A stretch of 64,000 nt of DNA. Source: Nitrosopumilaceae archaeon (GTDB taxonomy: Archaea; Thermoproteota; Nitrososphaeria; Nitrososphaerales; Nitrosopumilaceae). Where the stretch lies: NCBI GenBank assembly GCA_965208905.1, contig OZ242365.1, positions 1,120,001-1,184,000 of the forward strand, in the 5' to 3' direction. The stretch's first letter is position 1. Each line of letters begins with the position of its first letter. The translations under genes and the position numbers were made by a program. Shown here in pieces: positions 1 to 64,000 of the stretch. The notes below the pieces were generated by a model. It ran no database searches. It saw only the letters and a program-made list of their open reading frames with translations, and was not told the DNA's origin.

Positions 1-2071
1 GGGCGAGTCGCACTACGGGTATATCTGGTGCCGGACAATCCGGTGTAAGTGCGGGTGTATAATCCCACTTATACACGACTACACACTCTCAAAAAGTTAT
101 GGTATGCATTTCCGGCCCGCTGCGCGAGACGGCGAGGTTGAATTCACCATACACGACAAGGGTGAGATACCTCCCGGTCAGGTGGGAGGTAGGCGGGCCA
201 TATGTGTAAACTGTGGACACACGTACACCAACATAGAGATACGAGACATGGTATGGGACCACGGCTCGGAGATGATGTGTGTTGCCACATCCGTACCAAA
301 GCGAGGGAGGAGTAAGTCGTATAGGTCGGTTGATGCGGATGACCGGACACTGTATGAGTCATGCGCCGCGCAGCTGAAAGAGTGTCGTGCGCAGTTTCGC
401 GAGAAATATGACATAGACCCAATACCTGACATCGTCATCCCCATGCCAGACGGCCTGGAGTATAGGCCGGGTGGACCGGTATGGCATGTCTTGCGCATAG
501 CTACGTTTGGCCACACCCGTTGGTCGCAACTCTTCAACAACCGGCAGCTACTGTGCATGGTGATACTATTGGATATACTGCGCGAGATCGAGGCGGACGT
601 AATAAAGAATCACGGCATGGAGCGCGGCATTGCCATAATGACTTACCTTGGGCTAATGATGGACAAGACTCTGGAAAGGTACTGTAGATTGTCACCTTGG
701 CTAACAGATAGTGGCAGAGTCACACATTGCTTCTCCCAACAAAATCTACGTAACACGTGGGACTATCCGGAGGTTGCCCCCCACATATTATGGGGGCAGT
801 CAATCACCCATATTTCGGACGGCATGAACGCGGCCCTCTCCAACAACACCGTATGCGACGTGCGACGGGCCTCGGCCACCAACCTACCATATGATGACTG
901 TACATTCGATGCCGTATGCACGGACCCGCCGTATTATGATGCCATGCAGTACTCATACACGTCCGACTTCTATGTGTGGCTGAAGCGCTCCATTGGACAT
1001 TTACACCCTGAATTATTCCGCGGCACGCATACTCCAAAGAAAAACGAGGTGATTGAGACAGAAAGCCTGGCCATGCATATAACACCGGAATGTAAGGTGC
1101 GAGACAGTGATGGCTATCAACAGCTAATGTCACGGTCACTACACGAGATGCATCGTGTGTTGAAACCAGATGGTATACTCACATTAGTATACGCGCATAA
1201 GACCACTGAGGGTTGGGAGACCCTCATCAAATCAATATTAGAGGCGGGATTCACGATAACAGCGGCCTGGCCGGTCGATACTGAGAGTTCATCCCGCATG
1301 AAATCCCGTGGTACGGCAGCCCTTGCCTCATCAATATACATGGTGGGCCGTAAGTGGGAGCGCAAACCGGTAGCCGAGTGGCGCACAGTACAGTTAGAGT
1401 TCCGCGAGCATGTGTGCGCCATGCTGGACAGGCTCATCAAGGCAAACATAACGGGCTCGGACTTTTACATTGCGGCCATCGGGTCCGCTCTGGAGATATT
1501 CGGTAAGTATAAGGCGGTGCGAAGAAGTAATGGCGAGCAAATCACTATAGACGAAATACTTGATGAGATACGCACCCTGTGCTCGGAGTTCATAGTAAAG
1601 ATGCTCACACAGGGTGGTGGCGGAAACATAGATCCGCTAACCAAGCTCTACATAACGTGGCGGTGGGCGTACGGCAATCAAAAAATACACTTTGATGTTG
1701 CGCGAAAGTTGTTCACCGGTGTGGGACGAGACATGGACGAATATTCGGGCAAGGGTGGTATAATACGGCGCAAAGGCAGTGAAGTAAAGCTGCTGACGCA
1801 TCAGGAGCGCGATGAAGAGATACGTATCAAGAGCCGCATAGATGCCATACATCAGGCCATCCGCTACTGGCACGCCAACAAGCTTGACGACATGAAGGAG
1901 ATATTGCGCGAGACTGGCAATATAGGCGATGTGTTCAATGCCGTCTGCAAGGCGATTGCAAGGGCCGGGAATGGAGAGACAGATGAAGCGAGGGAGATCG
2001 ACCAGTTCCGTTCAGGGCGAGAAGAAGAGATAAACGAACCTGTGGGGCAGCTAAGGATGACTGATTACTGA
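1..2071 (+). CDS. DUF1156-family adenine-specific DNA methyltransferase with Zn-ribbon (5' end outside window)
   Basis: Frame is open from base 2 (GYIWCRTIRCKCG) into the 655-aa ORF. It has a TDPPYYD catalytic motif plus SDFYVWLKR, VLKPDG and ALASSI motifs typical of DUF1156 MTases. Confidence 0.85.
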   Translation, partial: GESHYGYIWCRTIRCKCGCIIPLIHDYTLSKSYGMHFRPAARDGEVEFTIHDKGEIPPGQVGGRRAICVNCGHTYTNIEIRDMVWDHGSEMMCVATSVPKRGRSKSYRSVDADDRTLYESCAAQLKECRAQFREKYDIDPIPDIVIPMPDGLEYRPGGPVWHVLRIATFGHTRWSQLFNNRQLLCMVILLDILREIEADVIKNHGMERGIAIMTYLGLMMDKTLERYCRLSPWLTDSGRVTHCFSQQNLRNTWDYPEVAPHILWGQSITHISDGMNAALSNNTVCDVRRASATNLPYDDCTFDAVCTDPPYYDAMQYSYTSDFYVWLKRSIGHLHPELFRGTHTPKKNEVIETESLAMHITPECKVRDSDGYQQLMSRSLHEMHRVLKPDGILTLVYAHKTTEGWETLIKSILEAGFTITAAWPVDTESSSRMKSRGTAALASSIYMVGRKWERKPVAEWRTVQLEFREHVCAMLDRLIKANITGSDFYIAAIGSALEIFGKYKAVRRSNGEQITIDEILDEIRTLCSEFIVKMLTQGGGGNIDPLTKLYITWRWAYGNQKIHFDVARKLFTGVGRDMDEYSGKGGIIRRKGSEVKLLTHQERDEEIRIKSRIDAIHQAIRYWHANKLDDMKEILRETGNIGDVFNAVCKAIARAGNGETDEAREIDQFRSGREEEINEPVGQLRMTDY

Positions 2072-5000
2072 TGAAGTATGGCGACTTGAAGCCGGACATG
2101 CTGATAGACGGTCCGTATTGGGACAGGCCGGTTACACTGGAACAGTTCGAGAGTGCTGGACAGCACACCAAACTAACCATACGACGTTACAATGGCACTA
2201 CGAGCACTATACGTGTGAAACTTGAAGATATAGACATTCATCACACACAGTACGGCACGCCATGGCGTACAAGGGCGGCGGTTGACATGCTGCGCCACAA
2301 ACATGCAAAGGGTGGTGGGGCCGACATGGGTGGGATGGACCCCCTTCCGCACCAGATACAGTCAATACGCCGCATAACCAGCCAGTACGATAACATAAGG
2401 TTCCTGCTGGCAGATGAGCCCGGGGCCGGCAAGACCGCAGTCGCGTCCAGCATAATACGCGAGATGAAACTACAGGGACGTGCGGACCGCACACTGATAG
2501 TTACACCCGCACACCTCAAATACCAGTGGAGGGCTGAGTTGAAGCGATTCACCGGCCTGAAGGGATACATAGTTGAGGGAGGCAGTATAGACCAGTCCAA
2601 CCCGTGGCCGACAGACGAGCACGACATACTCATAACATCCATTGATTACGCCAGGGGTGAGAAGAACCTTCAGGTATTGGCGCGCATGGAGTTTGATCTG
2701 GTGGTTGTGGATGAGGCCCACCACATGAACTCGTCCGGCAAGAACGTAAGTAAACGGTACAGGGTGGGCGAGGCACTCTCAAACATATCGAAACACATGC
2801 TGTTCCTGACCGCGACACCGCACCGCGGCAAGCCTGAAAACTTCCAGCGCCTCCTGAAACTACTAAATCCGGAACTGTTCCCTGACGGCCTTTCATCCGA
2901 GGAGGTGGCTGTCCGCAAGGGGCCGATGTTCCTGCGCCACCTCAAAACGGAGATGACGGACATGGATGGCAGGCCAATATTTCCCAAACGCAGTGTAAGA
3001 TCCCTCAAATACGAGATGTCCATACCGGAGAGCGACATGTATAAAATGGTGAGCAACTATGTGCGCAAACAGCATCAGAGATTAGTAGAACAGGATGAGC
3101 GACAACTCGCACCATTCCTAATACTACTGATACAGAAACGCATGGCATCCAGCACGTACGCGCTGCAAAAGACGTTGGAGCGACGCAGGGACAAACTCAA
3201 GGACTATCTGGAGAGGGACATATTCCCAAGACCCAATCTGGAGTACGAAGAAGTGGACGATGAGTATGATGAGGATGACCCCGAGCATGAGCGGCGGGAC
3301 GACGAGTTGAGCGGCATAAGCGCGTCGCGCACGCCAGAAGAGCTGAAGGTAGAGATTGCCGAACTGGACAGCTTGGTTGAGGCAGCAGACCAGGCGGCCA
3401 GCACAAAGCCGGACAGGAAGCTTGAAAAGCTGCTCGACATAGTAAAGAGTCTCGGTGACGGCAAACTGCTGGTATTCAGTGAGTACATGGACACCATACA
3501 GTATCTGGAGAAGCATATTGGTGAGCGGGTATGCCGTATAGACGGCAAGATGAAGCAACAGCAACGAGATGCTGCTGTGCAGGAGTTCCGTGATACATAC
3601 CGCATAATGCTGGCAACAGATGCCGCGCGAGAGGGAATGAACATGCAGTTCTGTAATACAATGGTGAACTATGATTTGCCCTGGAGTCCAATTGTACTGG
3701 AGCAGCGCATGGGTCGTCTGCACAGATACGGCCAGGAGAAGGATGTTACAATACACAACATGATAGCAGACAACACAATAGAGGGGGACGTATTGGAGAG
3801 GCTGGATGCCAAAATCAAAGAGATAGAGAAGCAATACGAGGCAGTAGACGTCATAGGAACAATACTGTCGGAGGTCAACATAAAGGACATAATGGTGGAA
3901 TCGATTACGGGGCGCGTCTCCGATGGCGTCAGTAAGCGGATGCGGTATGTCGGGGAGAAGATGCGGCGGGAGCAGGAGATGTTGGAGCGCACACCGGTGG
4001 ATCTGGAAGCGGCTCTCAGGGCAAAGGGTGAGATTGCTGCAAAACATGTTGATGGTAAACATCTTGTATACATGATGCAGAACATATTCAGTGGATTGGG
4101 CGGGAGCGTCAAGTCAACCAACACAAAGACCACGATACAGGTACCATCAGAGTTGCGCAGTGGGCCGTTTAGGCGCAAGCGGGAGTCGTTTGACATACCC
4201 GTGCAGGAGGCTCTGTCAAGGGGCACCAAACTGTACAAGCACATAGAATCCTGGGTCATGGACAACTGCAGGGCCGACCTGCAGGGAGGGTCGGTGTTTG
4301 CAGGCAACTATGAAGGCCACATAGTGTTCCATATAACCAAATTGAAGGACAGTTCGGGTAAGACTGCTGAAGTTTTGGTGCAGGCCCACCGCGTCGGCGC
4401 GGACGGTGTTGTGCAGTCCGTGCATCCGGATATATTGAGCGAGTTGGACGATATGGGTGGAGACCCCGGAGCCAGGCCGGAGGTTGGCAGTGCAACGGAC
4501 AGGGCGTTTGAGGATGCCCAGGCTAGGTCAAGGCAGCTGAACGAGGAAGCGAGAGAGTACTGGAGGCATCGGAGTGAGACGATGAACATAGGCGGGGGTT
4601 TGGAGTCGCTACGGATGGAGTTGGGCGATCTCATGCCCGGGACGCCAGAGTGGAAGGCGATAGATGAAAAGATAAAGAACTTGGAGTCGTGGGAGGGTAA
4701 CATGCAGAGGAGCGCCAGCACAGACAAGCTGCACGTGGAGGAGCCTGTATTGGTGGGCTGGGTCAGGGTAGTGCGGCGCAAGGATACACAGGATACAGAG
4801 ATACGCGGCATGAACCGCAGTATGGAGATAGAACGCAAAGAGGGTTTCATACCCGAGGATGTCTCGAATAAACGCGGCCTTGGATACGATATACTATCAA
4901 AACATCCAGATGGCCGGGAGCGTCATATAGAGGTGAAGGCGCGGTGTTCATTCACACCAGTACAACTCACCCCCAATGAGGAGAATGCACGTCTTAAAGA

Positions 5001-5154
5001 CCCGAACTACAAACTACACGTGCACGTAATTGATGGTGATACACATTATACAACCATCTTAGACGATCCATCTAAACTGATTACAAAGAAAAATACTACA
5101 CATGATGCTCCGATTTCTGAACTTAACCGTCTTGGTGAGGTGTATGAATACTAA
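2071..5154 (+). CDS. SNF2-family helicase with C-terminal DUF3883 (PD-(D/E)XK) nuclease domain
   Basis: LLADEPGAGKT, VVDEAHH, LTATPH and QRMGRLHRYG motifs; C-terminal GYDILS...IEVK. Start overlaps the MTase stop. Confidence 0.88.
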   Translation: MKYGDLKPDMLIDGPYWDRPVTLEQFESAGQHTKLTIRRYNGTTSTIRVKLEDIDIHHTQYGTPWRTRAAVDMLRHKHAKGGGADMGGMDPLPHQIQSIRRITSQYDNIRFLLADEPGAGKTAVASSIIREMKLQGRADRTLIVTPAHLKYQWRAELKRFTGLKGYIVEGGSIDQSNPWPTDEHDILITSIDYARGEKNLQVLARMEFDLVVVDEAHHMNSSGKNVSKRYRVGEALSNISKHMLFLTATPHRGKPENFQRLLKLLNPELFPDGLSSEEVAVRKGPMFLRHLKTEMTDMDGRPIFPKRSVRSLKYEMSIPESDMYKMVSNYVRKQHQRLVEQDERQLAPFLILLIQKRMASSTYALQKTLERRRDKLKDYLERDIFPRPNLEYEEVDDEYDEDDPEHERRDDELSGISASRTPEELKVEIAELDSLVEAADQAASTKPDRKLEKLLDIVKSLGDGKLLVFSEYMDTIQYLEKHIGERVCRIDGKMKQQQRDAAVQEFRDTYRIMLATDAAREGMNMQFCNTMVNYDLPWSPIVLEQRMGRLHRYGQEKDVTIHNMIADNTIEGDVLERLDAKIKEIEKQYEAVDVIGTILSEVNIKDIMVESITGRVSDGVSKRMRYVGEKMRREQEMLERTPVDLEAALRAKGEIAAKHVDGKHLVYMMQNIFSGLGGSVKSTNTKTTIQVPSELRSGPFRRKRESFDIPVQEALSRGTKLYKHIESWVMDNCRADLQGGSVFAGNYEGHIVFHITKLKDSSGKTAEVLVQAHRVGADGVVQSVHPDILSELDDMGGDPGARPEVGSATDRAFEDAQARSRQLNEEAREYWRHRSETMNIGGGLESLRMELGDLMPGTPEWKAIDEKIKNLESWEGNMQRSASTDKLHVEEPVLVGWVRVVRRKDTQDTEIRGMNRSMEIERKEGFIPEDVSNKRGLGYDILSKHPDGRERHIEVKARCSFTPVQLTPNEENARLKDPNYKLHVHVIDGDTHYTTILDDPSKLITKKNTTHDAPISELNRLGEVYEY

Positions 5155-5201
5155 AAACAACCATACCAATGCTTTTATGGTTTTAGGATGATATTGTTGC
5201 A

Positions 5202-6131
5202 ATGAAACTACCCCGACTCGGCGATTTCCAACCTGGCATAGACTACCTTAAAGGTGGCTTTACTTGTGATTTTTTTGTATTTGATAGAATGTTTGACTCA
5301 ATATATCAGGAAATATGTCTGCTTCACATATACCATCCGCTAACCGATGCTGCCTCACAGATGGAAGAAATATTCAATGAATTGAAAGGTATCGGCTTTA
5401 ACGAGTTGGTGAGAAACAAAGGGAAGTTAACTGTGCCAAACAAAAACATCGACATTGTTCTGATTGGCTACCATCACGGCAATGACATGGAGTATGTCAA
5501 TGAGTTGCTGTCAACATTTGAAAGGAATTACGGAGTACTCAGACCTGACATATTGATATACTCTCTCGACGAGAAGAAGGCACAGATTACAGAGTTTAAC
5601 CGACTTGAGGTTATGTATTGCCCGCATTATGAGTTTACCAAGCATGCGTTATTCATGATTCTATCACATTTATGGAACCGTCGGAACTTCATATATGAGC
5701 ACGGATTTTATGTGCTGCTTGATCGACTGTTAAATGAAAGTCTGGTGCGGGCCTTGGGCATTAACAAAAAAGAAGATACAATCACACTGGGCCATAAAGT
5801 ATGGACATTAAGAGGTGTATTGAAGGGGCATTTGCCGAATAGTGATGCTGAATTTGTACTAAAGTTTTTGAACTTTTTGGCCGAGGCTAGAAATTACGGC
5901 ATACATGGTAATGAGGAAGCGTGGAAGAAAAGAAAAGAGTCATGGGATGAAGTCAAACCGGAGTTAGAACAACGTCGCTGGATAATTCCAAGTAATAGTA
6001 AGTTAGCAAGTATGGATGAGAAAACAACAAAAGAACAGAATGGACACAGTCTACTAAAGATTCTTACTGTCTCAACGTATATCATTAAGGACTGGTTGAA
6101 CGAGTACGCGAAACCTAGCGGTCAGACATGA
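5202..6131 (+). CDS. hypothetical protein, possible C-terminal HEPN domain
   Basis: 309-aa ORF, more AT-rich than its neighbours, with an RNYGIH (R-x4-H) motif in a helical C-terminal half. Confidence 0.6.
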   Translation: MKLPRLGDFQPGIDYLKGGFTCDFFVFDRMFDSIYQEICLLHIYHPLTDAASQMEEIFNELKGIGFNELVRNKGKLTVPNKNIDIVLIGYHHGNDMEYVNELLSTFERNYGVLRPDILIYSLDEKKAQITEFNRLEVMYCPHYEFTKHALFMILSHLWNRRNFIYEHGFYVLLDRLLNESLVRALGINKKEDTITLGHKVWTLRGVLKGHLPNSDAEFVLKFLNFLAEARNYGIHGNEEAWKKRKESWDEVKPELEQRRWIIPSNSKLASMDEKTTKEQNGHSLLKILTVSTYIIKDWLNEYAKPSGQT

Positions 6132-6663
6132 TCACTGCCGAGTCTAACCTATCGCCAATCTGTACCAAACATTAGAGGACTGGAAACGTGGCAGTAGTGC
6201 ATAAAAAGTGCAGTACTGGCCACAATCGTATGATGTTTTGTCAAAATTAGGCGCATAGTCCTGTCAACCTGTACTGTGTATATGCCTAGGCGATTTTTAA
6301 TTGTGCAGAAACTTTCACATACCGCTATATCTGATTCAGGATGACATGGTCTCCTGTTCGGGATCACCATAGGTCGGATCTGAACGAGCTTTCTCGGTAG
6401 GGTTGCCCATCTCCCCCGACGATCTCCAGTATGGTGTTCAGTATCAGGCCCGGCAGGTACTGCTTGACTATATCGAATGGTCGCTGATCACGTTTTGTCT
6501 TTGTCATTTGGGATGATTATGATAATCTGATCAATATACTTTACGATCTTGGGATGATGTATGTCCGTAGGGCACAGCCCCAATCCCCACAATCCTAATA
6601 TAGACATGGACTTCACCACGACATAATGATGAGGCGGGACATACTTTTTCGTTTTAGAGGCAC

Positions 6664-7413
6664 ATGAGTACGGCTAGGACTGTGTACGAGAGCCATGGTA
6701 CAAACACAAGATACCTTGGGTATGTGCTGAACGGAGATTTTGAAAGATACGTGAGAGATCGGGTGGGTCCCAGATACCGTGACGATGAGGGGGATCAATT
6801 ACTGTCTGATGTAGACGACACGAAACAGGCTGGTTTTGACTCGGAAGTGCTCAAGACCAAAATACACTACATACCATCAAGGATTGCCGAAGTTCTAGCG
6901 GAGTGCTTTTTGATGGACCGACACGACGTGTTGATTCCATACAATCGCATACGCGATGCCATAAGCCCCACGGCGAGTCCGGCGGGTCCGGACATAATAG
7001 GCATTGTTGGCACTCTGTTCATCTTTGGTGAGACAAAGTCATCCTCGGAACAAGGACATCCCCCCAGTGTGGTCAACGGCAGTTCCGGCATGATTGGGCA
7101 GCTGAACAGCATCAAGCGCGACAAGGAAAAACGTAGCCGCATGATAAAATGGTTGGGACACAAAACCAGGCAGTTTGAAGCCAATGCAGACCATACCTCT
7201 TGGTGTCGGGCTAAGCAACAATACTATGAATCGGAAGGACGGAGTTTTAAGATATGTGGGATATTGATTCGCGATACAGATCCAGACGAGCGCGACGTTG
7301 CAAAAGTACACGACAGTGTGTCGGTTGACATATATTCCTCAACACCATTGGATATCATGGCTCTCTACATCCCAGTACCAATCCCCAATCTGCCTGATGT
7401 GGTGATGAGCTAG
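6664..7413 (+). CDS. HamA-like (DUF1837-type) PD-(D/E)XK nuclease
   Basis: AEVLAE...GPDIIG...FGETKSS pattern; lies directly upstream of a Ski2-like helicase. Confidence 0.6.
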   Translation: MSTARTVYESHGTNTRYLGYVLNGDFERYVRDRVGPRYRDDEGDQLLSDVDDTKQAGFDSEVLKTKIHYIPSRIAEVLAECFLMDRHDVLIPYNRIRDAISPTASPAGPDIIGIVGTLFIFGETKSSSEQGHPPSVVNGSSGMIGQLNSIKRDKEKRSRMIKWLGHKTRQFEANADHTSWCRAKQQYYESEGRSFKICGILIRDTDPDERDVAKVHDSVSVDIYSSTPLDIMALYIPVPIPNLPDVVMS

Positions 7414-7414
7414 C

Positions 7415-10400
7415 TTGACCGCGCAAGAATATGAAGAGAGTCGGTTGGACGCAGCACACATGCTGGCCAACCAAATAAGAATTCGTCAACAACTGTTGGG
7501 AGAAAACAGATCACGACATGACAAAATAGATCGTGCAATCGACCTGTACGAACTATCTATCGTCGAGATGTGGAGAAGCCGCGATACCCCCGCCGGGAAA
7601 TTTCAAGAGACGTGCAGTAAATGTTGTGACTTGCTACGCGCCCTACCCCTGCCCGACGAGCCCGAGGAAAAGACCAAACATGTGTTGAAGTTGTTCGCGT
7701 ACTCATATCTAGGAGAAAGGTGGGTAGAAATGCAGCGCGTGATCGAAGAAGAGGCCGTTTGGGATGTACCGAAAGACGTTACATGGGATCGGCGGGTAGT
7801 TTATGACACATACCTGGCTATACTGTACCTGATAAAAAAGAAAGAATGGAGCGATTTGGACAGGTGCTCAAGGCTGGTGGACAAACTGCGAAATGATCAG
7901 AAGACGCATGAACGAACTCTAATGCAGAACACCGATCCTAATCAACAGGGGTATCTGGCCCGGGACTTGGCCGCATACTACCACTTGGCTGGAACCGTCG
8001 ACATACTGGCTCGCTTCATGCGAGAGGGCGGCAGCCCGAGTGACACAAGAGCACGGGTAGGCCATCATATGGATGCGGCTCTGCGGTTAGCTGATGGGGC
8101 ATGGGAGTTGGAGACGTTGCTGATCATACTGAAGGCCGCGTTCATGAAAATGATCGAAAATGCTATCTGGACCGTGATAGGTACAAAAAACCCTCAAACA
8201 ACCAACCTGATTAGAAAGATCACAGGACAGGACAGCCAGAAACCCGTCTATGAGTTGTTGTATCCGCAGCGGGACGCAATACGTCAACACCTACTTGATT
8301 CGGCTATCGAGGCAACCGTTCTCACACTTCCCACATCCAGTGGCAAGACACTCCTTGCAGAATTCCGTATACTCCAAATCCTGAACCAGACACGTGACAC
8401 CGGTGGTAAGGTGGCATATGTGGCCCCGACTCGGGCACTGGTCAACCAGGTGACATCTCGGCTACGTAGGGACATGGAATCTCTGGGTATAAAGGTGGAG
8501 AAGATGAGCGGTGCAATAGACATTAACGTATTCGAAGAGAATGTCCTGCGGGGCAACGACTTTGATGTGCTAGTCACCACACCAGAAAAACTGAACCTGC
8601 TTATACGCCACCCTGACGGACGTCTAGCCAAGGACATAACATTAACTATAATTGACGAGGCCCACAACATAGCCAACGAATCCCGGGGGCTCAACATGGA
8701 GATGCTTGTATCCAACGTCCGTAGTGACTGTCCACGATCCACACTGCTACTGATGACACCATTCATACCGAACCACCAGGAGGTCGCCGCGTGGCTGAAT
8801 CCAGATAATCCCCACTCTATAAGTGTCAGTATTGGATGGTGGCGCCCCAATGACCGGGTGGTGGGGATCTGCTATGCGGACGGGCCAAAGGGGGGCAGAG
8901 TGCTGAATTTTGAGCCGTTGGTAACCCACGGTCCCGACATGCGGATGTCCGAGAGTATACCATTGGGTAGCGTTAATGTTACGGAATCTCCGTCCCAGAT
9001 ATCCAAAAGCAAAATGGCATCATTGGTCGCGTCGGTTATGGCGGGCAGCAGTGTGCTAATTCTTGCCCAGACCATAGACCACACGTTTAACATAGCCAAG
9101 ATGCTATGCGACATGATTCCAGACGAGAAAGATGACGAGAACTTGGATATGGTTTCCAGATACGTAGAGCAGGAGATGGGACAAAACTTTGAGCTGGCTA
9201 GATACATCAGGAAGGGCGTGGGAATCCATAACGCGGGTCTGCCTGATGATGTAAAGGAATTGGTGGAGTGGCTCATGGAGTCTGGTTCGTTGAGAGTGGT
9301 AGTGTCTACCACCACATTGGCCCAAGGAATGAACTTTCCGGTTGATACCATACTGTTTGCCACACACAAGTACGCCGGACACGGCGACATGCCGCCCACG
9401 GACTTTTGGAACATAGCAGGACGGGTGGGACGGGTGTATCAGAACTCGGTAGGATTAGTGGGCATAATGGCGCCAAAACCCACCGAACGTAAAATGGCCA
9501 CCGAATATGTCCTGCAACAAACCGAGGATCTGGCCTCGCGCCTCAAAGCTCTAGTGGAAGAGGCCGGCGACACTCACCTTTCTCTCCTATCATACGCCGC
9601 AGATCCCGGTTGGTCGTCGTTCCTACAATACATTTCCCATCTGTACCGACAGGCAGGCGAGCTGCGAGACTTTATCTACAAGGCGCAAACTAGTCTAGAG
9701 AAGACGTATGGCTATGGGCAGCTGACCAACAGCAGCAAACGGGACCTCCTGAAAGCGGTGGAAGAATACGCGAATGACTTGGACCAGGGGAAGGGGGAGA
9801 TGGCACGACTCTCGGACATAACCGGGCTGAACGTCCAATCAGTGGAGACTGCGATGAAAAAGTCAGACGAGCTCACGGCAAGGGACGCACGGTGGGGCGA
9901 CAGCCTACTCTCTGGCGACTCCAGTTCTCTGGGGCGGTTGTTGGACATAGTGTTCCAAGATATACCTGAAACCAAGGAGGATGTACAAGGGATAAAATCT
10001 GGCGCCCCGATCACGGGAGACAACATGGGCAGGCTCGTTACGGAGTGGATGCGCGGAACTAGCCTTCACGATATAGCAACTAACATACTCGGAGCGGACG
10101 ATGCCAAGTCTATAAGTAAGTGCGTCAGGATTATCTACAACAAAGTTGCCAATTCTGCCTCATGGGGCCTGGCGGCGATGCTAAAGATTCCCCAAGAGGG
10201 TATTTCTGAGGAAAGTGTAGAAGAGCAGAGGCAGTCAGTCATGAACCTGCCGGCTAAAATATACTACGGAGTAGATACCGATGCGGCGGTGTTGATGCGG
10301 CTCAACAATGTACCTCGATCCATTGCCAAAAGGATGGGGGCTGTGTACGAGAGTGAGCACTCCGTACGGGAGTCCACGCCCGGCATGGTCCGAGAATGGA

Positions 10401-10507
10401 TCTCCGATTTGGGAGATTTCCAATGGAACAAAGTAACCAGCTCGCCATTCCTCTCTGGGGCAGAGTACCGAAGAATATGGGTAAGGCTTAACGGGGAAGA
10501 TCAATAA
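7415..10507 (+). CDS. DEAD/DEAH-box Ski2-like helicase (HamB-like)
   Basis: LPTSSGKT, TTPEK, IIDEAH, HNAGL, TTTLAQGMNFP and AGRVGR motifs; long helical N-terminus. Confidence 0.85.
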   Translation: MTAQEYEESRLDAAHMLANQIRIRQQLLGENRSRHDKIDRAIDLYELSIVEMWRSRDTPAGKFQETCSKCCDLLRALPLPDEPEEKTKHVLKLFAYSYLGERWVEMQRVIEEEAVWDVPKDVTWDRRVVYDTYLAILYLIKKKEWSDLDRCSRLVDKLRNDQKTHERTLMQNTDPNQQGYLARDLAAYYHLAGTVDILARFMREGGSPSDTRARVGHHMDAALRLADGAWELETLLIILKAAFMKMIENAIWTVIGTKNPQTTNLIRKITGQDSQKPVYELLYPQRDAIRQHLLDSAIEATVLTLPTSSGKTLLAEFRILQILNQTRDTGGKVAYVAPTRALVNQVTSRLRRDMESLGIKVEKMSGAIDINVFEENVLRGNDFDVLVTTPEKLNLLIRHPDGRLAKDITLTIIDEAHNIANESRGLNMEMLVSNVRSDCPRSTLLLMTPFIPNHQEVAAWLNPDNPHSISVSIGWWRPNDRVVGICYADGPKGGRVLNFEPLVTHGPDMRMSESIPLGSVNVTESPSQISKSKMASLVASVMAGSSVLILAQTIDHTFNIAKMLCDMIPDEKDDENLDMVSRYVEQEMGQNFELARYIRKGVGIHNAGLPDDVKELVEWLMESGSLRVVVSTTTLAQGMNFPVDTILFATHKYAGHGDMPPTDFWNIAGRVGRVYQNSVGLVGIMAPKPTERKMATEYVLQQTEDLASRLKALVEEAGDTHLSLLSYAADPGWSSFLQYISHLYRQAGELRDFIYKAQTSLEKTYGYGQLTNSSKRDLLKAVEEYANDLDQGKGEMARLSDITGLNVQSVETAMKKSDELTARDARWGDSLLSGDSSSLGRLLDIVFQDIPETKEDVQGIKSGAPITGDNMGRLVTEWMRGTSLHDIATNILGADDAKSISKCVRIIYNKVANSASWGLAAMLKIPQEGISEESVEEQRQSVMNLPAKIYYGVDTDAAVLMRLNNVPRSIAKRMGAVYESEHSVRESTPGMVREWISDLGDFQWNKVTSSPFLSGAEYRRIWVRLNGEDQ

Positions 10508-10946
10508 ATCAAGTGGTAGTCGATTTTCGGATTGTCGCATAACGAAATTGACTGAAAACAACACAAAACGGACCGGTTAAGCGGAGCCTGTATGGTCAGC
10601 TAAACCACATATACTTCTGCTGTCCCATCTGTATTCAAATTTGTAACTACATTCTAATTCAAATTAGTATATCCGAATATAACATCCGCTAGGTGGTTGA
10701 GGCTGCCTTCATGAAACAGTGAGATGGTGCACTGTGAGACAAAAATACGTAGATGTTTTCAAACCCTGGAATTGTTCATGAACCTTGTCCCTTCAGCATG
10801 GTCTCAGTCCTCAAATCTGAGTTATTTTTCCGCCTCCTAAATAGTATCAACACTAACTCAACATTATTGATAAACTACGTCACCCGAACTATATAAGGAA
10901 TGACACGTGAAGGGGCTGTTAAGTTAACGTGAGTCAATATTTGGTG

Positions 10947-12206
10947 TTAAACACGTGAGTTAGTCTTTGCGGCGGCCTGTATCAATGTCAACAATTTATC
11001 GTGGCCCTCTATGGTAATTCCAGCAGCCTCACCAGGGGTGATATTGCCGTCCAAGCCAAGATGCGGTCTTACATGGTTATGATAGATTCGTAGTCCTGAT
11101 AATATTGGGGAGTTATCTTTTTTGAGGCCCCGTATTACATCTTCCCGTAACCGTATGGTATTCCCGTTGAATGATTCCATTTGGTTGTTATGATGTATGC
11201 CGTCAAAGGCAACATCATGAATGTGTTCCGTGTTCTTGTGCAGAAAGTTCTTTGCTTTATACTGTTGTTTCCAAGCGTGGTGAAAGTTGGCGGCCTTGTC
11301 ACTGATTAGTGTAGTTGGGACTTTGCCAGCTACTTGTTTGGCCTCTTTGAACATGGGTTCAACATCATCATTACCCTTGTGTTCGGCCACCATTTTGGCC
11401 AACCAATAACGGGTTTCTGAATCCAACATTGCGAATAGGTATCGTCTATTTCCCTTGACCTTCATGTAGATTTCATCCGTGCGCCAAGCCTCTCCGACCT
11501 GTGGCCTTATCTTGTCTAGATATGTTTCCATCAATTCGGCATAATCTTCTGACCAATTGTATACTGTAACGTGGCTTACCTTCACGCTAAATCGCTCTAG
11601 AAATGTTGCGGCCTTTCTGGTGGATAGTCCTGCAAAGACCAGTTCAACGGCTTGGGTTATTTGTTCGGGTGTTGCGTGTTTTTTCTCAAAGCCTAGATTG
11701 TGTATAAATCGCTTGTTACAGTCTTTACATTTGAATTGCTGAACTGGACCTTTCTTGAATTTCCGTATGCAGTCTTTGTGTATATTCTCTGAACCACAAT
11801 GTTTACACCGTGTAACATCAACTTGCTTGATGACTGTTTTAGGTACTTCCTCTTGGACGGCTTCCCTTAGGCGCCGTGATATTTCAACGGCATGGGCGTG
11901 CTTGCATACAACACCCCTGTACATTGAATCGGGACAGGAACAAACCCATCCCGATTCTGTATGTATTACCTCATAGACCTTATTGGAAGATTGAGATCTA
12001 ACAGTATAAGTTGTATCATCAACTCTTGTTATCTGATTAGGCTTGCTTGCTATCTGCGCACCCCTTGTGATTCTAGCCTTTTGGCCGGGGCTATGATTTT
12101 TATCAGGTAATACAACAGTAGGCTCAGAGTGCAAATCTCTCGTCATTGGGGCTGATTCCCCTTTGGCATTTGTTTTCATCATCGCATTTACTGTTGTTTT
12201 ACTCAT
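10947..12206 (-). CDS. DDE transposase (IS6/IS240-like core) with N-terminal SWIM Zn finger and Zn-ribbon
   Basis: CSCPDSMYRGVVCKH (SWIM); CKHCGS...FKCKDC (Zn ribbon); WRTDE / LISDK / NNQMESFN (D-D-E). Likely start MSKTT at 12206 (track start 12224). Confidence 0.85.
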   Translation of the reverse strand: MSKTTVNAMMKTNAKGESAPMTRDLHSEPTVVLPDKNHSPGQKARITRGAQIASKPNQITRVDDTTYTVRSQSSNKVYEVIHTESGWVCSCPDSMYRGVVCKHAHAVEISRRLREAVQEEVPKTVIKQVDVTRCKHCGSENIHKDCIRKFKKGPVQQFKCKDCNKRFIHNLGFEKKHATPEQITQAVELVFAGLSTRKAATFLERFSVKVSHVTVYNWSEDYAELMETYLDKIRPQVGEAWRTDEIYMKVKGNRRYLFAMLDSETRYWLAKMVAEHKGNDDVEPMFKEAKQVAGKVPTTLISDKAANFHHAWKQQYKAKNFLHKNTEHIHDVAFDGIHHNNQMESFNGNTIRLREDVIRGLKKDNSPILSGLRIYHNHVRPHLGLDGNITPGEAAGITIEGHDKLLTLIQAAAKTNSRV

Positions 12207-12304
12207 AGTATAGGTAAATAACATGCCATATATAAAGTATAGGTAAATAAATTTATCAATTATAAATAGGTAAATTTATATGATATACAATTTATTTACC
12301 TATA
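12207..12304. promoter_or_regulatory. divergent promoter region with four (AGT)ATAGGTAAAT(AA) boxes
   Basis: Direct copies at 12207-12221, 12236-12250 and 12266-12275; inverted copy at 12292-12304; TATA-like stretches between them. Confidence 0.7.
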
Positions 12305-12492
12305 TGACAAGATTAAGTGATAATGAAACCGTGTTGACTTTGGCAGTATCAAAGAGTAAATCATTACGGACCACAGTACCAATTCATATCATACGTAAAT
12401 TGGAGGTTAGTCCAGGAGATCATGTTACTTGGGATTTAGACAAAACAGACAACGGAGAATGGATAGCAATTATGAGAAAAAAAGACGGATAG
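12304..12492 (+). CDS. AbrB/MazE/SpoVT-family small DNA-binding protein
   Basis: SLRTTVPIHIIRKLEVSPGDHVTW is the swapped-hairpin signature. Confidence 0.8.
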   Translation: MTRLSDNETVLTLAVSKSKSLRTTVPIHIIRKLEVSPGDHVTWDLDKTDNGEWIAIMRKKDG

Positions 12493-12533
12493 AAATGATG
12501 TCAAGAAAACACAAAAAGGAGTAAGATGTGGGA

Positions 12534-13323
12534 ATGATGTTGTTAAAGAAAGAGCCAAAATCTCCTCTTAGGTACGCTGGTGGTAAGTCAAGAGGCGTAA
12601 TGGAGATCTCAAAATACATCCCAAACGGCACTAAAGAAATGGCATCCCCCTTCTTGGGGGGGGGGGGCTGTGGAGATTGCTTGCGCAAACAATGGTGTTT
12701 TTGTTTATGGCTATGATAATTTTCAGCCGTTAGTAGAATTTTGGCAATGCATACTCGCCGACCCTGTAAAACTTGCACAAATCATACAAGAGTATTACCC
12801 GTTACCAAAACTTGATTTTTATCGACTTCAAAAAACCCAATCAGACTATACATCAAAGTATAGGAGAGCTGCAATCTTCTTTGTTATTAACAGGGCGTCT
12901 TTTTCAGGTACCACCCTTTCTGGTGGAATGTCGCCCAATCATCCCCGATTTACAAAGTCCTCCATAGAACGTGTGTCGAATTTCAAAATAGACAAACTAT
13001 CAGTCGAATTAATGGATTTTAGAAATTCCATAACAAAATCAGAAAACATGTTGTTGTATCTTGATCCACCATACCCATTGAAAAATTGTAGTCTTTATGG
13101 GAGGAGGGGAAATATGCATAACGGATTTGATCATGAAGGACTGGCCAAGATTCTCCATTCTAGGGATAAGTGGATATTATCATATAGTAATACTGCATAC
13201 ATACGTGAGCTATACCAAGATTACCATATAGTCACACCAGAATGGAAATATGGCATGTCGGTTGACAAAAAATCAAAAGAGGTTTTGATCCTAAGTGATG
13301 ATTTGGCAAGGCTAATTCCATGA
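12534..13323 (+). pseudogene. Dam/D12-class N6-adenine methyltransferase, frameshifted in a G12 tract (phase-variable or sequencing indel)
   Basis: KSPLRYAGGKS and SPFLGG lie in one frame; VEIAC, NRASFSG and LYLDPPY lie in the next. Removing one G from 12656-12667 gives FLGGGAVEIAC. Confidence 0.85.
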
Positions 13324-14261
13324 CATTGCAGACAGAATCGGGTAAGGCATTTGAATATGCTTTAGCTTATACAATCAGTAACAAATTACATTCAAAACAA
13401 AATGTGGAATTGATGTTGAACCCCACATATGAAAATACTAAGAGTTGTTTTGAAAAATTTGATATTAACATACAAAAGAAATACTTGGAGTCTGCTATTT
13501 CGACTGTAGATCATATAATTACCATCGAGCCAAGACTTGAAAATCCACTACGTAATGATTGCACACTACGAATCGAAATACAACCAGACCGAACAGGACA
13601 GTCTGGCGATGTTCGGGATATAATCACAGTAAGTTCGGATGACAACTGGCAGATTGGGTTCTCTGCCAAGAATAACCACGATGCCGTGAAGCATTCCCGT
13701 TTATCACACCTGATAAATTTTGGTCAGAAGTGGTTCGGCATACCATGTTCGGATGAGTACATGGATGAGGCAGGAAGGATATTTGGAGAACTCAAAAACA
13801 AAATGTCAAAAAGTAAGAATCTAACATGGTCGCAATTACCAAATAAGGTTGATGATTATTACCTTCCAGTACTATACGCCTTCCAAACTGAAATATGCCG
13901 ACTTGCCCAGAAAAACGCACTTATACCTCAAATGTTGATAGAATATCTTGTGGGCAAACATGATTTTTACAAGATCATGAAATACAACACATACACATTG
14001 ATACAGGGCTACAATCTACATGGTACGTTAGGAAAGCCATCCAAAAATATCAAACCACGATACAAGATTCCAATATTGAGCCCACCTACCGAGATAATTA
14101 AAACCAGTATAGAGAGAACCAACACACTACACATGATCTTGAACAATGGTTGGGAGTTGTCCTTCAGAATCCACAATGCAAGAACACATGTAGAACCTTC
14201 ATTGAAATTTGACATTAAGTTAATAGGAATACCAAATACTATGTACAATGATCGTGTCTAG
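13320..14261 (+). CDS. HaeIII-family type II restriction endonuclease
   Basis: GKAFEYA, GDVRDI, GFSAKNNHDAVKHSRLS and SFRIHNA...EPSLKFDI motifs. Confidence 0.8.
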   Translation: MTLQTESGKAFEYALAYTISNKLHSKQNVELMLNPTYENTKSCFEKFDINIQKKYLESAISTVDHIITIEPRLENPLRNDCTLRIEIQPDRTGQSGDVRDIITVSSDDNWQIGFSAKNNHDAVKHSRLSHLINFGQKWFGIPCSDEYMDEAGRIFGELKNKMSKSKNLTWSQLPNKVDDYYLPVLYAFQTEICRLAQKNALIPQMLIEYLVGKHDFYKIMKYNTYTLIQGYNLHGTLGKPSKNIKPRYKIPILSPPTEIIKTSIERTNTLHMILNNGWELSFRIHNARTHVEPSLKFDIKLIGIPNTMYNDRV

Positions 14262-14334
14262 GTATAATCCAACTCACTCACTTAACACCATACATCAACT
14301 CACGTTAACTTAACAGCCCCGAATAGAGTAGTAT

Positions 14335-14580
14335 ATGGCAATTTTAACAAAAATAACAGTAGCGGGACACAGACAAATCTACAGATATAATGATGACGTT
14401 TTGGTATATGTGAATAAGCAATCCGACTTCAGACCGGGTTTACGTGACATTCAAGGACATATCTTAATGTCAAAGGTGGAGGCTGATCAAGCCAAATCCA
14501 TGCCGGTTACCTTGACAGAGAATGGTAATGCCGAACATTGTTCCAAATGTTTAGAATATAATGGCTTTCGATTGATATGA
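14335..14580 (+). CDS. hypothetical protein
   Basis: 81-aa ORF whose stop overlaps the next start (ATGA coupling). Confidence 0.55.
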   Translation: MAILTKITVAGHRQIYRYNDDVLVYVNKQSDFRPGLRDIQGHILMSKVEADQAKSMPVTLTENGNAEHCSKCLEYNGFRLI

Positions 14581-15167
14581 TACAAATACCCGAAGTAGCA
14601 ATCAATGACACCAACAAGGTATACCCATACTGTGTAATAGGCGCCCCGCCACAACACATCAAACTTCCCATCTCAAAGGGCGTAATATCCATTGGTAATA
14701 ACAACATCATACGAGAGTTTACTACGATACACTTACCTACCCAGGATGTCACAAAGATAGGTAATGACAACTACATTATGTCATATTGTCATATAGCGCA
14801 TGATTGTATTCTACACGATAATATTATCTTAGCGACGAGAGTTACACTAGGCGGCCATGTAGTGATATATGACAACGCTTACCTAGGACAGTGTAGTGCG
14901 GTACACCCACATTGTAGAATAGGACGGAATGCCATGATTGGAATGAGTTGCCCAATCGTGAAGGATGTGCCACCATTCGCGCTGATTAATCAGGGAAAGT
15001 TCACAAAGATAAACAAGACCGGGTTAAAACGCGCTGGTGTTTCGGATGAGGACATTAACGGTATCGAGGATGTATATCGTGGTAAAAACAGACACTCTAC
15101 GTGGTATGAGAAAGAGATAGAAGTATTCATGGAGAATGCCAAATCAGTATATGCACCGGAATTTTAG
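14577..15167 (+). CDS. LpxA-like hexapeptide-repeat acyltransferase
   Basis: IGAPPQ, IREFTTIH, TKIGNDNYIMSYCHIAHDC and KDVPPF closely follow LpxA. Confidence 0.8.
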   Translation: MIQIPEVAINDTNKVYPYCVIGAPPQHIKLPISKGVISIGNNNIIREFTTIHLPTQDVTKIGNDNYIMSYCHIAHDCILHDNIILATRVTLGGHVVIYDNAYLGQCSAVHPHCRIGRNAMIGMSCPIVKDVPPFALINQGKFTKINKTGLKRAGVSDEDINGIEDVYRGKNRHSTWYEKEIEVFMENAKSVYAPEF

Positions 15168-15172
15168 GTGAG

Positions 15173-15440
15173 GGTAAGTTATTGGGTGTTAAGCTTGGAG
15201 GATGGGTGGGGGTCAGCATAACTTCCCAGTTCCTAACCAAAACTACAGATTTGCACAATATCTGATTATTTCAGGGGGTCCGACCAAACTTACCATCACT
15301 GGCAGATTTTGCCAAGGCTCCCAGATCAGAAATGAGTTTCGGTGGAAGGTAGACCACGTTAGGATAGTCATGCCCGACTCTTAAATACGGGAAATCGTGC
15401 CCAACCCATCGTCCCTTAGAATGATCTACCGACACTTACC
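15173..15440 (-). ncRNA. candidate ~270-nt structured non-coding RNA of unknown class
   Basis: Five nested complementary segments, a GUGA-tetraloop hairpin, a TATA-like box ~25 nt upstream, and no credible ORF. Confidence 0.55.
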
Positions 15441-15507
15441 AGCCACATCTGCGGGAAGGATATAACTAGAGTATTTGATATTTTGTGTGTGACTCTTTTG
15501 GTATGTA

Positions 15508-16386
15508 TTATACACGTAGATGAAATGCTCCATCTATGGCTACTGCCAAAAATATGATTGTCAGATATGGCGCAGTCACCTTGTATGCCCGCCAGGCAAA
15601 GTCGGATGTGGGGTTTTGTGTCAGTTTATAGTGGTATAACAACATGAGGCCTCCAGAGACCGACGCTATGCCTAGGTATAGCAACCCCATACCAAACATG
15701 TACAACATTAAAGAGTATGGAACCAGTATCAGTGTGTTTGCCAGTATATACTTGGAGGTACGCCTCATGCCTATCACTACCGGCAACATAGGAACATTTG
15801 CCTGTTCGTACTCGTCGCGAATCTTCATGGCCAGACACCAAAAGTGTGAGGGTGTCCATACAAATACCAAAAATCCCACCAAAAACCCCAATAGATCTAG
15901 TGTACCTGTGGCTGCTGACCATCCTGCCCAGGATGCCGCACTACCGGCTATACCTCCTATCACTATATTTGATGTATTTAACCGCTTCAGCCAGACTGTG
16001 TATATTATAACATATGAGAATATTCCCACTGCTATGAAGAAGGCAGATACCACATTTATCAGAAAGTATCCATATATCACAGAGGCACAACTTAATACCA
16101 ATCCATAGAACAATACGGTCTTGGCAGATATACGTCCGGCAGGAATGGGACGTGTACTTGTACGAGTCATTCGAGGGTCTATGTCACGATCATAGTAATG
16201 GTTGAGGGCACTACTTCCTGCAGATGCAAGTGCCCCTGCAACTACTATATGCAGATATGTCATGTATGTTATGTCTACCGGGTCTGGTGAGAGTTGGCTG
16301 GCACCATACAGTGATGCCACTGCTGTAATCACCAACAATACCACAATTCGGGGCTTTGAAACCTCTAGAATATCTTTGAGTGCCAA
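15508..16386 (-). CDS. cyoE: protoheme IX farnesyltransferase
   Basis: DRDIDPRMTRTSTRPIP, YTVWLKR and WTPSHFW motifs. Confidence 0.93.
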   Translation of the reverse strand: MALKDILEVSKPRIVVLLVITAVASLYGASQLSPDPVDITYMTYLHIVVAGALASAGSSALNHYYDRDIDPRMTRTSTRPIPAGRISAKTVLFYGLVLSCASVIYGYFLINVVSAFFIAVGIFSYVIIYTVWLKRLNTSNIVIGGIAGSAASWAGWSAATGTLDLLGFLVGFLVFVWTPSHFWCLAMKIRDEYEQANVPMLPVVIGMRRTSKYILANTLILVPYSLMLYMFGMGLLYLGIASVSGGLMLLYHYKLTQNPTSDFAWRAYKVTAPYLTIIFLAVAIDGAFHLRV

Positions 16387-17038
16387 TTAAAGCATTATGT
16401 TATGTATATACATTTAATTTCTTTGGAACTGTGACATCTTAGGTACATGGTCCATGAGATGAAACAGTCTGTGTTTCCACAGATGTTGACGGTGAACCGC
16501 CATTCCGAGGAGCTCCATTGAGATGTCTCTTATTGGTCGAACTGTACAGCCCAACCTTTGGACAGCCTGTGCAGACCATCACGTCATGAACACTTGGAGG
16601 ATGTGTGCAAGCACCAAGATGTATCCTTCCTCTCAAGACCATTCCGGCCTTGTCTTGCAGTGAATACACGGACTACGCCCGCCTACTCCACTGCACTGCA
16701 TAAAAAATAAACAGTATGTTGAACGCCGTGTTGACATCCGCGTGCATCAGAACCCCCAATTATAACCCCTGAACTGGCTGCTGTGGCGCCATGTGTTTGT
16801 ACTGTCACACATACAGTATTGTTGTGAAGTGTATTTTGGGTTAGCTACGTGCTCCAACAGTGTATATCTAAAAAATCACTTGACCAAATGTAGTTACCGG
16901 ACGCTATACGCTACTGTGTTGCCCGTATTGTTTATGATTCCTGTTTTTAGCCATTGCCGCAATTATATTGCAGATGTTATGCACCTGAACGTTCCAAGCC
17001 CATATAGTATGGACTTTATACCATTGGAACGCAGCCTA

Positions 17039-17683
17039 CTAGACTTTGTGTATCGGCGGTCGACCCCTATGCTCTCCGGTTATGATGTAATTCACCGAAT
17101 CACTCATGAATAGGGCATGATCCGCTATGCGCTCTAAATATCTCAAAACAAGGGCTTCGGCCATGGCACATTTTGTGTCTTTGGAGTTTATCAGGGACAG
17201 CATCCTTTCACGATATATGATGTCCACCATTGCTTCCTGTTCTTGTATGTGTCTTGCCTTGTCCAGATTTAATGTGGCAAATGAGAGTATGGCATCTTTC
17301 ACCATCCTCTCGACCAAAACGAATGAATCATTCAGATGTGTACGAACACATCTGCGCAGATCGCCAAACGAGTCACGAATCAATGTTATATCATAAGCAT
17401 ATCGGCCAAACCGCAGAAAGTCATAAGATATCTCTATGGATGAACGTGTGAATCGAAAGTCTTGCGCAACTGGTTGATATTTTAAGAGTATCTCAAAGGT
17501 TAGGTTTCCGACCTCAAAGTATTTTTTACTTATCATGTCTGATATCTTTAGAGCCTCACTACTGGTATTGGTCCCTACAACAAATGACTCTGTCGCCAAA
17601 GACATAATCTTGATGTCCAAAGTCCCCATCTCGCTTAATGCAAACGAGAGTTTCTTTAGAGATGGATCTATGAGCCGTACCAT
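17039..17683 (-). CDS. phoU: phosphate uptake regulator PhoU
   Basis: YQPVAQD and LERIADHA motifs; downstream of pstB. Confidence 0.85.
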   Translation of the reverse strand: MVRLIDPSLKKLSFALSEMGTLDIKIMSLATESFVVGTNTSSEALKISDMISKKYFEVGNLTFEILLKYQPVAQDFRFTRSSIEISYDFLRFGRYAYDITLIRDSFGDLRRCVRTHLNDSFVLVERMVKDAILSFATLNLDKARHIQEQEAMVDIIYRERMLSLINSKDTKCAMAEALVLRYLERIADHALFMSDSVNYIITGEHRGRPPIHKV

Positions 17684-18514
17684 TTAACCGAATTGGCCTT
17701 GGACATATTTAGCAGTTAGTTTGTCAACTGGCCTCTCAAAGACCTGCTTTGTCTTTCCATGTTCGACAAGCTTTCCTAGATACATAAAACCAGTATAGTC
17801 AGAGCAACGGACTGCCTGTTGCATGTTGTGCGTCACTATGATTATGCAATAATCTTTTTTGAGCTCTTCGATGGTCTCTTCAATCTTTTGTGTAGCTATG
17901 GGGTCTAATGCAGAGGCAGGCTCATCCATCAGCAGTACTTCGGGTTGTATGGCCAAGGCTCGAGCTATACACAGGCGTTGCTGTTGACCACCTGAAAGTT
18001 CCATGGCAGGTTTCTTCAATATGTCCTTGACCTCCTCCCATAGATATGCCATATTCAGACAGTCCTCTACTATCTCATCTAGAATGTCCTTGTTCCTGAC
18101 CCCGTTCAACTTGACTCCCGCCACCACATTATCGTATATACTCATGGTGGGAAATGGGTTGGGTTTCTGAAATACCATTCCCACTTTTCTGCGGTGGTAT
18201 ATGGGATCAATTCTTTTATCATACAAGTCAGCACCATCCAGTAATACGCGTCCTTCCACCTTGGCATCTGGCGTCATATCGTGCATACGATTTAAGCATC
18301 TCAGATATGTGGTCTTGCCGCAACCAGACGGTCCTATGAGTGCAGTTACAGACTTTTCAGGAAACGCCAGTGTGAGGTCTTGAACCGCATGCGTCTTTCC
18401 ATAGTATATGTTGATGTTCTCGGTTCGCATCTTGTATCTGGTCTGTGGTTTATCTATTGTTGTGATTGTGGCACTTCTGTCTGTCATTACAGTACTCATC
18501 CTCTCATCCAACAC
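17684..18514 (-). CDS. pstB: phosphate ABC transporter ATPase
   Basis: [16 protein letters not shown] and [14 protein letters not shown] motifs. Confidence 0.95.
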
Positions 18515-18517
18515 CTC

Positions 18518-19438
18518 TTACCCTCTTAATACCCCTCTTAACCCTTTGCCGCTTTTGTCCCTCAGAAAGAAGTAGCGTACACCCAGATGTATGGCAAATA
18601 TGATGATTACCAGTGTAAGTGCAGCCCCCCACCCGGCAATTCGGGCCTCATCGTATGGCTGTAGTGATAGGCGCCATATCCTTAAGGGTAGAGCATCAGT
18701 CGATGAGTCAAACCCACTAAAGAATATGTTACTACCTAGAATTGTCATTATGAGAGGTGCGGTTTCGCCCCCCACCCTAGATATGGACAGCAGTACTCCG
18801 GTCAGTATGCCTTTCTTTGCTTGTGATAGTACTATACGCAGTGTGATTACCATCTTTGATAACCCTAAAGCCGCCCCCGCCTCACGATATGTCCATGGGA
18901 CCATACGGAGAGCCTCTTCGGTGGATCTGGCAACTATGGGGAACATTATGAACGACAAGGCTATGGCTCCAGCCCAGACTGTATAGTATCCCAAAGTCAG
19001 TACAATTGCCAAAAATGCAAATATGCCCAACACAATGGAGGGTACCTGCATAAAGACATCCATAAAGAATCGAATCTGCTTGGCAAAACGACTATTCCCA
19101 CCATACTCTGATAGATATATCCCACCCATTATTCCAATGGGAAGTCCAATCAAAGATGTCAGGGCTATTATAATTACAGTGCCTTGTATGGCGGGTCCTA
19201 TGGATATCTGACCTGCTCCCACGGCTCCGGGTTTACCTGTCAGAAACTCCCAGTTTAGCGCCGGCACGCCACTATACACTGCAGTCCCTAAAATCCATAT
19301 CAGAGGTATTATTGCCATAAGGGCGCAGACTATCACAGTGCCCACTACAATCTTATCCACCCAAAGACGTCTCCTTACATTGGACTTGAACATGGCTCGT
19401 ATCTCGGCACGCTTCTGTTGCCGATCTGTATACGTCAA
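18518..19438 (-). CDS. pstA: phosphate ABC transporter permease
   Basis: PSIVLG, EAGAALG and GETAPL motifs. Confidence 0.92.
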   Translation of the reverse strand: MTYTDRQQKRAEIRAMFKSNVRRRLWVDKIVVGTVIVCALMAIIPLIWILGTAVYSGVPALNWEFLTGKPGAVGAGQISIGPAIQGTVIIIALTSLIGLPIGIMGGIYLSEYGGNSRFAKQIRFFMDVFMQVPSIVLGIFAFLAIVLTLGYYTVWAGAIALSFIMFPIVARSTEEALRMVPWTYREAGAALGLSKMVITLRIVLSQAKKGILTGVLLSISRVGGETAPLIMTILGSNIFFSGFDSSTDALPLRIWRLSLQPYDEARIAGWGAALTLVIIIFAIHLGVRYFFLRDKSGKGLRGVLRG

Positions 19439-20412
19439 TGTATTGGTCCCTCGTTGACCTTTACCATGCGGGCCACCAAAAAGTGGGCGGCGACATTTAT
19501 GCTCAGCCCCACTGCCAGTAGGATCAGTCCAATACCTACGAGCGCGGCCGGGTGTAAACTTACCGGCGATGCCTCAATGAACTCGTTGGCTATTATACTG
19601 GGCATGGTCTGACTGGAGTCAAACAACGATTGAGGTATGGCTCGTAAGCCTGTCGTATTTCCAATCAACATGGTGACTGCCATCGTCTCTCCCACGGCCC
19701 TACCTAGTCCCAACATGGATGCCCCCAACAGGCCCGTCTTTGAGTACGGGAATATGGCCATACGAAACATTTCAAATGTGGTGGAGCCTAACATGTATGC
19801 TGCCTCTCTCTGTTGTTGAGGAACTGCCATCATGACCTCACGAGATATGGATGATATGGTGGGTATGATCATTATGGCCAGTATTATACTGGCAGTCATT
19901 ATGTCTAGACCAAAAGGCGTTCCCCCAAACAAGAATATGGAGTCGCCGAACATGTCGTGTAGTGGCTTTTCCACCAAATCCCTAAAGTATATTCGAAACA
20001 CAAACAGCCCCCACAACCCAAACACCACACTGGGAACCGCTTCTATGAGTTCTACCAGATATCCCAATGGCTGTCCAATCTTTTTTGGGATTATCATTAC
20101 CAACATTGCTATACCTATACTTAGTGGAAATCCAATGGCAAGTGCAATGGCACTGGTTATCAGCGTACCTAATATGTATGGGAATGCCCCAAACGACTCC
20201 CTTCCAGGTACGGGATTCCAGTCTGTACCGGTGATGAATCCAATGCCCTCCTCCTCCCAAATGGGCATGGACTCTATCCCTAACTGTAGTACTATTATGA
20301 GTATTACAGCTAGAACGTAGGCCCCCGCCGCCGCTGCAGCAAATTTGAATATCTTATCTGAGAGTAACGACTTCTTCTCCTTTTCATCCCGCTTGAACCA
20401 CTGCTTTGCCAT
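19435..20412 (-). CDS. pstC: phosphate ABC transporter permease
   Basis: AVPSVVFGLWG and GRAVGETMAV motifs. Confidence 0.92.
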   Translation of the reverse strand: MAKQWFKRDEKEKKSLLSDKIFKFAAAAAGAYVLAVILIIVLQLGIESMPIWEEEGIGFITGTDWNPVPGRESFGAFPYILGTLITSAIALAIGFPLSIGIAMLVMIIPKKIGQPLGYLVELIEAVPSVVFGLWGLFVFRIYFRDLVEKPLHDMFGDSIFLFGGTPFGLDIMTASIILAIMIIPTISSISREVMMAVPQQQREAAYMLGSTTFEMFRMAIFPYSKTGLLGASMLGLGRAVGETMAVTMLIGNTTGLRAIPQSLFDSSQTMPSIIANEFIEASPVSLHPAALVGIGLILLAVGLSINVAAHFLVARMVKVNEGPIH

Positions 20413-20530
20413 TACGATGAATTGTGAATGTGAAAATATGTGGAATACATAAATAGATTACACAGTACATACTCCTCTATGTTATCTATATAGAATACCT
20501 GTATAATATAAGATACGCCTATGAAATAGT

Positions 20531-21592
20531 GTGGGCTACACAAAGCAGACAAGAAAGTTACAAAAGAGTGGCGGCTCAACATATGTAGTATCACTTCCCC
20601 GTGATTGGGTGATGAAGATGAACCTAAATTCCGGTGATGATATATTGATGTCCGTAAATGTAAACAACTCTTTAACCATACATCCTGATGCCCATAAAGC
20701 GGATCATAAACAGGCCGTTGCAGTTGTGGGTCCCAAGGACTCGGATGAGTCCATTAGACGTAAGGTGGTGGCAATGTATCTGGCCGGTTATGACTCCATC
20801 AAAATAACGGCAAAAGGCATACGATTAGGCCCAGGTCAATTGAATATAGTGCGGGCATTTGCCCGCTCCTCAATGGTAGGTACAGAGATAATTGAGTCTA
20901 GCCCGGAATTTATAACAATTAAAATTCTTACACGCCTACCCGAATTGACGTTTTCTACAGGTCTACTTAGAATGTGCAACATGACTGTGGAGATGCATAA
21001 AGAGGCATTGGAGGCGGTAATGGCAAAAGATGAAGAGTATGCCAAAGAGGTGGTGAAACTTGATGATGAGATAGATAGGTTCACGTTTTACATGATGCGC
21101 AATCTGAACATGGCTGTCGGTGATGCCAATGTAATGCAAGAGATGTCGTTGGGTGGTCCGAGAGACTGTATGCATTACAGAACCGCAATTTCACGTGTAG
21201 AGCGGGTGGCAGACCATGCAGTACTTATAGCCAAAAAGGTCAAGTTCCTCTCCGAAAGTGTAAATCCTGAAATTATGACTAGAATGCAGGATCTCTCCGG
21301 ATCTGTAATGAGTCTGTTCGAATCATCTGTAAGTGCACTAGTGGAGTCTGATTATGTGGCAGCTGAAGAGGTATCTGGACGTATTCCTCACATATATGTA
21401 ATTCAAGAGGAGCTTATGATGTCCATAAAAAAGTCATCTCCGAATGTGACTGCTATAAAATTCATACTAGACAGTATTCGGCGTTCTTTGGAGTATACTG
21501 CAGATATCACCGAAGTGGTTATGGATCTAAATATTGAAAAGGTAATCGATGTGAATCTTCCACATAAAGTAGTTGATGCAGTGGCCCGATAG
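20531..21592 (+). CDS. AbrB-PhoU phosphate regulator
   Basis: RKLQKSGGSTYVVSLP N-terminus plus PhoU repeats (ERVADH). Confidence 0.88.
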   Translation: MGYTKQTRKLQKSGGSTYVVSLPRDWVMKMNLNSGDDILMSVNVNNSLTIHPDAHKADHKQAVAVVGPKDSDESIRRKVVAMYLAGYDSIKITAKGIRLGPGQLNIVRAFARSSMVGTEIIESSPEFITIKILTRLPELTFSTGLLRMCNMTVEMHKEALEAVMAKDEEYAKEVVKLDDEIDRFTFYMMRNLNMAVGDANVMQEMSLGGPRDCMHYRTAISRVERVADHAVLIAKKVKFLSESVNPEIMTRMQDLSGSVMSLFESSVSALVESDYVAAEEVSGRIPHIYVIQEELMMSIKKSSPNVTAIKFILDSIRRSLEYTADITEVVMDLNIEKVIDVNLPHKVVDAVAR

Positions 21593-21602
21593 ATATGGAG
21601 AT

Positions 21603-22073
21603 ATGGTAAACTTCTCTACTATTGTTGCAGACCTCCAAGAGGCATTACAACACGACATGCCGCAGATAAGGTTTCTGTTGTTGAAGAACCCTGCCATGGC
21701 ATATACTCGTATAGTGGAGATAGGTCGTGATGTGGGCTTAAAGTATGGCATACAATTGATTGTAAACTTTCCCCACGAAGGGAAGATAGAGAAGTTTGAT
21801 ATGTATGGGAAGCAAGATCTCAGCTTGATAATAGACAAGGAGCGTCGTAACTTTCCCATATCCAGAAGTATAGTGAAAGATAAGGCCAAAGAAATATTTG
21901 GTGACGTCAAAGTTGAGGATGCTTATATGTATGAAGGCAAGGAGGGAGCTCGGGTCTGGACTCTGAATGGCAAGATAGACATACTGCCCCACTCCCTTCA
22001 TATATGGACTTACTTTGATGATGATGTCATGTTATACTGTGATTGGCTTTTAGAGAACGTGTATCAACTGTAA
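21603..22073 (+). CDS. conserved hypothetical protein
   Basis: Protein-like ORF directly following the regulator. Confidence 0.7.
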   Translation: MVNFSTIVADLQEALQHDMPQIRFLLLKNPAMAYTRIVEIGRDVGLKYGIQLIVNFPHEGKIEKFDMYGKQDLSLIIDKERRNFPISRSIVKDKAKEIFGDVKVEDAYMYEGKEGARVWTLNGKIDILPHSLHIWTYFDDDVMLYCDWLLENVYQL

Positions 22074-22074
22074 C

Positions 22075-22431
22075 TTAGTCGGACAGTTGGGATAACAGGG
22101 ACTTTGCCTCTTCGTGTTCGGAGTCTATCTTTAGTATCTGCATGCAACATAATACTGCCTCCTGAGGTTGCTTGAGCGCCAGATGTACATTGGTCTTGAG
22201 CATAAGGGCTTCTATATCGTCATGCTGAAACGTAATGGCAGATTCAAAGTAGGGCAAGGCTCGAGCTGGCTCCTCAAGTATGTAGTATATGCTGCCCATT
22301 ATAAATAAAAAGTCATGATCTTCGGTGTATCTCTCTTCTATGGATTTGCCAAACTCCAAGGCTTCCGTGTATTCGCCCCTTTGAACCATCTTTCGTAGCT
22401 TTCTCTTTGGATATGTGAGTGAAAAGGGCAA
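22075..22431 (-). CDS. TPR-repeat protein
   Basis: Helical repeats such as GSIYYILEEPARALPYFESAI. Confidence 0.75.
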   Translation of the reverse strand: MPFSLTYPKRKLRKMVQRGEYTEALEFGKSIEERYTEDHDFLFIMGSIYYILEEPARALPYFESAITFQHDDIEALMLKTNVHLALKQPQEAVLCCMQILKIDSEHEEAKSLLSQLSD

Positions 22432-23916
22432 CTATGAGACTCGCAGTATGCCGTTTTGAATCAGGAACTGTAACCCTTGAACGAATGACTCATCATCAAT
22501 GGAGCCTTCCGCCCACCACATTGCCGTATTTTTAATCCAGTCCGGTATGGCTCCACCTGTACTATCCCCCGTCGACTCTGTAGGTGGTATGGACAGTATG
22601 CCGTTTTGAATCAGGAACTGTAACCCTTGAACGAATGACTCATCATCAATGGAGCCTTCCGCCCACCACATTGCCGTATTTTTAATCCAGTCAGGTATTA
22701 CTGCCACTGGCTTTGCACCAGAATAGACATCTATTGGTACCAAAAGATAGTCTCCTTCTGATGATGGGGGTACTACGCCGTCTTTTGACAGGCCGTATAT
22801 GTATATCAGATAGTTGGTCATACCGGCCTCATTTACTATAAACTCAATCTCTGCCTGACCCGATGGCGAGTACAGGTATAGTCTTCCCTCATCACTGGAT
22901 ATGGAGCGCTTAGGAGGTGTCAGTGGTTGACCTGATTCGTCCACATCGACCACCCAAAAGTCATACTGGACTTGATTGAGAAATTCAGTATCATCGTACT
23001 TTGAGATAAATTTGATTAACATTCTCATGGGACACTCTTCTACGGGTGGGTCTGGACTGTAAAAGACATGTAGTTGGTACTTGAAGAAGTGTGATGGCTT
23101 CTTTATGGACTGATCAAGGCCATCTATGCTCGGACATCCCAACTGTGATTGTTGCTGCGCAGTGGATTCGATGTCGGCAAACGGATTTTCAGTCACACCA
23201 CTTCTGTACTCTTGAAGTTCAAACTCATACTCTCGAGGTGGTATACCTTCAGATACATGCGTCCATGTGAGCGCCTTTATGGGAAACGGGAATCCGTCCG
23301 CGACCCATATTTGGCTGTTGGCCCCACCAGTTCTCCATCCCACTACTACTACATTGTCAAAATGACCGGCAGGTACATCATGGCCATCTACTAGTAACTC
23401 TTTTGGTAGTATCTGCTCGCCACCTATGTTGGCAATCTTGCCCCAGGATGGCAGTGAAAAGTCTTTTGGTTCATTCGCATTGGCAAACGCAGATAGCCAT
23501 ACCACTGATGATTTGAATGCTCCAATGTATGAACTTAATTCTGGGGAACCTCCTGTGGGTTCTGGTGCTATCTTTCCTAACTCCATCTGGCCGACCGTTA
23601 TCCTACTACCATCATATGTGACAACATGAGCCAACCACTTAGTCTCGGTTCCCACTTGTATATCCTTCTCAATCCATATGTCCATGCTGAACTCTGCACA
23701 CTCTTTGTAGTCTACATGACACATATCATAAGAGTAGTAGTCGCCTATCTGCATACCTTCACCCACATGCCAGTCTCCATTATAGTCCACTCCGCCCTGT
23801 TGAAACTGTGCCATGGCCATATCCACTTGGCTTAGTAGTATTATACAACTAAACAGTACTAGGGTTATTGATGCACACAAATCTACTCTTTTCATAATGT
23901 ACAAAATACACATCAC
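22432..23916 (-). CDS. secreted protein with two C-terminal thaumarchaeal IPxWIKNxAxWW domains
   Basis: Signal peptide; duplicated IPDWIKNTAMWWAEGSIDDESFVQGLQFLIQNGIL. Confidence 0.8.
   Translation of the reverse strand: MMCILYIMKRVDLCASITLVLFSCIILLSQVDMAMAQFQQGGVDYNGDWHVGEGMQIGDYYSYDMCHVDYKECAEFSMDIWIEKDIQVGTETKWLAHVVTYDGSRITVGQMELGKIAPEPTGGSPELSSYIGAFKSSVVWLSAFANANEPKDFSLPSWGKIANIGGEQILPKELLVDGHDVPAGHFDNVVVVGWRTGGANSQIWVADGFPFPIKALTWTHVSEGIPPREYEFELQEYRSGVTENPFADIESTAQQQSQLGCPSIDGLDQSIKKPSHFFKYQLHVFYSPDPPVEECPMRMLIKFISKYDDTEFLNQVQYDFWVVDVDESGQPLTPPKRSISSDEGRLYLYSPSGQAEIEFIVNEAGMTNYLIYIYGLSKDGVVPPSSEGDYLLVPIDVYSGAKPVAVIPDWIKNTAMWWAEGSIDDESFVQGLQFLIQNGILSIPPTESTGDSTGGAIPDWIKNTAMWWAEGSIDDESFVQGLQFLIQNGILRVS
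22444..22692. repeat. two identical ~99-bp copies, 150-bp period
   Basis: 22444-22542 matches 22594-22692 at the nucleotide level. Confidence 0.85.
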
Positions 23917-24000
23917 TAATATTAAGACTTAATGCATTATCGGGGTCCGAAGCTGATTTTGGTATGACAAATATAGAGGGTAGATTATACTGTACATGTT

Positions 24001-24159
24001 ATGTGCGACTGCTCAAAGGTACACCTGTATGAGGTGGAGTTCAAGTTGAACGGCATGGTTGTTGTTCCAGTACACAAGAACTGTGGCTTTGCATTGGGGG
24101 AGAAACAGGCAGACAAGCTCCAAAAGGAGCTGGTAAAGTTATGGGGATTTGAAGAATAA
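24001..24159 (+). CDS. small Cys/His protein (52 aa), not in ORF track
   Basis: Hand translation: MCDCSKVHLYEVEFKLNGMVVVPVHKNCGFALGEKQADKLQKELVKLWGFEE*. Confidence 0.65.
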   Translation: MCDCSKVHLYEVEFKLNGMVVVPVHKNCGFALGEKQADKLQKELVKLWGFEE

Positions 24160-24180
24160 ATAAATTAAAATGTACTAAAC

Positions 24181-24315
24181 TTAACGATCAGCATTCTTGC
24201 ATACGTCGTTGGGACATGCGCAATTCACATCACAGTAGCATGAAGCTTGTAACGCGCAATCACATTCTGTACCTGCTTCTAATGCTGCTTGGCAACCACA
24301 TGCGGGATCTACCAT
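24181..24315 (-). CDS. metallothionein-like Cys-rich peptide (44 aa), not in ORF track
   Basis: Hand translation: MVDPACGCQAALEAGTECDCALQASCYCDVNCACPNDVCKNADR*. TTTAAATAA box ~21-29 nt upstream. Confidence 0.7.
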   Translation of the reverse strand: MVDPACGCQAALEAGTECDCALQASCYCDVNCACPNDVCKNADR

Positions 24316-24350
24316 GTTTGCATTATTCTAAAATGTTATTTAAAGTTGTA

Positions 24351-25181
24351 CTACTTTATTTGTGAATTTAAATTCTCTAAAATAAACTCTATCTCGTGAC
24401 GGATTAGAGATGTATTATCCTTGGCCTCTCCCACATCCATGGCAATACTACAAACAAACTCATGATGTGTGGGATTTGTATACATGGCAGCGCTTGCCTG
24501 ATGACATAGGTAATAGTAACAGTCAGCTAGACGCTGCTCCTGTAACAGTATATCTGTCTTGTACTGTATTATCTCTGCTGACTGTTGTTGATGTATGCCG
24601 GTTACGGCCTTACTCATTCTGTTTAATAGCGTTGTAGATGTCCTCTCCATACCCCACATGCCTGATATGCGTGCAACCGTATCTGAGTGATCTTTTACAT
24701 GCCGAAGATGCTCTAGCGCATGTGTGGATGATACATGATGATTCATTGCAAGAACTGCATCACACAAGTGCATATTGGCACACTTTTGCCAGCAGGTTGC
24801 CATTGTTGGTGTATTGGCGTTTTGTGCACGTGCAGTACATACCATGGAGTTGGTCAAACTGATTCTGGCACAATCACAGAATATTTCGGCTATGCGGGGC
24901 TTTATGTTTTGAATTAGCGATGCCAACATCATTGTATCATCCTGTATTATGTTCATTGTGGAGTATCCTGCTAAAATAAACGACCTTGACTCGTTTATAC
25001 TGCCATGATGTATTATTATGGTCCGATCATCACAAGTATACACAGTAGACGGTACTGTGACATCTTCATCAAATATGATTATGTCGTGTATGCACGTGGG
25101 ATATCCAGTATTGTTGGCATGACAACCTACCAGAGCAATTGGATAACTCCCCAAGCCAGATATAATACGTTTAAGGTTCAC
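24351..25181 (-). CDS. hypothetical protein (possible degenerate nucleotidyltransferase fold)
   Basis: 276-aa ORF with N-terminal LVGC...HDIIIF. Confidence 0.65.
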   Translation of the reverse strand: MNLKRIISGLGSYPIALVGCHANNTGYPTCIHDIIIFDEDVTVPSTVYTCDDRTIIIHHGSINESRSFILAGYSTMNIIQDDTMMLASLIQNIKPRIAEIFCDCARISLTNSMVCTARAQNANTPTMATCWQKCANMHLCDAVLAMNHHVSSTHALEHLRHVKDHSDTVARISGMWGMERTSTTLLNRMSKAVTGIHQQQSAEIIQYKTDILLQEQRLADCYYYLCHQASAAMYTNPTHHEFVCSIAMDVGEAKDNTSLIRHEIEFILENLNSQIK

Positions 25182-25264
25182 TATGTGTGGCAGTTATGTC
25201 TACGAACTAAAAAAGCATGATTGTTCCCTTGCGTTTAAATTAAGATGTAAAGTAAATAAAGAGG

Positions 25265-25340
25265 GCTCCTGTGGTGTAGTCCGGCTAAGCATACTGCCCT
25301 CTCAAGGCAGTGATCCCGGGTTCAAATCCCGGCGGGAGCA
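25265..25340 (+). tRNA. tRNA-Glu(CTC)
   Basis: Cloverleaf with anticodon arm CTGCC-CT-CTC-AA-GGCAG and GGTTCAAATCC T-arm. Confidence 0.95.
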
Positions 25341-25380
25341 CTCAAACATTAATTATAGTATGGTGTATAGTCATGATGTT

Positions 25381-25483
25381 GCCGGGGTCGCCTAGCCTGG
25401 TAGGGCGCGCGCCTGGAAATCTAAGAGACCACACAGCGCGTTCTCGCAAGGGATCGGGAGTTCAAATCTCCCTCCCGGCGCCA
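25381..25483 (+). tRNA. tRNA-Ser(GGA) with 16-nt intron (25419-25434)
   Basis: CGCGC-CT-GGA-A-[intron]-A-GCGCG, long variable arm, GTTCAAATC, encoded CCA. Confidence 0.9.
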
Positions 25484-25921
25484 TTACTTCCATACTGTTA
25501 CTGTGACCCAGTCCTGTATTGTGTGCCCGCCTGCATATGTGCCTTCTACGGATATGCGGTATAGTCCTTCTAGAACTATATCTCCGTCATTTTTGGTCTG
25601 ATTCCACATAATTGTATAATCAAGACCCGGCGGTAGAAAACTATCTGTATGTTCGCCACCATCATACATGATCATGCCTGAAAGGCCAGTTATTCGTAAA
25701 TTCCACTGCGTTGAGGTCTCCAGTGGTATGGTTCCAGTGTTTACCACTCTTACTTGTATGGGTTCCCCCCGTTTGTAGTCACTCTTATCGGTTATGACAC
25801 TGATTGAGGCGCCTTCTACATATGTGAGACTATTACTGTCTAGATTCAAAAGTGTCACTCCAACAACCAATCCTGAAGCTGCACCCACTGACATAAACAC
25901 TGCCAGTGTCTTTTGTAACAA
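25484..25921 (-). CDS. membrane-anchored Ig-like hypothetical protein
   Basis: N-terminal TM segment; TDKSDYKRGEPI and WNQTKNDG...GLY motifs. Confidence 0.75.
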   Translation of the reverse strand: MLQKTLAVFMSVGAASGLVVGVTLLNLDSNSLTYVEGASISVITDKSDYKRGEPIQVRVVNTGTIPLETSTQWNLRITGLSGMIMYDGGEHTDSFLPPGLDYTIMWNQTKNDGDIVLEGLYRISVEGTYAGGHTIQDWVTVTVWK

Positions 25922-26917
25922 TTATGAATGCCTTCCCTTTGTACGCCATCGTCGTGGATATGTATTTGGAGCCATTATTATACGACGTGTCTCAAAACAA
26001 TGTCCCTTTGTAGCGTCACGAATTTCCGACTCAGTCATCTTACATTCGGCTAGTGCCACTGCCTCCCCCTTCTGAGTGTATATGGCCACCGTCTCGTGTC
26101 GGTTTAGTTCTGGTGACATCTGTAGTATTCCAGGTACGGCCAGCTGGGCCCCATGACAGAGTGCGTCCACTGCCGAATCTCGTATTACCACTGACTTGAG
26201 TCTGCTGAGAGCCGCCTCGACTGGATATATCATGGATCTCAACAGTGTGGAGTCTCCACTCTCCTTCCATGTATCGTATGCATCTGAGAGATGGTGTAGT
26301 GTGACTAGTTTGTCTTGTTCTGTGAACTGATTCACCATTGTGCGGCGTAACTCAATCATTGTGGCGCCCGGACCCAATATCTCGCCTATATCGTATAACA
26401 ACTTTCGGATATAAGTGCCTGACTCGCATGATATCTGTAGTAAGGCCAGACGCTCTTTCTGTTCTAATAACTTCATGCTGTGTATTGTGCGTGTACGGGT
26501 ACGACGGCGAACGCTGGAGCGCTGAGGCGGTCTTTGGTATATCATACCGGTAAACTCAGAGAGTACCTCATCTAGTCTCTGTTTTGTAGGCAGTGTGTGG
26601 AACCTACAGACTGCATGATACTCTTTGGGACCATACAATAAAACCCCCAAGGCCTTTGTTGCCTCACCTAGACCCAAAGGCAGCACGCCAGATACTTGAG
26701 GGTCCAAAGTACCACTGTGGCCCACCTTTGGTAACCCTAGTATGCGCTTTGTCCAGGCTACTGTCTCGTGACTTGTGGGTCCTGGAGGTTTGTCCAGTAG
26801 TATTATGCCGTATTGGAGCAACTGCTCTATACTGCGATTGTTATAGGCAGTACCATATGCAGAGTCAGTTATGTCTTGATCTATCTCGACCAAGCCTTCC
26901 AGCTGAGATAGCGTCAT
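25922..26917 (-). CDS. cbf5: H/ACA pseudouridine synthase Cbf5
   Basis: LDKPPGPTSHE, GHSGTLDP and GTYIRKL motifs; PUA domain. Confidence 0.95.
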   Translation of the reverse strand: MTLSQLEGLVEIDQDITDSAYGTAYNNRSIEQLLQYGIILLDKPPGPTSHETVAWTKRILGLPKVGHSGTLDPQVSGVLPLGLGEATKALGVLLYGPKEYHAVCRFHTLPTKQRLDEVLSEFTGMIYQRPPQRSSVRRRTRTRTIHSMKLLEQKERLALLQISCESGTYIRKLLYDIGEILGPGATMIELRRTMVNQFTEQDKLVTLHHLSDAYDTWKESGDSTLLRSMIYPVEAALSRLKSVVIRDSAVDALCHGAQLAVPGILQMSPELNRHETVAIYTQKGEAVALAECKMTESEIRDATKGHCFETRRIIMAPNTYPRRWRTKGRHS

Positions 26918-27474
26918 ATCATGTCATCCAACTTTTCAACGACCTCTCTTATCACTTGAGATATTCCCTTACCGTCAGTCTGTATAATTATATCAAATAT
27001 GCCATTATCTACACCAAAATCAAACCCATAGTTGTTCTTGTATAGTGTACGGTTTCGCCTATATCTGTCCCGGGCAATTTTGTATGCATGCGCAGCATCC
27101 ACACCGTCTCGATTTTGCAGTCGGCGGGCACTAACATCCTCGGAGCATTCCAACCACACCCGTATGGCATCAGATGTTAGCCATGGTAGTGTATAGCTTG
27201 TTATGACTACGTCTCCGTCACTACAAATCTGCAACAACTTCTCATCCATCCTTCTATCAAAGTCAAAATTTTCTTCACGCATGGCTAAAAAGTTCATGCC
27301 ATCTACAGTGTCCCACCAATCATCTCCTGTGGGTGTAAATCCTTCCTTTCTGGCTATCTCTTTTAGTATGTCCCCGCCGCTAATGCAACTCATATTGTAT
27401 GTGTCAGCTAGGCTGCGAGCGATGGTAGACTTTCCCACTGCAGGTGGACCAGATAATATTATGGCACGAGTCAA
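26914..27474 (-). CDS. cmk: cytidylate kinase
   Basis: SGPPAVGKST P-loop; conserved position before cbf5. Confidence 0.85.
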   Translation of the reverse strand: MTRAIILSGPPAVGKSTIARSLADTYNMSCISGGDILKEIARKEGFTPTGDDWWDTVDGMNFLAMREENFDFDRRMDEKLLQICSDGDVVITSYTLPWLTSDAIRVWLECSEDVSARRLQNRDGVDAAHAYKIARDRYRRNRTLYKNNYGFDFGVDNGIFDIIIQTDGKGISQVIREVVEKLDDMI

Positions 27475-28103
27475 TTGAGTTCCATAGTAGTCTTTGTAAC
27501 CTTCATAATTATTCCACTAAACGCTATCGATGACAAAAAGTACCACGCCCACAAAAATAACGCATTCTCCACCTCGCATACGTGGTCTGGATCGGCCGCC
27601 TGCTCGGCAGTGCAGGTCAGCTGGAAGAAATCTCCAGGTATGACGTTTAACGATACTGGGGATATGGCTACTGTATATGAAAACAAGTACGGCAGGACAA
27701 AATAGAATATCAGTATCAGCGGTATGAACGTAATCATCATGGGACGCAGGTTCATCTGCATCATCTCCATCGATAGCTTGTTCATGTATGCGGATTTTTT
27801 ATTTAGTTGGTTTATGCGTTCTTGATCCTTGGAACGAAATGCTGCCATTCTCTCCTTGTTGAAGGCGCGGGTCTCCTTCATTATACGTCTCCATTTCACC
27901 TGATCTATCATCTTCTTTCGTATTGCCGAGTTGAGTAGGTTTAGCATTATGCCAAATCCTGATACCGCAAAAGCCGCCGCAATCAGGCCAGCAATTACAG
28001 GATCATCACTACCTAATGCTCCACGATCGCCCCCCAAGAACCCTAAAAAGCCACCATCATCCTGCAGGAATATGCCCTGAAGTAGTAAAAGTATACTTTC
28101 CAT
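27471..28103 (-). CDS. EMC3/TMCO1 (DUF106) membrane protein
   Basis: RPMMITFIP and WYFLSS motifs; lies between adk and cmk. Confidence 0.85.
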   Translation of the reverse strand: MESILLLLQGIFLQDDGGFLGFLGGDRGALGSDDPVIAGLIAAAFAVSGFGIMLNLLNSAIRKKMIDQVKWRRIMKETRAFNKERMAAFRSKDQERINQLNKKSAYMNKLSMEMMQMNLRPMMITFIPLILIFYFVLPYLFSYTVAISPVSLNVIPGDFFQLTCTAEQAADPDHVCEVENALFLWAWYFLSSIAFSGIIMKVTKTTMELN

Positions 28104-28107
28104 GATA

Positions 28108-28686
28108 CTATAATCCTATGGCCCTTATTACATCATTTGCTGCCTCGACTAGACGACCCTCTCTATTCACTATTGGTTTGACAGGAGATCCAGAGACCAC
28201 CGAGCAAGCGGATATCACGGCCGCCTGTAGGTCCAACTCCTGCTTTATAATATTCATGGTCACCAGATCTCGATTTCGTGTGGGGTCATTCATGCGTCTG
28301 TTGTATATCTCTTCGGGCTTTGCTGATACTGATATGTAATTGGTGGGTTTTAGTATGCGCAGTATGTTTTCAGGCAGTCCGGGATAGTAGCCAGAAGTGG
28401 TACTGATGAATGCATGAGTGTCTATTATTATTACGTCGCATTCTTCGTTGGCAATCCGCTCGGCCGCTGTCCTTTGAAGATTCTCCTGCTCTTTAGTGGG
28501 GAGGCATCGAATGACATCTCTGTCACGTATGCCGTTACGTCTTGCCTCCTCTAACATGGCACTGCCAAAACTCTTCACCAAGACAGTCTTACCACTGGAT
28601 TTTATCTTCTCAACTATGGTGTTTACAAGTGAGGTCTTCCCTACACCGGGTATGCCGACTATTACTATACGTTTAGCGGCGGCCAA
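28108..28686 (-). CDS. adkA: archaeal adenylate kinase
   Basis: GIPGVGKT, IDTH and GYYPGLP motifs; likely TTG start. Confidence 0.92.
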   Translation of the reverse strand: MAAAKRIVIVGIPGVGKTSLVNTIVEKIKSSGKTVLVKSFGSAMLEEARRNGIRDRDVIRCLPTKEQENLQRTAAERIANEECDVIIIDTHAFISTTSGYYPGLPENILRILKPTNYISVSAKPEEIYNRRMNDPTRNRDLVTMNIIKQELDLQAAVISACSVVSGSPVKPIVNREGRLVEAANDVIRAIGL

Positions 28687-30103
28687 GTAAAGCACCCAAA
28701 CGCGGCATAACCACTTCGACCTGTTCACGTACCAGTTGTGTATAGTAGTTTATCAGTATGTCAACCATCAACAATACGCCGATTCCTGTACCAAATACGC
28801 CTAGCACATCTGAGACTCCAGCCAACACCCCTAATACCACCGATCCTAGTATGGTGACTGATGGGATGTACTTGTTTAGAAGGGCCTCGATGGGTTTGTT
28901 GGATCGCCGGAATCCTGGTACCTGAACATCAGCATCCAGTAGATTCTGGGCAGCACTTTTTGGCGAGAGGCCACCTAGTTCCACCCATAGACGTCCAAAT
29001 ACAACTACGATTCCTATCATGAATAGTATGTACCCTACGGCTCTGGTAGGATCTGCAGCTGCTATCTCCAGTCCTCGCGGCGGGGTGACGTAGTATATTA
29101 AACCTCCAATAGGAGTGGATGGGTTTGTGGGATCAAACTGTCCTATGATGTTCCAAAACACGTCTGTATTTCGCGGATTCACATTGGCCCAAAGCATCTG
29201 CCCCAAGAAGACGGCGTTTGCTGTCAATGCAGATGCTAGTATGACTGGTATGTTGGATACGTACATCATCTTGATGGGGTATACTGCTGAGAATCCTCTA
29301 TATCGTGTGGAGACTATGGGAATCTCTATCTTCATACCCTGTGTGAATACAAGTATCATGAGTATTCCCGCCGTGAGGAATAACCCAAATATGCTGGGCA
29401 ACTGGTTCATGCGGAAGAATACGTTGGATAGGTCTCCGGCCATCGCAGACTGGGCTACATACGGTAGTATGCCGATGGTTCCACCATCTCCTGCAGGCAG
29501 TGGCGAGAATATACTCCAGAGTATCTGCTGTGTCACACCTGCCATAATGAAGAGGCTTATACCGCTACCCAGCCCCCATCCTTTTTGAATCATCTCATCC
29601 AGGAACATTATCAGTATGGATGCGGCCATCAACTGACCGATCATCACGTATAGATGAGAAGGATCCATAATATTGGGTCCGTATACTGCTATGGCGTATA
29701 CTACGGATTCGGCGACAATTACTATATATGTGACCAACTTTGTCGCGGTTTGAAATATGCCCCGCTCTTCGGGCCTTTTAAAATCAAACTTCAATATCTC
29801 CGAACCGCGCAACAACTGCATCAGCAGACCAGCTGTAACTATGGGGCCGATACCCAACTCCACTAGTGTTCCCTGTTGGGATGCAAATATCACTCGGGCA
29901 AATGCTAAAAAGTCCATCTCGGGGGTTACCGCCCCAAACAGGGGTGTCTGTCCCATTACCATGTATATTAGTAGGGCTACACCGCTCCACAACAATCTCT
30001 TTTGTAGTGTGAGCTTCTTCTTTGGCTTGGGTACCTGAGGCAGGTAAGGTTCAACTTTAAAGACTATTTGACGAATTATCTCGGTGGGGGTTCTATTGGC
30101 CAT
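28673..30103 (-). CDS. secY: preprotein translocase SecY
   Basis: ELGIGPIVTAG, GSGISLFI and YVSNIPVIL motifs. Confidence 0.97.
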   Translation of the reverse strand: MANRTPTEIIRQIVFKVEPYLPQVPKPKKKLTLQKRLLWSGVALLIYMVMGQTPLFGAVTPEMDFLAFARVIFASQQGTLVELGIGPIVTAGLLMQLLRGSEILKFDFKRPEERGIFQTATKLVTYIVIVAESVVYAIAVYGPNIMDPSHLYVMIGQLMAASILIMFLDEMIQKGWGLGSGISLFIMAGVTQQILWSIFSPLPAGDGGTIGILPYVAQSAMAGDLSNVFFRMNQLPSIFGLFLTAGILMILVFTQGMKIEIPIVSTRYRGFSAVYPIKMMYVSNIPVILASALTANAVFLGQMLWANVNPRNTDVFWNIIGQFDPTNPSTPIGGLIYYVTPPRGLEIAAADPTRAVGYILFMIGIVVVFGRLWVELGGLSPKSAAQNLLDADVQVPGFRRSNKPIEALLNKYIPSVTILGSVVLGVLAGVSDVLGVFGTGIGVLLMVDILINYYTQLVREQVEVVMPRLGALLGRR

Positions 30104-30521
30104 TCTCTGTCAATACCTCGCCGCCTGCGGCCTTTACCTTTGCATCCGCTGACTTTGTCGAAGCAGGAATTTTTATGATGTATGGTTCAGAGATGCTGCC
30201 TCCTCCCAACAATTTTTCGTATCCGGCATTACCCAAGTCTATAATACGAACATCCCCATCCTGAGTGCCATATGTGCGATAGAGATCATTTAGGTCCCGA
30301 ACACTGGCCCACTTTTTTGTTACATTGGGATATGGAGGTCGCGTGGATCCATGACCAAAGTGTTTTGGGTCGTACTTTAGCATGGAAGAGTAGTGATGCT
30401 TTAGTTGCCCGGAAACGCCCAAACCGCCTTTGTGACCACTGGCACGATGCTGGGCTACCTGCCCCCATCCGTGGTTTCTGGAGCCTCTGTATCTTCTTGT
30501 TTTACGAAGTCGTGTGGCCAT
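30093..30521 (-). CDS. rpl15: 50S ribosomal protein uL15
   Basis: RGSRNHGWG and KLLGGG motifs. Confidence 0.93.
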   Translation of the reverse strand: MATRLRKTRRYRGSRNHGWGQVAQHRASGHKGGLGVSGQLKHHYSSMLKYDPKHFGHGSTRPPYPNVTKKWASVRDLNDLYRTYGTQDGDVRIIDLGNAGYEKLLGGGSISEPYIIKIPASTKSADAKVKAAGGEVLTENGQ

Positions 30522-30522
30522 A

Positions 30523-30990
30523 TTATATCATTCTCCGTATTATGTCGGGCAAATCTTTGTTCTTTCCTAGTATGCCTTTCTGTCCTGCCAGACGTTTTGT
30601 ACTCCGCCTGAAACCCAATCTGGGAGGGGCTAATGCGAACCATGGTTTTAATGGTTTTAGTTTGGATAAGGCAACTTTACCTGTGTATAAAGACTCGGCT
30701 ATTGCATCAGAGCTGTCGTAGCCCATATCTTTGATGTCTGTATCTGTTAGAGGATGATAGCCTGTCTTTCTGGCCCTCTTCTCTACCAACTCCTTTGTTA
30801 TGTCTTCGGAGGCTTCACACCATGATACAAATGTCTGTATCTTCTGTAGCATACCACGTGTGGTGTCTGTAGCTGGCACTATTGTAGCTCTGTATTTCTT
30901 CTCCAACTTTAAGAGTTTCATGGTGGTCCGGGCCCAATGTGGTACATCTGCTTGCCCTTTTACTCTTAGTACGAGGTATGCCTTTGCCAT
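30523..30990 (-). CDS. rpl30: 50S ribosomal protein uL30
   Basis: Archaeal L30 features (FALAPPRLGF); operon position. Confidence 0.92.
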   Translation of the reverse strand: MAKAYLVLRVKGQADVPHWARTTMKLLKLEKKYRATIVPATDTTRGMLQKIQTFVSWCEASEDITKELVEKRARKTGYHPLTDTDIKDMGYDSSDAIAESLYTGKVALSKLKPLKPWFALAPPRLGFRRSTKRLAGQKGILGKNKDLPDIIRRMI

Positions 30991-30999
30991 AATGTATAA

Positions 31000-31614
31000 T
31001 CACCCTTGACTAAATGTCTGTCTCAGACAGTTTAGTATTGCCTTTGATGTCGAGTTCATTGTAGCTGTAGATCCGGTGGCGTTTGTCCATGCATCCTGCA
31101 AACCTGCTAACTCTAATAGACGTTTTATCTTTCCTCCTGCAACTAGTCCTAAACCCCGAGGCGCCGGAAGTATCTCGATTGTAACACTACCACCTTTTCC
31201 ACGTATTTTAAAGGGAACAGAGTGTTTCTGGTCACATCTGCATTCCCAACTACCACAACCTAATTTTACCGGACTGACGTTGAGGTACGCCTGGTTGGTA
31301 GCCTTTTCAATGGCAATGCGCATCTGTTTGGACTTGCCCTGCCCCACTCCTAAGTATCCATTCTGGTTGCCTGCCGCAACTATTGCCTTGAATCGGGTGG
31401 ATTGACCGTTGGATGTCATCTTTTGAATTATTCCAACATCGACCAACTCAGTTTTGAGATCTGGCAACAACTTCTTTACTATGCCTGCTTCTTGTATTCG
31501 CAGTCCCTGCTCTATTATCTCTTCAATACTAGTTACCGCCCCCGACTCGACTTTCTTTCCTAGTGTTGTCATTGGCGTCCATACCTCTTCGGTATCTCGC
31601 CTTGATCTATTCAT
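31000..31614 (-). CDS. rps5: 30S ribosomal protein uS5
   Basis: GCGSWEC and PAPRGLGL motifs. Confidence 0.95.
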   Translation of the reverse strand: MNRSRRDTEEVWTPMTTLGKKVESGAVTSIEEIIEQGLRIQEAGIVKKLLPDLKTELVDVGIIQKMTSNGQSTRFKAIVAAGNQNGYLGVGQGKSKQMRIAIEKATNQAYLNVSPVKLGCGSWECRCDQKHSVPFKIRGKGGSVTIEILPAPRGLGLVAGGKIKRLLELAGLQDAWTNATGSTATMNSTSKAILNCLRQTFSQG

Positions 31615-32099
31615 TGGACGGATACCTCCTTATCGATGGTTGACTTGAACACTTCAATATCATTTTTAATGGTAAGATGTTCTCCATTTAGTCTTTCCTG
31701 TGGGGGGAATGACTCTGAATTTGCAGGTATGTCCAACCCAGCATCTATCATTCCTTTGAGTACTGCGGCAACACGTTGTGTGTAACGTCGTGTACCTGTG
31801 TATAGTATGGCTTGTGTGGTGCCGCTGTGTAGTGCCTTTTTACCTGCCAAATATCCAGTTAGATACGCTGCTGGAATATTTTTACGAGAACCCTTCCAAC
31901 CATTCTTTAGTAGTGCCCGTGAATGGGCTGATGCGACAACTTGGTCTCCAGTTAGTTTTGGTTGTAGTACCTGTACCTGTGTATTTTCATTTGATATCGA
32001 TACTGTGACAAAGTCTTTCTTTCCCATAAGCATAGTTTTACGCTTCCTGTAGTTGGTCTTTTCCTCTCGTAACCGACGTAATATTTTTGAGTAAGTCAT
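31611..32099 (-). CDS. rpl18: 50S ribosomal protein uL18
   Basis: RREEKTNY-like start; NIPAAYLTG motif. Confidence 0.93.
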   Translation of the reverse strand: MTYSKILRRLREEKTNYRKRKTMLMGKKDFVTVSISNENTQVQVLQPKLTGDQVVASAHSRALLKNGWKGSRKNIPAAYLTGYLAGKKALHSGTTQAILYTGTRRYTQRVAAVLKGMIDAGLDIPANSESFPPQERLNGEHLTIKNDIEVFKSTIDKEVSVQ

Positions 32100-32211
32100 G
32101 TATTGCACATAATTTACTATATGTTTTATATACGTTGGTGCTTTTGGAAGCCCGCCCCGTATTCGTGACTATGATGCATGGATACATATCTGTGATTTTA
32201 CTATATCTGTT

Positions 32212-33126
32212 CTAGTCCGTTAAGAGACGCAACAATAATGTTTTTTGTGAGTGTAGACGATTTTCAGCCTCATCCCAGACAACGGATCTGGGCCCATCAA
32301 TGACAGATGATGTAACCTCACTACCACGTGTGGCAGGCAGACAATGCAGAAATATTGCATCATCCTTTGCTAGAGACATTAAAGAGTCGTTCACCTGATA
32401 CTTTGGGAATAGTTTTGCCATGCGCGCACCATCAGCATCATGTATCGACTTGAATGTATCGGTTACTACCACATCGGCGTTCTTGGCAGCTTCTGCAGCG
32501 TTGCTGGTCAGATGTATTTCTGTATGGTTGTTGGCATACTGTACAGCTGATGATATGGGTTGATACTCTTTAGGTGTGGCAACATAGATGGTGGCTTCTG
32601 ATAGGGCAGCACCGTAAATTAACGAATTACAGACATTGTTTCCATCACCCACCCACGCTATGCGCAGATCTTGCAAACTGCCTTTATGCTCTAGTATGGT
32701 GGTAAAGTCTGCTAACGTTTGGCATGGATGGAAAGAATTAGAAAGGCCGTTTATCACCGGGACTGTGGAGTGTTTTGCCAACCTCTGTATTGACTCATGA
32801 TCATACACTCTGGCCATTATGCAGTCGACATATCGGGATAGTGTACGAGCAGTATCTTCTATAGTCTCTCCTCTATCTAGTTGCATTTCAGATGAGGCTA
32901 GATTTAATGCATATCCACCTAGTTGGTACATTCCTACCTCAAAACTTATTCGTGTTCGTGTGGATGGCTTTTGGAATATCATTGCCAGTGTTTTGTTTTG
33001 TAGTGGTTTCGACTGTAGTGTACTGTTCCTATTCTCTTTCATTTTAATGGTTGTCTTTAACAGATCATTGAACTCATCGGCTGTAAGTTCACCCAATGTT
33101 AGTATGTCCTTTGTTTTTAGTGTCAT
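32212..33126 (-). CDS. argF: ornithine carbamoyltransferase
   Basis: STRTRISF, HPCQ and FLHCLP motifs. Confidence 0.95.
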   Translation of the reverse strand: MTLKTKDILTLGELTADEFNDLLKTTIKMKENRNSTLQSKPLQNKTLAMIFQKPSTRTRISFEVGMYQLGGYALNLASSEMQLDRGETIEDTARTLSRYVDCIMARVYDHESIQRLAKHSTVPVINGLSNSFHPCQTLADFTTILEHKGSLQDLRIAWVGDGNNVCNSLIYGAALSEATIYVATPKEYQPISSAVQYANNHTEIHLTSNAAEAAKNADVVVTDTFKSIHDADGARMAKLFPKYQVNDSLMSLAKDDAIFLHCLPATRGSEVTSSVIDGPRSVVWDEAENRLHSQKTLLLRLLTD

Positions 33127-35435
33127 TTTTTACCAAAGAATCCAAATAAGCCGCGCTTCTTTTTGTGTTTGCTTTTGGTCTTCTCTTCCGACTCTGACAT
33201 GTCTTTGACCTTGGGCTCTACTTTTTCTTTTGGTGGCGCCTTCTGAGTCTCATCATCTTTATCCTCTGCTGTATCATCGGACTGATCTGTAACATCCCTC
33301 TCATGTTTCACACTCTTTTCACTGATGGATGGCCCATCTGATATCGGACGGCCCTGAGATATCCACTCTTTGATCTCTGCGGCTAACACCCGTGCTGTAT
33401 TATCAGATTCCGGAGGCGGTACATCATGTATATCTGAATATGTTGCAATATCAGAGTCATCTATTCCCTCGAATGGATCTATATCTGCGTCTTCTGACTC
33501 CTGCACACCCTCCGGTACTTGCACACCTTCACTCTTGACCTCTACTGTATCATAAAGCTCTTGCTTGACCTCATCTGTTGTATCTATTGTGATATCTCGA
33601 GGCTTTTGTTCAGTATCTTGGTCATCTTCATGCTTGGTGGGCTGCCCATCCTCAATCTCTACGACAACCTCTTGACCTTTGGTTTCTGCTGTATCATCGG
33701 ACTGATCTGTAACATCCCTCTCATGTTTCACACTCTTTTCACTGATGGACGGCCCATCTGATATCGGACGGCCCTGAGATATCCACTCTTTGATCTCTGC
33801 GGCTAACACCCGTGCTGTATTATCAGATTCCGGAGGTGGTACATCATGTATATCTGAATATGCCGCAATATCTGCATCATCTATCCCCTCGAATGGATCT
33901 ATATCTACGTCTTCTGACTCCTGCACACCCTCCGGTACTTGCACACCTTCACTCTTGACCTCTACTGTATCATAAAGCTCTTGCTTGACCTCATCTGTTG
34001 TATCTATTGTGATATCTCGAGGCTTTTGTTCAGTATCTTGGTCATCTTCATGCTTGGTGGGCTGCCCATCCTCAATCTCTACGACAACCTCTTGACCTTT
34101 GGTTTCTGCTGTATCATCGGACTGATCTGTAACATCCCTCTCATGTTTCACACTCTTTTCACTGATGGACGGCCCATCTGATATCGGACGGCCCTGAGAT
34201 ATCCACTCTTTGATCTCTGCGGCTAACACCCGTGCTGTATTATCAGATTCCGGAGGTGGTACATCATGTATATCTGAATATGCCGCAATATCTGCATCAT
34301 CTATCCCCTCGAATGGATCTATATCTACGTCTTCTGACTCTTGTATCTCCTCTGACTCCTCTTTTACAATATCTTCATCTATCTCTCCTTTTGCCTCTGA
34401 CTCTAAAACATCAGCTGACTCTGGTGATGTAACTACCTCTGGTGCTGTATCATGCGTGCTTGTGTTTACAGCGGGTGGGGTCTCTAATACTGTCTGTATT
34501 TTTGCTGCAAGCTCACCATCCATACTATCACGTTCGCCCAATACTGATTCAACAAACGACTCCCATCTGAACTCTTTCAAATCCGGATATTCTTGACCTA
34601 CTCCTAGATAGAGTATAGGTTTAGATGTGATCTTTACAATTGATAAAGCAGAGCCGCCTTTGGTATCGGCATCACTTTTGGTAAGTATGGAACAATCAAA
34701 GTCAGTATATTCATGAAACTCACGAGCCTGACTGATGGCATCATTTCCTGCTAGAGAGTCGCCTACAAATATTTTTAGATCAGGATTTACTACCTTTGTA
34801 ATCTTTTCTATCTGTTGCATTAGGTTGGTGCTAGTCTGTATACGACCCGCCGTATCAATCAGCACGCAGTTTATACGGTGTGATTTTGCATACAATGTCG
34901 CATCCCGACAGACGGCAGCGGGATCTGAGTTGTAATTCTGCGCAATAATCTTGACTTGCAGTCTTTCTCCATGCTTGCGTATTTGTTCTATGGCGCCAGC
35001 CCGAAAGGTGTCGGCGGCAGCTATGACCACTGTGAGTTTGTTCTTCTTCAACATATGTGCAAACTTTGCTAGCGTAGTGGTTTTACCCGTGCCATTAATA
35101 CCTAGAAATACAATGGTGTATGGTTCATCATTCTCATTTTTTTCACGTATGCGTTCAAGCAAGTCCAAACTACCGGTCTTTTGAAATAACTGTGATACGG
35201 ATTCTGACAGGGCCCCCTTTACAAAAGACTCCAACTGTTTTTTGTTCACAGATACTCCTACCAGTTGTCTCTTTAGATCTGAGCTTATGTCCTCGACAAC
35301 CTCTAATGCCACATCGGATTGTAAAAGCGACATCTCTAAATCTTCTAGAATCTCTTCAATGTCAGACTCACTTAGATCTTTTTCTGCTAACGTTTTTGAA
35401 AATCGGGTAAAAGACTTACGTAGACTATCAAACAT
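33123..35435 (-). CDS. ftsY: SRP receptor FtsY with long acidic repetitive C-terminal tail
   Basis: GINGTGKTTT, DTFRAGA, DTAGR and TKSD motifs in the N-terminal ~300 aa. Confidence 0.93.
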   Translation of the reverse strand: MFDSLRKSFTRFSKTLAEKDLSESDIEEILEDLEMSLLQSDVALEVVEDISSDLKRQLVGVSVNKKQLESFVKGALSESVSQLFQKTGSLDLLERIREKNENDEPYTIVFLGINGTGKTTTLAKFAHMLKKNKLTVVIAAADTFRAGAIEQIRKHGERLQVKIIAQNYNSDPAAVCRDATLYAKSHRINCVLIDTAGRIQTSTNLMQQIEKITKVVNPDLKIFVGDSLAGNDAISQAREFHEYTDFDCSILTKSDADTKGGSALSIVKITSKPILYLGVGQEYPDLKEFRWESFVESVLGERDSMDGELAAKIQTVLETPPAVNTSTHDTAPEVVTSPESADVLESEAKGEIDEDIVKEESEEIQESEDVDIDPFEGIDDADIAAYSDIHDVPPPESDNTARVLAAEIKEWISQGRPISDGPSISEKSVKHERDVTDQSDDTAETKGQEVVVEIEDGQPTKHEDDQDTEQKPRDITIDTTDEVKQELYDTVEVKSEGVQVPEGVQESEDVDIDPFEGIDDADIAAYSDIHDVPPPESDNTARVLAAEIKEWISQGRPISDGPSISEKSVKHERDVTDQSDDTAETKGQEVVVEIEDGQPTKHEDDQDTEQKPRDITIDTTDEVKQELYDTVEVKSEGVQVPEGVQESEDADIDPFEGIDDSDIATYSDIHDVPPPESDNTARVLAAEIKEWISQGRPISDGPSISEKSVKHERDVTDQSDDTAEDKDDETQKAPPKEKVEPKVKDMSESEEKTKSKHKKKRGLFGFFGKK
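33265..34340. repeat. 420-bp tandem repeat, ~2.5 copies, in frame within ftsY
   Basis: Same sequence recurs at 33265, 33685 and 34105. Confidence 0.92.
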
Positions 35436-35436
35436 G

Positions 35437-35859
35437 TCAATTACCAGAGGAATGTCCTTCTGACTCGATTAACTTATTCAAACTATCATTTACAAAATTC
35501 AATCTATCAGTGGCATTCTTTTGAAAAGCAACAATGTTGTTCAGTGTTGCATTTTTTTCAGATATCTGAGTCTCTAGGTAACTTGTCGCAGTATCAATAC
35601 TCATCTCTATGGCGGTCTCCCCTCCAACGAACATCAACAATGTACTATCTGTTTGAATATTGGCTTTTACCATAACGCCTGCACCTAGTGATATCATGGA
35701 ACTTGAACTCTCTCCATTCTTTATTGCAGTTATGGCACGTATTGTACTATGGGCGCCTGTAATGTATGTTCGAACATCCAGTTCTTGTTTACGAACATCA
35801 ACAAGTATTCTCTCTAACTGCATCTTTTCGTATTGTAGTTTGGCACCTTCCTCACTCAT
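35437..35859 (-). CDS. pfdA: prefoldin alpha subunit
   Basis: Coiled coil with SLGAGVMVKA/VGG beta-hairpins; upstream of ftsY. Confidence 0.75.
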   Translation of the reverse strand: MSEEGAKLQYEKMQLERILVDVRKQELDVRTYITGAHSTIRAITAIKNGESSSSMISLGAGVMVKANIQTDSTLLMFVGGETAIEMSIDTATSYLETQISEKNATLNNIVAFQKNATDRLNFVNDSLNKLIESEGHSSGN

Positions 35860-36041
35860 AATATGTTTGATAAGGTTGGCGGTTATAAACTAAATTGACG
35901 TATTGGATACGTCCCAGAAGCATGTGTCTCCAAACAACCCTGACTCCAGATAATTTGCAGGCGTATTCGCCAGTATAATCTCTAACATATAACACAACTA
36001 TCTTCCACAAAAGACATAATACCATAAATCCTACTTGATAC

Positions 36042-37133
36042 ATGAGCGAGATTACGCGAGAACAAGTTGAAGCGATGGTACGCTCTAAATTTTTTGTAGC
36101 CGACTCTCAGATGAATATGTACTCACAAGAATTTCGTATACTGGACTCGGATTGCACAGATAGATTTGCAGATTTGGCAAGAATACTGGAAGGTGGTAAA
36201 TACGTATGCCGCCTACTAGAGCGAGATGGAGACCGATACATTGTGATACAAAAATTCACTCCGTCCAAACCCGGTAGAATACTGGGCTCTTCAATCACTC
36301 CTAGAGTACTCTTTGCTGTAGTATGCGCCTTTGTGATGATAGATGGATACTATCGCACTGTGCAGACTAATCAAATTACATACATAGGGGACCCAATACA
36401 GATGGCGATAATATACACTATTGCATTATTGGGTATATTGGGCATACATGAGATGGGTCATTTGGTGGCCGCCAAGATTCATCGCCTCAAGACGACATGG
36501 CCATTCTTTATTCCCGGACTCCCAATAATTGGAATTCCGACTTTGGGCGCCTTTATACAGTCCAGCGGCTTGACAATAAATCGTAAAATATTATTTGATG
36601 TGGCTGTCGCTGGGCCTCTGGCTGGAGCAGTGGTGGCCGTTATTGTGGTTGTAATTGGTGCATGGACCGCACCGGTGATTGACGAGGAGACTGCTGAAAT
36701 ACTGGGATCTCAGGGCATACTATCTGAGTTCCAGTTTGGCGAATCGATACTGATGTATGGCTCCTTGGAGCTATTTGGAAAGTCTTCCTCGGGAGTGGTG
36801 ATATTGACACCAATACTATGGGCATCTTGGATTGGGTTTTTAATCACATTTCTAAATCTCTTACCTGCCTGGCAACTGGATGGGGGACATATGGCTAGAA
36901 CCATACTGGGAAGATCTGCGCATCAGTACGCAACATATGCCAGCATAGTGGTACTGGTACTCTTGAACTATTGGATAATGGCCATGTTGATATTGGTTCT
37001 TAGCTGGAGAAACTTGGCAGCTACACCTTTAGATGACGTCTCACCTCTGCCCTCCAACAGAAAGATGGTATATCTGGGAGTGGTGGGCCTAGCCATTGTC
37101 TGTGCCCCCATCCCGGCTGGAATACTCCCCTAA
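36042..37133 (+). CDS. site-2 protease (M50)
   Basis: HEMGH, AGP and NLLPAWQLDGG motifs. Confidence 0.92.
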   Translation: MSEITREQVEAMVRSKFFVADSQMNMYSQEFRILDSDCTDRFADLARILEGGKYVCRLLERDGDRYIVIQKFTPSKPGRILGSSITPRVLFAVVCAFVMIDGYYRTVQTNQITYIGDPIQMAIIYTIALLGILGIHEMGHLVAAKIHRLKTTWPFFIPGLPIIGIPTLGAFIQSSGLTINRKILFDVAVAGPLAGAVVAVIVVVIGAWTAPVIDEETAEILGSQGILSEFQFGESILMYGSLELFGKSSSGVVILTPILWASWIGFLITFLNLLPAWQLDGGHMARTILGRSAHQYATYASIVVLVLLNYWIMAMLILVLSWRNLAATPLDDVSPLPSNRKMVYLGVVGLAIVCAPIPAGILP

Positions 37134-38213
37134 TGATATTCGGGCTGCATCGGGAATTATGGTGATTTTGTGGCGCGGACTATTTTTTACAATGTCGTTT
37201 ATGACCTGCTGCGACATGCGCGCAAACTTCATCTTGAGAGGCGATTCGTACATCTTTGGCAGCGCCGATACTAATGTTATGTCTATTGTATGGTTTATGG
37301 ACTCTAAAAACAACAACTCTTCCATACCGTAGACATATTGGGATGGTTGGCGTAGATATTCTAATGTCAGTCGTCCATCTATATATTGACGCAATGCCTC
37401 TGAACCCAAACCCATCCCGCACTCGGCCAGCAGTATTGCTCGACCTTTGGACTTTAAAGATGACCACACATTCCATAAAGATGACAGTGATCCTGACAAT
37501 GTACTTCCTGCAAATACATCCCCCACACTCCCGACCACAGTAGAGAATCTATGTGCACCCTGTTGTATGCGCCGACTTGCCAACTGTCTTATCTCTGATG
37601 ATGCGGGATGTCCCATATGTAGGTCCTCGACACCCCCCTGCCACCCTAATATGTCGATGGACTGTATCTCAAAGTTATCTGCAAATTTTTGGGCTATCTG
37701 GTAGGACGGTGTATTGCCATTGGGTGATGGCGTATCTGCCACTCTTCTGTTGTATGCCTTTAACATCATATCTTCTCCAAATCTACGTAGTAACCTTGTA
37801 CATGCACTCTCATATCCGAACAGGCCATCGGGCATTATCTCGGATACAAAGATCATATTGGTATCCGGAGAGTCTGTACCTTGAAATGAGTCCACACGGC
37901 ACCCTTCGGGCAAACCCTCCTTTAAAGACGGTATCATGTATTTGTCAGATAATATAGCTGGAAATGGTGAGGACCTCTGCTCACACATACTGTGTATGTG
38001 AGATATAGCTTGACGTACTGCTGGAGTGTTCTGTAGTATGACTAACGTACCTGATATGTTTGATAACATCTCATCTAACCTCTCTTCTGAGATGGGTTTG
38101 GAGTCTGCCTCAAACACAGTCCCCAAATTCTCTGATTTGATGTCTAGAATCGAATGACCGGGACCATAACTCAACCATACTTCGGGCATGACATACCTTG
38201 AAACAGATACCAT
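37089..38213 (-). CDS. degenerate LarA/DUF2088-like protein
   Basis: VWLSYG N-terminus; ILLAECGMGLG motif. Confidence 0.55.
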   Translation of the reverse strand: MVSVSRYVMPEVWLSYGPGHSILDIKSENLGTVFEADSKPISEERLDEMLSNISGTLVILQNTPAVRQAISHIHSMCEQRSSPFPAILSDKYMIPSLKEGLPEGCRVDSFQGTDSPDTNMIFVSEIMPDGLFGYESACTRLLRRFGEDMMLKAYNRRVADTPSPNGNTPSYQIAQKFADNFEIQSIDILGWQGGVEDLHMGHPASSEIRQLASRRIQQGAHRFSTVVGSVGDVFAGSTLSGSLSSLWNVWSSLKSKGRAILLAECGMGLGSEALRQYIDGRLTLEYLRQPSQYVYGMEELLFLESINHTIDITLVSALPKMYESPLKMKFARMSQQVINDIVKNSPRHKITIIPDAARISLGEYSSRDGGTDNG

Positions 38214-38305
38214 AAGGGTTTTACACTGGGCGTTGTGTCAATTCAATTAACTTGTACATTATTGCCATTATATGGCCAAAGAATGAAGACGCACGGTATT
38301 CGATA

Positions 38306-39349
38306 TGTATTATGTCGAAATTATTTCGCCTAGTCATCGGTGTCCCTCTCCATCCATTCTAAGTCACTCTTCCTGACATCATCTGGTACTTTTTTGTTGT
38401 GAAATGCCTGTAGCGGGGTCTCGCCATTGTTTATGTCTAAAGACCAGTGCAGTCGCACCTCGTTGTAGTACGCGACAAACTCCGCTAGGCTGCCAAAATG
38501 ACATAGTTCTTCTTCCAAGGTGCGGTGGAACCGTTCAAGCTTGCCGTTTGTTTGTGGGTGGTAGGGGCGGGTGTTGATCAACTCAATACCCCGGTCAAGC
38601 AGCTCTGCCTCAAATATAGTGGGGGTCCATGATTTTGCAGGAATCTTTCTTCTCACACCCACAAAGCACGATCCGTTGTCGGAGAGTATGGTGGCCGGGG
38701 TTCCAAACTCAACAATGCTATTTTGCAGGACTGTTACCGCGTTCTCGGATGTGGCCCCCTTGAATATCATGGCTCCAACCACACATCTTGACGCATCATC
38801 AAGATATGTGATTAATTGGTAGCCTTGAAAACGTGGATCTTTCATCGCATGCCAGTCCGTATGCCACATCGCATTGGAGTATCTGCGCTCATAGCGTATC
38901 CATTTACGCCTGCGCGATTTTGCTGCAGATGGAGTGACCATATTGTTTTCTTTCATGATTGTGTATACCGTTTTTTCACTTATTTGTATGCCCTTGTGAT
39001 TTAAGTACTTGGTGATCCTTGTGACGCCTGCTGGCATTATACGATGTGCTGCTAGTACGACGTTGGTTTGCTCCTCGGTGGGAGGAATCTTGGGTCTGCC
39101 TGGCATTTGTAGTGTGGGAATCTTGCCCGTTGCACGATACATTGCCCAGAGTTGTTGTACGCGTCTCTGGCTAATCTTCATCTCTGTAGCAATGTGTGAT
39201 GTACTACTACCTTTCCTGCATTGTCGAATGATATAATCTATCTGCTTCTGTGTCAGATTGACTCTCATGGGTTTGCGTGATCTATATAGACTAAAATATT
39301 CTTTGGTTGGCAGTCTAAAGTTAGGGCGAACTAATTTCCGCACAATAGA
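38306..39349 (-). mobile_element. IS481-family insertion sequence
   Basis: Imperfect TIRs TGTATTATGTCGAAATTATTTCGCC / TCTATTGTGCGGAAATTAGTTCGCC. 15-bp direct repeats GCACGGTATTCGATA at 38291-38305 and 39350-39364. Confidence 0.9.
38330..39268 (-). CDS. IS481-family transposase (rve core)
   Basis: WHTDW, LDDASR, LSDNGS and PQTNGKLERFH motifs. Confidence 0.92.
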   Translation of the reverse strand: MRVNLTQKQIDYIIRQCRKGSSTSHIATEMKISQRRVQQLWAMYRATGKIPTLQMPGRPKIPPTEEQTNVVLAAHRIMPAGVTRITKYLNHKGIQISEKTVYTIMKENNMVTPSAAKSRRRKWIRYERRYSNAMWHTDWHAMKDPRFQGYQLITYLDDASRCVVGAMIFKGATSENAVTVLQNSIVEFGTPATILSDNGSCFVGVRRKIPAKSWTPTIFEAELLDRGIELINTRPYHPQTNGKLERFHRTLEEELCHFGSLAEFVAYYNEVRLHWSLDINNGETPLQAFHNKKVPDDVRKSDLEWMERDTDD

Positions 39350-39400
39350 GCACGGTATTCGATATAAAAAGAATATATTATTGATTATAAAATTTTCTAC

Positions 39401-39703
39401 ATGATCAGCATAGCAGAAGCGAAATCAAGACGCGACAACATAGACGTAGAGGGTATAATTAAAGAACTCTCCGAACCACGAACGGTAAGAACAAAGTATG
39501 GCGAAGCTCAGGTATGCGATGCATATCTGACCGACGATCAGGATCGAATAAAACTCACATTGTGGGGTGATGACATTAAAAAAGTCAATGATGGTGACAA
39601 AGTCCAAATTCGTGGCGGATACACCAGTGAATTTCGTAACGAGATACAACTCAGTGTACCACGAAAGAATGGCGAGATTACAGTTGTAAAGAGTGACTCG
39701 TAA
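39401..39703 (+). CDS. ssb: single-OB-fold ssDNA-binding protein
   Basis: EPRTVRTKYG and IKLTLWG motifs. Confidence 0.85.
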   Translation: MISIAEAKSRRDNIDVEGIIKELSEPRTVRTKYGEAQVCDAYLTDDQDRIKLTLWGDDIKKVNDGDKVQIRGGYTSEFRNEIQLSVPRKNGEITVVKSDS

Positions 39704-39719
39704 CTTTTTTGATTTTTTA
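39704..39719 (+). terminator. oligo-T archaeal terminator candidate
   Basis: T7 and T6 runs directly after the ssb stop. Confidence 0.5.
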
Positions 39720-39889
39720 CATAATGTGGGCTTTCCCACAAATATTCATAGTATTACATACTTTGTAGTTGTACCGACAACGTTTCATAATTCGTGACCT
39801 GACGCGACCTGAACAGTCTGGCCGCCGGATTGTCTTGCTATGTCGTGTATGATGGTGGCGGTGGGTTCTTCTTCTGGTCAGGTTCCACT

Positions 39890-41566
39890 CTACTCGCCCT
39901 GAATCCGCTCCAGCGCGGATGCAGGGATGGTGTAGAGCGCCTTCTGCAGGATGGCCCCCAAGACGGGCTGGTCGCTGCGATATCCGACGGACAAATCGTA
40001 CGAGTACCCGGTGGGCCCGGCGTTGTAGACTGTCATTCCCTCTCGCTCTGCGATGGCCTGGACCACCGACCAGACACCCGCGAAGGCATCGGCCTCGCCC
40101 TGCTGAAGCAAGGCCAACCCCTCTTCAAAACTGTCCACTGATACGTACCCGACGTCTGGGTGGTTCTCGTCCAGCCAGTCCTCTATGGCATAGTCGCGGA
40201 TGGTGATCACCTGTAGCCCGGGCTCGTCCATGGCCAACTGCATCTCCTGGGCGGTCACCAGGACAGACTCGATGGTGTAGTGGGGGGTGGTGAATCCCAT
40301 GTACTCGGACCTGGAGTCGGTTTCGACAGCCAGAAAGACCAGGTCGGCATCCCTCGCCCGAACGGACTCTAAGGCATGTGACCAGTCATCTATGGGAACC
40401 TGTTGAAAGTCGACACCGATGATCCTCTCAAACTCTGACATGTATCTGCCAGCGGCGCCGGCCAGCATGCCTGACTCGTCAAGATACTCTATCGGAAACC
40501 ATCCTGGGTCGTATGCCACCCGGATCACCGGGTGCTCTGCCAACCACGTCTTCTCTTCGGCGGTCAGCATCAGGCCCGGCGTACCCTCAAAGATCTCCAA
40601 CAGGGGCGGGGAGGCATCCAGCGCCTTCTGCAGGATGGCCCCCAGGACGGGCTGGTCGCCGCGGTACCCCACCGAGAGCGGGTACGAGTGGCCGGTGGGC
40701 CCGGCGTTGTAGACGGTCATCCCCTCCTGCTCGGCGGTGGCGCGGACCACCGGCCAAGTGGCGGCGAAGGCATCGGCCTCGCCCTGCTGTAGCAGGGCCA
40801 ACCCCTCTTCAAAACTGTCCACTGATACGTACCCGACGTCTGGGTGGTTCTCGTCCAGCCAGTCCTCTATCTCGTAGTTACGGATGGTGATCACCTGTAG
40901 CCCGGGCTCGTCCAGACTCATCTGTCTGTCTTCGGCGGCCACCAGCCTGGTCTCCAGGGTGTGGTGGGGGCTGGTGAACCCCATGTACTCGGACCGCTCG
41001 GGCGTGTGCGCCACCATGAACATGGCATCAGCATCCCTATCCCGGATGGCCTCCAAGGCACCCGTCCAGTCATCCGTCAGAACCGGCTGGAGGTCGGCCC
41101 CGGTGAGCTCCTCAAACTTGATTATATAGTGCAGAGTGACCCCGGCTATCTGGCCGTGCTCGTCGGCGTACTCTATCGGAAACCATCCCGGGTCGTGTGC
41201 CACCCGGATCACCGGGCGCTCTGCCAACCACGCCTGCTCTTCAGGGGTCAGCCCCAGGATTGCGGCGGGTGGCTGCATAGGACCTCTCTCCAGATCAATC
41301 CCGCGGGACATCAGAATATCGGCGGTACCAGGGAATAGACAGAGGGGCCGCGAGTCGTCCAGGTATAACTCCCTGGGCTCGTTGCACTGCACCCCGGAGG
41401 ACGGTACCCCCTGTTGGTGTGCCGGCGGTGCATGCGAGCCGTATCCGTCCGGGGATGCCGCCTGGGCAACCGCCACCACCATCATAGCTACCACTATCCC
41501 CAATACGGCGCACGCCATCACGTCGGATTGCCGGTTCCACGTACGGATGGGCGGCTTCATATGCAA
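39890..41566 (-). CDS. secreted protein with two tandem family-3 solute-binding (Venus flytrap) domains
   Basis: Signal peptide; LTxEExxWLAExPVIRVAxDPGWFPIEY occurs twice with a 228-aa period; visibly GC-rich. Confidence 0.85.
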   Translation of the reverse strand: MHMKPPIRTWNRQSDVMACAVLGIVVAMMVVAVAQAASPDGYGSHAPPAHQQGVPSSGVQCNEPRELYLDDSRPLCLFPGTADILMSRGIDLERGPMQPPAAILGLTPEEQAWLAERPVIRVAHDPGWFPIEYADEHGQIAGVTLHYIIKFEELTGADLQPVLTDDWTGALEAIRDRDADAMFMVAHTPERSEYMGFTSPHHTLETRLVAAEDRQMSLDEPGLQVITIRNYEIEDWLDENHPDVGYVSVDSFEEGLALLQQGEADAFAATWPVVRATAEQEGMTVYNAGPTGHSYPLSVGYRGDQPVLGAILQKALDASPPLLEIFEGTPGLMLTAEEKTWLAEHPVIRVAYDPGWFPIEYLDESGMLAGAAGRYMSEFERIIGVDFQQVPIDDWSHALESVRARDADLVFLAVETDSRSEYMGFTTPHYTIESVLVTAQEMQLAMDEPGLQVITIRDYAIEDWLDENHPDVGYVSVDSFEEGLALLQQGEADAFAGVWSVVQAIAEREGMTVYNAGPTGYSYDLSVGYRSDQPVLGAILQKALYTIPASALERIQGE

Positions 41567-41671
41567 GTAGTATTCTTGATTATATTTAACAATATCTTGG
41601 GGAACTTATCCCTGTGAGATACGCCCCCGCTGGCGGTTTCAGATATATAACATAATATGTCAAACTATATT

Positions 41672-41769
41672 GCAGAGGTATCGAAGCCCGGTCAACCGAG
41701 AAGGACTCAAGATCATCATAAGAAATCCTTTCCTTTAGGGGTTCGTGGGTTCAAATCCCACCTTCTGCA
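41672..41769 (+). tRNA. tRNA-Leu(CAA) with 13-nt intron (41712-41724)
   Basis: AAGGA-CT-CAA-G-[intron]-A-TCCTT, variable arm, GGTTCAAATCC. Confidence 0.9.
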
Positions 41770-41846
41770 CTACATCTTATTTGGTACGAATCAAATCATA
41801 GACTAAAAAATATAGATTCAATCTAACATATGATCATAATGTCATG

Positions 41847-42173
41847 TTATAGTACACGACTACCGGATGGAACCTCTTCTGGCACACTCAGCCAAAAAGG
41901 CTTATCGTCTACATCTGCTGCCAACAGCATCCCCTCGGATGTCACACCTGATATCGTTCTAGGCTCTAAATTAAGCAACACCACGACGGTCTTGCCTATG
42001 AGGCTGTCGGGTGTGTAATATTGAGCTCCGCCAACTATTATGGTTCTTGTCTGACCTCCCACATCTATGACCGCCTGACATATTCTACTCTTTCCTGGCA
42101 TTGTATCTGCAGATACTATGCGGGCTACTCGTATGTCTAGTCGGGCAAAGTCGTCGTATGATATCTCTTCCAT
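41847..42173 (-). CDS. tRNA-binding protein (Trbp111/CsaA-like)
   Basis: DFARLDIRVA and NLEPRTISGVTSEGMLLAA motifs. Confidence 0.88.
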   Translation of the reverse strand: MEEISYDDFARLDIRVARIVSADTMPGKSRICQAVIDVGGQTRTIIVGGAQYYTPDSLIGKTVVVLLNLEPRTISGVTSEGMLLAADVDDKPFWLSVPEEVPSGSRVL

Positions 42174-42339
42174 GAGTATATGAAATACAAGGGACAATAT
42201 AATCTGCCGTGACGGAAGAATGGCACGTGCCATTGAAACTGGAGTTACGGTTCCGGATTTTAAGCACAATGCCCATCACGGGTGATATGAGTACAAGTAA
42301 GCGCAATTTATGTATGACGTTTACATCATACATCTAACA

Positions 42340-42765
42340 ATGGCGGTAATTAATGTGGTCATGCCTATTAGGGCTCCATCTGAAACTGTCTGGGAGATTG
42401 TCTCGGATTTGGATGCCGAACCTAAATTCTGGAAGGGAACAAAAAGTATTAGAAATATATCTAAAGATGGAGACCGGGTGCATCGCGAGATAACCATAGC
42501 TTTCAGAGATCAAAAATGCATACAAGATGTAACACTGTATCCTCCCAACAGAATAGATGCTCAATTTGTAAAAGGGATAATTAAAGGCAACAAGGAGATT
42601 GTGGTTGCTGGCGATGAACAGGCCACCACACTGAGCGTAACATGGAACATAGAGTTGTCGGGTATGATGAAGATGTTTACTAAAATGATAGCTGGTCATA
42701 TAGAGAATGGCACAAGGCAGGCGCTATCTTCAATAAAACATGAGGCTGAGGGAAATACAGAGTGA
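42340..42765 (+). CDS. SRPBCC/polyketide cyclase family protein
   Basis: APSETVWEIVSDLDAEPKFW motif. Confidence 0.8.
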   Translation: MAVINVVMPIRAPSETVWEIVSDLDAEPKFWKGTKSIRNISKDGDRVHREITIAFRDQKCIQDVTLYPPNRIDAQFVKGIIKGNKEIVVAGDEQATTLSVTWNIELSGMMKMFTKMIAGHIENGTRQALSSIKHEAEGNTE

Positions 42766-43958
42766 TGTTGGAAGTACTGCACGGTATCTTGGCAGGTATA
42801 ATGGTGATGGTGACCATAGCCTGGCTTGTACTACTCCGTGGAATTATACGAACATTTCGTCTTACGCCACATATTCGTATGTATTCACAGAGTTCCCAGG
42901 TAAGACCCAAAGTATCGGTCATCTTACCTGCGCGGAACGAGGAGAAGTACATTGGACGCTGTCTAGACAGTCTGGTAAAACAAGACTATGACGAATACGA
43001 AGTTATTGCTGTTAATGATTCGTCTGATGACTCCACAGAGAGTATAATCTCTGACTATGCAAACAAACACACCAAAATACGATTGGTAAATGCACGGCCC
43101 AAACCAGAGGGGTGGATGGGAAAGAACTGGGCTTGCATGGAGGGGTATGACAACGCCACCGGTCAAATACTGCTATTTACAGACTCAGATACCGTATTTT
43201 CGCCTAATATGATATCCGTGGCGATAGATCATTTAAATGCAGAGAGTCTTGACGCATTAACGGCGATTCCATTAATTCGAACCAATGAATTTTGGACACG
43301 TATAACGCTACCCATGATATCGACATTTTTACATACACGCTTCTCTGCACTAAACGTAAATGATCCAAATAAAAAAACCGGCTACTTTTTTGGCAGCTTC
43401 TTTGTAATGCCAAAGGATGTGTATGAATCGGTGGGGACACACAAAGGTGTTCGTCAAGAGATAATCGAAGATGGCTCTCTGGGACGAAAAGTAAAAGATA
43501 TGGGGTATAACCTCAAAATGGTCCTGGCCGATGATATGTTTGAGGCCATATGGGCGCGGGATGGCTCAACATTGTGGCATGCTCTTAAAAGACTCATGAT
43601 ACCACTATACCTGCAGTGCTCCAAGACCGCTGTTGGCATATTTGTGGCAGTACTGTCTCTGTTATTTTTACCATTTCCCACACTTCTCTACTCTGTTACA
43701 CTGGACAGTAATATACTATCAGAAGTATTGTGGTGGAGCTCCCTTGCTGCATCTTTTATGATACTATGTGGGGCAATAATAGAGTCTCGCGTGTTAAAGA
43801 TAAATCTGTACAATGCCTTGGCTTGTCCTCTGGGTGGAGCCGTAATAGTCGCAGGGTTTTTTGCAGGCATATTGAGCGTGGGCAAGCAAAACTCTGTATC
43901 TTGGCGGGGCAGAGAATATACGCTAAGACACACCTCTCAAAACCCAATGGACGTTTAG
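42762..43958 (+). CDS. family 2 glycosyltransferase
   Basis: ILPARNEE, GWMGKNWAC, FTDSD and IIED motifs. Confidence 0.9.
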   Translation: MMLEVLHGILAGIMVMVTIAWLVLLRGIIRTFRLTPHIRMYSQSSQVRPKVSVILPARNEEKYIGRCLDSLVKQDYDEYEVIAVNDSSDDSTESIISDYANKHTKIRLVNARPKPEGWMGKNWACMEGYDNATGQILLFTDSDTVFSPNMISVAIDHLNAESLDALTAIPLIRTNEFWTRITLPMISTFLHTRFSALNVNDPNKKTGYFFGSFFVMPKDVYESVGTHKGVRQEIIEDGSLGRKVKDMGYNLKMVLADDMFEAIWARDGSTLWHALKRLMIPLYLQCSKTAVGIFVAVLSLLFLPFPTLLYSVTLDSNILSEVLWWSSLAASFMILCGAIIESRVLKINLYNALACPLGGAVIVAGFFAGILSVGKQNSVSWRGREYTLRHTSQNPMDV

Positions 43959-44206
43959 GGTTTCTGCAGATACAATACTCCTGCAAAGACAGACAACAAA
44001 CATGACTATGACTCATGAAATCTATGATGTTTTATTGGTGGTATCCTGAGACGATAACTATTCTGGAATGTCTATATCTTGGTTTAATATGACCACACAT
44101 TGCTTTGGGAGCATACATACGGGTTCACTCTTGGCCTATACATCATTAATACTCACAGAAGTCAAATTTCGTAAGATTTTTAGATATTGTAATTTGGTTA
44201 TACTAT

Positions 44207-45340
44207 GTGATGAATGGTGCAGTCTACATAGGTGGCGGAATGGCCGCTTTGGCAGTGGCAATACTGGTGGCTGCATATGTCTTTACTACAGATGTGCCCG
44301 AAGAGGTCGTATCTGCTAATATAACACTGACTCCTGCAGATGCGATTGAGTTTGAAGATCTCACACTAGTGGAGATATTTGAAAACACAGAAGCCAGTGT
44401 GGTCCGAATAATTGTGGACAGAAACTCCACTGATGTGTTGGACCCTAATCGTGACAGCCTAGGTTCAGGAATTGTCTTTGATAGGATGGGTAATATAGTT
44501 ACCAATGCACACGTTGTCGAAGATTCCTTAAAGACTGAGGTGACATTTTTGGATGGACGAACATATGAGGCCAAGATAGTGGGTGTTGATGTGCACACTG
44601 ACTTGGCGGTGGTCAATGTGGATGTGGACCCGGAGCTATTGCAACCAATAATGGTTGGTGATTCTGGTATGCTAAAGGTGGGACAGTCGGTGGCCGCCAT
44701 AGGCAACCCCTTTGGGCTGTCCGGCTCCATGACCTCGGGTATAGTTAGCCAGATTGATAGACTACTGGCTACTGAATCTACGGGCTTCTCCATACCTGAT
44801 GTGATACAGACAGATGCCGCTATAAATCCCGGAAACTCGGGCGGCCCACTCTTGAATATGCGGGGGGAGCTGATAGGCGTAAATACCGCCATACAGACAA
44901 ACACAGGCAACTTTAATGGTGTGGGGTTTGCCGTACCATCTCAAACTGTTGTAAAGATAATTCCCACCCTAATATCTGAAGGAAAGTATGATCATCCTTG
45001 GATTGGCGTATCTGGATTGGATATTAATCCCACACTGGTTCGTATATTGAACCTCACTGACAGTCGTGGTTTCCTGATAATAGGTGTAGTCGAAAACAGC
45101 CCTGCTAGTCGCGCAGGCCTGATAGGCTCAAACACCACTGTTATTCATGATGGCAATGAGATTCTGATAGGTGGAGACATTGTCATGCGTGTTGATGATG
45201 TTGAAGTTCGCAAGATATCTGATATACTGATATACTTACAGCGCTCAAAGACTGTGGGTGATGAATTGGTGATTCAACTGTTACGTGATGGTGACTTGAT
45301 TGAAAAGGTACTGATTCTTGATAAGAGACCTGCTGAATAA
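44207..45340 (+). CDS. HtrA/DegP serine protease with PDZ domain
   Basis: TNAHV, DLAV and QTDAAINPGNSGGPL motifs. Confidence 0.93.
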   Translation: MMNGAVYIGGGMAALAVAILVAAYVFTTDVPEEVVSANITLTPADAIEFEDLTLVEIFENTEASVVRIIVDRNSTDVLDPNRDSLGSGIVFDRMGNIVTNAHVVEDSLKTEVTFLDGRTYEAKIVGVDVHTDLAVVNVDVDPELLQPIMVGDSGMLKVGQSVAAIGNPFGLSGSMTSGIVSQIDRLLATESTGFSIPDVIQTDAAINPGNSGGPLLNMRGELIGVNTAIQTNTGNFNGVGFAVPSQTVVKIIPTLISEGKYDHPWIGVSGLDINPTLVRILNLTDSRGFLIIGVVENSPASRAGLIGSNTTVIHDGNEILIGGDIVMRVDDVEVRKISDILIYLQRSKTVGDELVIQLLRDGDLIEKVLILDKRPAE

Positions 45341-45403
45341 TAGTAATTTAAAACCCACCCAGCCTCCGCAGGATTAAATATGTACTACTACGCGTAAGAC
45401 ATA

Positions 45404-46570
45404 TTGAGTAATCTTGTATTTGATTCAGAGATCTTAAATCGTATTGTACAGGGTCGTACTTACAAAACAGACTATCTTCAAGCATACTATGATGCATTGC
45501 AGAACCCCGCCGATATATTTGCGGCTGCAACTAAACTTCGAGACGAATACAAGGGTAACACAATTACATTCTCAAAGAAAGTGTTTTTGAATGTGATAAA
45601 CCTGTGCCGAGACACATGTTCGTACTGTACTTACAAGGCGCAACTGACACAATCCAAACTTTCTATGATGAGTACTGATACAGCAAAACAGATTATACGA
45701 TTGGCTAAAAGATACAGGTGTGTGGAAGCACTGTTGGTGACCGGTGAACGGCCTGAGGAGGCGTACCCTGAAGCCAAAGAGTGGTTAAGAGGCGAGGGAT
45801 ACTCTTCTACACCCGAATATCTAGCACATATATCTGAGATATGTCTGAAAGGCGGGCTCTTTCCTCACACAAATGCTGGCAATCTGGAGAGAGATGAGAT
45901 TCGCATGTTATCTGATACAAACGTCTCGGTGGGACTGATGCTGGAGAGCTCCAGTGAACGACTCACCGGGAGTGGCATGCCGCATCATTTGGCTCCTAGT
46001 AAGAGGCCCAAAGAACGCATAAGAGTTCTAGAAGATATGGGAAGAGAGAAAATTCCCACTACTACTGGTGTGCTGGTGGGCATAGGGGAGAGTATCGAGG
46101 AGTATATTGACTCTATAATTACAATACGTGACATACATCGCCGATACGGACACATACAAGAGATAATACTGCAGAACTTTCACCCAAAGAACGACACTGC
46201 GATGAGGAATAATGCTGCAGCAGACATGACACAATTTATGATACTGGTGGCCCTAACACGAATCATGATTCCGGCTATGAATATACAGATACCCCCAAAT
46301 CTATCACCGGATATATACCCATCATATATCAATTCAGGTATAAACGACTGGGGTGGAATATCACCACTCACCCAAGACTATGTAAATCCAGAATTCTCAT
46401 GGCCGCATATACAGGATGTCTCGCAGAGATGTAGTGATTTTGGTTATAACTTAAAGTGTAGGTTCCCTGTATATCCTGAATTTGCACAGATGGTATCGCC
46501 ACATCTCAAAGAAAGAATGTCTACAATCGCGGATTCAGAGATGCTTGTGGAGGCGTCATATTGGCGTTGA
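45404..46570 (+). CDS. cofG: FO synthase subunit 1
   Basis: CRDTCSYC, PHTNAG, QIPPNL and DWGGISP motifs. Confidence 0.92.
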   Translation: MSNLVFDSEILNRIVQGRTYKTDYLQAYYDALQNPADIFAAATKLRDEYKGNTITFSKKVFLNVINLCRDTCSYCTYKAQLTQSKLSMMSTDTAKQIIRLAKRYRCVEALLVTGERPEEAYPEAKEWLRGEGYSSTPEYLAHISEICLKGGLFPHTNAGNLERDEIRMLSDTNVSVGLMLESSSERLTGSGMPHHLAPSKRPKERIRVLEDMGREKIPTTTGVLVGIGESIEEYIDSIITIRDIHRRYGHIQEIILQNFHPKNDTAMRNNAAADMTQFMILVALTRIMIPAMNIQIPPNLSPDIYPSYINSGINDWGGISPLTQDYVNPEFSWPHIQDVSQRCSDFGYNLKCRFPVYPEFAQMVSPHLKERMSTIADSEMLVEASYWR

Positions 46571-47814
46571 ATGCTCGTACAGACTCAATGTTTAGAGAGG
46601 CAGATCCAATAATTGCCTCAATACTAGATGGCGCCCTATCTGGAAGAGAAGTCACAACCTCTGAAGGTATCCAATTGTATTCTGCTAAAGATGTAGACAT
46701 TCATCTGGTGGGAATGGTGGCAGACAAACTGCGACACGACAGAGTGGGTGATGTTGTTACATACGTGGTAAATCGTAACATCAATTTTACTAACGTCTGC
46801 ATCAGGCAGTGTGGTTTTTGTGCATTTAGCAGAGATTTTAGAGAGACCGAGGGCTATATGCTCCCTGTCCCCGAGATAGTGCGCCGTGCAACCGAAGCTC
46901 ACAATTTAGGGGCGACCGAGGTGTGCATACAGGCAGGACTGCCGCCAGACATGGCTCCAGACACATACGAGAGTATATGCCTCGCCATAAAGTCTGAACT
47001 ACCTGATATACACATACATGGTTTCTCACCAGAAGAGGTGCAGTATGGTGCCCAGAGATCTAACACCACAATCCGTGAATATCTTTTACGGCTCAAGGAA
47101 GCGGGCGTTGACACACTGCCGGGAACCTCAGCAGAGATTCTTGATCAAAAACTTCGAGATAAGATATCCCCCGGACGTATCACCGTCGAATCCTGGAAAG
47201 AGGTGATCCGGACTGCCCACTCACTGGGAATTCGCACAACATCGACCATGATGTTTGGCCACATGGAGACTATGGCGCAGCGTGTACAACACATGGCACT
47301 GATACGTGATATTCAAAGAGAGACTGGTGGATTTACCGAGTTTGTTCCACTGGACTTTATAGCACAGGAGGCTCCCATGTACAAAAACAGACTACATGAT
47401 TCTATGAGGGCCGGAGCTGGCGGCGTAGATGTACTACTGACCCATGCCATATCCCGTATTATGCTACACAATATAGACAACATACAGATGTCATGGGTCA
47501 AGGAAGGTGGCAAAATGGCTCAACTGTTGTTGTTGTGGGGGGCAAACGACTTTGGCGGTACGCTGATAAACGAGAGCATATCCACAGCAGCGGGAGCTGC
47601 ACACGGTCAAATTCTTCGACCATCATATATACGCAGATTAATTTTGGATATGAATCGTATACCGGCCGAACGCACCACCTTATACAAGATAAAGAGACGT
47701 TTTGATACTGAAACCAGCGAGGATAAATTGGACATGGTAGACTCATCTAAATTCGGCTCATACGCTGAACTAGTAAAGATAGACAAGTACAGATACAAAA
47801 ATCCAAGAGAGTGA
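46561..47814 (+). CDS. cofH: FO synthase subunit 2
   Basis: NRNINFTNVC...CGFC, PGTSAEIL and GANDFGGTL motifs. Confidence 0.92.
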   Translation: MALNARTDSMFREADPIIASILDGALSGREVTTSEGIQLYSAKDVDIHLVGMVADKLRHDRVGDVVTYVVNRNINFTNVCIRQCGFCAFSRDFRETEGYMLPVPEIVRRATEAHNLGATEVCIQAGLPPDMAPDTYESICLAIKSELPDIHIHGFSPEEVQYGAQRSNTTIREYLLRLKEAGVDTLPGTSAEILDQKLRDKISPGRITVESWKEVIRTAHSLGIRTTSTMMFGHMETMAQRVQHMALIRDIQRETGGFTEFVPLDFIAQEAPMYKNRLHDSMRAGAGGVDVLLTHAISRIMLHNIDNIQMSWVKEGGKMAQLLLLWGANDFGGTLINESISTAAGAAHGQILRPSYIRRLILDMNRIPAERTTLYKIKRRFDTETSEDKLDMVDSSKFGSYAELVKIDKYRYKNPRE

Positions 47815-48012
47815 TGTATGATGGGGAGTGTGCGTAATCAAGATAACTCTGTTCTCTACATCCCTAGACGGGTTCTGTCGCAAACGCGGTTGATGTGACA
47901 TCTTACACATCATCCCAAAGTCGAACGACGTGCTCCATGCGTAAAATAACCATCAACTGTACTTTCTAGAGAGCCCCTAGACGTATAATATGGACTTTGT
48001 ATACGTAAAGGC

Positions 48013-48945
48013 ATGATGGATTTACTGATAAATGTAGCACTAACGGTGGTGGGAATATTGATGCTGTGTTATGGCGGTAACTGTCTTGTCAATGGTGGCG
48101 AAAGTATTGCTAGGCGCATGGGCATATCGAGTTTGGTGATTGGTATGACCGTAGTTGCATATGGTACATCGACCCCTGAACTTGCTGCCAGTATTGCTGC
48201 AGCAGGAGACCATGGCGATATAATACTGGGAAATATTGTGGGGAGCAATATTGCCAATATAGGACTGGTGATAGGTGTATCTACATTGCTGGTGACACTG
48301 GTAATAAGTCGCCAGACAATCCTGCGGGAAGTACCAATAATGGTGGGCTTTTCGGTTTTGTTGGTTGTACTGTCTATAGATGGTGAGATATCACAAGTTG
48401 ACGGCATAATATTGATATTGACACTGGGTGGATTTACGATATATACGATCAGGAGATCTCGTCGTGATGTACAACCTGATACTGATTCCTCAAAACCAAA
48501 ACAGTCCAATCTCAAGTCTTTTGGCTTACTGGGCATTGGGGTGGGTCTGTTATATGTTGGAGCCATACTGACTGTGGATAATGCAGTGACCATCGCCGAA
48601 GCGTTCCAGATCCCTGAAATGATCATAGGAGTAACTGTAATTGCAATTGGAACGTCATTACCTGAACTAATCACATCAATACTGGCAATACGAAAAGGCC
48701 AAATCGATATTGGAGTGGGTAATATAATCGGGAGCAACATATACAATATATTGATGATCATGGGTGTTTCTGCCACCATTGCAGGTATACATGTGGCCCC
48801 TACAATATTTCAGGATTATGTGATAATGATCATGTTTAGCATGGCGTTGTTCGTGTCTATAAAGTCTGGCAAGTTAGATTATAGGGTAGGTATGGGCTTG
48901 GTGGCCGGTTACGTGGTGTATATTGCAAGTAGTTTGGTTCTATAG
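48013..48945 (+). CDS. calcium/sodium antiporter (YrbG-like)
   Basis: GTSTPE/GTSLPE and GSNI alpha repeats. Confidence 0.92.
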   Translation: MMDLLINVALTVVGILMLCYGGNCLVNGGESIARRMGISSLVIGMTVVAYGTSTPELAASIAAAGDHGDIILGNIVGSNIANIGLVIGVSTLLVTLVISRQTILREVPIMVGFSVLLVVLSIDGEISQVDGIILILTLGGFTIYTIRRSRRDVQPDTDSSKPKQSNLKSFGLLGIGVGLLYVGAILTVDNAVTIAEAFQIPEMIIGVTVIAIGTSLPELITSILAIRKGQIDIGVGNIIGSNIYNILMIMGVSATIAGIHVAPTIFQDYVIMIMFSMALFVSIKSGKLDYRVGMGLVAGYVVYIASSLVL

Positions 48946-48983
48946 AAGATTAGGCATTTAAACGGGTTAAGAGAAAATATATT

Positions 48984-50192
48984 GTGAAAGTTCGCACACT
49001 TGACGACTTTGATCTGGCGGGCAAGACAATATATCTTCGAGTCGACATGAACTGCCCCATAGATCCACTTACAGGTGATATAATTGGTACCAAAAGAATC
49101 GAGGAGGTGGCAGAGACACTCCATACCATGAAAGACTCAAAAGTGGTTCTGGTATCACATCAAGGCCGTGTGGGAAATAGTGACTATATTGGAATGAACA
49201 AACATGCCGTTGTTCTAGAGCGTATGCTTAATCGAAAGGTCAAATATGTACAAGATGTTATTGGCGTGGCCGCTCATAACACAATAAAAGACCTAGAAGA
49301 TGGAGACATTCTATTACTGGACAATCTAAGATTGTGTGCCGAAGAGAATTACGAGTTTACTCCACACAACGCTGCCAAAACTATTATGGTGCAACGTTTG
49401 GCAAAACTATTCGACCTGTGCGTATTGGACTCGTTTCCCAGCGCCCACAGGTCCCACCCGTCCATAGTGGGCTTTCCGCAAGTAATGCCTGCATGCGCAG
49501 GTCGCATAGCTGAAAGAGAGATAAGAAATCTCAACGAGATAATGACCGTTGCAAAGGCTCCCCACGTTGTAGTACTGGGTGGAGCTAAAGTTCCAGACAG
49601 ACTTGAGGCAATTCGATTACTCATACAAAATGGTCGTGCCGATCATATATTACTGACCGGCGTTATTGGAAATGTCTTCATGCGGGCGCAGGGACGTATA
49701 CGATACCCCCTGGGAATAAAGTTTGAGGATGATGTGGTGCGAAAAGCCCATCGTTTGATTGGTGAATATCCTGATGTCTTCTCAACACCCGTAGATGTGG
49801 CAGTACGTGAGAATGACACACGCCTGGAGATGGATGTCCGCAAACTTGTGGAGGGTGAACAGATAGTCGATGTCGGCCCCAAAACTGTAGAGCATTATTC
49901 AAAGATAATTTCTAGTGCGGGAACTGTATTTATCAGTGGACCTGCCGGGAACTTTGAGATGGAGGGCTTTGATGTGGGAACAAGGGATCTCTTACGGGCC
50001 GTCTCCAAATCCATGGCCACCACAATAGTCTCCGGGGGGCATCTAACTGCCGCTCTAAAAAAATATGGCATGGATGCACACATAAATCATATCAGCACTG
50101 CGGGCGGGGCTTTGGTGTTGTATCTTACCGGCGCCAAACTGCCCATGATACAGGCACTTGAGAGTGCAAGTGAACGATTATCTACTGCGTAA
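48984..50192 (+). CDS. pgk: phosphoglycerate kinase
   Basis: RVDMN, HQGR, GGAK and ISTAGGA motifs. Confidence 0.95.
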   Translation: MKVRTLDDFDLAGKTIYLRVDMNCPIDPLTGDIIGTKRIEEVAETLHTMKDSKVVLVSHQGRVGNSDYIGMNKHAVVLERMLNRKVKYVQDVIGVAAHNTIKDLEDGDILLLDNLRLCAEENYEFTPHNAAKTIMVQRLAKLFDLCVLDSFPSAHRSHPSIVGFPQVMPACAGRIAEREIRNLNEIMTVAKAPHVVVLGGAKVPDRLEAIRLLIQNGRADHILLTGVIGNVFMRAQGRIRYPLGIKFEDDVVRKAHRLIGEYPDVFSTPVDVAVRENDTRLEMDVRKLVEGEQIVDVGPKTVEHYSKIISSAGTVFISGPAGNFEMEGFDVGTRDLLRAVSKSMATTIVSGGHLTAALKKYGMDAHINHISTAGGALVLYLTGAKLPMIQALESASERLSTA

Positions 50193-50505
50193 CAGAAACG
50201 CCGCAGATTATACAGACGCGAGGCTCTTCTGAATGTAGTGGAATCTGACCACACTCTTTGCACTGTACTAGTTGCAGAGGTGTAAACAGTTTCAGATACA
50301 TGGTAGTAAAATTTTGAGCGATATTTCGAACTACTCCTGCCCTGCACAAGTTTTGAAAGTCGTCTTCCACATCATCTACTGAGCATGCTGCTTCAACCAT
50401 GTCATCTTTTATCATGATGTCTAAAACTTGATCGTTGGTAAACGTCAGATCAGGATCATTAAAGTGTTTATATATCACGTGCCGTATGGCCAGCGAAGCA
50501 TCCAT
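50182..50505 (-). CDS. hypothetical protein with C-terminal Zn ribbon
   Basis: CKEC...CIIC; coupled to the suf operon. Confidence 0.7.
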   Translation of the reverse strand: MDASLAIRHVIYKHFNDPDLTFTNDQVLDIMIKDDMVEAACSVDDVEDDFQNLCRAGVVRNIAQNFTTMYLKLFTPLQLVQCKECGQIPLHSEEPRVCIICGVSVTQ

Positions 50506-50939
50506 CAGTATAATCCTGCAGCTTCTTCTTTGAGTGACTCTACAGAATCATGATTATGTTTGGCTAGATACGTATACAGAGCAAACTTTAACGTTTTTAG
50601 TGGTAGCAAGGCACACTTTATCCTGACGGCCTGTAGATGTTCAAGTCCCAACTCGCCAAGTAAATCATGTTTTGATATGTCACGCGCCTCATCTAGACTC
50701 TTACCCTTTGTAATCTCTGTTAGTACAGACGAGCAGGCCATACATATGGCGCACCCCTTGCCATGAAATTTGATGTCTGATATTTTGGAGTCGTCTATCT
50801 TTAGATCTATATCTACACTGTCGCCGCAGAGTGGATTGGCATCATGATGCGTTGCATCCGGATTATCCATCTTGCCAAAGTTTACAGGATTTCGAGAATA
50901 GTCTATAATCATCTCATGATATATGTCTCGACTACTCAA
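50505..50939 (-). CDS. sufU: Fe-S scaffold SufU/IscU-like
   Basis: NPLCGD, GCAIC and RIKCALL motifs. Confidence 0.9.
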   Translation of the reverse strand: MSSRDIYHEMIIDYSRNPVNFGKMDNPDATHHDANPLCGDSVDIDLKIDDSKISDIKFHGKGCAICMACSSVLTEITKGKSLDEARDISKHDLLGELGLEHLQAVRIKCALLPLKTLKFALYTYLAKHNHDSVESLKEEAAGLY

Positions 50940-52170
50940 GTTTGAACACCCTTGCTACCTTTTGTAGTGCGTCAATTAGTACATCTATCTCATCGGTGGT
51001 GTTGTATATGTAGAAACTGGCTCGGGAAGTGGCGGCCACATCTAACTCTTCCATCAATACCTGAGCGCAATGGTGTCCTGATCTGATGGCTACTCCCTCC
51101 TCATCCATTATGTGTGCTACATCATGAGGATGTACATCTGCAAAGTTGAATGATATGACTCCTCCCCGTTCTTTTATATCTGTAGGACCGTATATGGTAA
51201 TTCCTGGAATTTTGCGCATACGATTTAGTGCGTAGGATGTAAGCTCCATCTCATGCATTCTTACATTGTCCATACCTATGCCTTCAAGATAGTCCACGGC
51301 CGCACCTAACCCTATTACATCTGCTATGTTGGGAGTTCCTGCTTCAAATTTATACGGCAAGTCATTCCATGTGGACTCTTGCTTGTGGACCTCACGAATC
51401 ATATCTCCGCCCCCATGGAACGGACTCATCTTCTCCAACATATTGTGACTTGCATATAAAACACCTACTCCAGTAGGTCCCATCATTTTGTGTCCACTAA
51501 ATGTAAAAAAGTCACACCCAAGCGAACTCACATCCACTCTCATGTGTGGTACTGCCTGTGCCGCATCAACTAGCGTGTGTATGCCTGCCTCCTTACATTT
51601 GGACATTATTGCAGGAGCGTCTGTAATTGTGCCCAAAACGTTGGACATCAAACTAAATGTTACCATCTTTACATTGCCTTCTGCTATGTAGTCGTCTAAC
51701 TTATCTAATATGAGTCGACCTTGGTCATCTATGGGTATGTACTTTAGTGTGGCGCCTTTCTCTTTGCACAGTAGCTGCCATGGCACTATATTGGAGTGGT
51801 GTTCATACTCTGTAGTTACAATGGTGTCTCCTTTAGCGATGTTGGGCCGACCCCATGCGTACGCCACTAGGTTGATCCCCTCAGTTGTACCTCTTACAAA
51901 TATTACCTGCCTTCTGTCTTGTATGTTTAAGAATCTGGCAATGCGGTCCCTAACTGACTCGTACTTTTCAGTTGCTTCTTCGGCCAAAGCGTATACGGCT
52001 CTGTGTATATTGGCGTTGTAACCTTTATAGTAATTTGAGATGGCATCCACCACATAGTTTGGCTTTTGAGTCGTGGCCGCATTGTCTAGGTATACTAGCG
52101 GCTTGCCATCTCGAACAGTTCTGGCTAGTATGGGGAAATCCTTTCGTATATTAAGCAGACTGATTTGCAT
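50932..52170 (-). CDS. sufS: cysteine desulfurase
   Basis: YLDNAATTQKP, SGHKM and RSGHHCA motifs. Confidence 0.95.
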   Translation of the reverse strand: MQISLLNIRKDFPILARTVRDGKPLVYLDNAATTQKPNYVVDAISNYYKGYNANIHRAVYALAEEATEKYESVRDRIARFLNIQDRRQVIFVRGTTEGINLVAYAWGRPNIAKGDTIVTTEYEHHSNIVPWQLLCKEKGATLKYIPIDDQGRLILDKLDDYIAEGNVKMVTFSLMSNVLGTITDAPAIMSKCKEAGIHTLVDAAQAVPHMRVDVSSLGCDFFTFSGHKMMGPTGVGVLYASHNMLEKMSPFHGGGDMIREVHKQESTWNDLPYKFEAGTPNIADVIGLGAAVDYLEGIGMDNVRMHEMELTSYALNRMRKIPGITIYGPTDIKERGGVISFNFADVHPHDVAHIMDEEGVAIRSGHHCAQVLMEELDVAATSRASFYIYNTTDEIDVLIDALQKVARVFKLE

Positions 52171-52472
52171 TATACCTCCACATATACCTCCCCATACTCT
52201 ATTTTAACGTTAAATACTGATATTGGCTCTATAGCTGGAGGGTTTAAAGGCTCACCCGTATTCACATCAAAGACAGATAGATGCAGGGGGCAACGTACGC
52301 CATCTGGTGAGACAAAACCACAACTAAGGTCCGCATCTTCGTGTGTGCATATACGATCTGTAACGGATATAGTATCTGATATGCGACATACCATCAACTG
52401 ACGACCTGCAATGTCCTTTGCTAGAACACTGTTGTCACTAATCTCATCTTGGTTACATATCTTTTCCCACAT
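52170..52472 (-). CDS. Rieske-type ferredoxin
   Basis: CTH...CPLH motif. Confidence 0.88.
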   Translation of the reverse strand: MWEKICNQDEISDNSVLAKDIAGRQLMVCRISDTISVTDRICTHEDADLSCGFVSPDGVRCPLHLSVFDVNTGEPLNPPAIEPISVFNVKIEYGEVYVEV

Positions 52473-52473
52473 G

Positions 52474-53865
52474 TCATCTCCTATACTTGTAATGTTGTTC
52501 GATTTCGGCATTTTCATTGTAGCGGACCTCTTCCACCTCTACAAACTTTCTCAACTCCTCATCGGTGTTTATGGATAAGCTGCGACCCTTCCATTTTGAC
52601 TCTATAAGATGAGAAATCCAAGCACGAATTTGTGTGGACATACGACGAGATAGTGGCTCTAAGAACCCCTCCACAATAACCCTCTCGGCGCCCTCACGAC
52701 TCAAACATCTGGACATTAGATAGAATATTTGTTCTTCATCTATCTGGGCCACAGATGCAGAGTGGGTGGCCTTCACATCGTTGGTCAGTATCTCTAGGCC
52801 AGGTATGGCGTCCGACTTGGCATCACGACTAAGTAATATTGATCTGCCTGACAGATACGAATTCGACTTTGTTGCATCCGGATTTATTCTTATCATCCCC
52901 TTGAATAAAGACCGAGACTTGTCTCGCAGTATGGATTTTTCGGTAATACGACCTTCCGTATGTGGCTGGCTGTGTATCATCTCCGACTGTATGTCAAATG
53001 ACTGAGAACTATTGCCAAATACAACTTCTGAGTCATTGGCAGAGGCACCACTGCCGTTTAGATGATGCGCTACTCTGTATCTGGATAATTGTGATCCAAA
53101 CAGTCCTAAATACGAATTTGTTTTGGAGTCCCGTGCCAACTCAGTTCTCCGCGTAGAAAAATTGTATGACTCTAGATTCATCATCTGTAATGTGGTGATA
53201 TCCATCTGGGTACCTTCACCTATTATGCAGTTTAGAAGTTCTAGATATGCTTGATTGGTGTCGCCCCCGTATAACTCCTGTACTACCTTGACATCACTGT
53301 TCGCCCCTGTTGATATGACATTTCGTGATATTACTGATATGCCATCATCAGTAAGTGCCGATACTATATGGATTGGTTCTGATATTATTGTGTTGTCTGG
53401 TATATGAACAAAAACACCTGTATTGAAGGCCGCATTATTCAAAGCAGTGAACCTATCTTCGGACGATGATGATGATTTTAAAGCTGACTGGAGGATCTCT
53501 GAATACTTTGATACTGCTTCTGATATGGGTAATATGGTAACTCCTTTTGATAACATATCTTCGGTCAGTTGTACTTGTACCTGAGTGCCGGTCTGCAACG
53601 CATACGACTCTGTCTTTAAATCTTCAAGACGCCGTACTAGTATGGGCGGCCTGCCTTCATTTGTATCGTTTGATACGGATATATCTTGAGGGTTCATCTT
53701 TGCCGCATCTGTATATTTGTTGTACAACGGTGATGTTTCCAACGGCAGATTGTCGTATGTGGCAAGAGAGTCTTGACGGTACTTGCGCAACCACTGAGGC
53801 TCGTTTGATAGGGCTGATATTGATTTTATATGTTGCACATCCAGCAGCGATAACGATTTTGTCAT
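52474..53865 (-). CDS. sufD: Fe-S assembly protein SufD
   Basis: PGLEILTNDVKATHSAS and FYLMSR motifs. Confidence 0.9.
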   Translation of the reverse strand: MTKSLSLLDVQHIKSISALSNEPQWLRKYRQDSLATYDNLPLETSPLYNKYTDAAKMNPQDISVSNDTNEGRPPILVRRLEDLKTESYALQTGTQVQVQLTEDMLSKGVTILPISEAVSKYSEILQSALKSSSSSEDRFTALNNAAFNTGVFVHIPDNTIISEPIHIVSALTDDGISVISRNVISTGANSDVKVVQELYGGDTNQAYLELLNCIIGEGTQMDITTLQMMNLESYNFSTRRTELARDSKTNSYLGLFGSQLSRYRVAHHLNGSGASANDSEVVFGNSSQSFDIQSEMIHSQPHTEGRITEKSILRDKSRSLFKGMIRINPDATKSNSYLSGRSILLSRDAKSDAIPGLEILTNDVKATHSASVAQIDEEQIFYLMSRCLSREGAERVIVEGFLEPLSRRMSTQIRAWISHLIESKWKGRSLSINTDEELRKFVEVEEVRYNENAEIEQHYKYRR

Positions 53866-53871
53866 GTAGGC

Positions 53872-55272
53872 CTAGCCCACCGCGTCATCCATCTCTAGTT
53901 TTATCAGACGATTTAATTCTACGGCATATTCCATAGGGAGTTCTTTTGTGAACGGCTCCATGAATCCATTTACTATAAGTGATAATGCATCCTCTTCACT
54001 AAATCCTCGTGTCATTAGATAGAATATCTGCTCATCTCCAATCTTACCGACCGTGGCCTCATGTGTGATGGTGGCATCGTTTTCATTTATCTCCATGTAT
54101 GGGTAGGTATCTGTCTTTGATGTGTCATCTAAAAGGAGCGCATCACAACGTACGGTGGACTTGACACCAGTGGCTCCACGAGCTACATTGAGTAGTCCCC
54201 TGTATGTTGCGCGACCATCTAAACGACTTACCGACTTTGATGTTATCTTGGAGGTGGTATTGGGTGCTAAATGAACCATCTTTGCACCTGTATCCTGATG
54301 TTGGCCTTTACCTGCAAAGGCTATGGATAGCGTCTCACCATATGCACGCTCGCCTAGCATGTATACTCCAGGATACTTCATAGTTATCTTACTACCTATA
54401 TTACCATCAATCCACTCTACGGTGGCACCATCATACGCATATGCGCGTTTTGTCACCAAATTATACACGTCGTTGCTCCAGTTTTGTATTGTGGTGTAAC
54501 GCAGACGGGCATCTTTAAGCGCCACCAACTCTACCACTGCTGAGTGTAATGACTCAGATGAGTATACTGGCGCAGTACACCCTTCAATGTAATGCACTTC
54601 GGCACCCTCATCCACTATAATTAATGTTCTCTCAAACTGTCCTATATTCTCCGCATTAATTCTAAAGTATGCTTGGAGGGGCATGTCGACCTTTACGCCT
54701 GGAGGCACATATATGAAAGACCCACCACTCCATACTGCACTGTTTAGAGCAGCAAACTTGTTGTCCTCTGGGGGAATAATCTTGCCAAAGTACTTTCTAA
54801 ATATATCTGGTTTCTCTTTTAGGGCAGTGTCTGTGTCTAGAAATATTACTCCCTGCTTCTCTAAATCTTCGCGCAGATTGTGGTATACCACCTCGGATTC
54901 GTACTGTGCACCCACGCCCGCCAAAAACTTCTTCTCGGCTTCGGGTATGCCCAACTTGTCGAATGTATTCTTTACATCTTCGGGTACGTCATCCCAATTT
55001 TTTTCTGTCTTATCAGCAGCCTTTGCATAGTAGTATATGTTTTGAAAGTCTATACTTGAGAGATCTGCTCCCCAACTTGGCATTGACTTCTTCATGAATA
55101 TATCAAAGGATCTCAATCTAAAATCTAACATCCACTGTGGCTCTTCCTTCATCTTGCTGATTCCTATTACGGTATCTCGCGACAATCCCCTCTTGCTTAG
55201 ATGTACATACATCTCGGTGGAGTCTTTAAAGTCATACTTCGAATAATCCATCTCAAAGTTTTCAGTAGCCAT
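53872..55272 (-). CDS. sufB: Fe-S assembly protein SufB
   Basis: [17 protein letters not shown] and ELPMEYAVE motifs. Confidence 0.96.
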
Positions 55273-55371
55273 ACTCTTTGATACCACATACCATAATAAA
55301 AATACTAGCAAAAATAGGTTTAGCTAAATATATTATGAAACTATTTTTATAGCGAAAAACATATCTATTAT

Positions 55372-56691
55372 ATGCAGAGTTTTTTTCTTCAAGAATCTAA
55401 TTTTGGTAATACCGTATCTCAAACTGCTACACGCATAATGAATGAGCTCACCCCCGAACTACCTCATTCAGACTTTATTACAGATATGGCTTTTATTATG
55501 ATTGTTGGCGCCATAGTGACCCTCGCATTCTTCAAGATAAATCAACCTATCATTATTGGGTACCTGTTTGCCGGAATGCTTTTGGGACCCATATCGCCAC
55601 TGTGGACTTTGATATTTCAAGAGTTTGGTGTGTCATGGACACTGAGTGAGGGCGGTAGTATTCTAGGTGATCTCACTACATTACACATCTTTGCGGATAT
55701 AGGTGTTATACTATTACTGTTTGTTATAGGAATTGAGTTTCCATATGCAAAGATTCGTCGTATAGGTGGTGTGGCTATAGGGGCAGGTTCCATTGGGCTG
55801 TTCTCTGCATTAGGGGCGGTCTTTTATGTGGCCAGCGCCTTGGGTCTGAGTTTTATGGACTCTTTGTTTATTGCTGCGGCATTGTCGATATCAAGTACCG
55901 CCGTAATAGTAAAGATGCTGGAAGATATGGGTCGTATAGAAAACAAATCTTCGCTGATGATCTTGGGTATTCTAATCGTTGAGGATGTCATAGCAGTTAT
56001 ACTAATATCAACACTCCAGTCAGTGGGACTGGCCGGAACAATATCTGTCGAAGGGCTGATTGTGGTGGTTGTAGTAGGTGTGGGTTTGATTGTGGGTACC
56101 TTTACGATAGGTATGCGCATAATCCCATCACTCATAGACCGCGTGGCATCCACTGAACATCGTGAGATACTGTTACTGTCCGTGTTGGGACTATGCTTTG
56201 GCTATGCTCTACTGGCTAATATGGTAGGCCTGTCTGTTGCTATAGGTGCGTTTCTAGCTGGCGTGTTGGTGGCCGAGTCAAAATCTGCCAACGTATCCAA
56301 GATATTGACACGTCCGATCAAAGATATGTTTGTGGCAATATTCTTCATCTCGACAGGGGCCCTTATGGACATGTCACAACTAGGTGACTACATATGGTTG
56401 ATTGCAGCTTTGATCGGTGTGGCTACGTTTATGAAGTTTGGAGGAAGTATTGTTGGAAACCTACTATTCAAACAGAGTCGTTCATCATCCATACGTGTGT
56501 CTACTGCACTTGCCGCACCCAGAGGTGAGTTTTCAATTGTCATAGTAAAGGCGGGTGTGGAGATTGGTGCTGCAAGTGCATTTTTGTTCCCATTGATTGG
56601 TGTCATATCTATAATTACATCATTCATGACACCATTTGTCATGAAAGCCGGAGATAAGGTTGTCTCAACAAAAGAGGTTGAAAATGCGTAG
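55372..56691 (+). CDS. Kef/CPA2 cation:proton antiporter
   Basis: SISSTAV, LIVED and PRGEFS motifs. Confidence 0.9.
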   Translation: MQSFFLQESNFGNTVSQTATRIMNELTPELPHSDFITDMAFIMIVGAIVTLAFFKINQPIIIGYLFAGMLLGPISPLWTLIFQEFGVSWTLSEGGSILGDLTTLHIFADIGVILLLFVIGIEFPYAKIRRIGGVAIGAGSIGLFSALGAVFYVASALGLSFMDSLFIAAALSISSTAVIVKMLEDMGRIENKSSLMILGILIVEDVIAVILISTLQSVGLAGTISVEGLIVVVVVGVGLIVGTFTIGMRIIPSLIDRVASTEHREILLLSVLGLCFGYALLANMVGLSVAIGAFLAGVLVAESKSANVSKILTRPIKDMFVAIFFISTGALMDMSQLGDYIWLIAALIGVATFMKFGGSIVGNLLFKQSRSSSIRVSTALAAPRGEFSIVIVKAGVEIGAASAFLFPLIGVISIITSFMTPFVMKAGDKVVSTKEVENA

Positions 56692-57151
56692 GTGGTTTGG
56701 GGGTTTACGTAAAAAGAACGACCCACATAATCTTGCTCTGGAGGAGTTGTTGAGTTTGGCACATGATGATGTTGGCTCTTTTGATATGGATGGCATTCCC
56801 ATATCACTTATAACATTTGATAGAGATAGGTTCGCCAAGACGATGGGGTGGTATGAAGAGTCTGGCTCCATGTCCTCAAGTATAGATACCAATTTGAATA
56901 TACTCTCTGATGGATTGGGGCATACATTTGTATGGCTATACCTGTCCTTTAGAAATGGCAAGACTGAACGTATACTGATTGATGCCAGCAAGCATTTGTC
57001 ATTCTTTGAGATATTGGCAGAATCAGGAATATTGGCCATCCATACAGATGGCGACCCTACATTACAAGACAAAATGATGACGATCCAGATTCCACAAAGA
57101 CAGAGGGCTGAAGACGCCTTGGAGCTAATAAAAAAAGGACTGCAGTTATAA
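56684..57151 (+). CDS. hypothetical protein
   Basis: ORF overlapping the antiporter stop and ending at tRNA-Gly. Confidence 0.65.
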   Translation: MRRWFGGLRKKNDPHNLALEELLSLAHDDVGSFDMDGIPISLITFDRDRFAKTMGWYEESGSMSSSIDTNLNILSDGLGHTFVWLYLSFRNGKTERILIDASKHLSFFEILAESGILAIHTDGDPTLQDKMMTIQIPQRQRAEDALELIKKGLQL

Positions 57152-57225
57152 TGCAGTCGCCGGGATTTGAACCCGGGCCGCGAACTTGGCAAGCTCGCAT
57201 AATAACCAAACTATACTACGACTGC
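57152..57225 (-). tRNA. tRNA-Gly(GCC)
   Basis: Reverse complement gives GCAGTCG...CGAGC-TT-GCC-AA-GTTCG...GGTTCAAATCC...CGACTGCA. Confidence 0.95.
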
Positions 57226-57282
57226 TCTGACTTCATGCGGGGAATGGGGTATAATTGTTTTTAGTGTCCATATTATGATGTA

Positions 57283-57537
57283 ATGTATATGAATCCTATA
57301 CTGTACGAAAAGATGTCTCAAAAGGTCAAAGAGATCACTGAACAAGTATCGCAGATGCGCGTGCTTGCAGAGATGCTGGGCTATGATCCCACCGAAGAAT
57401 TCATACGCGGAATGATAACAGGCAGGTTATATAACTCGTTTATATATCAAAGTCGAAGACTACAAAAACGCAATCCCACCAACGATGAAATGGACGAGTT
57501 TTCTGATCTGATCAAATCCGTTTGGCGTATATACTAA
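57283..57537 (+). CDS. conserved hypothetical protein
   Basis: GRLYNSFIYQSRR...RNPT, recalled as a thaumarchaeal small-protein family. Confidence 0.7.
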   Translation: MYMNPILYEKMSQKVKEITEQVSQMRVLAEMLGYDPTEEFIRGMITGRLYNSFIYQSRRLQKRNPTNDEMDEFSDLIKSVWRIY

Positions 57538-57691
57538 AAAGTACTTCTACAAGGATAAAACATCATACATCACACACTAACCCATAATCTAGTGGGATGT
57601 TGTTGCTATGTCTTTAGACAAAAATGTCTAAGAGCTAACTCTGATTTTTTCATAACTAAACGCTGCTGGAGGGACCTGTGAAGATAATACG

Positions 57692-58189
57692 CTATGGTTT
57701 TAGCGGCACAACACGAATAGTGGGAGTACCTGGTAATTTTACACAGGCATTCTTGAGTGCTCTTTTGGCAGCCTCAATGTGAGGTTCATTTACATGCATC
57801 TCCATGATTATCTGGCCTCGCTTTACCCGAGCTGCTAGGCTTACCGCCTTGCCCCAGGCGCGTCGCATTCCTTCTTGAAGCCTGTCGGCACCTGCAGTAG
57901 CAATCATCTTGTTCTCCCGTAGTAGATTGTGTGGATATATGCGTAGTCTGGAGAAGTAGGCCGATTCGCCAGTGGTCTTCTCTAGAGCCTTATTTGCAGT
58001 AAGACGGCATGCCTCAATGGCCATATGTCGGATTTGGACCTTCTCATTTATGAGCAATTGTACCGAGTACTTGTAGTCGCCCCGTTTGCCACCATGGAAT
58101 TTGGCTATCTTGGGCTGCGGCTTTCCCTTGATGTACTCCTTGCGTGTGAAAGGCTGCCCTGACCACTTTCTATAGTTAGCACCATGCAT
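57692..58189 (-). CDS. rpl10e: 50S ribosomal protein uL16 (L10e)
   Basis: RENKMIATAGADRLQEGMRRAWGK motif. Confidence 0.95.
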   Translation of the reverse strand: MHGANYRKWSGQPFTRKEYIKGKPQPKIAKFHGGKRGDYKYSVQLLINEKVQIRHMAIEACRLTANKALEKTTGESAYFSRLRIYPHNLLRENKMIATAGADRLQEGMRRAWGKAVSLAARVKRGQIIMEMHVNEPHIEAAKRALKNACVKLPGTPTIRVVPLKP

Positions 58190-58798
58190 ATCATTTGTAG
58201 CAATATGGGTGTATTTTAATGGTTGGCTGAATCTCTGGGATACTTTTTGTATATGCGCCACAAAATCACTGAACCTACCACTAATGTGACAATCCAGAAT
58301 ATTCGTTCCAATTGAGGATCAATCTCCACATTGGTGGATTGTTATGGTGGTAAATATACCACTCGAATTCTGATCTTGGCAAACCTGCAGTATGTGCCTC
58401 TGTGTTGTCATGATTACTTGCCGTGTAACGTAGCAACAGAATGTACTGAAGCCTACTCCAAAATACACAGTTAGTGGTGAGAATTGATTCTTCAAAAATG
58501 GATACATACTATGTGTTGTCAAAAGCATCTCTGTCTACACATATGTGAGGCTTTCCTGTGAATTGATGGACTATGTGTTATTGGACCTGTCTTGGAGAAC
58601 TGTTGGCAGAGTGTATTATATGATAAAATCATTCTACAGTCAAAAGCCACTACAAGAGTCATAACATATCTGCAGATAATTTGACAGATTTCGTTCTTCA
58701 GAGCCCACCCTATTACATGATGCTAGATCCTAGTCCTTTGGATTATTCTGCATATTTGAAAGAACCTTATAGTGTAATAGTATTTTGACATCGAGAAG

Positions 58799-59335
58799 TT
58801 GGACAGTATTGTAATTCAAGGTGTACTGATGGGAGACTGTATTCGTGTAAGTGATAAATCCTCCGCCCAAAAGTTGAGCCTAGATGGATACGGCGATGAT
58901 GAGGATGGGGGTTATAATCTAAAACCGTTTGAGGCACTATATCTTATGGCCATGAATAAAATGTCGATTACACAGGATGATGTTTTGCTGGGATTTGATG
59001 ACCTGTTAGAGTTTTGTCAAGAAGAGGATCCTGATATACTCTCCAAGTATCTAATATATCGAGATCTGCGCACCCGGGGCTATGTGGCAAAGGACGGGTT
59101 TGGCTTTGGTGTGGACTTTCGTGTGTATGATCGGGGTGACTTTGGAGTAAGGGGTGCACAATTCTTGGTATTTGGTTTGGATCAGGGCGATCGTGAGCGG
59201 GCCGGAAAGTTTTGTGATTCAATAGATGAGATAACAAAGATGGGAAAGGAGCCTGTAGTTGCTGTCATTGAGAGCAGGGGAGAAATAATCTATTACAAAA
59301 CAAACAGGATTACCTTTGAGAATAACAAGCCTTAA
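58799..59335 (+). CDS. endA: tRNA-splicing endonuclease subunit (probably the structural subunit)
   Basis: EALYL and YRDLRTRGY...GFGFGVDFRVY motifs; no catalytic His visible after the Tyr. Confidence 0.8.
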   Translation: MDSIVIQGVLMGDCIRVSDKSSAQKLSLDGYGDDEDGGYNLKPFEALYLMAMNKMSITQDDVLLGFDDLLEFCQEEDPDILSKYLIYRDLRTRGYVAKDGFGFGVDFRVYDRGDFGVRGAQFLVFGLDQGDRERAGKFCDSIDEITKMGKEPVVAVIESRGEIIYYKTNRITFENNKP

Positions 59336-59970
59336 CCATCTATGGCCCACCCAAATGAGTATTTTATTAACCCATTTTCAGATGCATCTGCAAAGTCATA
59401 AACGTCAAACCGCCTTACATTATTCTCCCACAAATCTTGAAAATAACTCTTCTTTCTTTGTAATCTCTTCTCGTCTTCCCATGAAGTAAATACATTCACA
59501 CTCTCGAATTTTTTCCGTCTCTTTAAAAACGATTTTGATATAATTCCATCATACAGTACAACGTTCCCACTATTGTCCTCAAAGAATCCCATCTCCTCCA
59601 ATGTATTATCTGAATCCTCGTCTTCGTGCGGTGTGGCTATACGAATTATTATCTGCTGATTTCGTAACATCTTCTCTACATGGTATAACTCTTTTGATGT
59701 TTGATTTCGTGTTTGGCCCTGGCTTAAAAGTACATTGGATACCATCTCAGAATCTTTAACACGAAATGTACGACCTACGACTATGTTCATAGTAAAGTCT
59801 ATTGGTGCGCCTCCACGCGCACCTATGATTGATGTTAATGTCTCCAAAGAGAAAGAGTTTGTGGATTTAGAAAGCATTGTGCAGTTCTGTATGCATGGAA
59901 TAAAAAAATCCTGTATGATGTCATCAGATTCGCTGTCATATCCTATCTTTAAGTCTAGATTGCGCAGCAT
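59332..59970 (-). CDS. stand-alone PLD-like domain resembling the N-terminus of PLD-helicase fusions
   Basis: YDSESDDIIQDFFIP, GFFEDNSGN, FESVNVFTSW and FQDLWEN motifs. Confidence 0.6.
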   Translation of the reverse strand: MLRNLDLKIGYDSESDDIIQDFFIPCIQNCTMLSKSTNSFSLETLTSIIGARGGAPIDFTMNIVVGRTFRVKDSEMVSNVLLSQGQTRNQTSKELYHVEKMLRNQQIIIRIATPHEDEDSDNTLEEMGFFEDNSGNVVLYDGIISKSFLKRRKKFESVNVFTSWEDEKRLQRKKSYFQDLWENNVRRFDVYDFADASENGLIKYSFGWAIDG

Positions 59971-60448
59971 ACTATGATTATGTAATAAAATGTGATAAAA
60001 ACATATTCACAAAACCCCTGTGTTATGCCACCCTACAGCAACATACTTGTACCAATGGTGATTTATTTAAAGTTGAAAGATAGATCGAGTTTAATCTATA
60101 TGATGCAGTATAAACTATTTTTTTGTATTTTTTTATATGACCTAAATAACCCACACTTATACCAAAATAATTATTTTAAATACAGTTAATTTTATTAATA
60201 ATAATTTATTTACAACTTTAAATTTACAGAATTATGTCATTACTAAGTATGTTAGTATACATATGTCTACACTAGTAACTTATTATTATGATGCTGAGGC
60301 AACAGATTCCTTCTTGAGTCTTGAATATGTGTATGTCTTTGCGTTTGGTTGATATATCCTATAATTTGTAGTAAGCATGTGGATTGCAAAGAGATAATAA
60401 GGAATATTTCACCGAATCGTATTATCTAAGATGGAGTGGATGTGCTAG

Positions 60449-62074
60449 ATGACAGATACCGATGGAGATCACACAAAGTCTCAAAAGCTTATGTCACAGA
60501 TAGAGGCGTTTGGCCTGAAGCCTCGTAAAGTGTTTCGTAACATATCTGCTGAACGTCTTACCGAGATTTCGATAAAAAACGACAATGGTGTTCGTACCAC
60601 AACCGGAGCTGTGGCAGTAAGGACCGATAGATTCACCGGACGCGCCCCCAACGATCGATTTATAGTGTATGATGATGTCACCAAAGACACAGTAAATTGG
60701 AACAAAATAAATCACAAATTTTCAACTGAAGCGTTTAACAAAATACTGAACAGGATGAAATCTCATATAACTGATAAAGATGTGTATGTCTTTGATGGGT
60801 TTGTTGGTGCGGATACTCAGCATCGCCTTAAAATTCGTGCAATAACTGACCATGCGTGGCAGAGCCTCTTTTCCAGCAGGCTGTTTGTTGGGCCTACCAA
60901 AGAGGAGTTGGAAGGTCATGAACCCGAATTTACCATAATCTCACTAAATGACTTTAAGGTAGTTCCTGAAATTGATGGTACCAAAAAAGATGTATTTATT
61001 TTGATAAATTTAGCCCAAAGAGTAGTGCTTATTGCTGGCACTAAATATGCTGGCGAACTAAAAAAATCAATGTTTTCTGTAATGAACTTTTTGTTGCCTG
61101 CTAGAGATGTCTTTCCCATGCACTGCTCAGCCAACACCGATGCAAAGAATCACACAGCTCTATTTTTTGGACTGTCTGGAACCGGAAAGACTACTTTGTC
61201 TGCAGACAACAATCGCATGCTCATAGGAGATGATGAACATGGTTGGTCTGAGAGCGGAGTGTTCAATTTTGAGGGTGGCTGTTATGCAAAGTGTATCAAT
61301 CTAACGTACGAAAATGAACCTCAAATATGGAATGCTATTAGGGATGGTGCCATACTTGAAAATGTAATTGTAGACTCAGATGGTAATCCGGACTTTAATG
61401 ACAGCTCCATTACGGAGAATACTCGAGTTGCATACCCATTACATCATATACCCAGAGCAGTAATACCTAGTGTCGGATCTCATCCATCTGTCGTGATATT
61501 TCTAACCGCCGACGCCAAGGGTGTGCTGCCGCCTATATCTAAACTTACTCGGGAGGGCGCAATGTATCACTTTATGTCTGGATATACCAGCAAGCTGGCG
61601 GGCACCGAGCAGGGTGTAAAGAAGCCCAGATCTGTATTTTCAGAATGTTTTGGTGCTCCCTTTATGCCTCGTCCTGCTGAATTATACGCCAATATGTTGG
61701 CTAAAAAAATAACAGAACATAATACCGAGGTGTACTTGATAAACACCGGATGGTCTGGAGGGCCATACGGAGTAGGACATAGAATCTCTATAAAGTATAG
61801 TAGGGCTATGGTTACTGCTGCACTAAACGGAGATTTAAAATGCGTGGAATATCGTCACGACTCCATATTTAATCTCGATGTCCCAATGACATGTCCTGGA
61901 GTCCCTGATGAACTCTTGGATCCTAAAAATACGTGGACGGATAAAGATGCATACTATGCGCAGGCAAACCGTTTGGCAGATAAATTTTTGACTAACTTTG
62001 CAAAATTCAAAGATGTATCATCAGATATCCGTAACGCGGGCCCTTCTAGGAACAAACACCGCAAAAACTCCTAA
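60449..62074 (+). CDS. pckA: phosphoenolpyruvate carboxykinase (ATP)
   Basis: FGLSGTGKTTLS, IGDDEHGW and NFEGGCYAK motifs. Confidence 0.96.
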   Translation: MTDTDGDHTKSQKLMSQIEAFGLKPRKVFRNISAERLTEISIKNDNGVRTTTGAVAVRTDRFTGRAPNDRFIVYDDVTKDTVNWNKINHKFSTEAFNKILNRMKSHITDKDVYVFDGFVGADTQHRLKIRAITDHAWQSLFSSRLFVGPTKEELEGHEPEFTIISLNDFKVVPEIDGTKKDVFILINLAQRVVLIAGTKYAGELKKSMFSVMNFLLPARDVFPMHCSANTDAKNHTALFFGLSGTGKTTLSADNNRMLIGDDEHGWSESGVFNFEGGCYAKCINLTYENEPQIWNAIRDGAILENVIVDSDGNPDFNDSSITENTRVAYPLHHIPRAVIPSVGSHPSVVIFLTADAKGVLPPISKLTREGAMYHFMSGYTSKLAGTEQGVKKPRSVFSECFGAPFMPRPAELYANMLAKKITEHNTEVYLINTGWSGGPYGVGHRISIKYSRAMVTAALNGDLKCVEYRHDSIFNLDVPMTCPGVPDELLDPKNTWTDKDAYYAQANRLADKFLTNFAKFKDVSSDIRNAGPSRNKHRKNS

Positions 62075-64000
62075 CATTCCAGATATGATGGCTACTATGA
62101 TCACCTGCCGCCACGGCATAATTATGTCAGACCATATTGATCTCTCTTCGGTAACGGTATCGACTATTATAGAGTCGTAGGTGGTGTAACTCTGTGTACC
62201 TATGGATATATCTACTTGTATCTGGTATACGCCATTTTCATAAACCCTCACAGATGCACTCTTACTCGGAGTTACTGATGACTCATAAGTGTGACCACTG
62301 CGACTACTGAGCGTTATCTTTGCAAAGTCCCATCTGTCTATATATGATACCTCTAGATGTAGTATGCCATTCTCTTGATTCACGTGTATGGTCCCATTAC
62401 TGTGTCGAACTTTTATGGGTACAGTGTGTGTTATGTCGTCATATGTTAAGATCATACGGGCATCGGCTGTCATCTCACCCTCTACTGTTACCAATATTGT
62501 ATCATCTATAATTTTATGTGCAATGTAATCACTGTTTGGTTCAAAATGTATTGATATATCCTCCAACGCATTACCAGATATGGTTCGAAGGTGTATGGGT
62601 ATGATGTCTGATGATTGTAGTGGTGTTATACTAGCAGATAATATGGACGGATATGTGATTAAATCTGTAGTCAGCACAGAGTAGACATCAAGACGCCCAG
62701 AGCCTGCATTGTGGGGGTCTTCCCATGATCCCTTTTGGTCGATTACAGCATCTGCAGTACTGGTCAATATAGACCGTATATCTTCTATGGTTAGTGATGG
62801 GTGTTGTTGAAGTAACAGTGCGACGGCGCCAGTGACATGAGGTGTGGCATAGCTAGTTCCAGAAACTATCTCGTATCCGCCAGATATTGCAGTGGTGTTG
62901 ATATGTACTCCCGGAGCCATTATGTCTGGTTTGATGAATGGTAATGTCGGCCCTCGGGAACTAAACGGTGCTACATGATCCGGATCATGTAAAAACAGCA
63001 GGCGGGCTTGCGCATCGGGCAGCATCTCTATTATATCTCGCCCATCTTCTTGGCTTATAGATATTGTTGGTATTCGAGGCATATAATCTGGTTCTGTAAA
63101 ATTATGTATCAACTCACCATAAAACATACCTTCTTTATTGTTGAATATCATTATTGCCGCTGCTCCTGCATTTGCAGCATTATTCTCTTTTATGGAAAAG
63201 TATAACAATTCACCTGGCATGTCACTACCACGCTCTGCCAATACCACTGCACCGGTTACATTCAACTCTGTAAAGTCACTCTCCCTTGCATACCCGGCGT
63301 ACACGATGTGGGACTCGACAGGGCTTGGAGGTACTGCCGAACCAACCATGGGTATGGCTACATATGGAATATTGTTAATCTGCAGTATGGCTACACTACT
63401 AGATGTTAGATTATTGTATGTGGCGCCTACTGTTATTGCTGGCGGACTACGTCCAGGACTGCCAATTGTACTCTGCTGAGAACCATCATTGCCTGCAGCA
63501 ACGATTACTATTACGCCTTTGTCTACCGCCTCGGCTATTGCTTTATCTATGGCATTATTAGTCTTATTTACGCCTAGACTGATATTGATGATGTCTGCAC
63601 CATCTTCAATGGCCCTCTGTATTGATCTGGTGATCAAGTCAGATCTTACCCCTTCACCATCCTCGGATACCTTATATGCTAATAACCGCACGGCTGGAGC
63701 CACACCGTTTATACCTCCTTCTGCAGCAATTATGCCTGCAACCTGGGTTCCATGCCCGTTGGTGTCTAGGGGTAATTGATTTGGGTCGACAAAGTTAAAA
63801 CCACCCACAACCTTACCATTCGGTCCAAATCCTAGCATATCTGGATGCGTATAATCAATACCCGTATCTATGACTGCTACTAGAATACCCTCCCCATCTA
63901 ATCCTCCTATTGTGGGAACCGCACCGATATACGGAACACTCTTTTCAAGGTATGGCATTAGAGGTGTCTCTACTTCAAATTGTATTGTGCTGTATAGTAA
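62021..64000 (-). CDS. S8 subtilisin-like protease with PA domain and C-terminal TM (5' end outside window)
   Basis: VIDTG, HGTQVAG and SGTSYATPHV motifs; frame stays open to the window end. Confidence 0.92.
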   Translation of the reverse strand, partial: LLYSTIQFEVETPLMPYLEKSVPYIGAVPTIGGLDGEGILVAVIDTGIDYTHPDMLGFGPNGKVVGGFNFVDPNQLPLDTNGHGTQVAGIIAAEGGINGVAPAVRLLAYKVSEDGEGVRSDLITRSIQRAIEDGADIINISLGVNKTNNAIDKAIAEAVDKGVIVIVAAGNDGSQQSTIGSPGRSPPAITVGATYNNLTSSSVAILQINNIPYVAIPMVGSAVPPSPVESHIVYAGYARESDFTELNVTGAVVLAERGSDMPGELLYFSIKENNAANAGAAAIMIFNNKEGMFYGELIHNFTEPDYMPRIPTISISQEDGRDIIEMLPDAQARLLFLHDPDHVAPFSSRGPTLPFIKPDIMAPGVHINTTAISGGYEIVSGTSYATPHVTGAVALLLQQHPSLTIEDIRSILTSTADAVIDQKGSWEDPHNAGSGRLDVYSVLTTDLITYPSILSASITPLQSSDIIPIHLRTISGNALEDISIHFEPNSDYIAHKIIDDTILVTVEGEMTADARMILTYDDITHTVPIKVRHSNGTIHVNQENGILHLEVSYIDRWDFAKITLSSRSGHTYESSVTPSKSASVRVYENGVYQIQVDISIGTQSYTTYDSIIVDTVTEERSIWSDIIMPWRQVIIVAIISGMLGVFAVFVPRRARVTDI

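Follow-up and report, generated by a model that had tools for sequence, protein, structure and literature searches.

The window, the whole stretch of 64,000 nucleotides analysed here, contains at 10912-14320 an element of 3,409 bp that has four genes and is bounded by inverted repeats (Table 1). The two arms are 50 nt each and 84% complementary, and their outermost 23 nt are perfect (GGGGCTGTTAAGTTAACGTGAGT). At up to 3 mismatches, this 23-mer is found at two sites only in the window, with 0 matches in 100 shuffles. Each arm is made up of two sub-repeats of the form GTTAA..ACGTGAGT. An earlier note had described perfect 23-bp repeats, similarity extending to ~50 bp, a second internal GTGAGT and a single transposase ending inside the left repeat; we saw all of these features, the repeat features at both ends and the stop codon at 10947-10949. 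GG and CTGTT are present at the tips and no caaa motif follows; the repeat is bipartite and 50 bp long. The right repeat begins 10 nt after the last cargo gene. Beyond it, a weak RVT_1 match of the open reading frame (ORF) 14335-14580 (E 0.006, below cut-off) was taken as noise.

Table 1 Features of the element at 10912-14320 (window coordinates).
Feature	Position	Strand	Remarks
Left terminal inverted repeat	10912-10961	.	Bipartite; overlaps transposase stop codon
Left-arm sub-repeats	outer 10912-10934; inner ends ~10961		Outer perfect
Transposase	10947-12224	-	425 aa as listed; Pfam DDE_Tnp_IS240
Divergent promoter/operator region (predicted)	12207-12304	.	Between transposase and abrB
AbrB/SpoVT-like small DNA-binding protein (predicted)	12280-12492	+	70 aa as listed; PF04014
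D12-class N6-adenine DNA methyltransferase	12528-13323	+	Pfam D12; one frameshift
G12 homopolymer	12656-12667	+	In methyltransferase motif I (FxGGG); frameshift site
HaeIII-family restriction endonuclease	13320-14261	+	313 aa, full length; RE_HaeIII
Right terminal inverted repeat	14271-14320	.

Transposase, putative regulator and cargo

Translation of the transposase more likely starts at Met7 (12206), judging by the TATA-like TTTATATA ~25 nt upstream. The protein runs from a SWIM-type CxCx9CxH motif through a CxxC..CxxC zinc ribbon and an HTH region to an IS6-type DDE core, with the SWIM and zinc-ribbon modules forming an N-terminal extension of ~178 aa ahead of the IS6-type region. Pfam DDE_Tnp_IS240 matched above its cut-off (2e-13, 51.1 bits, cut-off 27), and Pfam also returned a weak SWIM match. 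The NCBIfam IS6 profile NF033587 was covered over positions 1-198 of 202 at 102.6 bits, below its cut-off of 125; IS6 was nevertheless the best-scoring family, 18 orders of magnitude ahead of IS1. In an 11-sequence alignment, D250 and D309 were invariant, E350 near-invariant and R358 conserved. These residues probably correspond to the IS26 motifs.

The divergent gene likely starts at Met9 (12304), giving a protein of 62 aa. PF04014 (MazE/AbrB family) matched the 70-aa ORF below cut-off (E 1e-4, 22.6 bits, cut-off 24.7), and a 42% identical homologue at locus L065 scored above it (28.6 bits). When the PDB was searched with a family profile, the best three of five matches were AbrB-family regulators at E 0.02-0.03, with archaeal ones best at E 0.02. 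An AlphaFold model (pLDDT 69) gave 0 Foldseek matches at E<=0.001; the top six, not significant, include Sso7c4, C68, AbrB and SpoVT. A tblastn search for abrB paralogues in the same genome recovered the element's copy alone.

Four copies of ATAGGTAAAT occupy the intergenic region, three forward (12210, 12239 and 12266) and one reverse (12294-12303). At L065, L058 and L088 the homologous intergenic region again repeats the ATAGGTA core; of 5 such regions compared, 4 keep the operator-like motif. Regulation by the AbrB-like protein is most likely: encoded divergently from the transposase, it would bind the ATAGGTA repeats and repress both promoters. At 13 of 26 sites with an abrB homologue, including clades with 32-37% transposase identity, the gene stands next to a transposase and divergent from it. 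Gene calling gave no small divergent regulator in at least G0_c3, L061, L062 and the three elements of 9-16 kb. The transposase-abrB core, which the earlier note called fixed, is frequent and conserved, yet not universal.

The methyltransferase is split into two ORFs (12528-12716 and 12670-13323), which match residues 1-44 and 46-255, respectively, of a homologue at L102 that is intact and 256 aa long. Contigs of sequencing runs X1 and X3 match the G12 tract with 0 gaps, and in a contig of run X6 the tract is 4 G shorter, which puts the methyltransferase in frame. The frameshift may be decay, or the off state of a length-variable tract. Ten further G/C tracts were noted besides this one. The endonuclease, whose start overlaps the methyltransferase stop (ATGA), covers the RE_HaeIII profile from end to end (4.5e-97, positions 1-298 of 298) and is 51% identical over 310 aa to a homologue in G023. 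As a type II restriction-modification (R-M) pair the cargo is not intact here, the endonuclease being full length and the methyltransferase frameshifted; the earlier note had correctly listed the divergent AbrB-like gene, the methyltransferase and the HaeIII-family endonuclease, and had overlooked the frameshift. The recognition site should differ from that of HaeIII, because an adenine methyltransferase cannot protect GGCC.

A family of cargo-carrying elements and its plain relatives

Across eight genomes, we could delimit 19 distinct elements bounded by repeats, 2.6-15.8 kb in length and with 2-15 passenger genes each. In the genome of the window itself, 7 of 13 transposase paralogues sit in repeat-bounded units (3.4-15.8 kb), making up at least six distinct passenger-carrying units. 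Clear GG..CTG inverted-repeat pairs were found in relatives at 7 of 20 loci in a first batch and 8 of 20 in a second. A repeat pair was absent at 6 of the 13 paralogues in the window's genome and at about half of the relatives' loci, so many copies have decayed or the search missed their ends. Sampling of 251 genomes from the whole class gave 106 with a transposase relative; two of those genomes are unpublished.

Perfect 8-bp duplications surround the whole unit in 10 of 21 well-defined copies; genome G005 has two identical 10.25-kb copies, each with its own duplication. A sister element is present as two identical 3.6-kb copies (c4 and c5) with reciprocal 8-mers, and in G005, a close relative, the c4 left flank and the c5 right flank are contiguous at 97-98% identity with a single AAAATAAC, which is an empty site. 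We rejected intramolecular replicative transposition and sister-chromosome events as sources of the c4/c5 flanks, since each needs a duplication or deletion; the pattern fits nothing but a two-circle fusion, a rearrangement in several steps or a mis-join that spans the 3.6-kb repeat.

Of the 19 elements, 14 carry R-M genes, and what lies beside abrB and the transposase varies: the D12/HaeIII pair in this element, in L065 an N6_N4 methyltransferase encoded on the opposite strand, and in L131 type I-like genes. The exchangeable defence cargo of the earlier note is variable and rich in R-M genes, but not always recognisable as defence: L054 carries surface Ig-like proteins, and others carry a protease or unknown genes. 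The proposal of a single-transposase unit transposon family in ammonia-oxidising archaea was supported by the 19 elements, the 10 copies with 8-bp duplications and the empty site. The earlier note had also not recognised the element as described, and our searches, confined to the literature, likewise found no description of such elements.

Transposase homologues further off, at 32-34% identity, are plain insertion sequences in which the second repeat directly precedes the gene. Six copies of this clade measure 1.45-1.63 kb, have 8-9-bp duplications and end in GGTTCT...GCAAAT (GGTTC...GCAA). The earlier note had named a second repeat in that position as evidence against a unit transposon; it exists in these distant homologues and leaves the reading standing. 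Plain insertion sequences with IS6-type ends instead place the cargo elements inside an IS6-like lineage.

The copy at 10912-14320

The flanks of the copy in the window read cacgtgaa/GGGG...CCCC/gaatagag, the slashes marking the element's edges. The GAA that the earlier note saw on both sides is there, but at 3 bp against 8 bp in the family it is not a target duplication, and an 8-bp duplication is absent around this copy. The 78 nt to its left (10835-10912) reproduce, at 97% identity, the promoter of another transposase paralogue together with the first 13 nt of that gene. No second copy was found in the same genome. A search of 9 congeneric genomes and of the two closest relatives did not recover the empty site that the earlier note proposed to look for; window positions 1-15466 have no counterpart in the closest relative, and on its far side the G005 site is not syntenic either. 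The exact 23-mer had 0 matches in JGI metagenome contigs, and at up to 3 mismatches across 161 family genomes it gave only a solo site in G000 and one site each in G007 and G260.

A 93%-identical contig of run X5 extends over the transposase and abrB as far as 12550, and short unitigs after it run into sequence present at two other places in G000. We rejected a different cargo as the explanation, the contig ending at a graph branch, and element parts uncovered in X5 and X6 do not count as absence. The copy looks stranded, as it is single-copy, lacks a duplication, abuts a fragment of another element and has its methyltransferase out of frame. Support for mobility accordingly comes from the sister elements, this copy having no duplication, empty site or second copy of its own.

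A probable IS6-derived unit transposon and the alternatives

The review of the IS6 (IS26) family (Varani et al. 2021, PMC7986276) describes members with a single orf, ~0.8 kb long and reaching 1.76 kb at most, whose repeats of 15-20 bp are marked by a GG tip and the motifs cTGTt and caaa. The elements here have IS6 as their best transposase profile and share the 8-bp duplication and the tips of GG then CTGT; the longer clades h and i in the same source also have a zinc finger or extra N-terminal domain. The distant clade, as plain insertion sequences with GCAA(A) in the repeat, and one sister pair with a cointegrate-like flank pattern add to the likeness. The units differ from the IS6 members described there in their size (2.6-15.8 kb), in having bipartite ends of ~50 bp and in carrying 2-15 passenger genes. 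The element itself, with 3,409 bp and four genes, lies outside the usual ~0.7-1.8 kb and single orf, and the 8-bp duplication missing from this copy is seen in 10 sister copies and 6 plain-IS relatives.

The anatomy, the whole-unit duplications in the family, the identical multi-copy units, the empty site and the plain-IS relatives lead us to read 10912-14320 as an IS6-derived unit transposon (a 'transporter IS') with an AbrB-like regulator and an R-M cargo slot, at a probability of roughly 0.8. One DDE transposase, with its N-terminal SWIM zinc finger and zinc ribbon, would recognise the two sub-repeats of each ~50-bp end and move everything between the ends as one piece, duplicating 8 bp of target. 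The rest of the element would serve as a cargo slot, here holding a type II R-M pair. By analogy with IS26, transposition would be replicative and of the cointegrate type.

It is unlikely that the elements form a separate new transposon family with only the DDE fold in common with IS6, in which cut-and-paste would be possible as opposed to cointegrates. Although the score falls short of the IS6 equivalog cut-off (102.6 against 125) and the SWIM/zinc-ribbon extension of ~178 aa sets the transposase apart, the IS6 profile is covered end to end and beats IS1 by 18 orders of magnitude. The ends are bipartite and ~50 bp long, but their GG/CTGT tips, the 8-bp duplications and the GGTTCT...GCAAAT ends of the distant clade, close to the IS6 consensus (PMC7986276), point back to IS6. 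The many simple insertions with clean duplications are also expected of cut-and-paste or copy-paste, whereas the c4/c5 flank topology is one that a cointegrate would leave.

Very improbable is an R-M pair that acted as the mobile agent, inserting into a resident insertion sequence and bringing the AbrB-like gene as its controller protein. A methyltransferase-endonuclease pair of identical type does stand alone in G023, of another genus, without a transposase, but it has no abrB either. The gene abrB lies directly upstream of the methyltransferase on a common strand, and a contig from an RNA library covers both abrB and the start of the methyltransferase, although a contig of this kind proves no single transcript; yet abrB homologues stay beside the transposase as the cargo varies (here, L065 and L131), and the repeated motif separates abrB from the transposase instead of preceding the methyltransferase. 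Barely credible, finally, is a compound-structure remnant in which two insertion sequences flanked the R-M genes, one lost its transposase and the whole never moved as a unit: IS6 members classically mobilise cargo as pairs (PMC7986276), and this copy lacks a duplication, but no remains of a second transposase exist in this element or 18 others, the right repeat lies only 10 nt beyond the last cargo gene, ten sister copies have 8-bp duplications around the entire unit and, in that source, IS6 compound transposons carry their flanking insertion sequences as direct repeats, unlike the arrangement here.

Unlike the elements here, Tn3 transposons have a resolvase. Bacterial unit transposons and Tn7-like elements (Benler et al. 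2021, PMC8649781) similarly join a backbone to variable cargo rich in defence systems; Tn7-like elements differ in their multi-gene transposition modules, where the elements here have a single IS6-type transposase and, besides it, no more than a small AbrB-like gene. The sole passenger-carrying IS6 member named in the IS6 review, ISDsp3 ('tIS'), likewise holds one IS6-type transposase and a passenger gene within one pair of ends (PMC7986276). Compared by description only, it is bacterial (Dehalococcoides) and single-copy with one hypothetical gene, whereas the elements here have radiated across several archaeal genera and carry R-M cargo along with a regulator gene. The same review lists archaeal IS6 members only from Halobacteria, Thermococcales, Methanococcales and Sulfolobales.

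For the ammonia-oxidising archaea as a class, we tentatively consider, at slightly worse than even odds, a large undescribed IS6-derived radiation of dedicated carriers for R-M and other defence genes that bring their own AbrB-type repressor, with cointegrate-type reshaping of chromosomes and defence genes switched by long G/C tracts, in which case archaea would have an equivalent of the phase-variable R-M of bacteria. A survey of thaumarchaeal elements (Krupovic et al. 2019, PMC6563490) found IS-like transposons of 1-2 genes abundant in the same phylum and stated that passenger-carrying DNA transposons were undetected in archaea, thaumarchaea included. One archaeal genome here holds at least six distinct units, against the single passenger-carrying IS6 member named in the 2021 review (PMC7986276). 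If active, the elements would let R-M genes and other genes for defence spread by a concrete route, both among ammonia oxidisers and within them, and would account for strain-specific islands and rearrangements. With one transposase and two ~50-bp ends, they may also provide a compact system for use as a genetic tool in organisms currently without any.

Structure and setting of the window element

The repeat-bounded restriction-modification (R-M) element of the window is real. The outer 23 nt are the same in both arms; at up to 3 mismatches this 23-mer has 2 sites in the window, namely both arms, and 0 in 100 dinucleotide-preserving shuffles. Each arm comprises two sub-repeats of the form GTTAA..ACGTGAGT. 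ORF and Pfam scans bore out the genes and domains that the earlier note had read from the sequence, and assign the methyltransferase to the D12 class; that gene is split by a frameshift the note overlooked. The GAA reported at both flanks is present, but it spans only 3 nt and the flanking 8-mers, CACGTGAA and GAATAGAG, differ. Also overlooked was the 78-nt stretch on the element's left side, which reproduces at 97% the promoter of another transposase paralogue together with its first 13 nt (156625-156702 in the source genome, G000).

The window element is single-copy in G000 and abuts this fragment of another element. Adjacent deletions and rearrangements are known for IS6-type elements (PMC7986276), and such an event may explain the missing target duplication of this copy. 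In the closest relative, G005, nothing corresponds to window 1-15466, and its matches, at 94-98%, begin at 15467; the transposon thus lies in a strain-specific island. The same stretch also holds a 1030-aa DEAD/ResIII helicase, a hexapeptide acyltransferase and another small repeat, which recurs at G000 1517894 and 713712. Further right, a 329-bp insertion relative to G005 belongs to a MITE-like-looking repeat of ~350-380 bp, with more than 10 copies in G000 and others in G005 and G008.

Features of the window, transposon units and G/C runs (c, sister copies in G000; L, loci around transposase homologues in relatives; duplications in L loci are perfect and 8 bp long)
Feature	Location	Size	Content or match	Duplication
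Element ends	window 10912-14320	50 nt	inverted repeats, 84% complementarity	
Transposase	minus strand	425 aa	stop codon inside left arm; Pfam DDE_Tnp_IS240 2e-13, SWIM 0.005	
AbrB-like ORF	window 12280-12492 (+)	70 aa	MazE/AbrB, sub-threshold	
D12 adenine methyltransferase	window 12528-12716 and 12670-13323		two ORFs	
Endonuclease	window 13320-14261		HaeIII-family, full-length, 4.5e-97	
Helicase	window 7415-10507	1030 aa	DEAD/ResIII	
Acyltransferase	window 14577-15167		hexapeptide	
Small repeat	window 10599-10663			
Insertion	window 16685-17013	329 bp		
Window copy		3.41 kb	D12 methyltransferase, HaeIII-family endonuclease	
c3		3.36 kb	N6_N4 methyltransferase, 235-aa unknown	GAATTTTT (perfect)
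c4, c5 (identical)	G000 1851326-1854931, 1337692-1341644	3.60 kb	small ORF, N6_N4 methyltransferase, NotI-like endonuclease	
c9		8.98 kb	Eco57I-like fusion enzyme	GATATGGT
c10		14.7 kb	methyltransferase, Hypoth_Ymh, SocA/Panacea; nested IS110 and rve elements	
c11		15.8 kb	ResIII + Mod-like methyltransferase, SIR2_2, DUF3800	
L054	G005	10.25 kb		GAATTTTG
L056 (otherwise as L054)	G005	10.25 kb		TTTTCTAA
L061	G005	3.17 kb		TGTAGTAG
L113	G172	6.67 kb		AAATAATG
L116	G196	3.69 kb		CCTAAAAC
L129	G125	2.56 kb		CTTTTTAA
L131	G201	5.2 kb		TTCAAAAA
L132	G196	2.56 kb		CAAGATTA
G022 unit (L066, L067, L111, L112)	G022 40224-43049	2,826 bp	two copies	
G/C run	window 12656-12667		splits D12 methyltransferase	
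G/C run	G000 1772125		splits N6_N4 methyltransferase-HNH gene	
G/C run	G000 1701145		splits ORF adjoining methyltransferase in c10	
G/C run	G000 150686		directly upstream of SIR2_2 gene	

An IS6-like family and its insertions

The transposase aligns with 198 of 202 positions of the NCBIfam IS6 model (residues 179-382, 2.2e-29), scoring 102.6 bits against a curated cut-off of 125, which it does not reach; IS1 is the second-best family (2e-11). Invariant across 11 aligned members are a CxC..CxH SWIM motif, a CxxC..CxxC ribbon, an HTH-sized block and the motifs WRTDE, SD(G/K)A and NNQMESFNG..R. Annotations among 507 public homologues (E<=1e-10) include 'IS1/IS6 family transposase [Thaumarchaeota]' and 'DDE-type integrase [Cenarchaeum sp.]'. 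Plain insertion sequences with transposases 32-34% identical occur in multiple copies in both G009 and G006, where the three copies of each that we compared measure ~1,454-1,456 bp and 1,631 bp. Their repeats read GGTTCC.CTTGCAAGAATGGGTGATTG and GGTTCT...GCAAAT.CGGG.GTTAT, and every copy has its own duplication of 8 bp, or 9 bp in two cases. These relatives match the IS6 traits set out in PMC7986276 (repeats of 8 bp, tips of GG, the motifs cTGTt and caaa, and a zinc finger in longer clades), which indicates that the cargo units branched off from a true IS6-like lineage.

G000 contains 13 substantial transposase paralogues at 40-77% protein identity. Seven sit in repeat-bounded units, all of whose ends open with GG(nn)CTG or differ from it by one base, each end being made of two sub-repeats; the remaining six showed no repeat pair within 15 kb. 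At one G000 locus (L137:1446-1580, ~2125414-2125548) three different transposon-end-like sequences stand head to tail, one of them a solo copy of the window repeat with 2 mismatches, which suggests that elements insert at or beside each other's ends.

Of 61 genomes in an order-level sample, 26 have transposase homologues (E<=1e-20), as do 106 of 251 genomes of the class (E<=1e-30), a tally that takes in the unpublished genomes G242 and G156, used for this count only. Clear long repeat pairs were found at 7 of 20 loci from close relatives, with 1 weak pair; at 10 of 20 loci from other genera there was a pair at E<=0.01, eight of these being of the GG..CTG type. The outer repeats of L113 (GGGGCTGTTAAGTTCACGG) and L069 (GGTTCTGTTAACTTAGCGTGAGT) are close to those of the window. 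Perfect 8-bp duplications flank 10 of 21 well-defined copies, c3 and c9 included; the other 11, among them the window copy, have none. The G022 unit has perfect ~50-bp ends, its transposase mid-unit and a second, different end-like sequence directly after the transposase stop, a hint that ends may be exchanged as modules.

The identical copies c4 and c5 are direct repeats at 1.85 and 1.34 Mb with reciprocal 8-bp flanks, GTCCGTTG|c5|AAAATAAC and AAAATAAC|c4|GTCCGTTG. On contig C2 of G005, the left c4 flank (97%, 1.3 kb) is joined directly to the right c5 flank (98%, 1.9 kb) with a single AAAATAAC, and collinearity extends ~35 kb and ~32 kb on the two sides; this is the target site, uninterrupted, of the 3.6-kb cargo unit. 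Its halves lie 0.51 Mb apart in G000, each adjoining one copy. This is the topology that a cointegrate of two circles would leave, and a multi-step rearrangement or a mis-join across the 3.6-kb repeats would fit equally well. The G000 chromosome itself reads like a fusion of 0.51-Mb and 1.70-Mb circles, or like one mis-joined across the repeat. For the family we infer a cointegrate mechanism, and for the window copy, mobility. Separately, c5 contains a 351-bp tandem duplicate of its right end (L011:4745-5148), giving two right repeats and a duplicated endonuclease N-terminus.

The AbrB-like gene and a putative operator

With the 62-aa form (likely start Met9) as query, 26 non-self matches were found in 60 relatives. 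At least 13 of these lie within ~350 nt of, and divergent from, a transposase among the transposase matches listed, including transposases only 32-37% identical to that of the window (G010, G012, G039, G053 and G022:488405). The family is well conserved (S.RTT.P ... GD...W), and its L065 member exceeds the Pfam cut-off for PF04014. Archaeal AbrB-family regulators are the best PDB matches of the family profile (E 0.02). The AlphaFold model is mediocre (pLDDT 69), and a Foldseek search with it returned nothing significant, with SpoVT/AbrB-superfamily entries prominent among the best-ranked. By eye, differently shaped small ORFs take the same position in other elements: c4, L114 and L129 have an MTRWKK... 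type, L069 has an RHH-looking one, and L132 has a KG.YLYY type, fused in c3 to the methyltransferase.

Between transposase and AbrB-like gene the window carries four copies of ATAGGTAAAT; the corresponding regions of L065, L058 and L088 have its ATAGGTA core in two to four repeats, and that of L010 does not. These repeats may form an operator for the AbrB-like protein, spanning both promoters.

Restriction-modification cargo and G/C runs

The methyltransferase frameshift falls inside a G12 run, and one piece aligns to residues 1-44, the other to residues 46-255, of an intact homologue of 256 aa in G023 (62-66% identity). Contigs from two runs of one sample, possibly the one from which the assembly was made, also have G12, without gaps. 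An RNA-library contig of another study, 98% identical over 12322-12779, has G8 and a restored frame. Tract length thus varies between strains, and the frameshift is probably real. The start of the endonuclease and the stop of the methyltransferase overlap, so that both genes may be silenced by the shift.

G023 has the same pair without transposase or abrB, its endonuclease being 51% identical; endonuclease homologues occur in 2 of 60 relatives searched. In both genomes the pair combines a HaeIII-family endonuclease with an N6-adenine D12 methyltransferase (window 12528-13323), and since the HaeIII site GGCC contains no adenine, the specificity of the pair should differ from it. G000 (45.6% GC) has eleven runs of G or C that are 10-15 nt long, against an expected ~1.3 by our estimate from base composition, and four are associated with R-M or defence genes. 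They may be archaeal phase-variable defence loci, or else homopolymer errors.

Domain scans of ORFs found a DNA methyltransferase and/or restriction endonuclease in 14 of 19 distinct delimited elements (window, c3, c4, c9, c10, c11, L061, L062, L065, L069, L113, L114, L116 and L131), a census that leaves out the 2,826-bp G022 unit. The cargo of L054 is surface Ig-like proteins plus a nested IS, and that of L129, L130 and L132 consists of unknowns, a ClpP/SDH-like protease and DUF4760; of the 13 cargo ORFs in L118, the 3 scanned were all nested IS. The R-M type changes per element: D12/HaeIII, N6_N4 with NotI, MvaI/BcnI or HNH, EcoRI-type with GmrSD/HNH, type IIG fusions, type III-like and type I-like.

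In literature outside subscription journals, ISfinder, TnCentral and supplements, we found no account of IS6-type cargo transposons, or of R-M borne on transposons, from these archaea, and we provisionally regard the family as undescribed. The main proposal of the earlier note, a unit transposon family with a transposase/abrB core and exchangeable defence cargo, stands with these corrections: the family consists of IS6-derived archaeal unit transposons, mostly with R-M cargo and often with an AbrB-type regulator.
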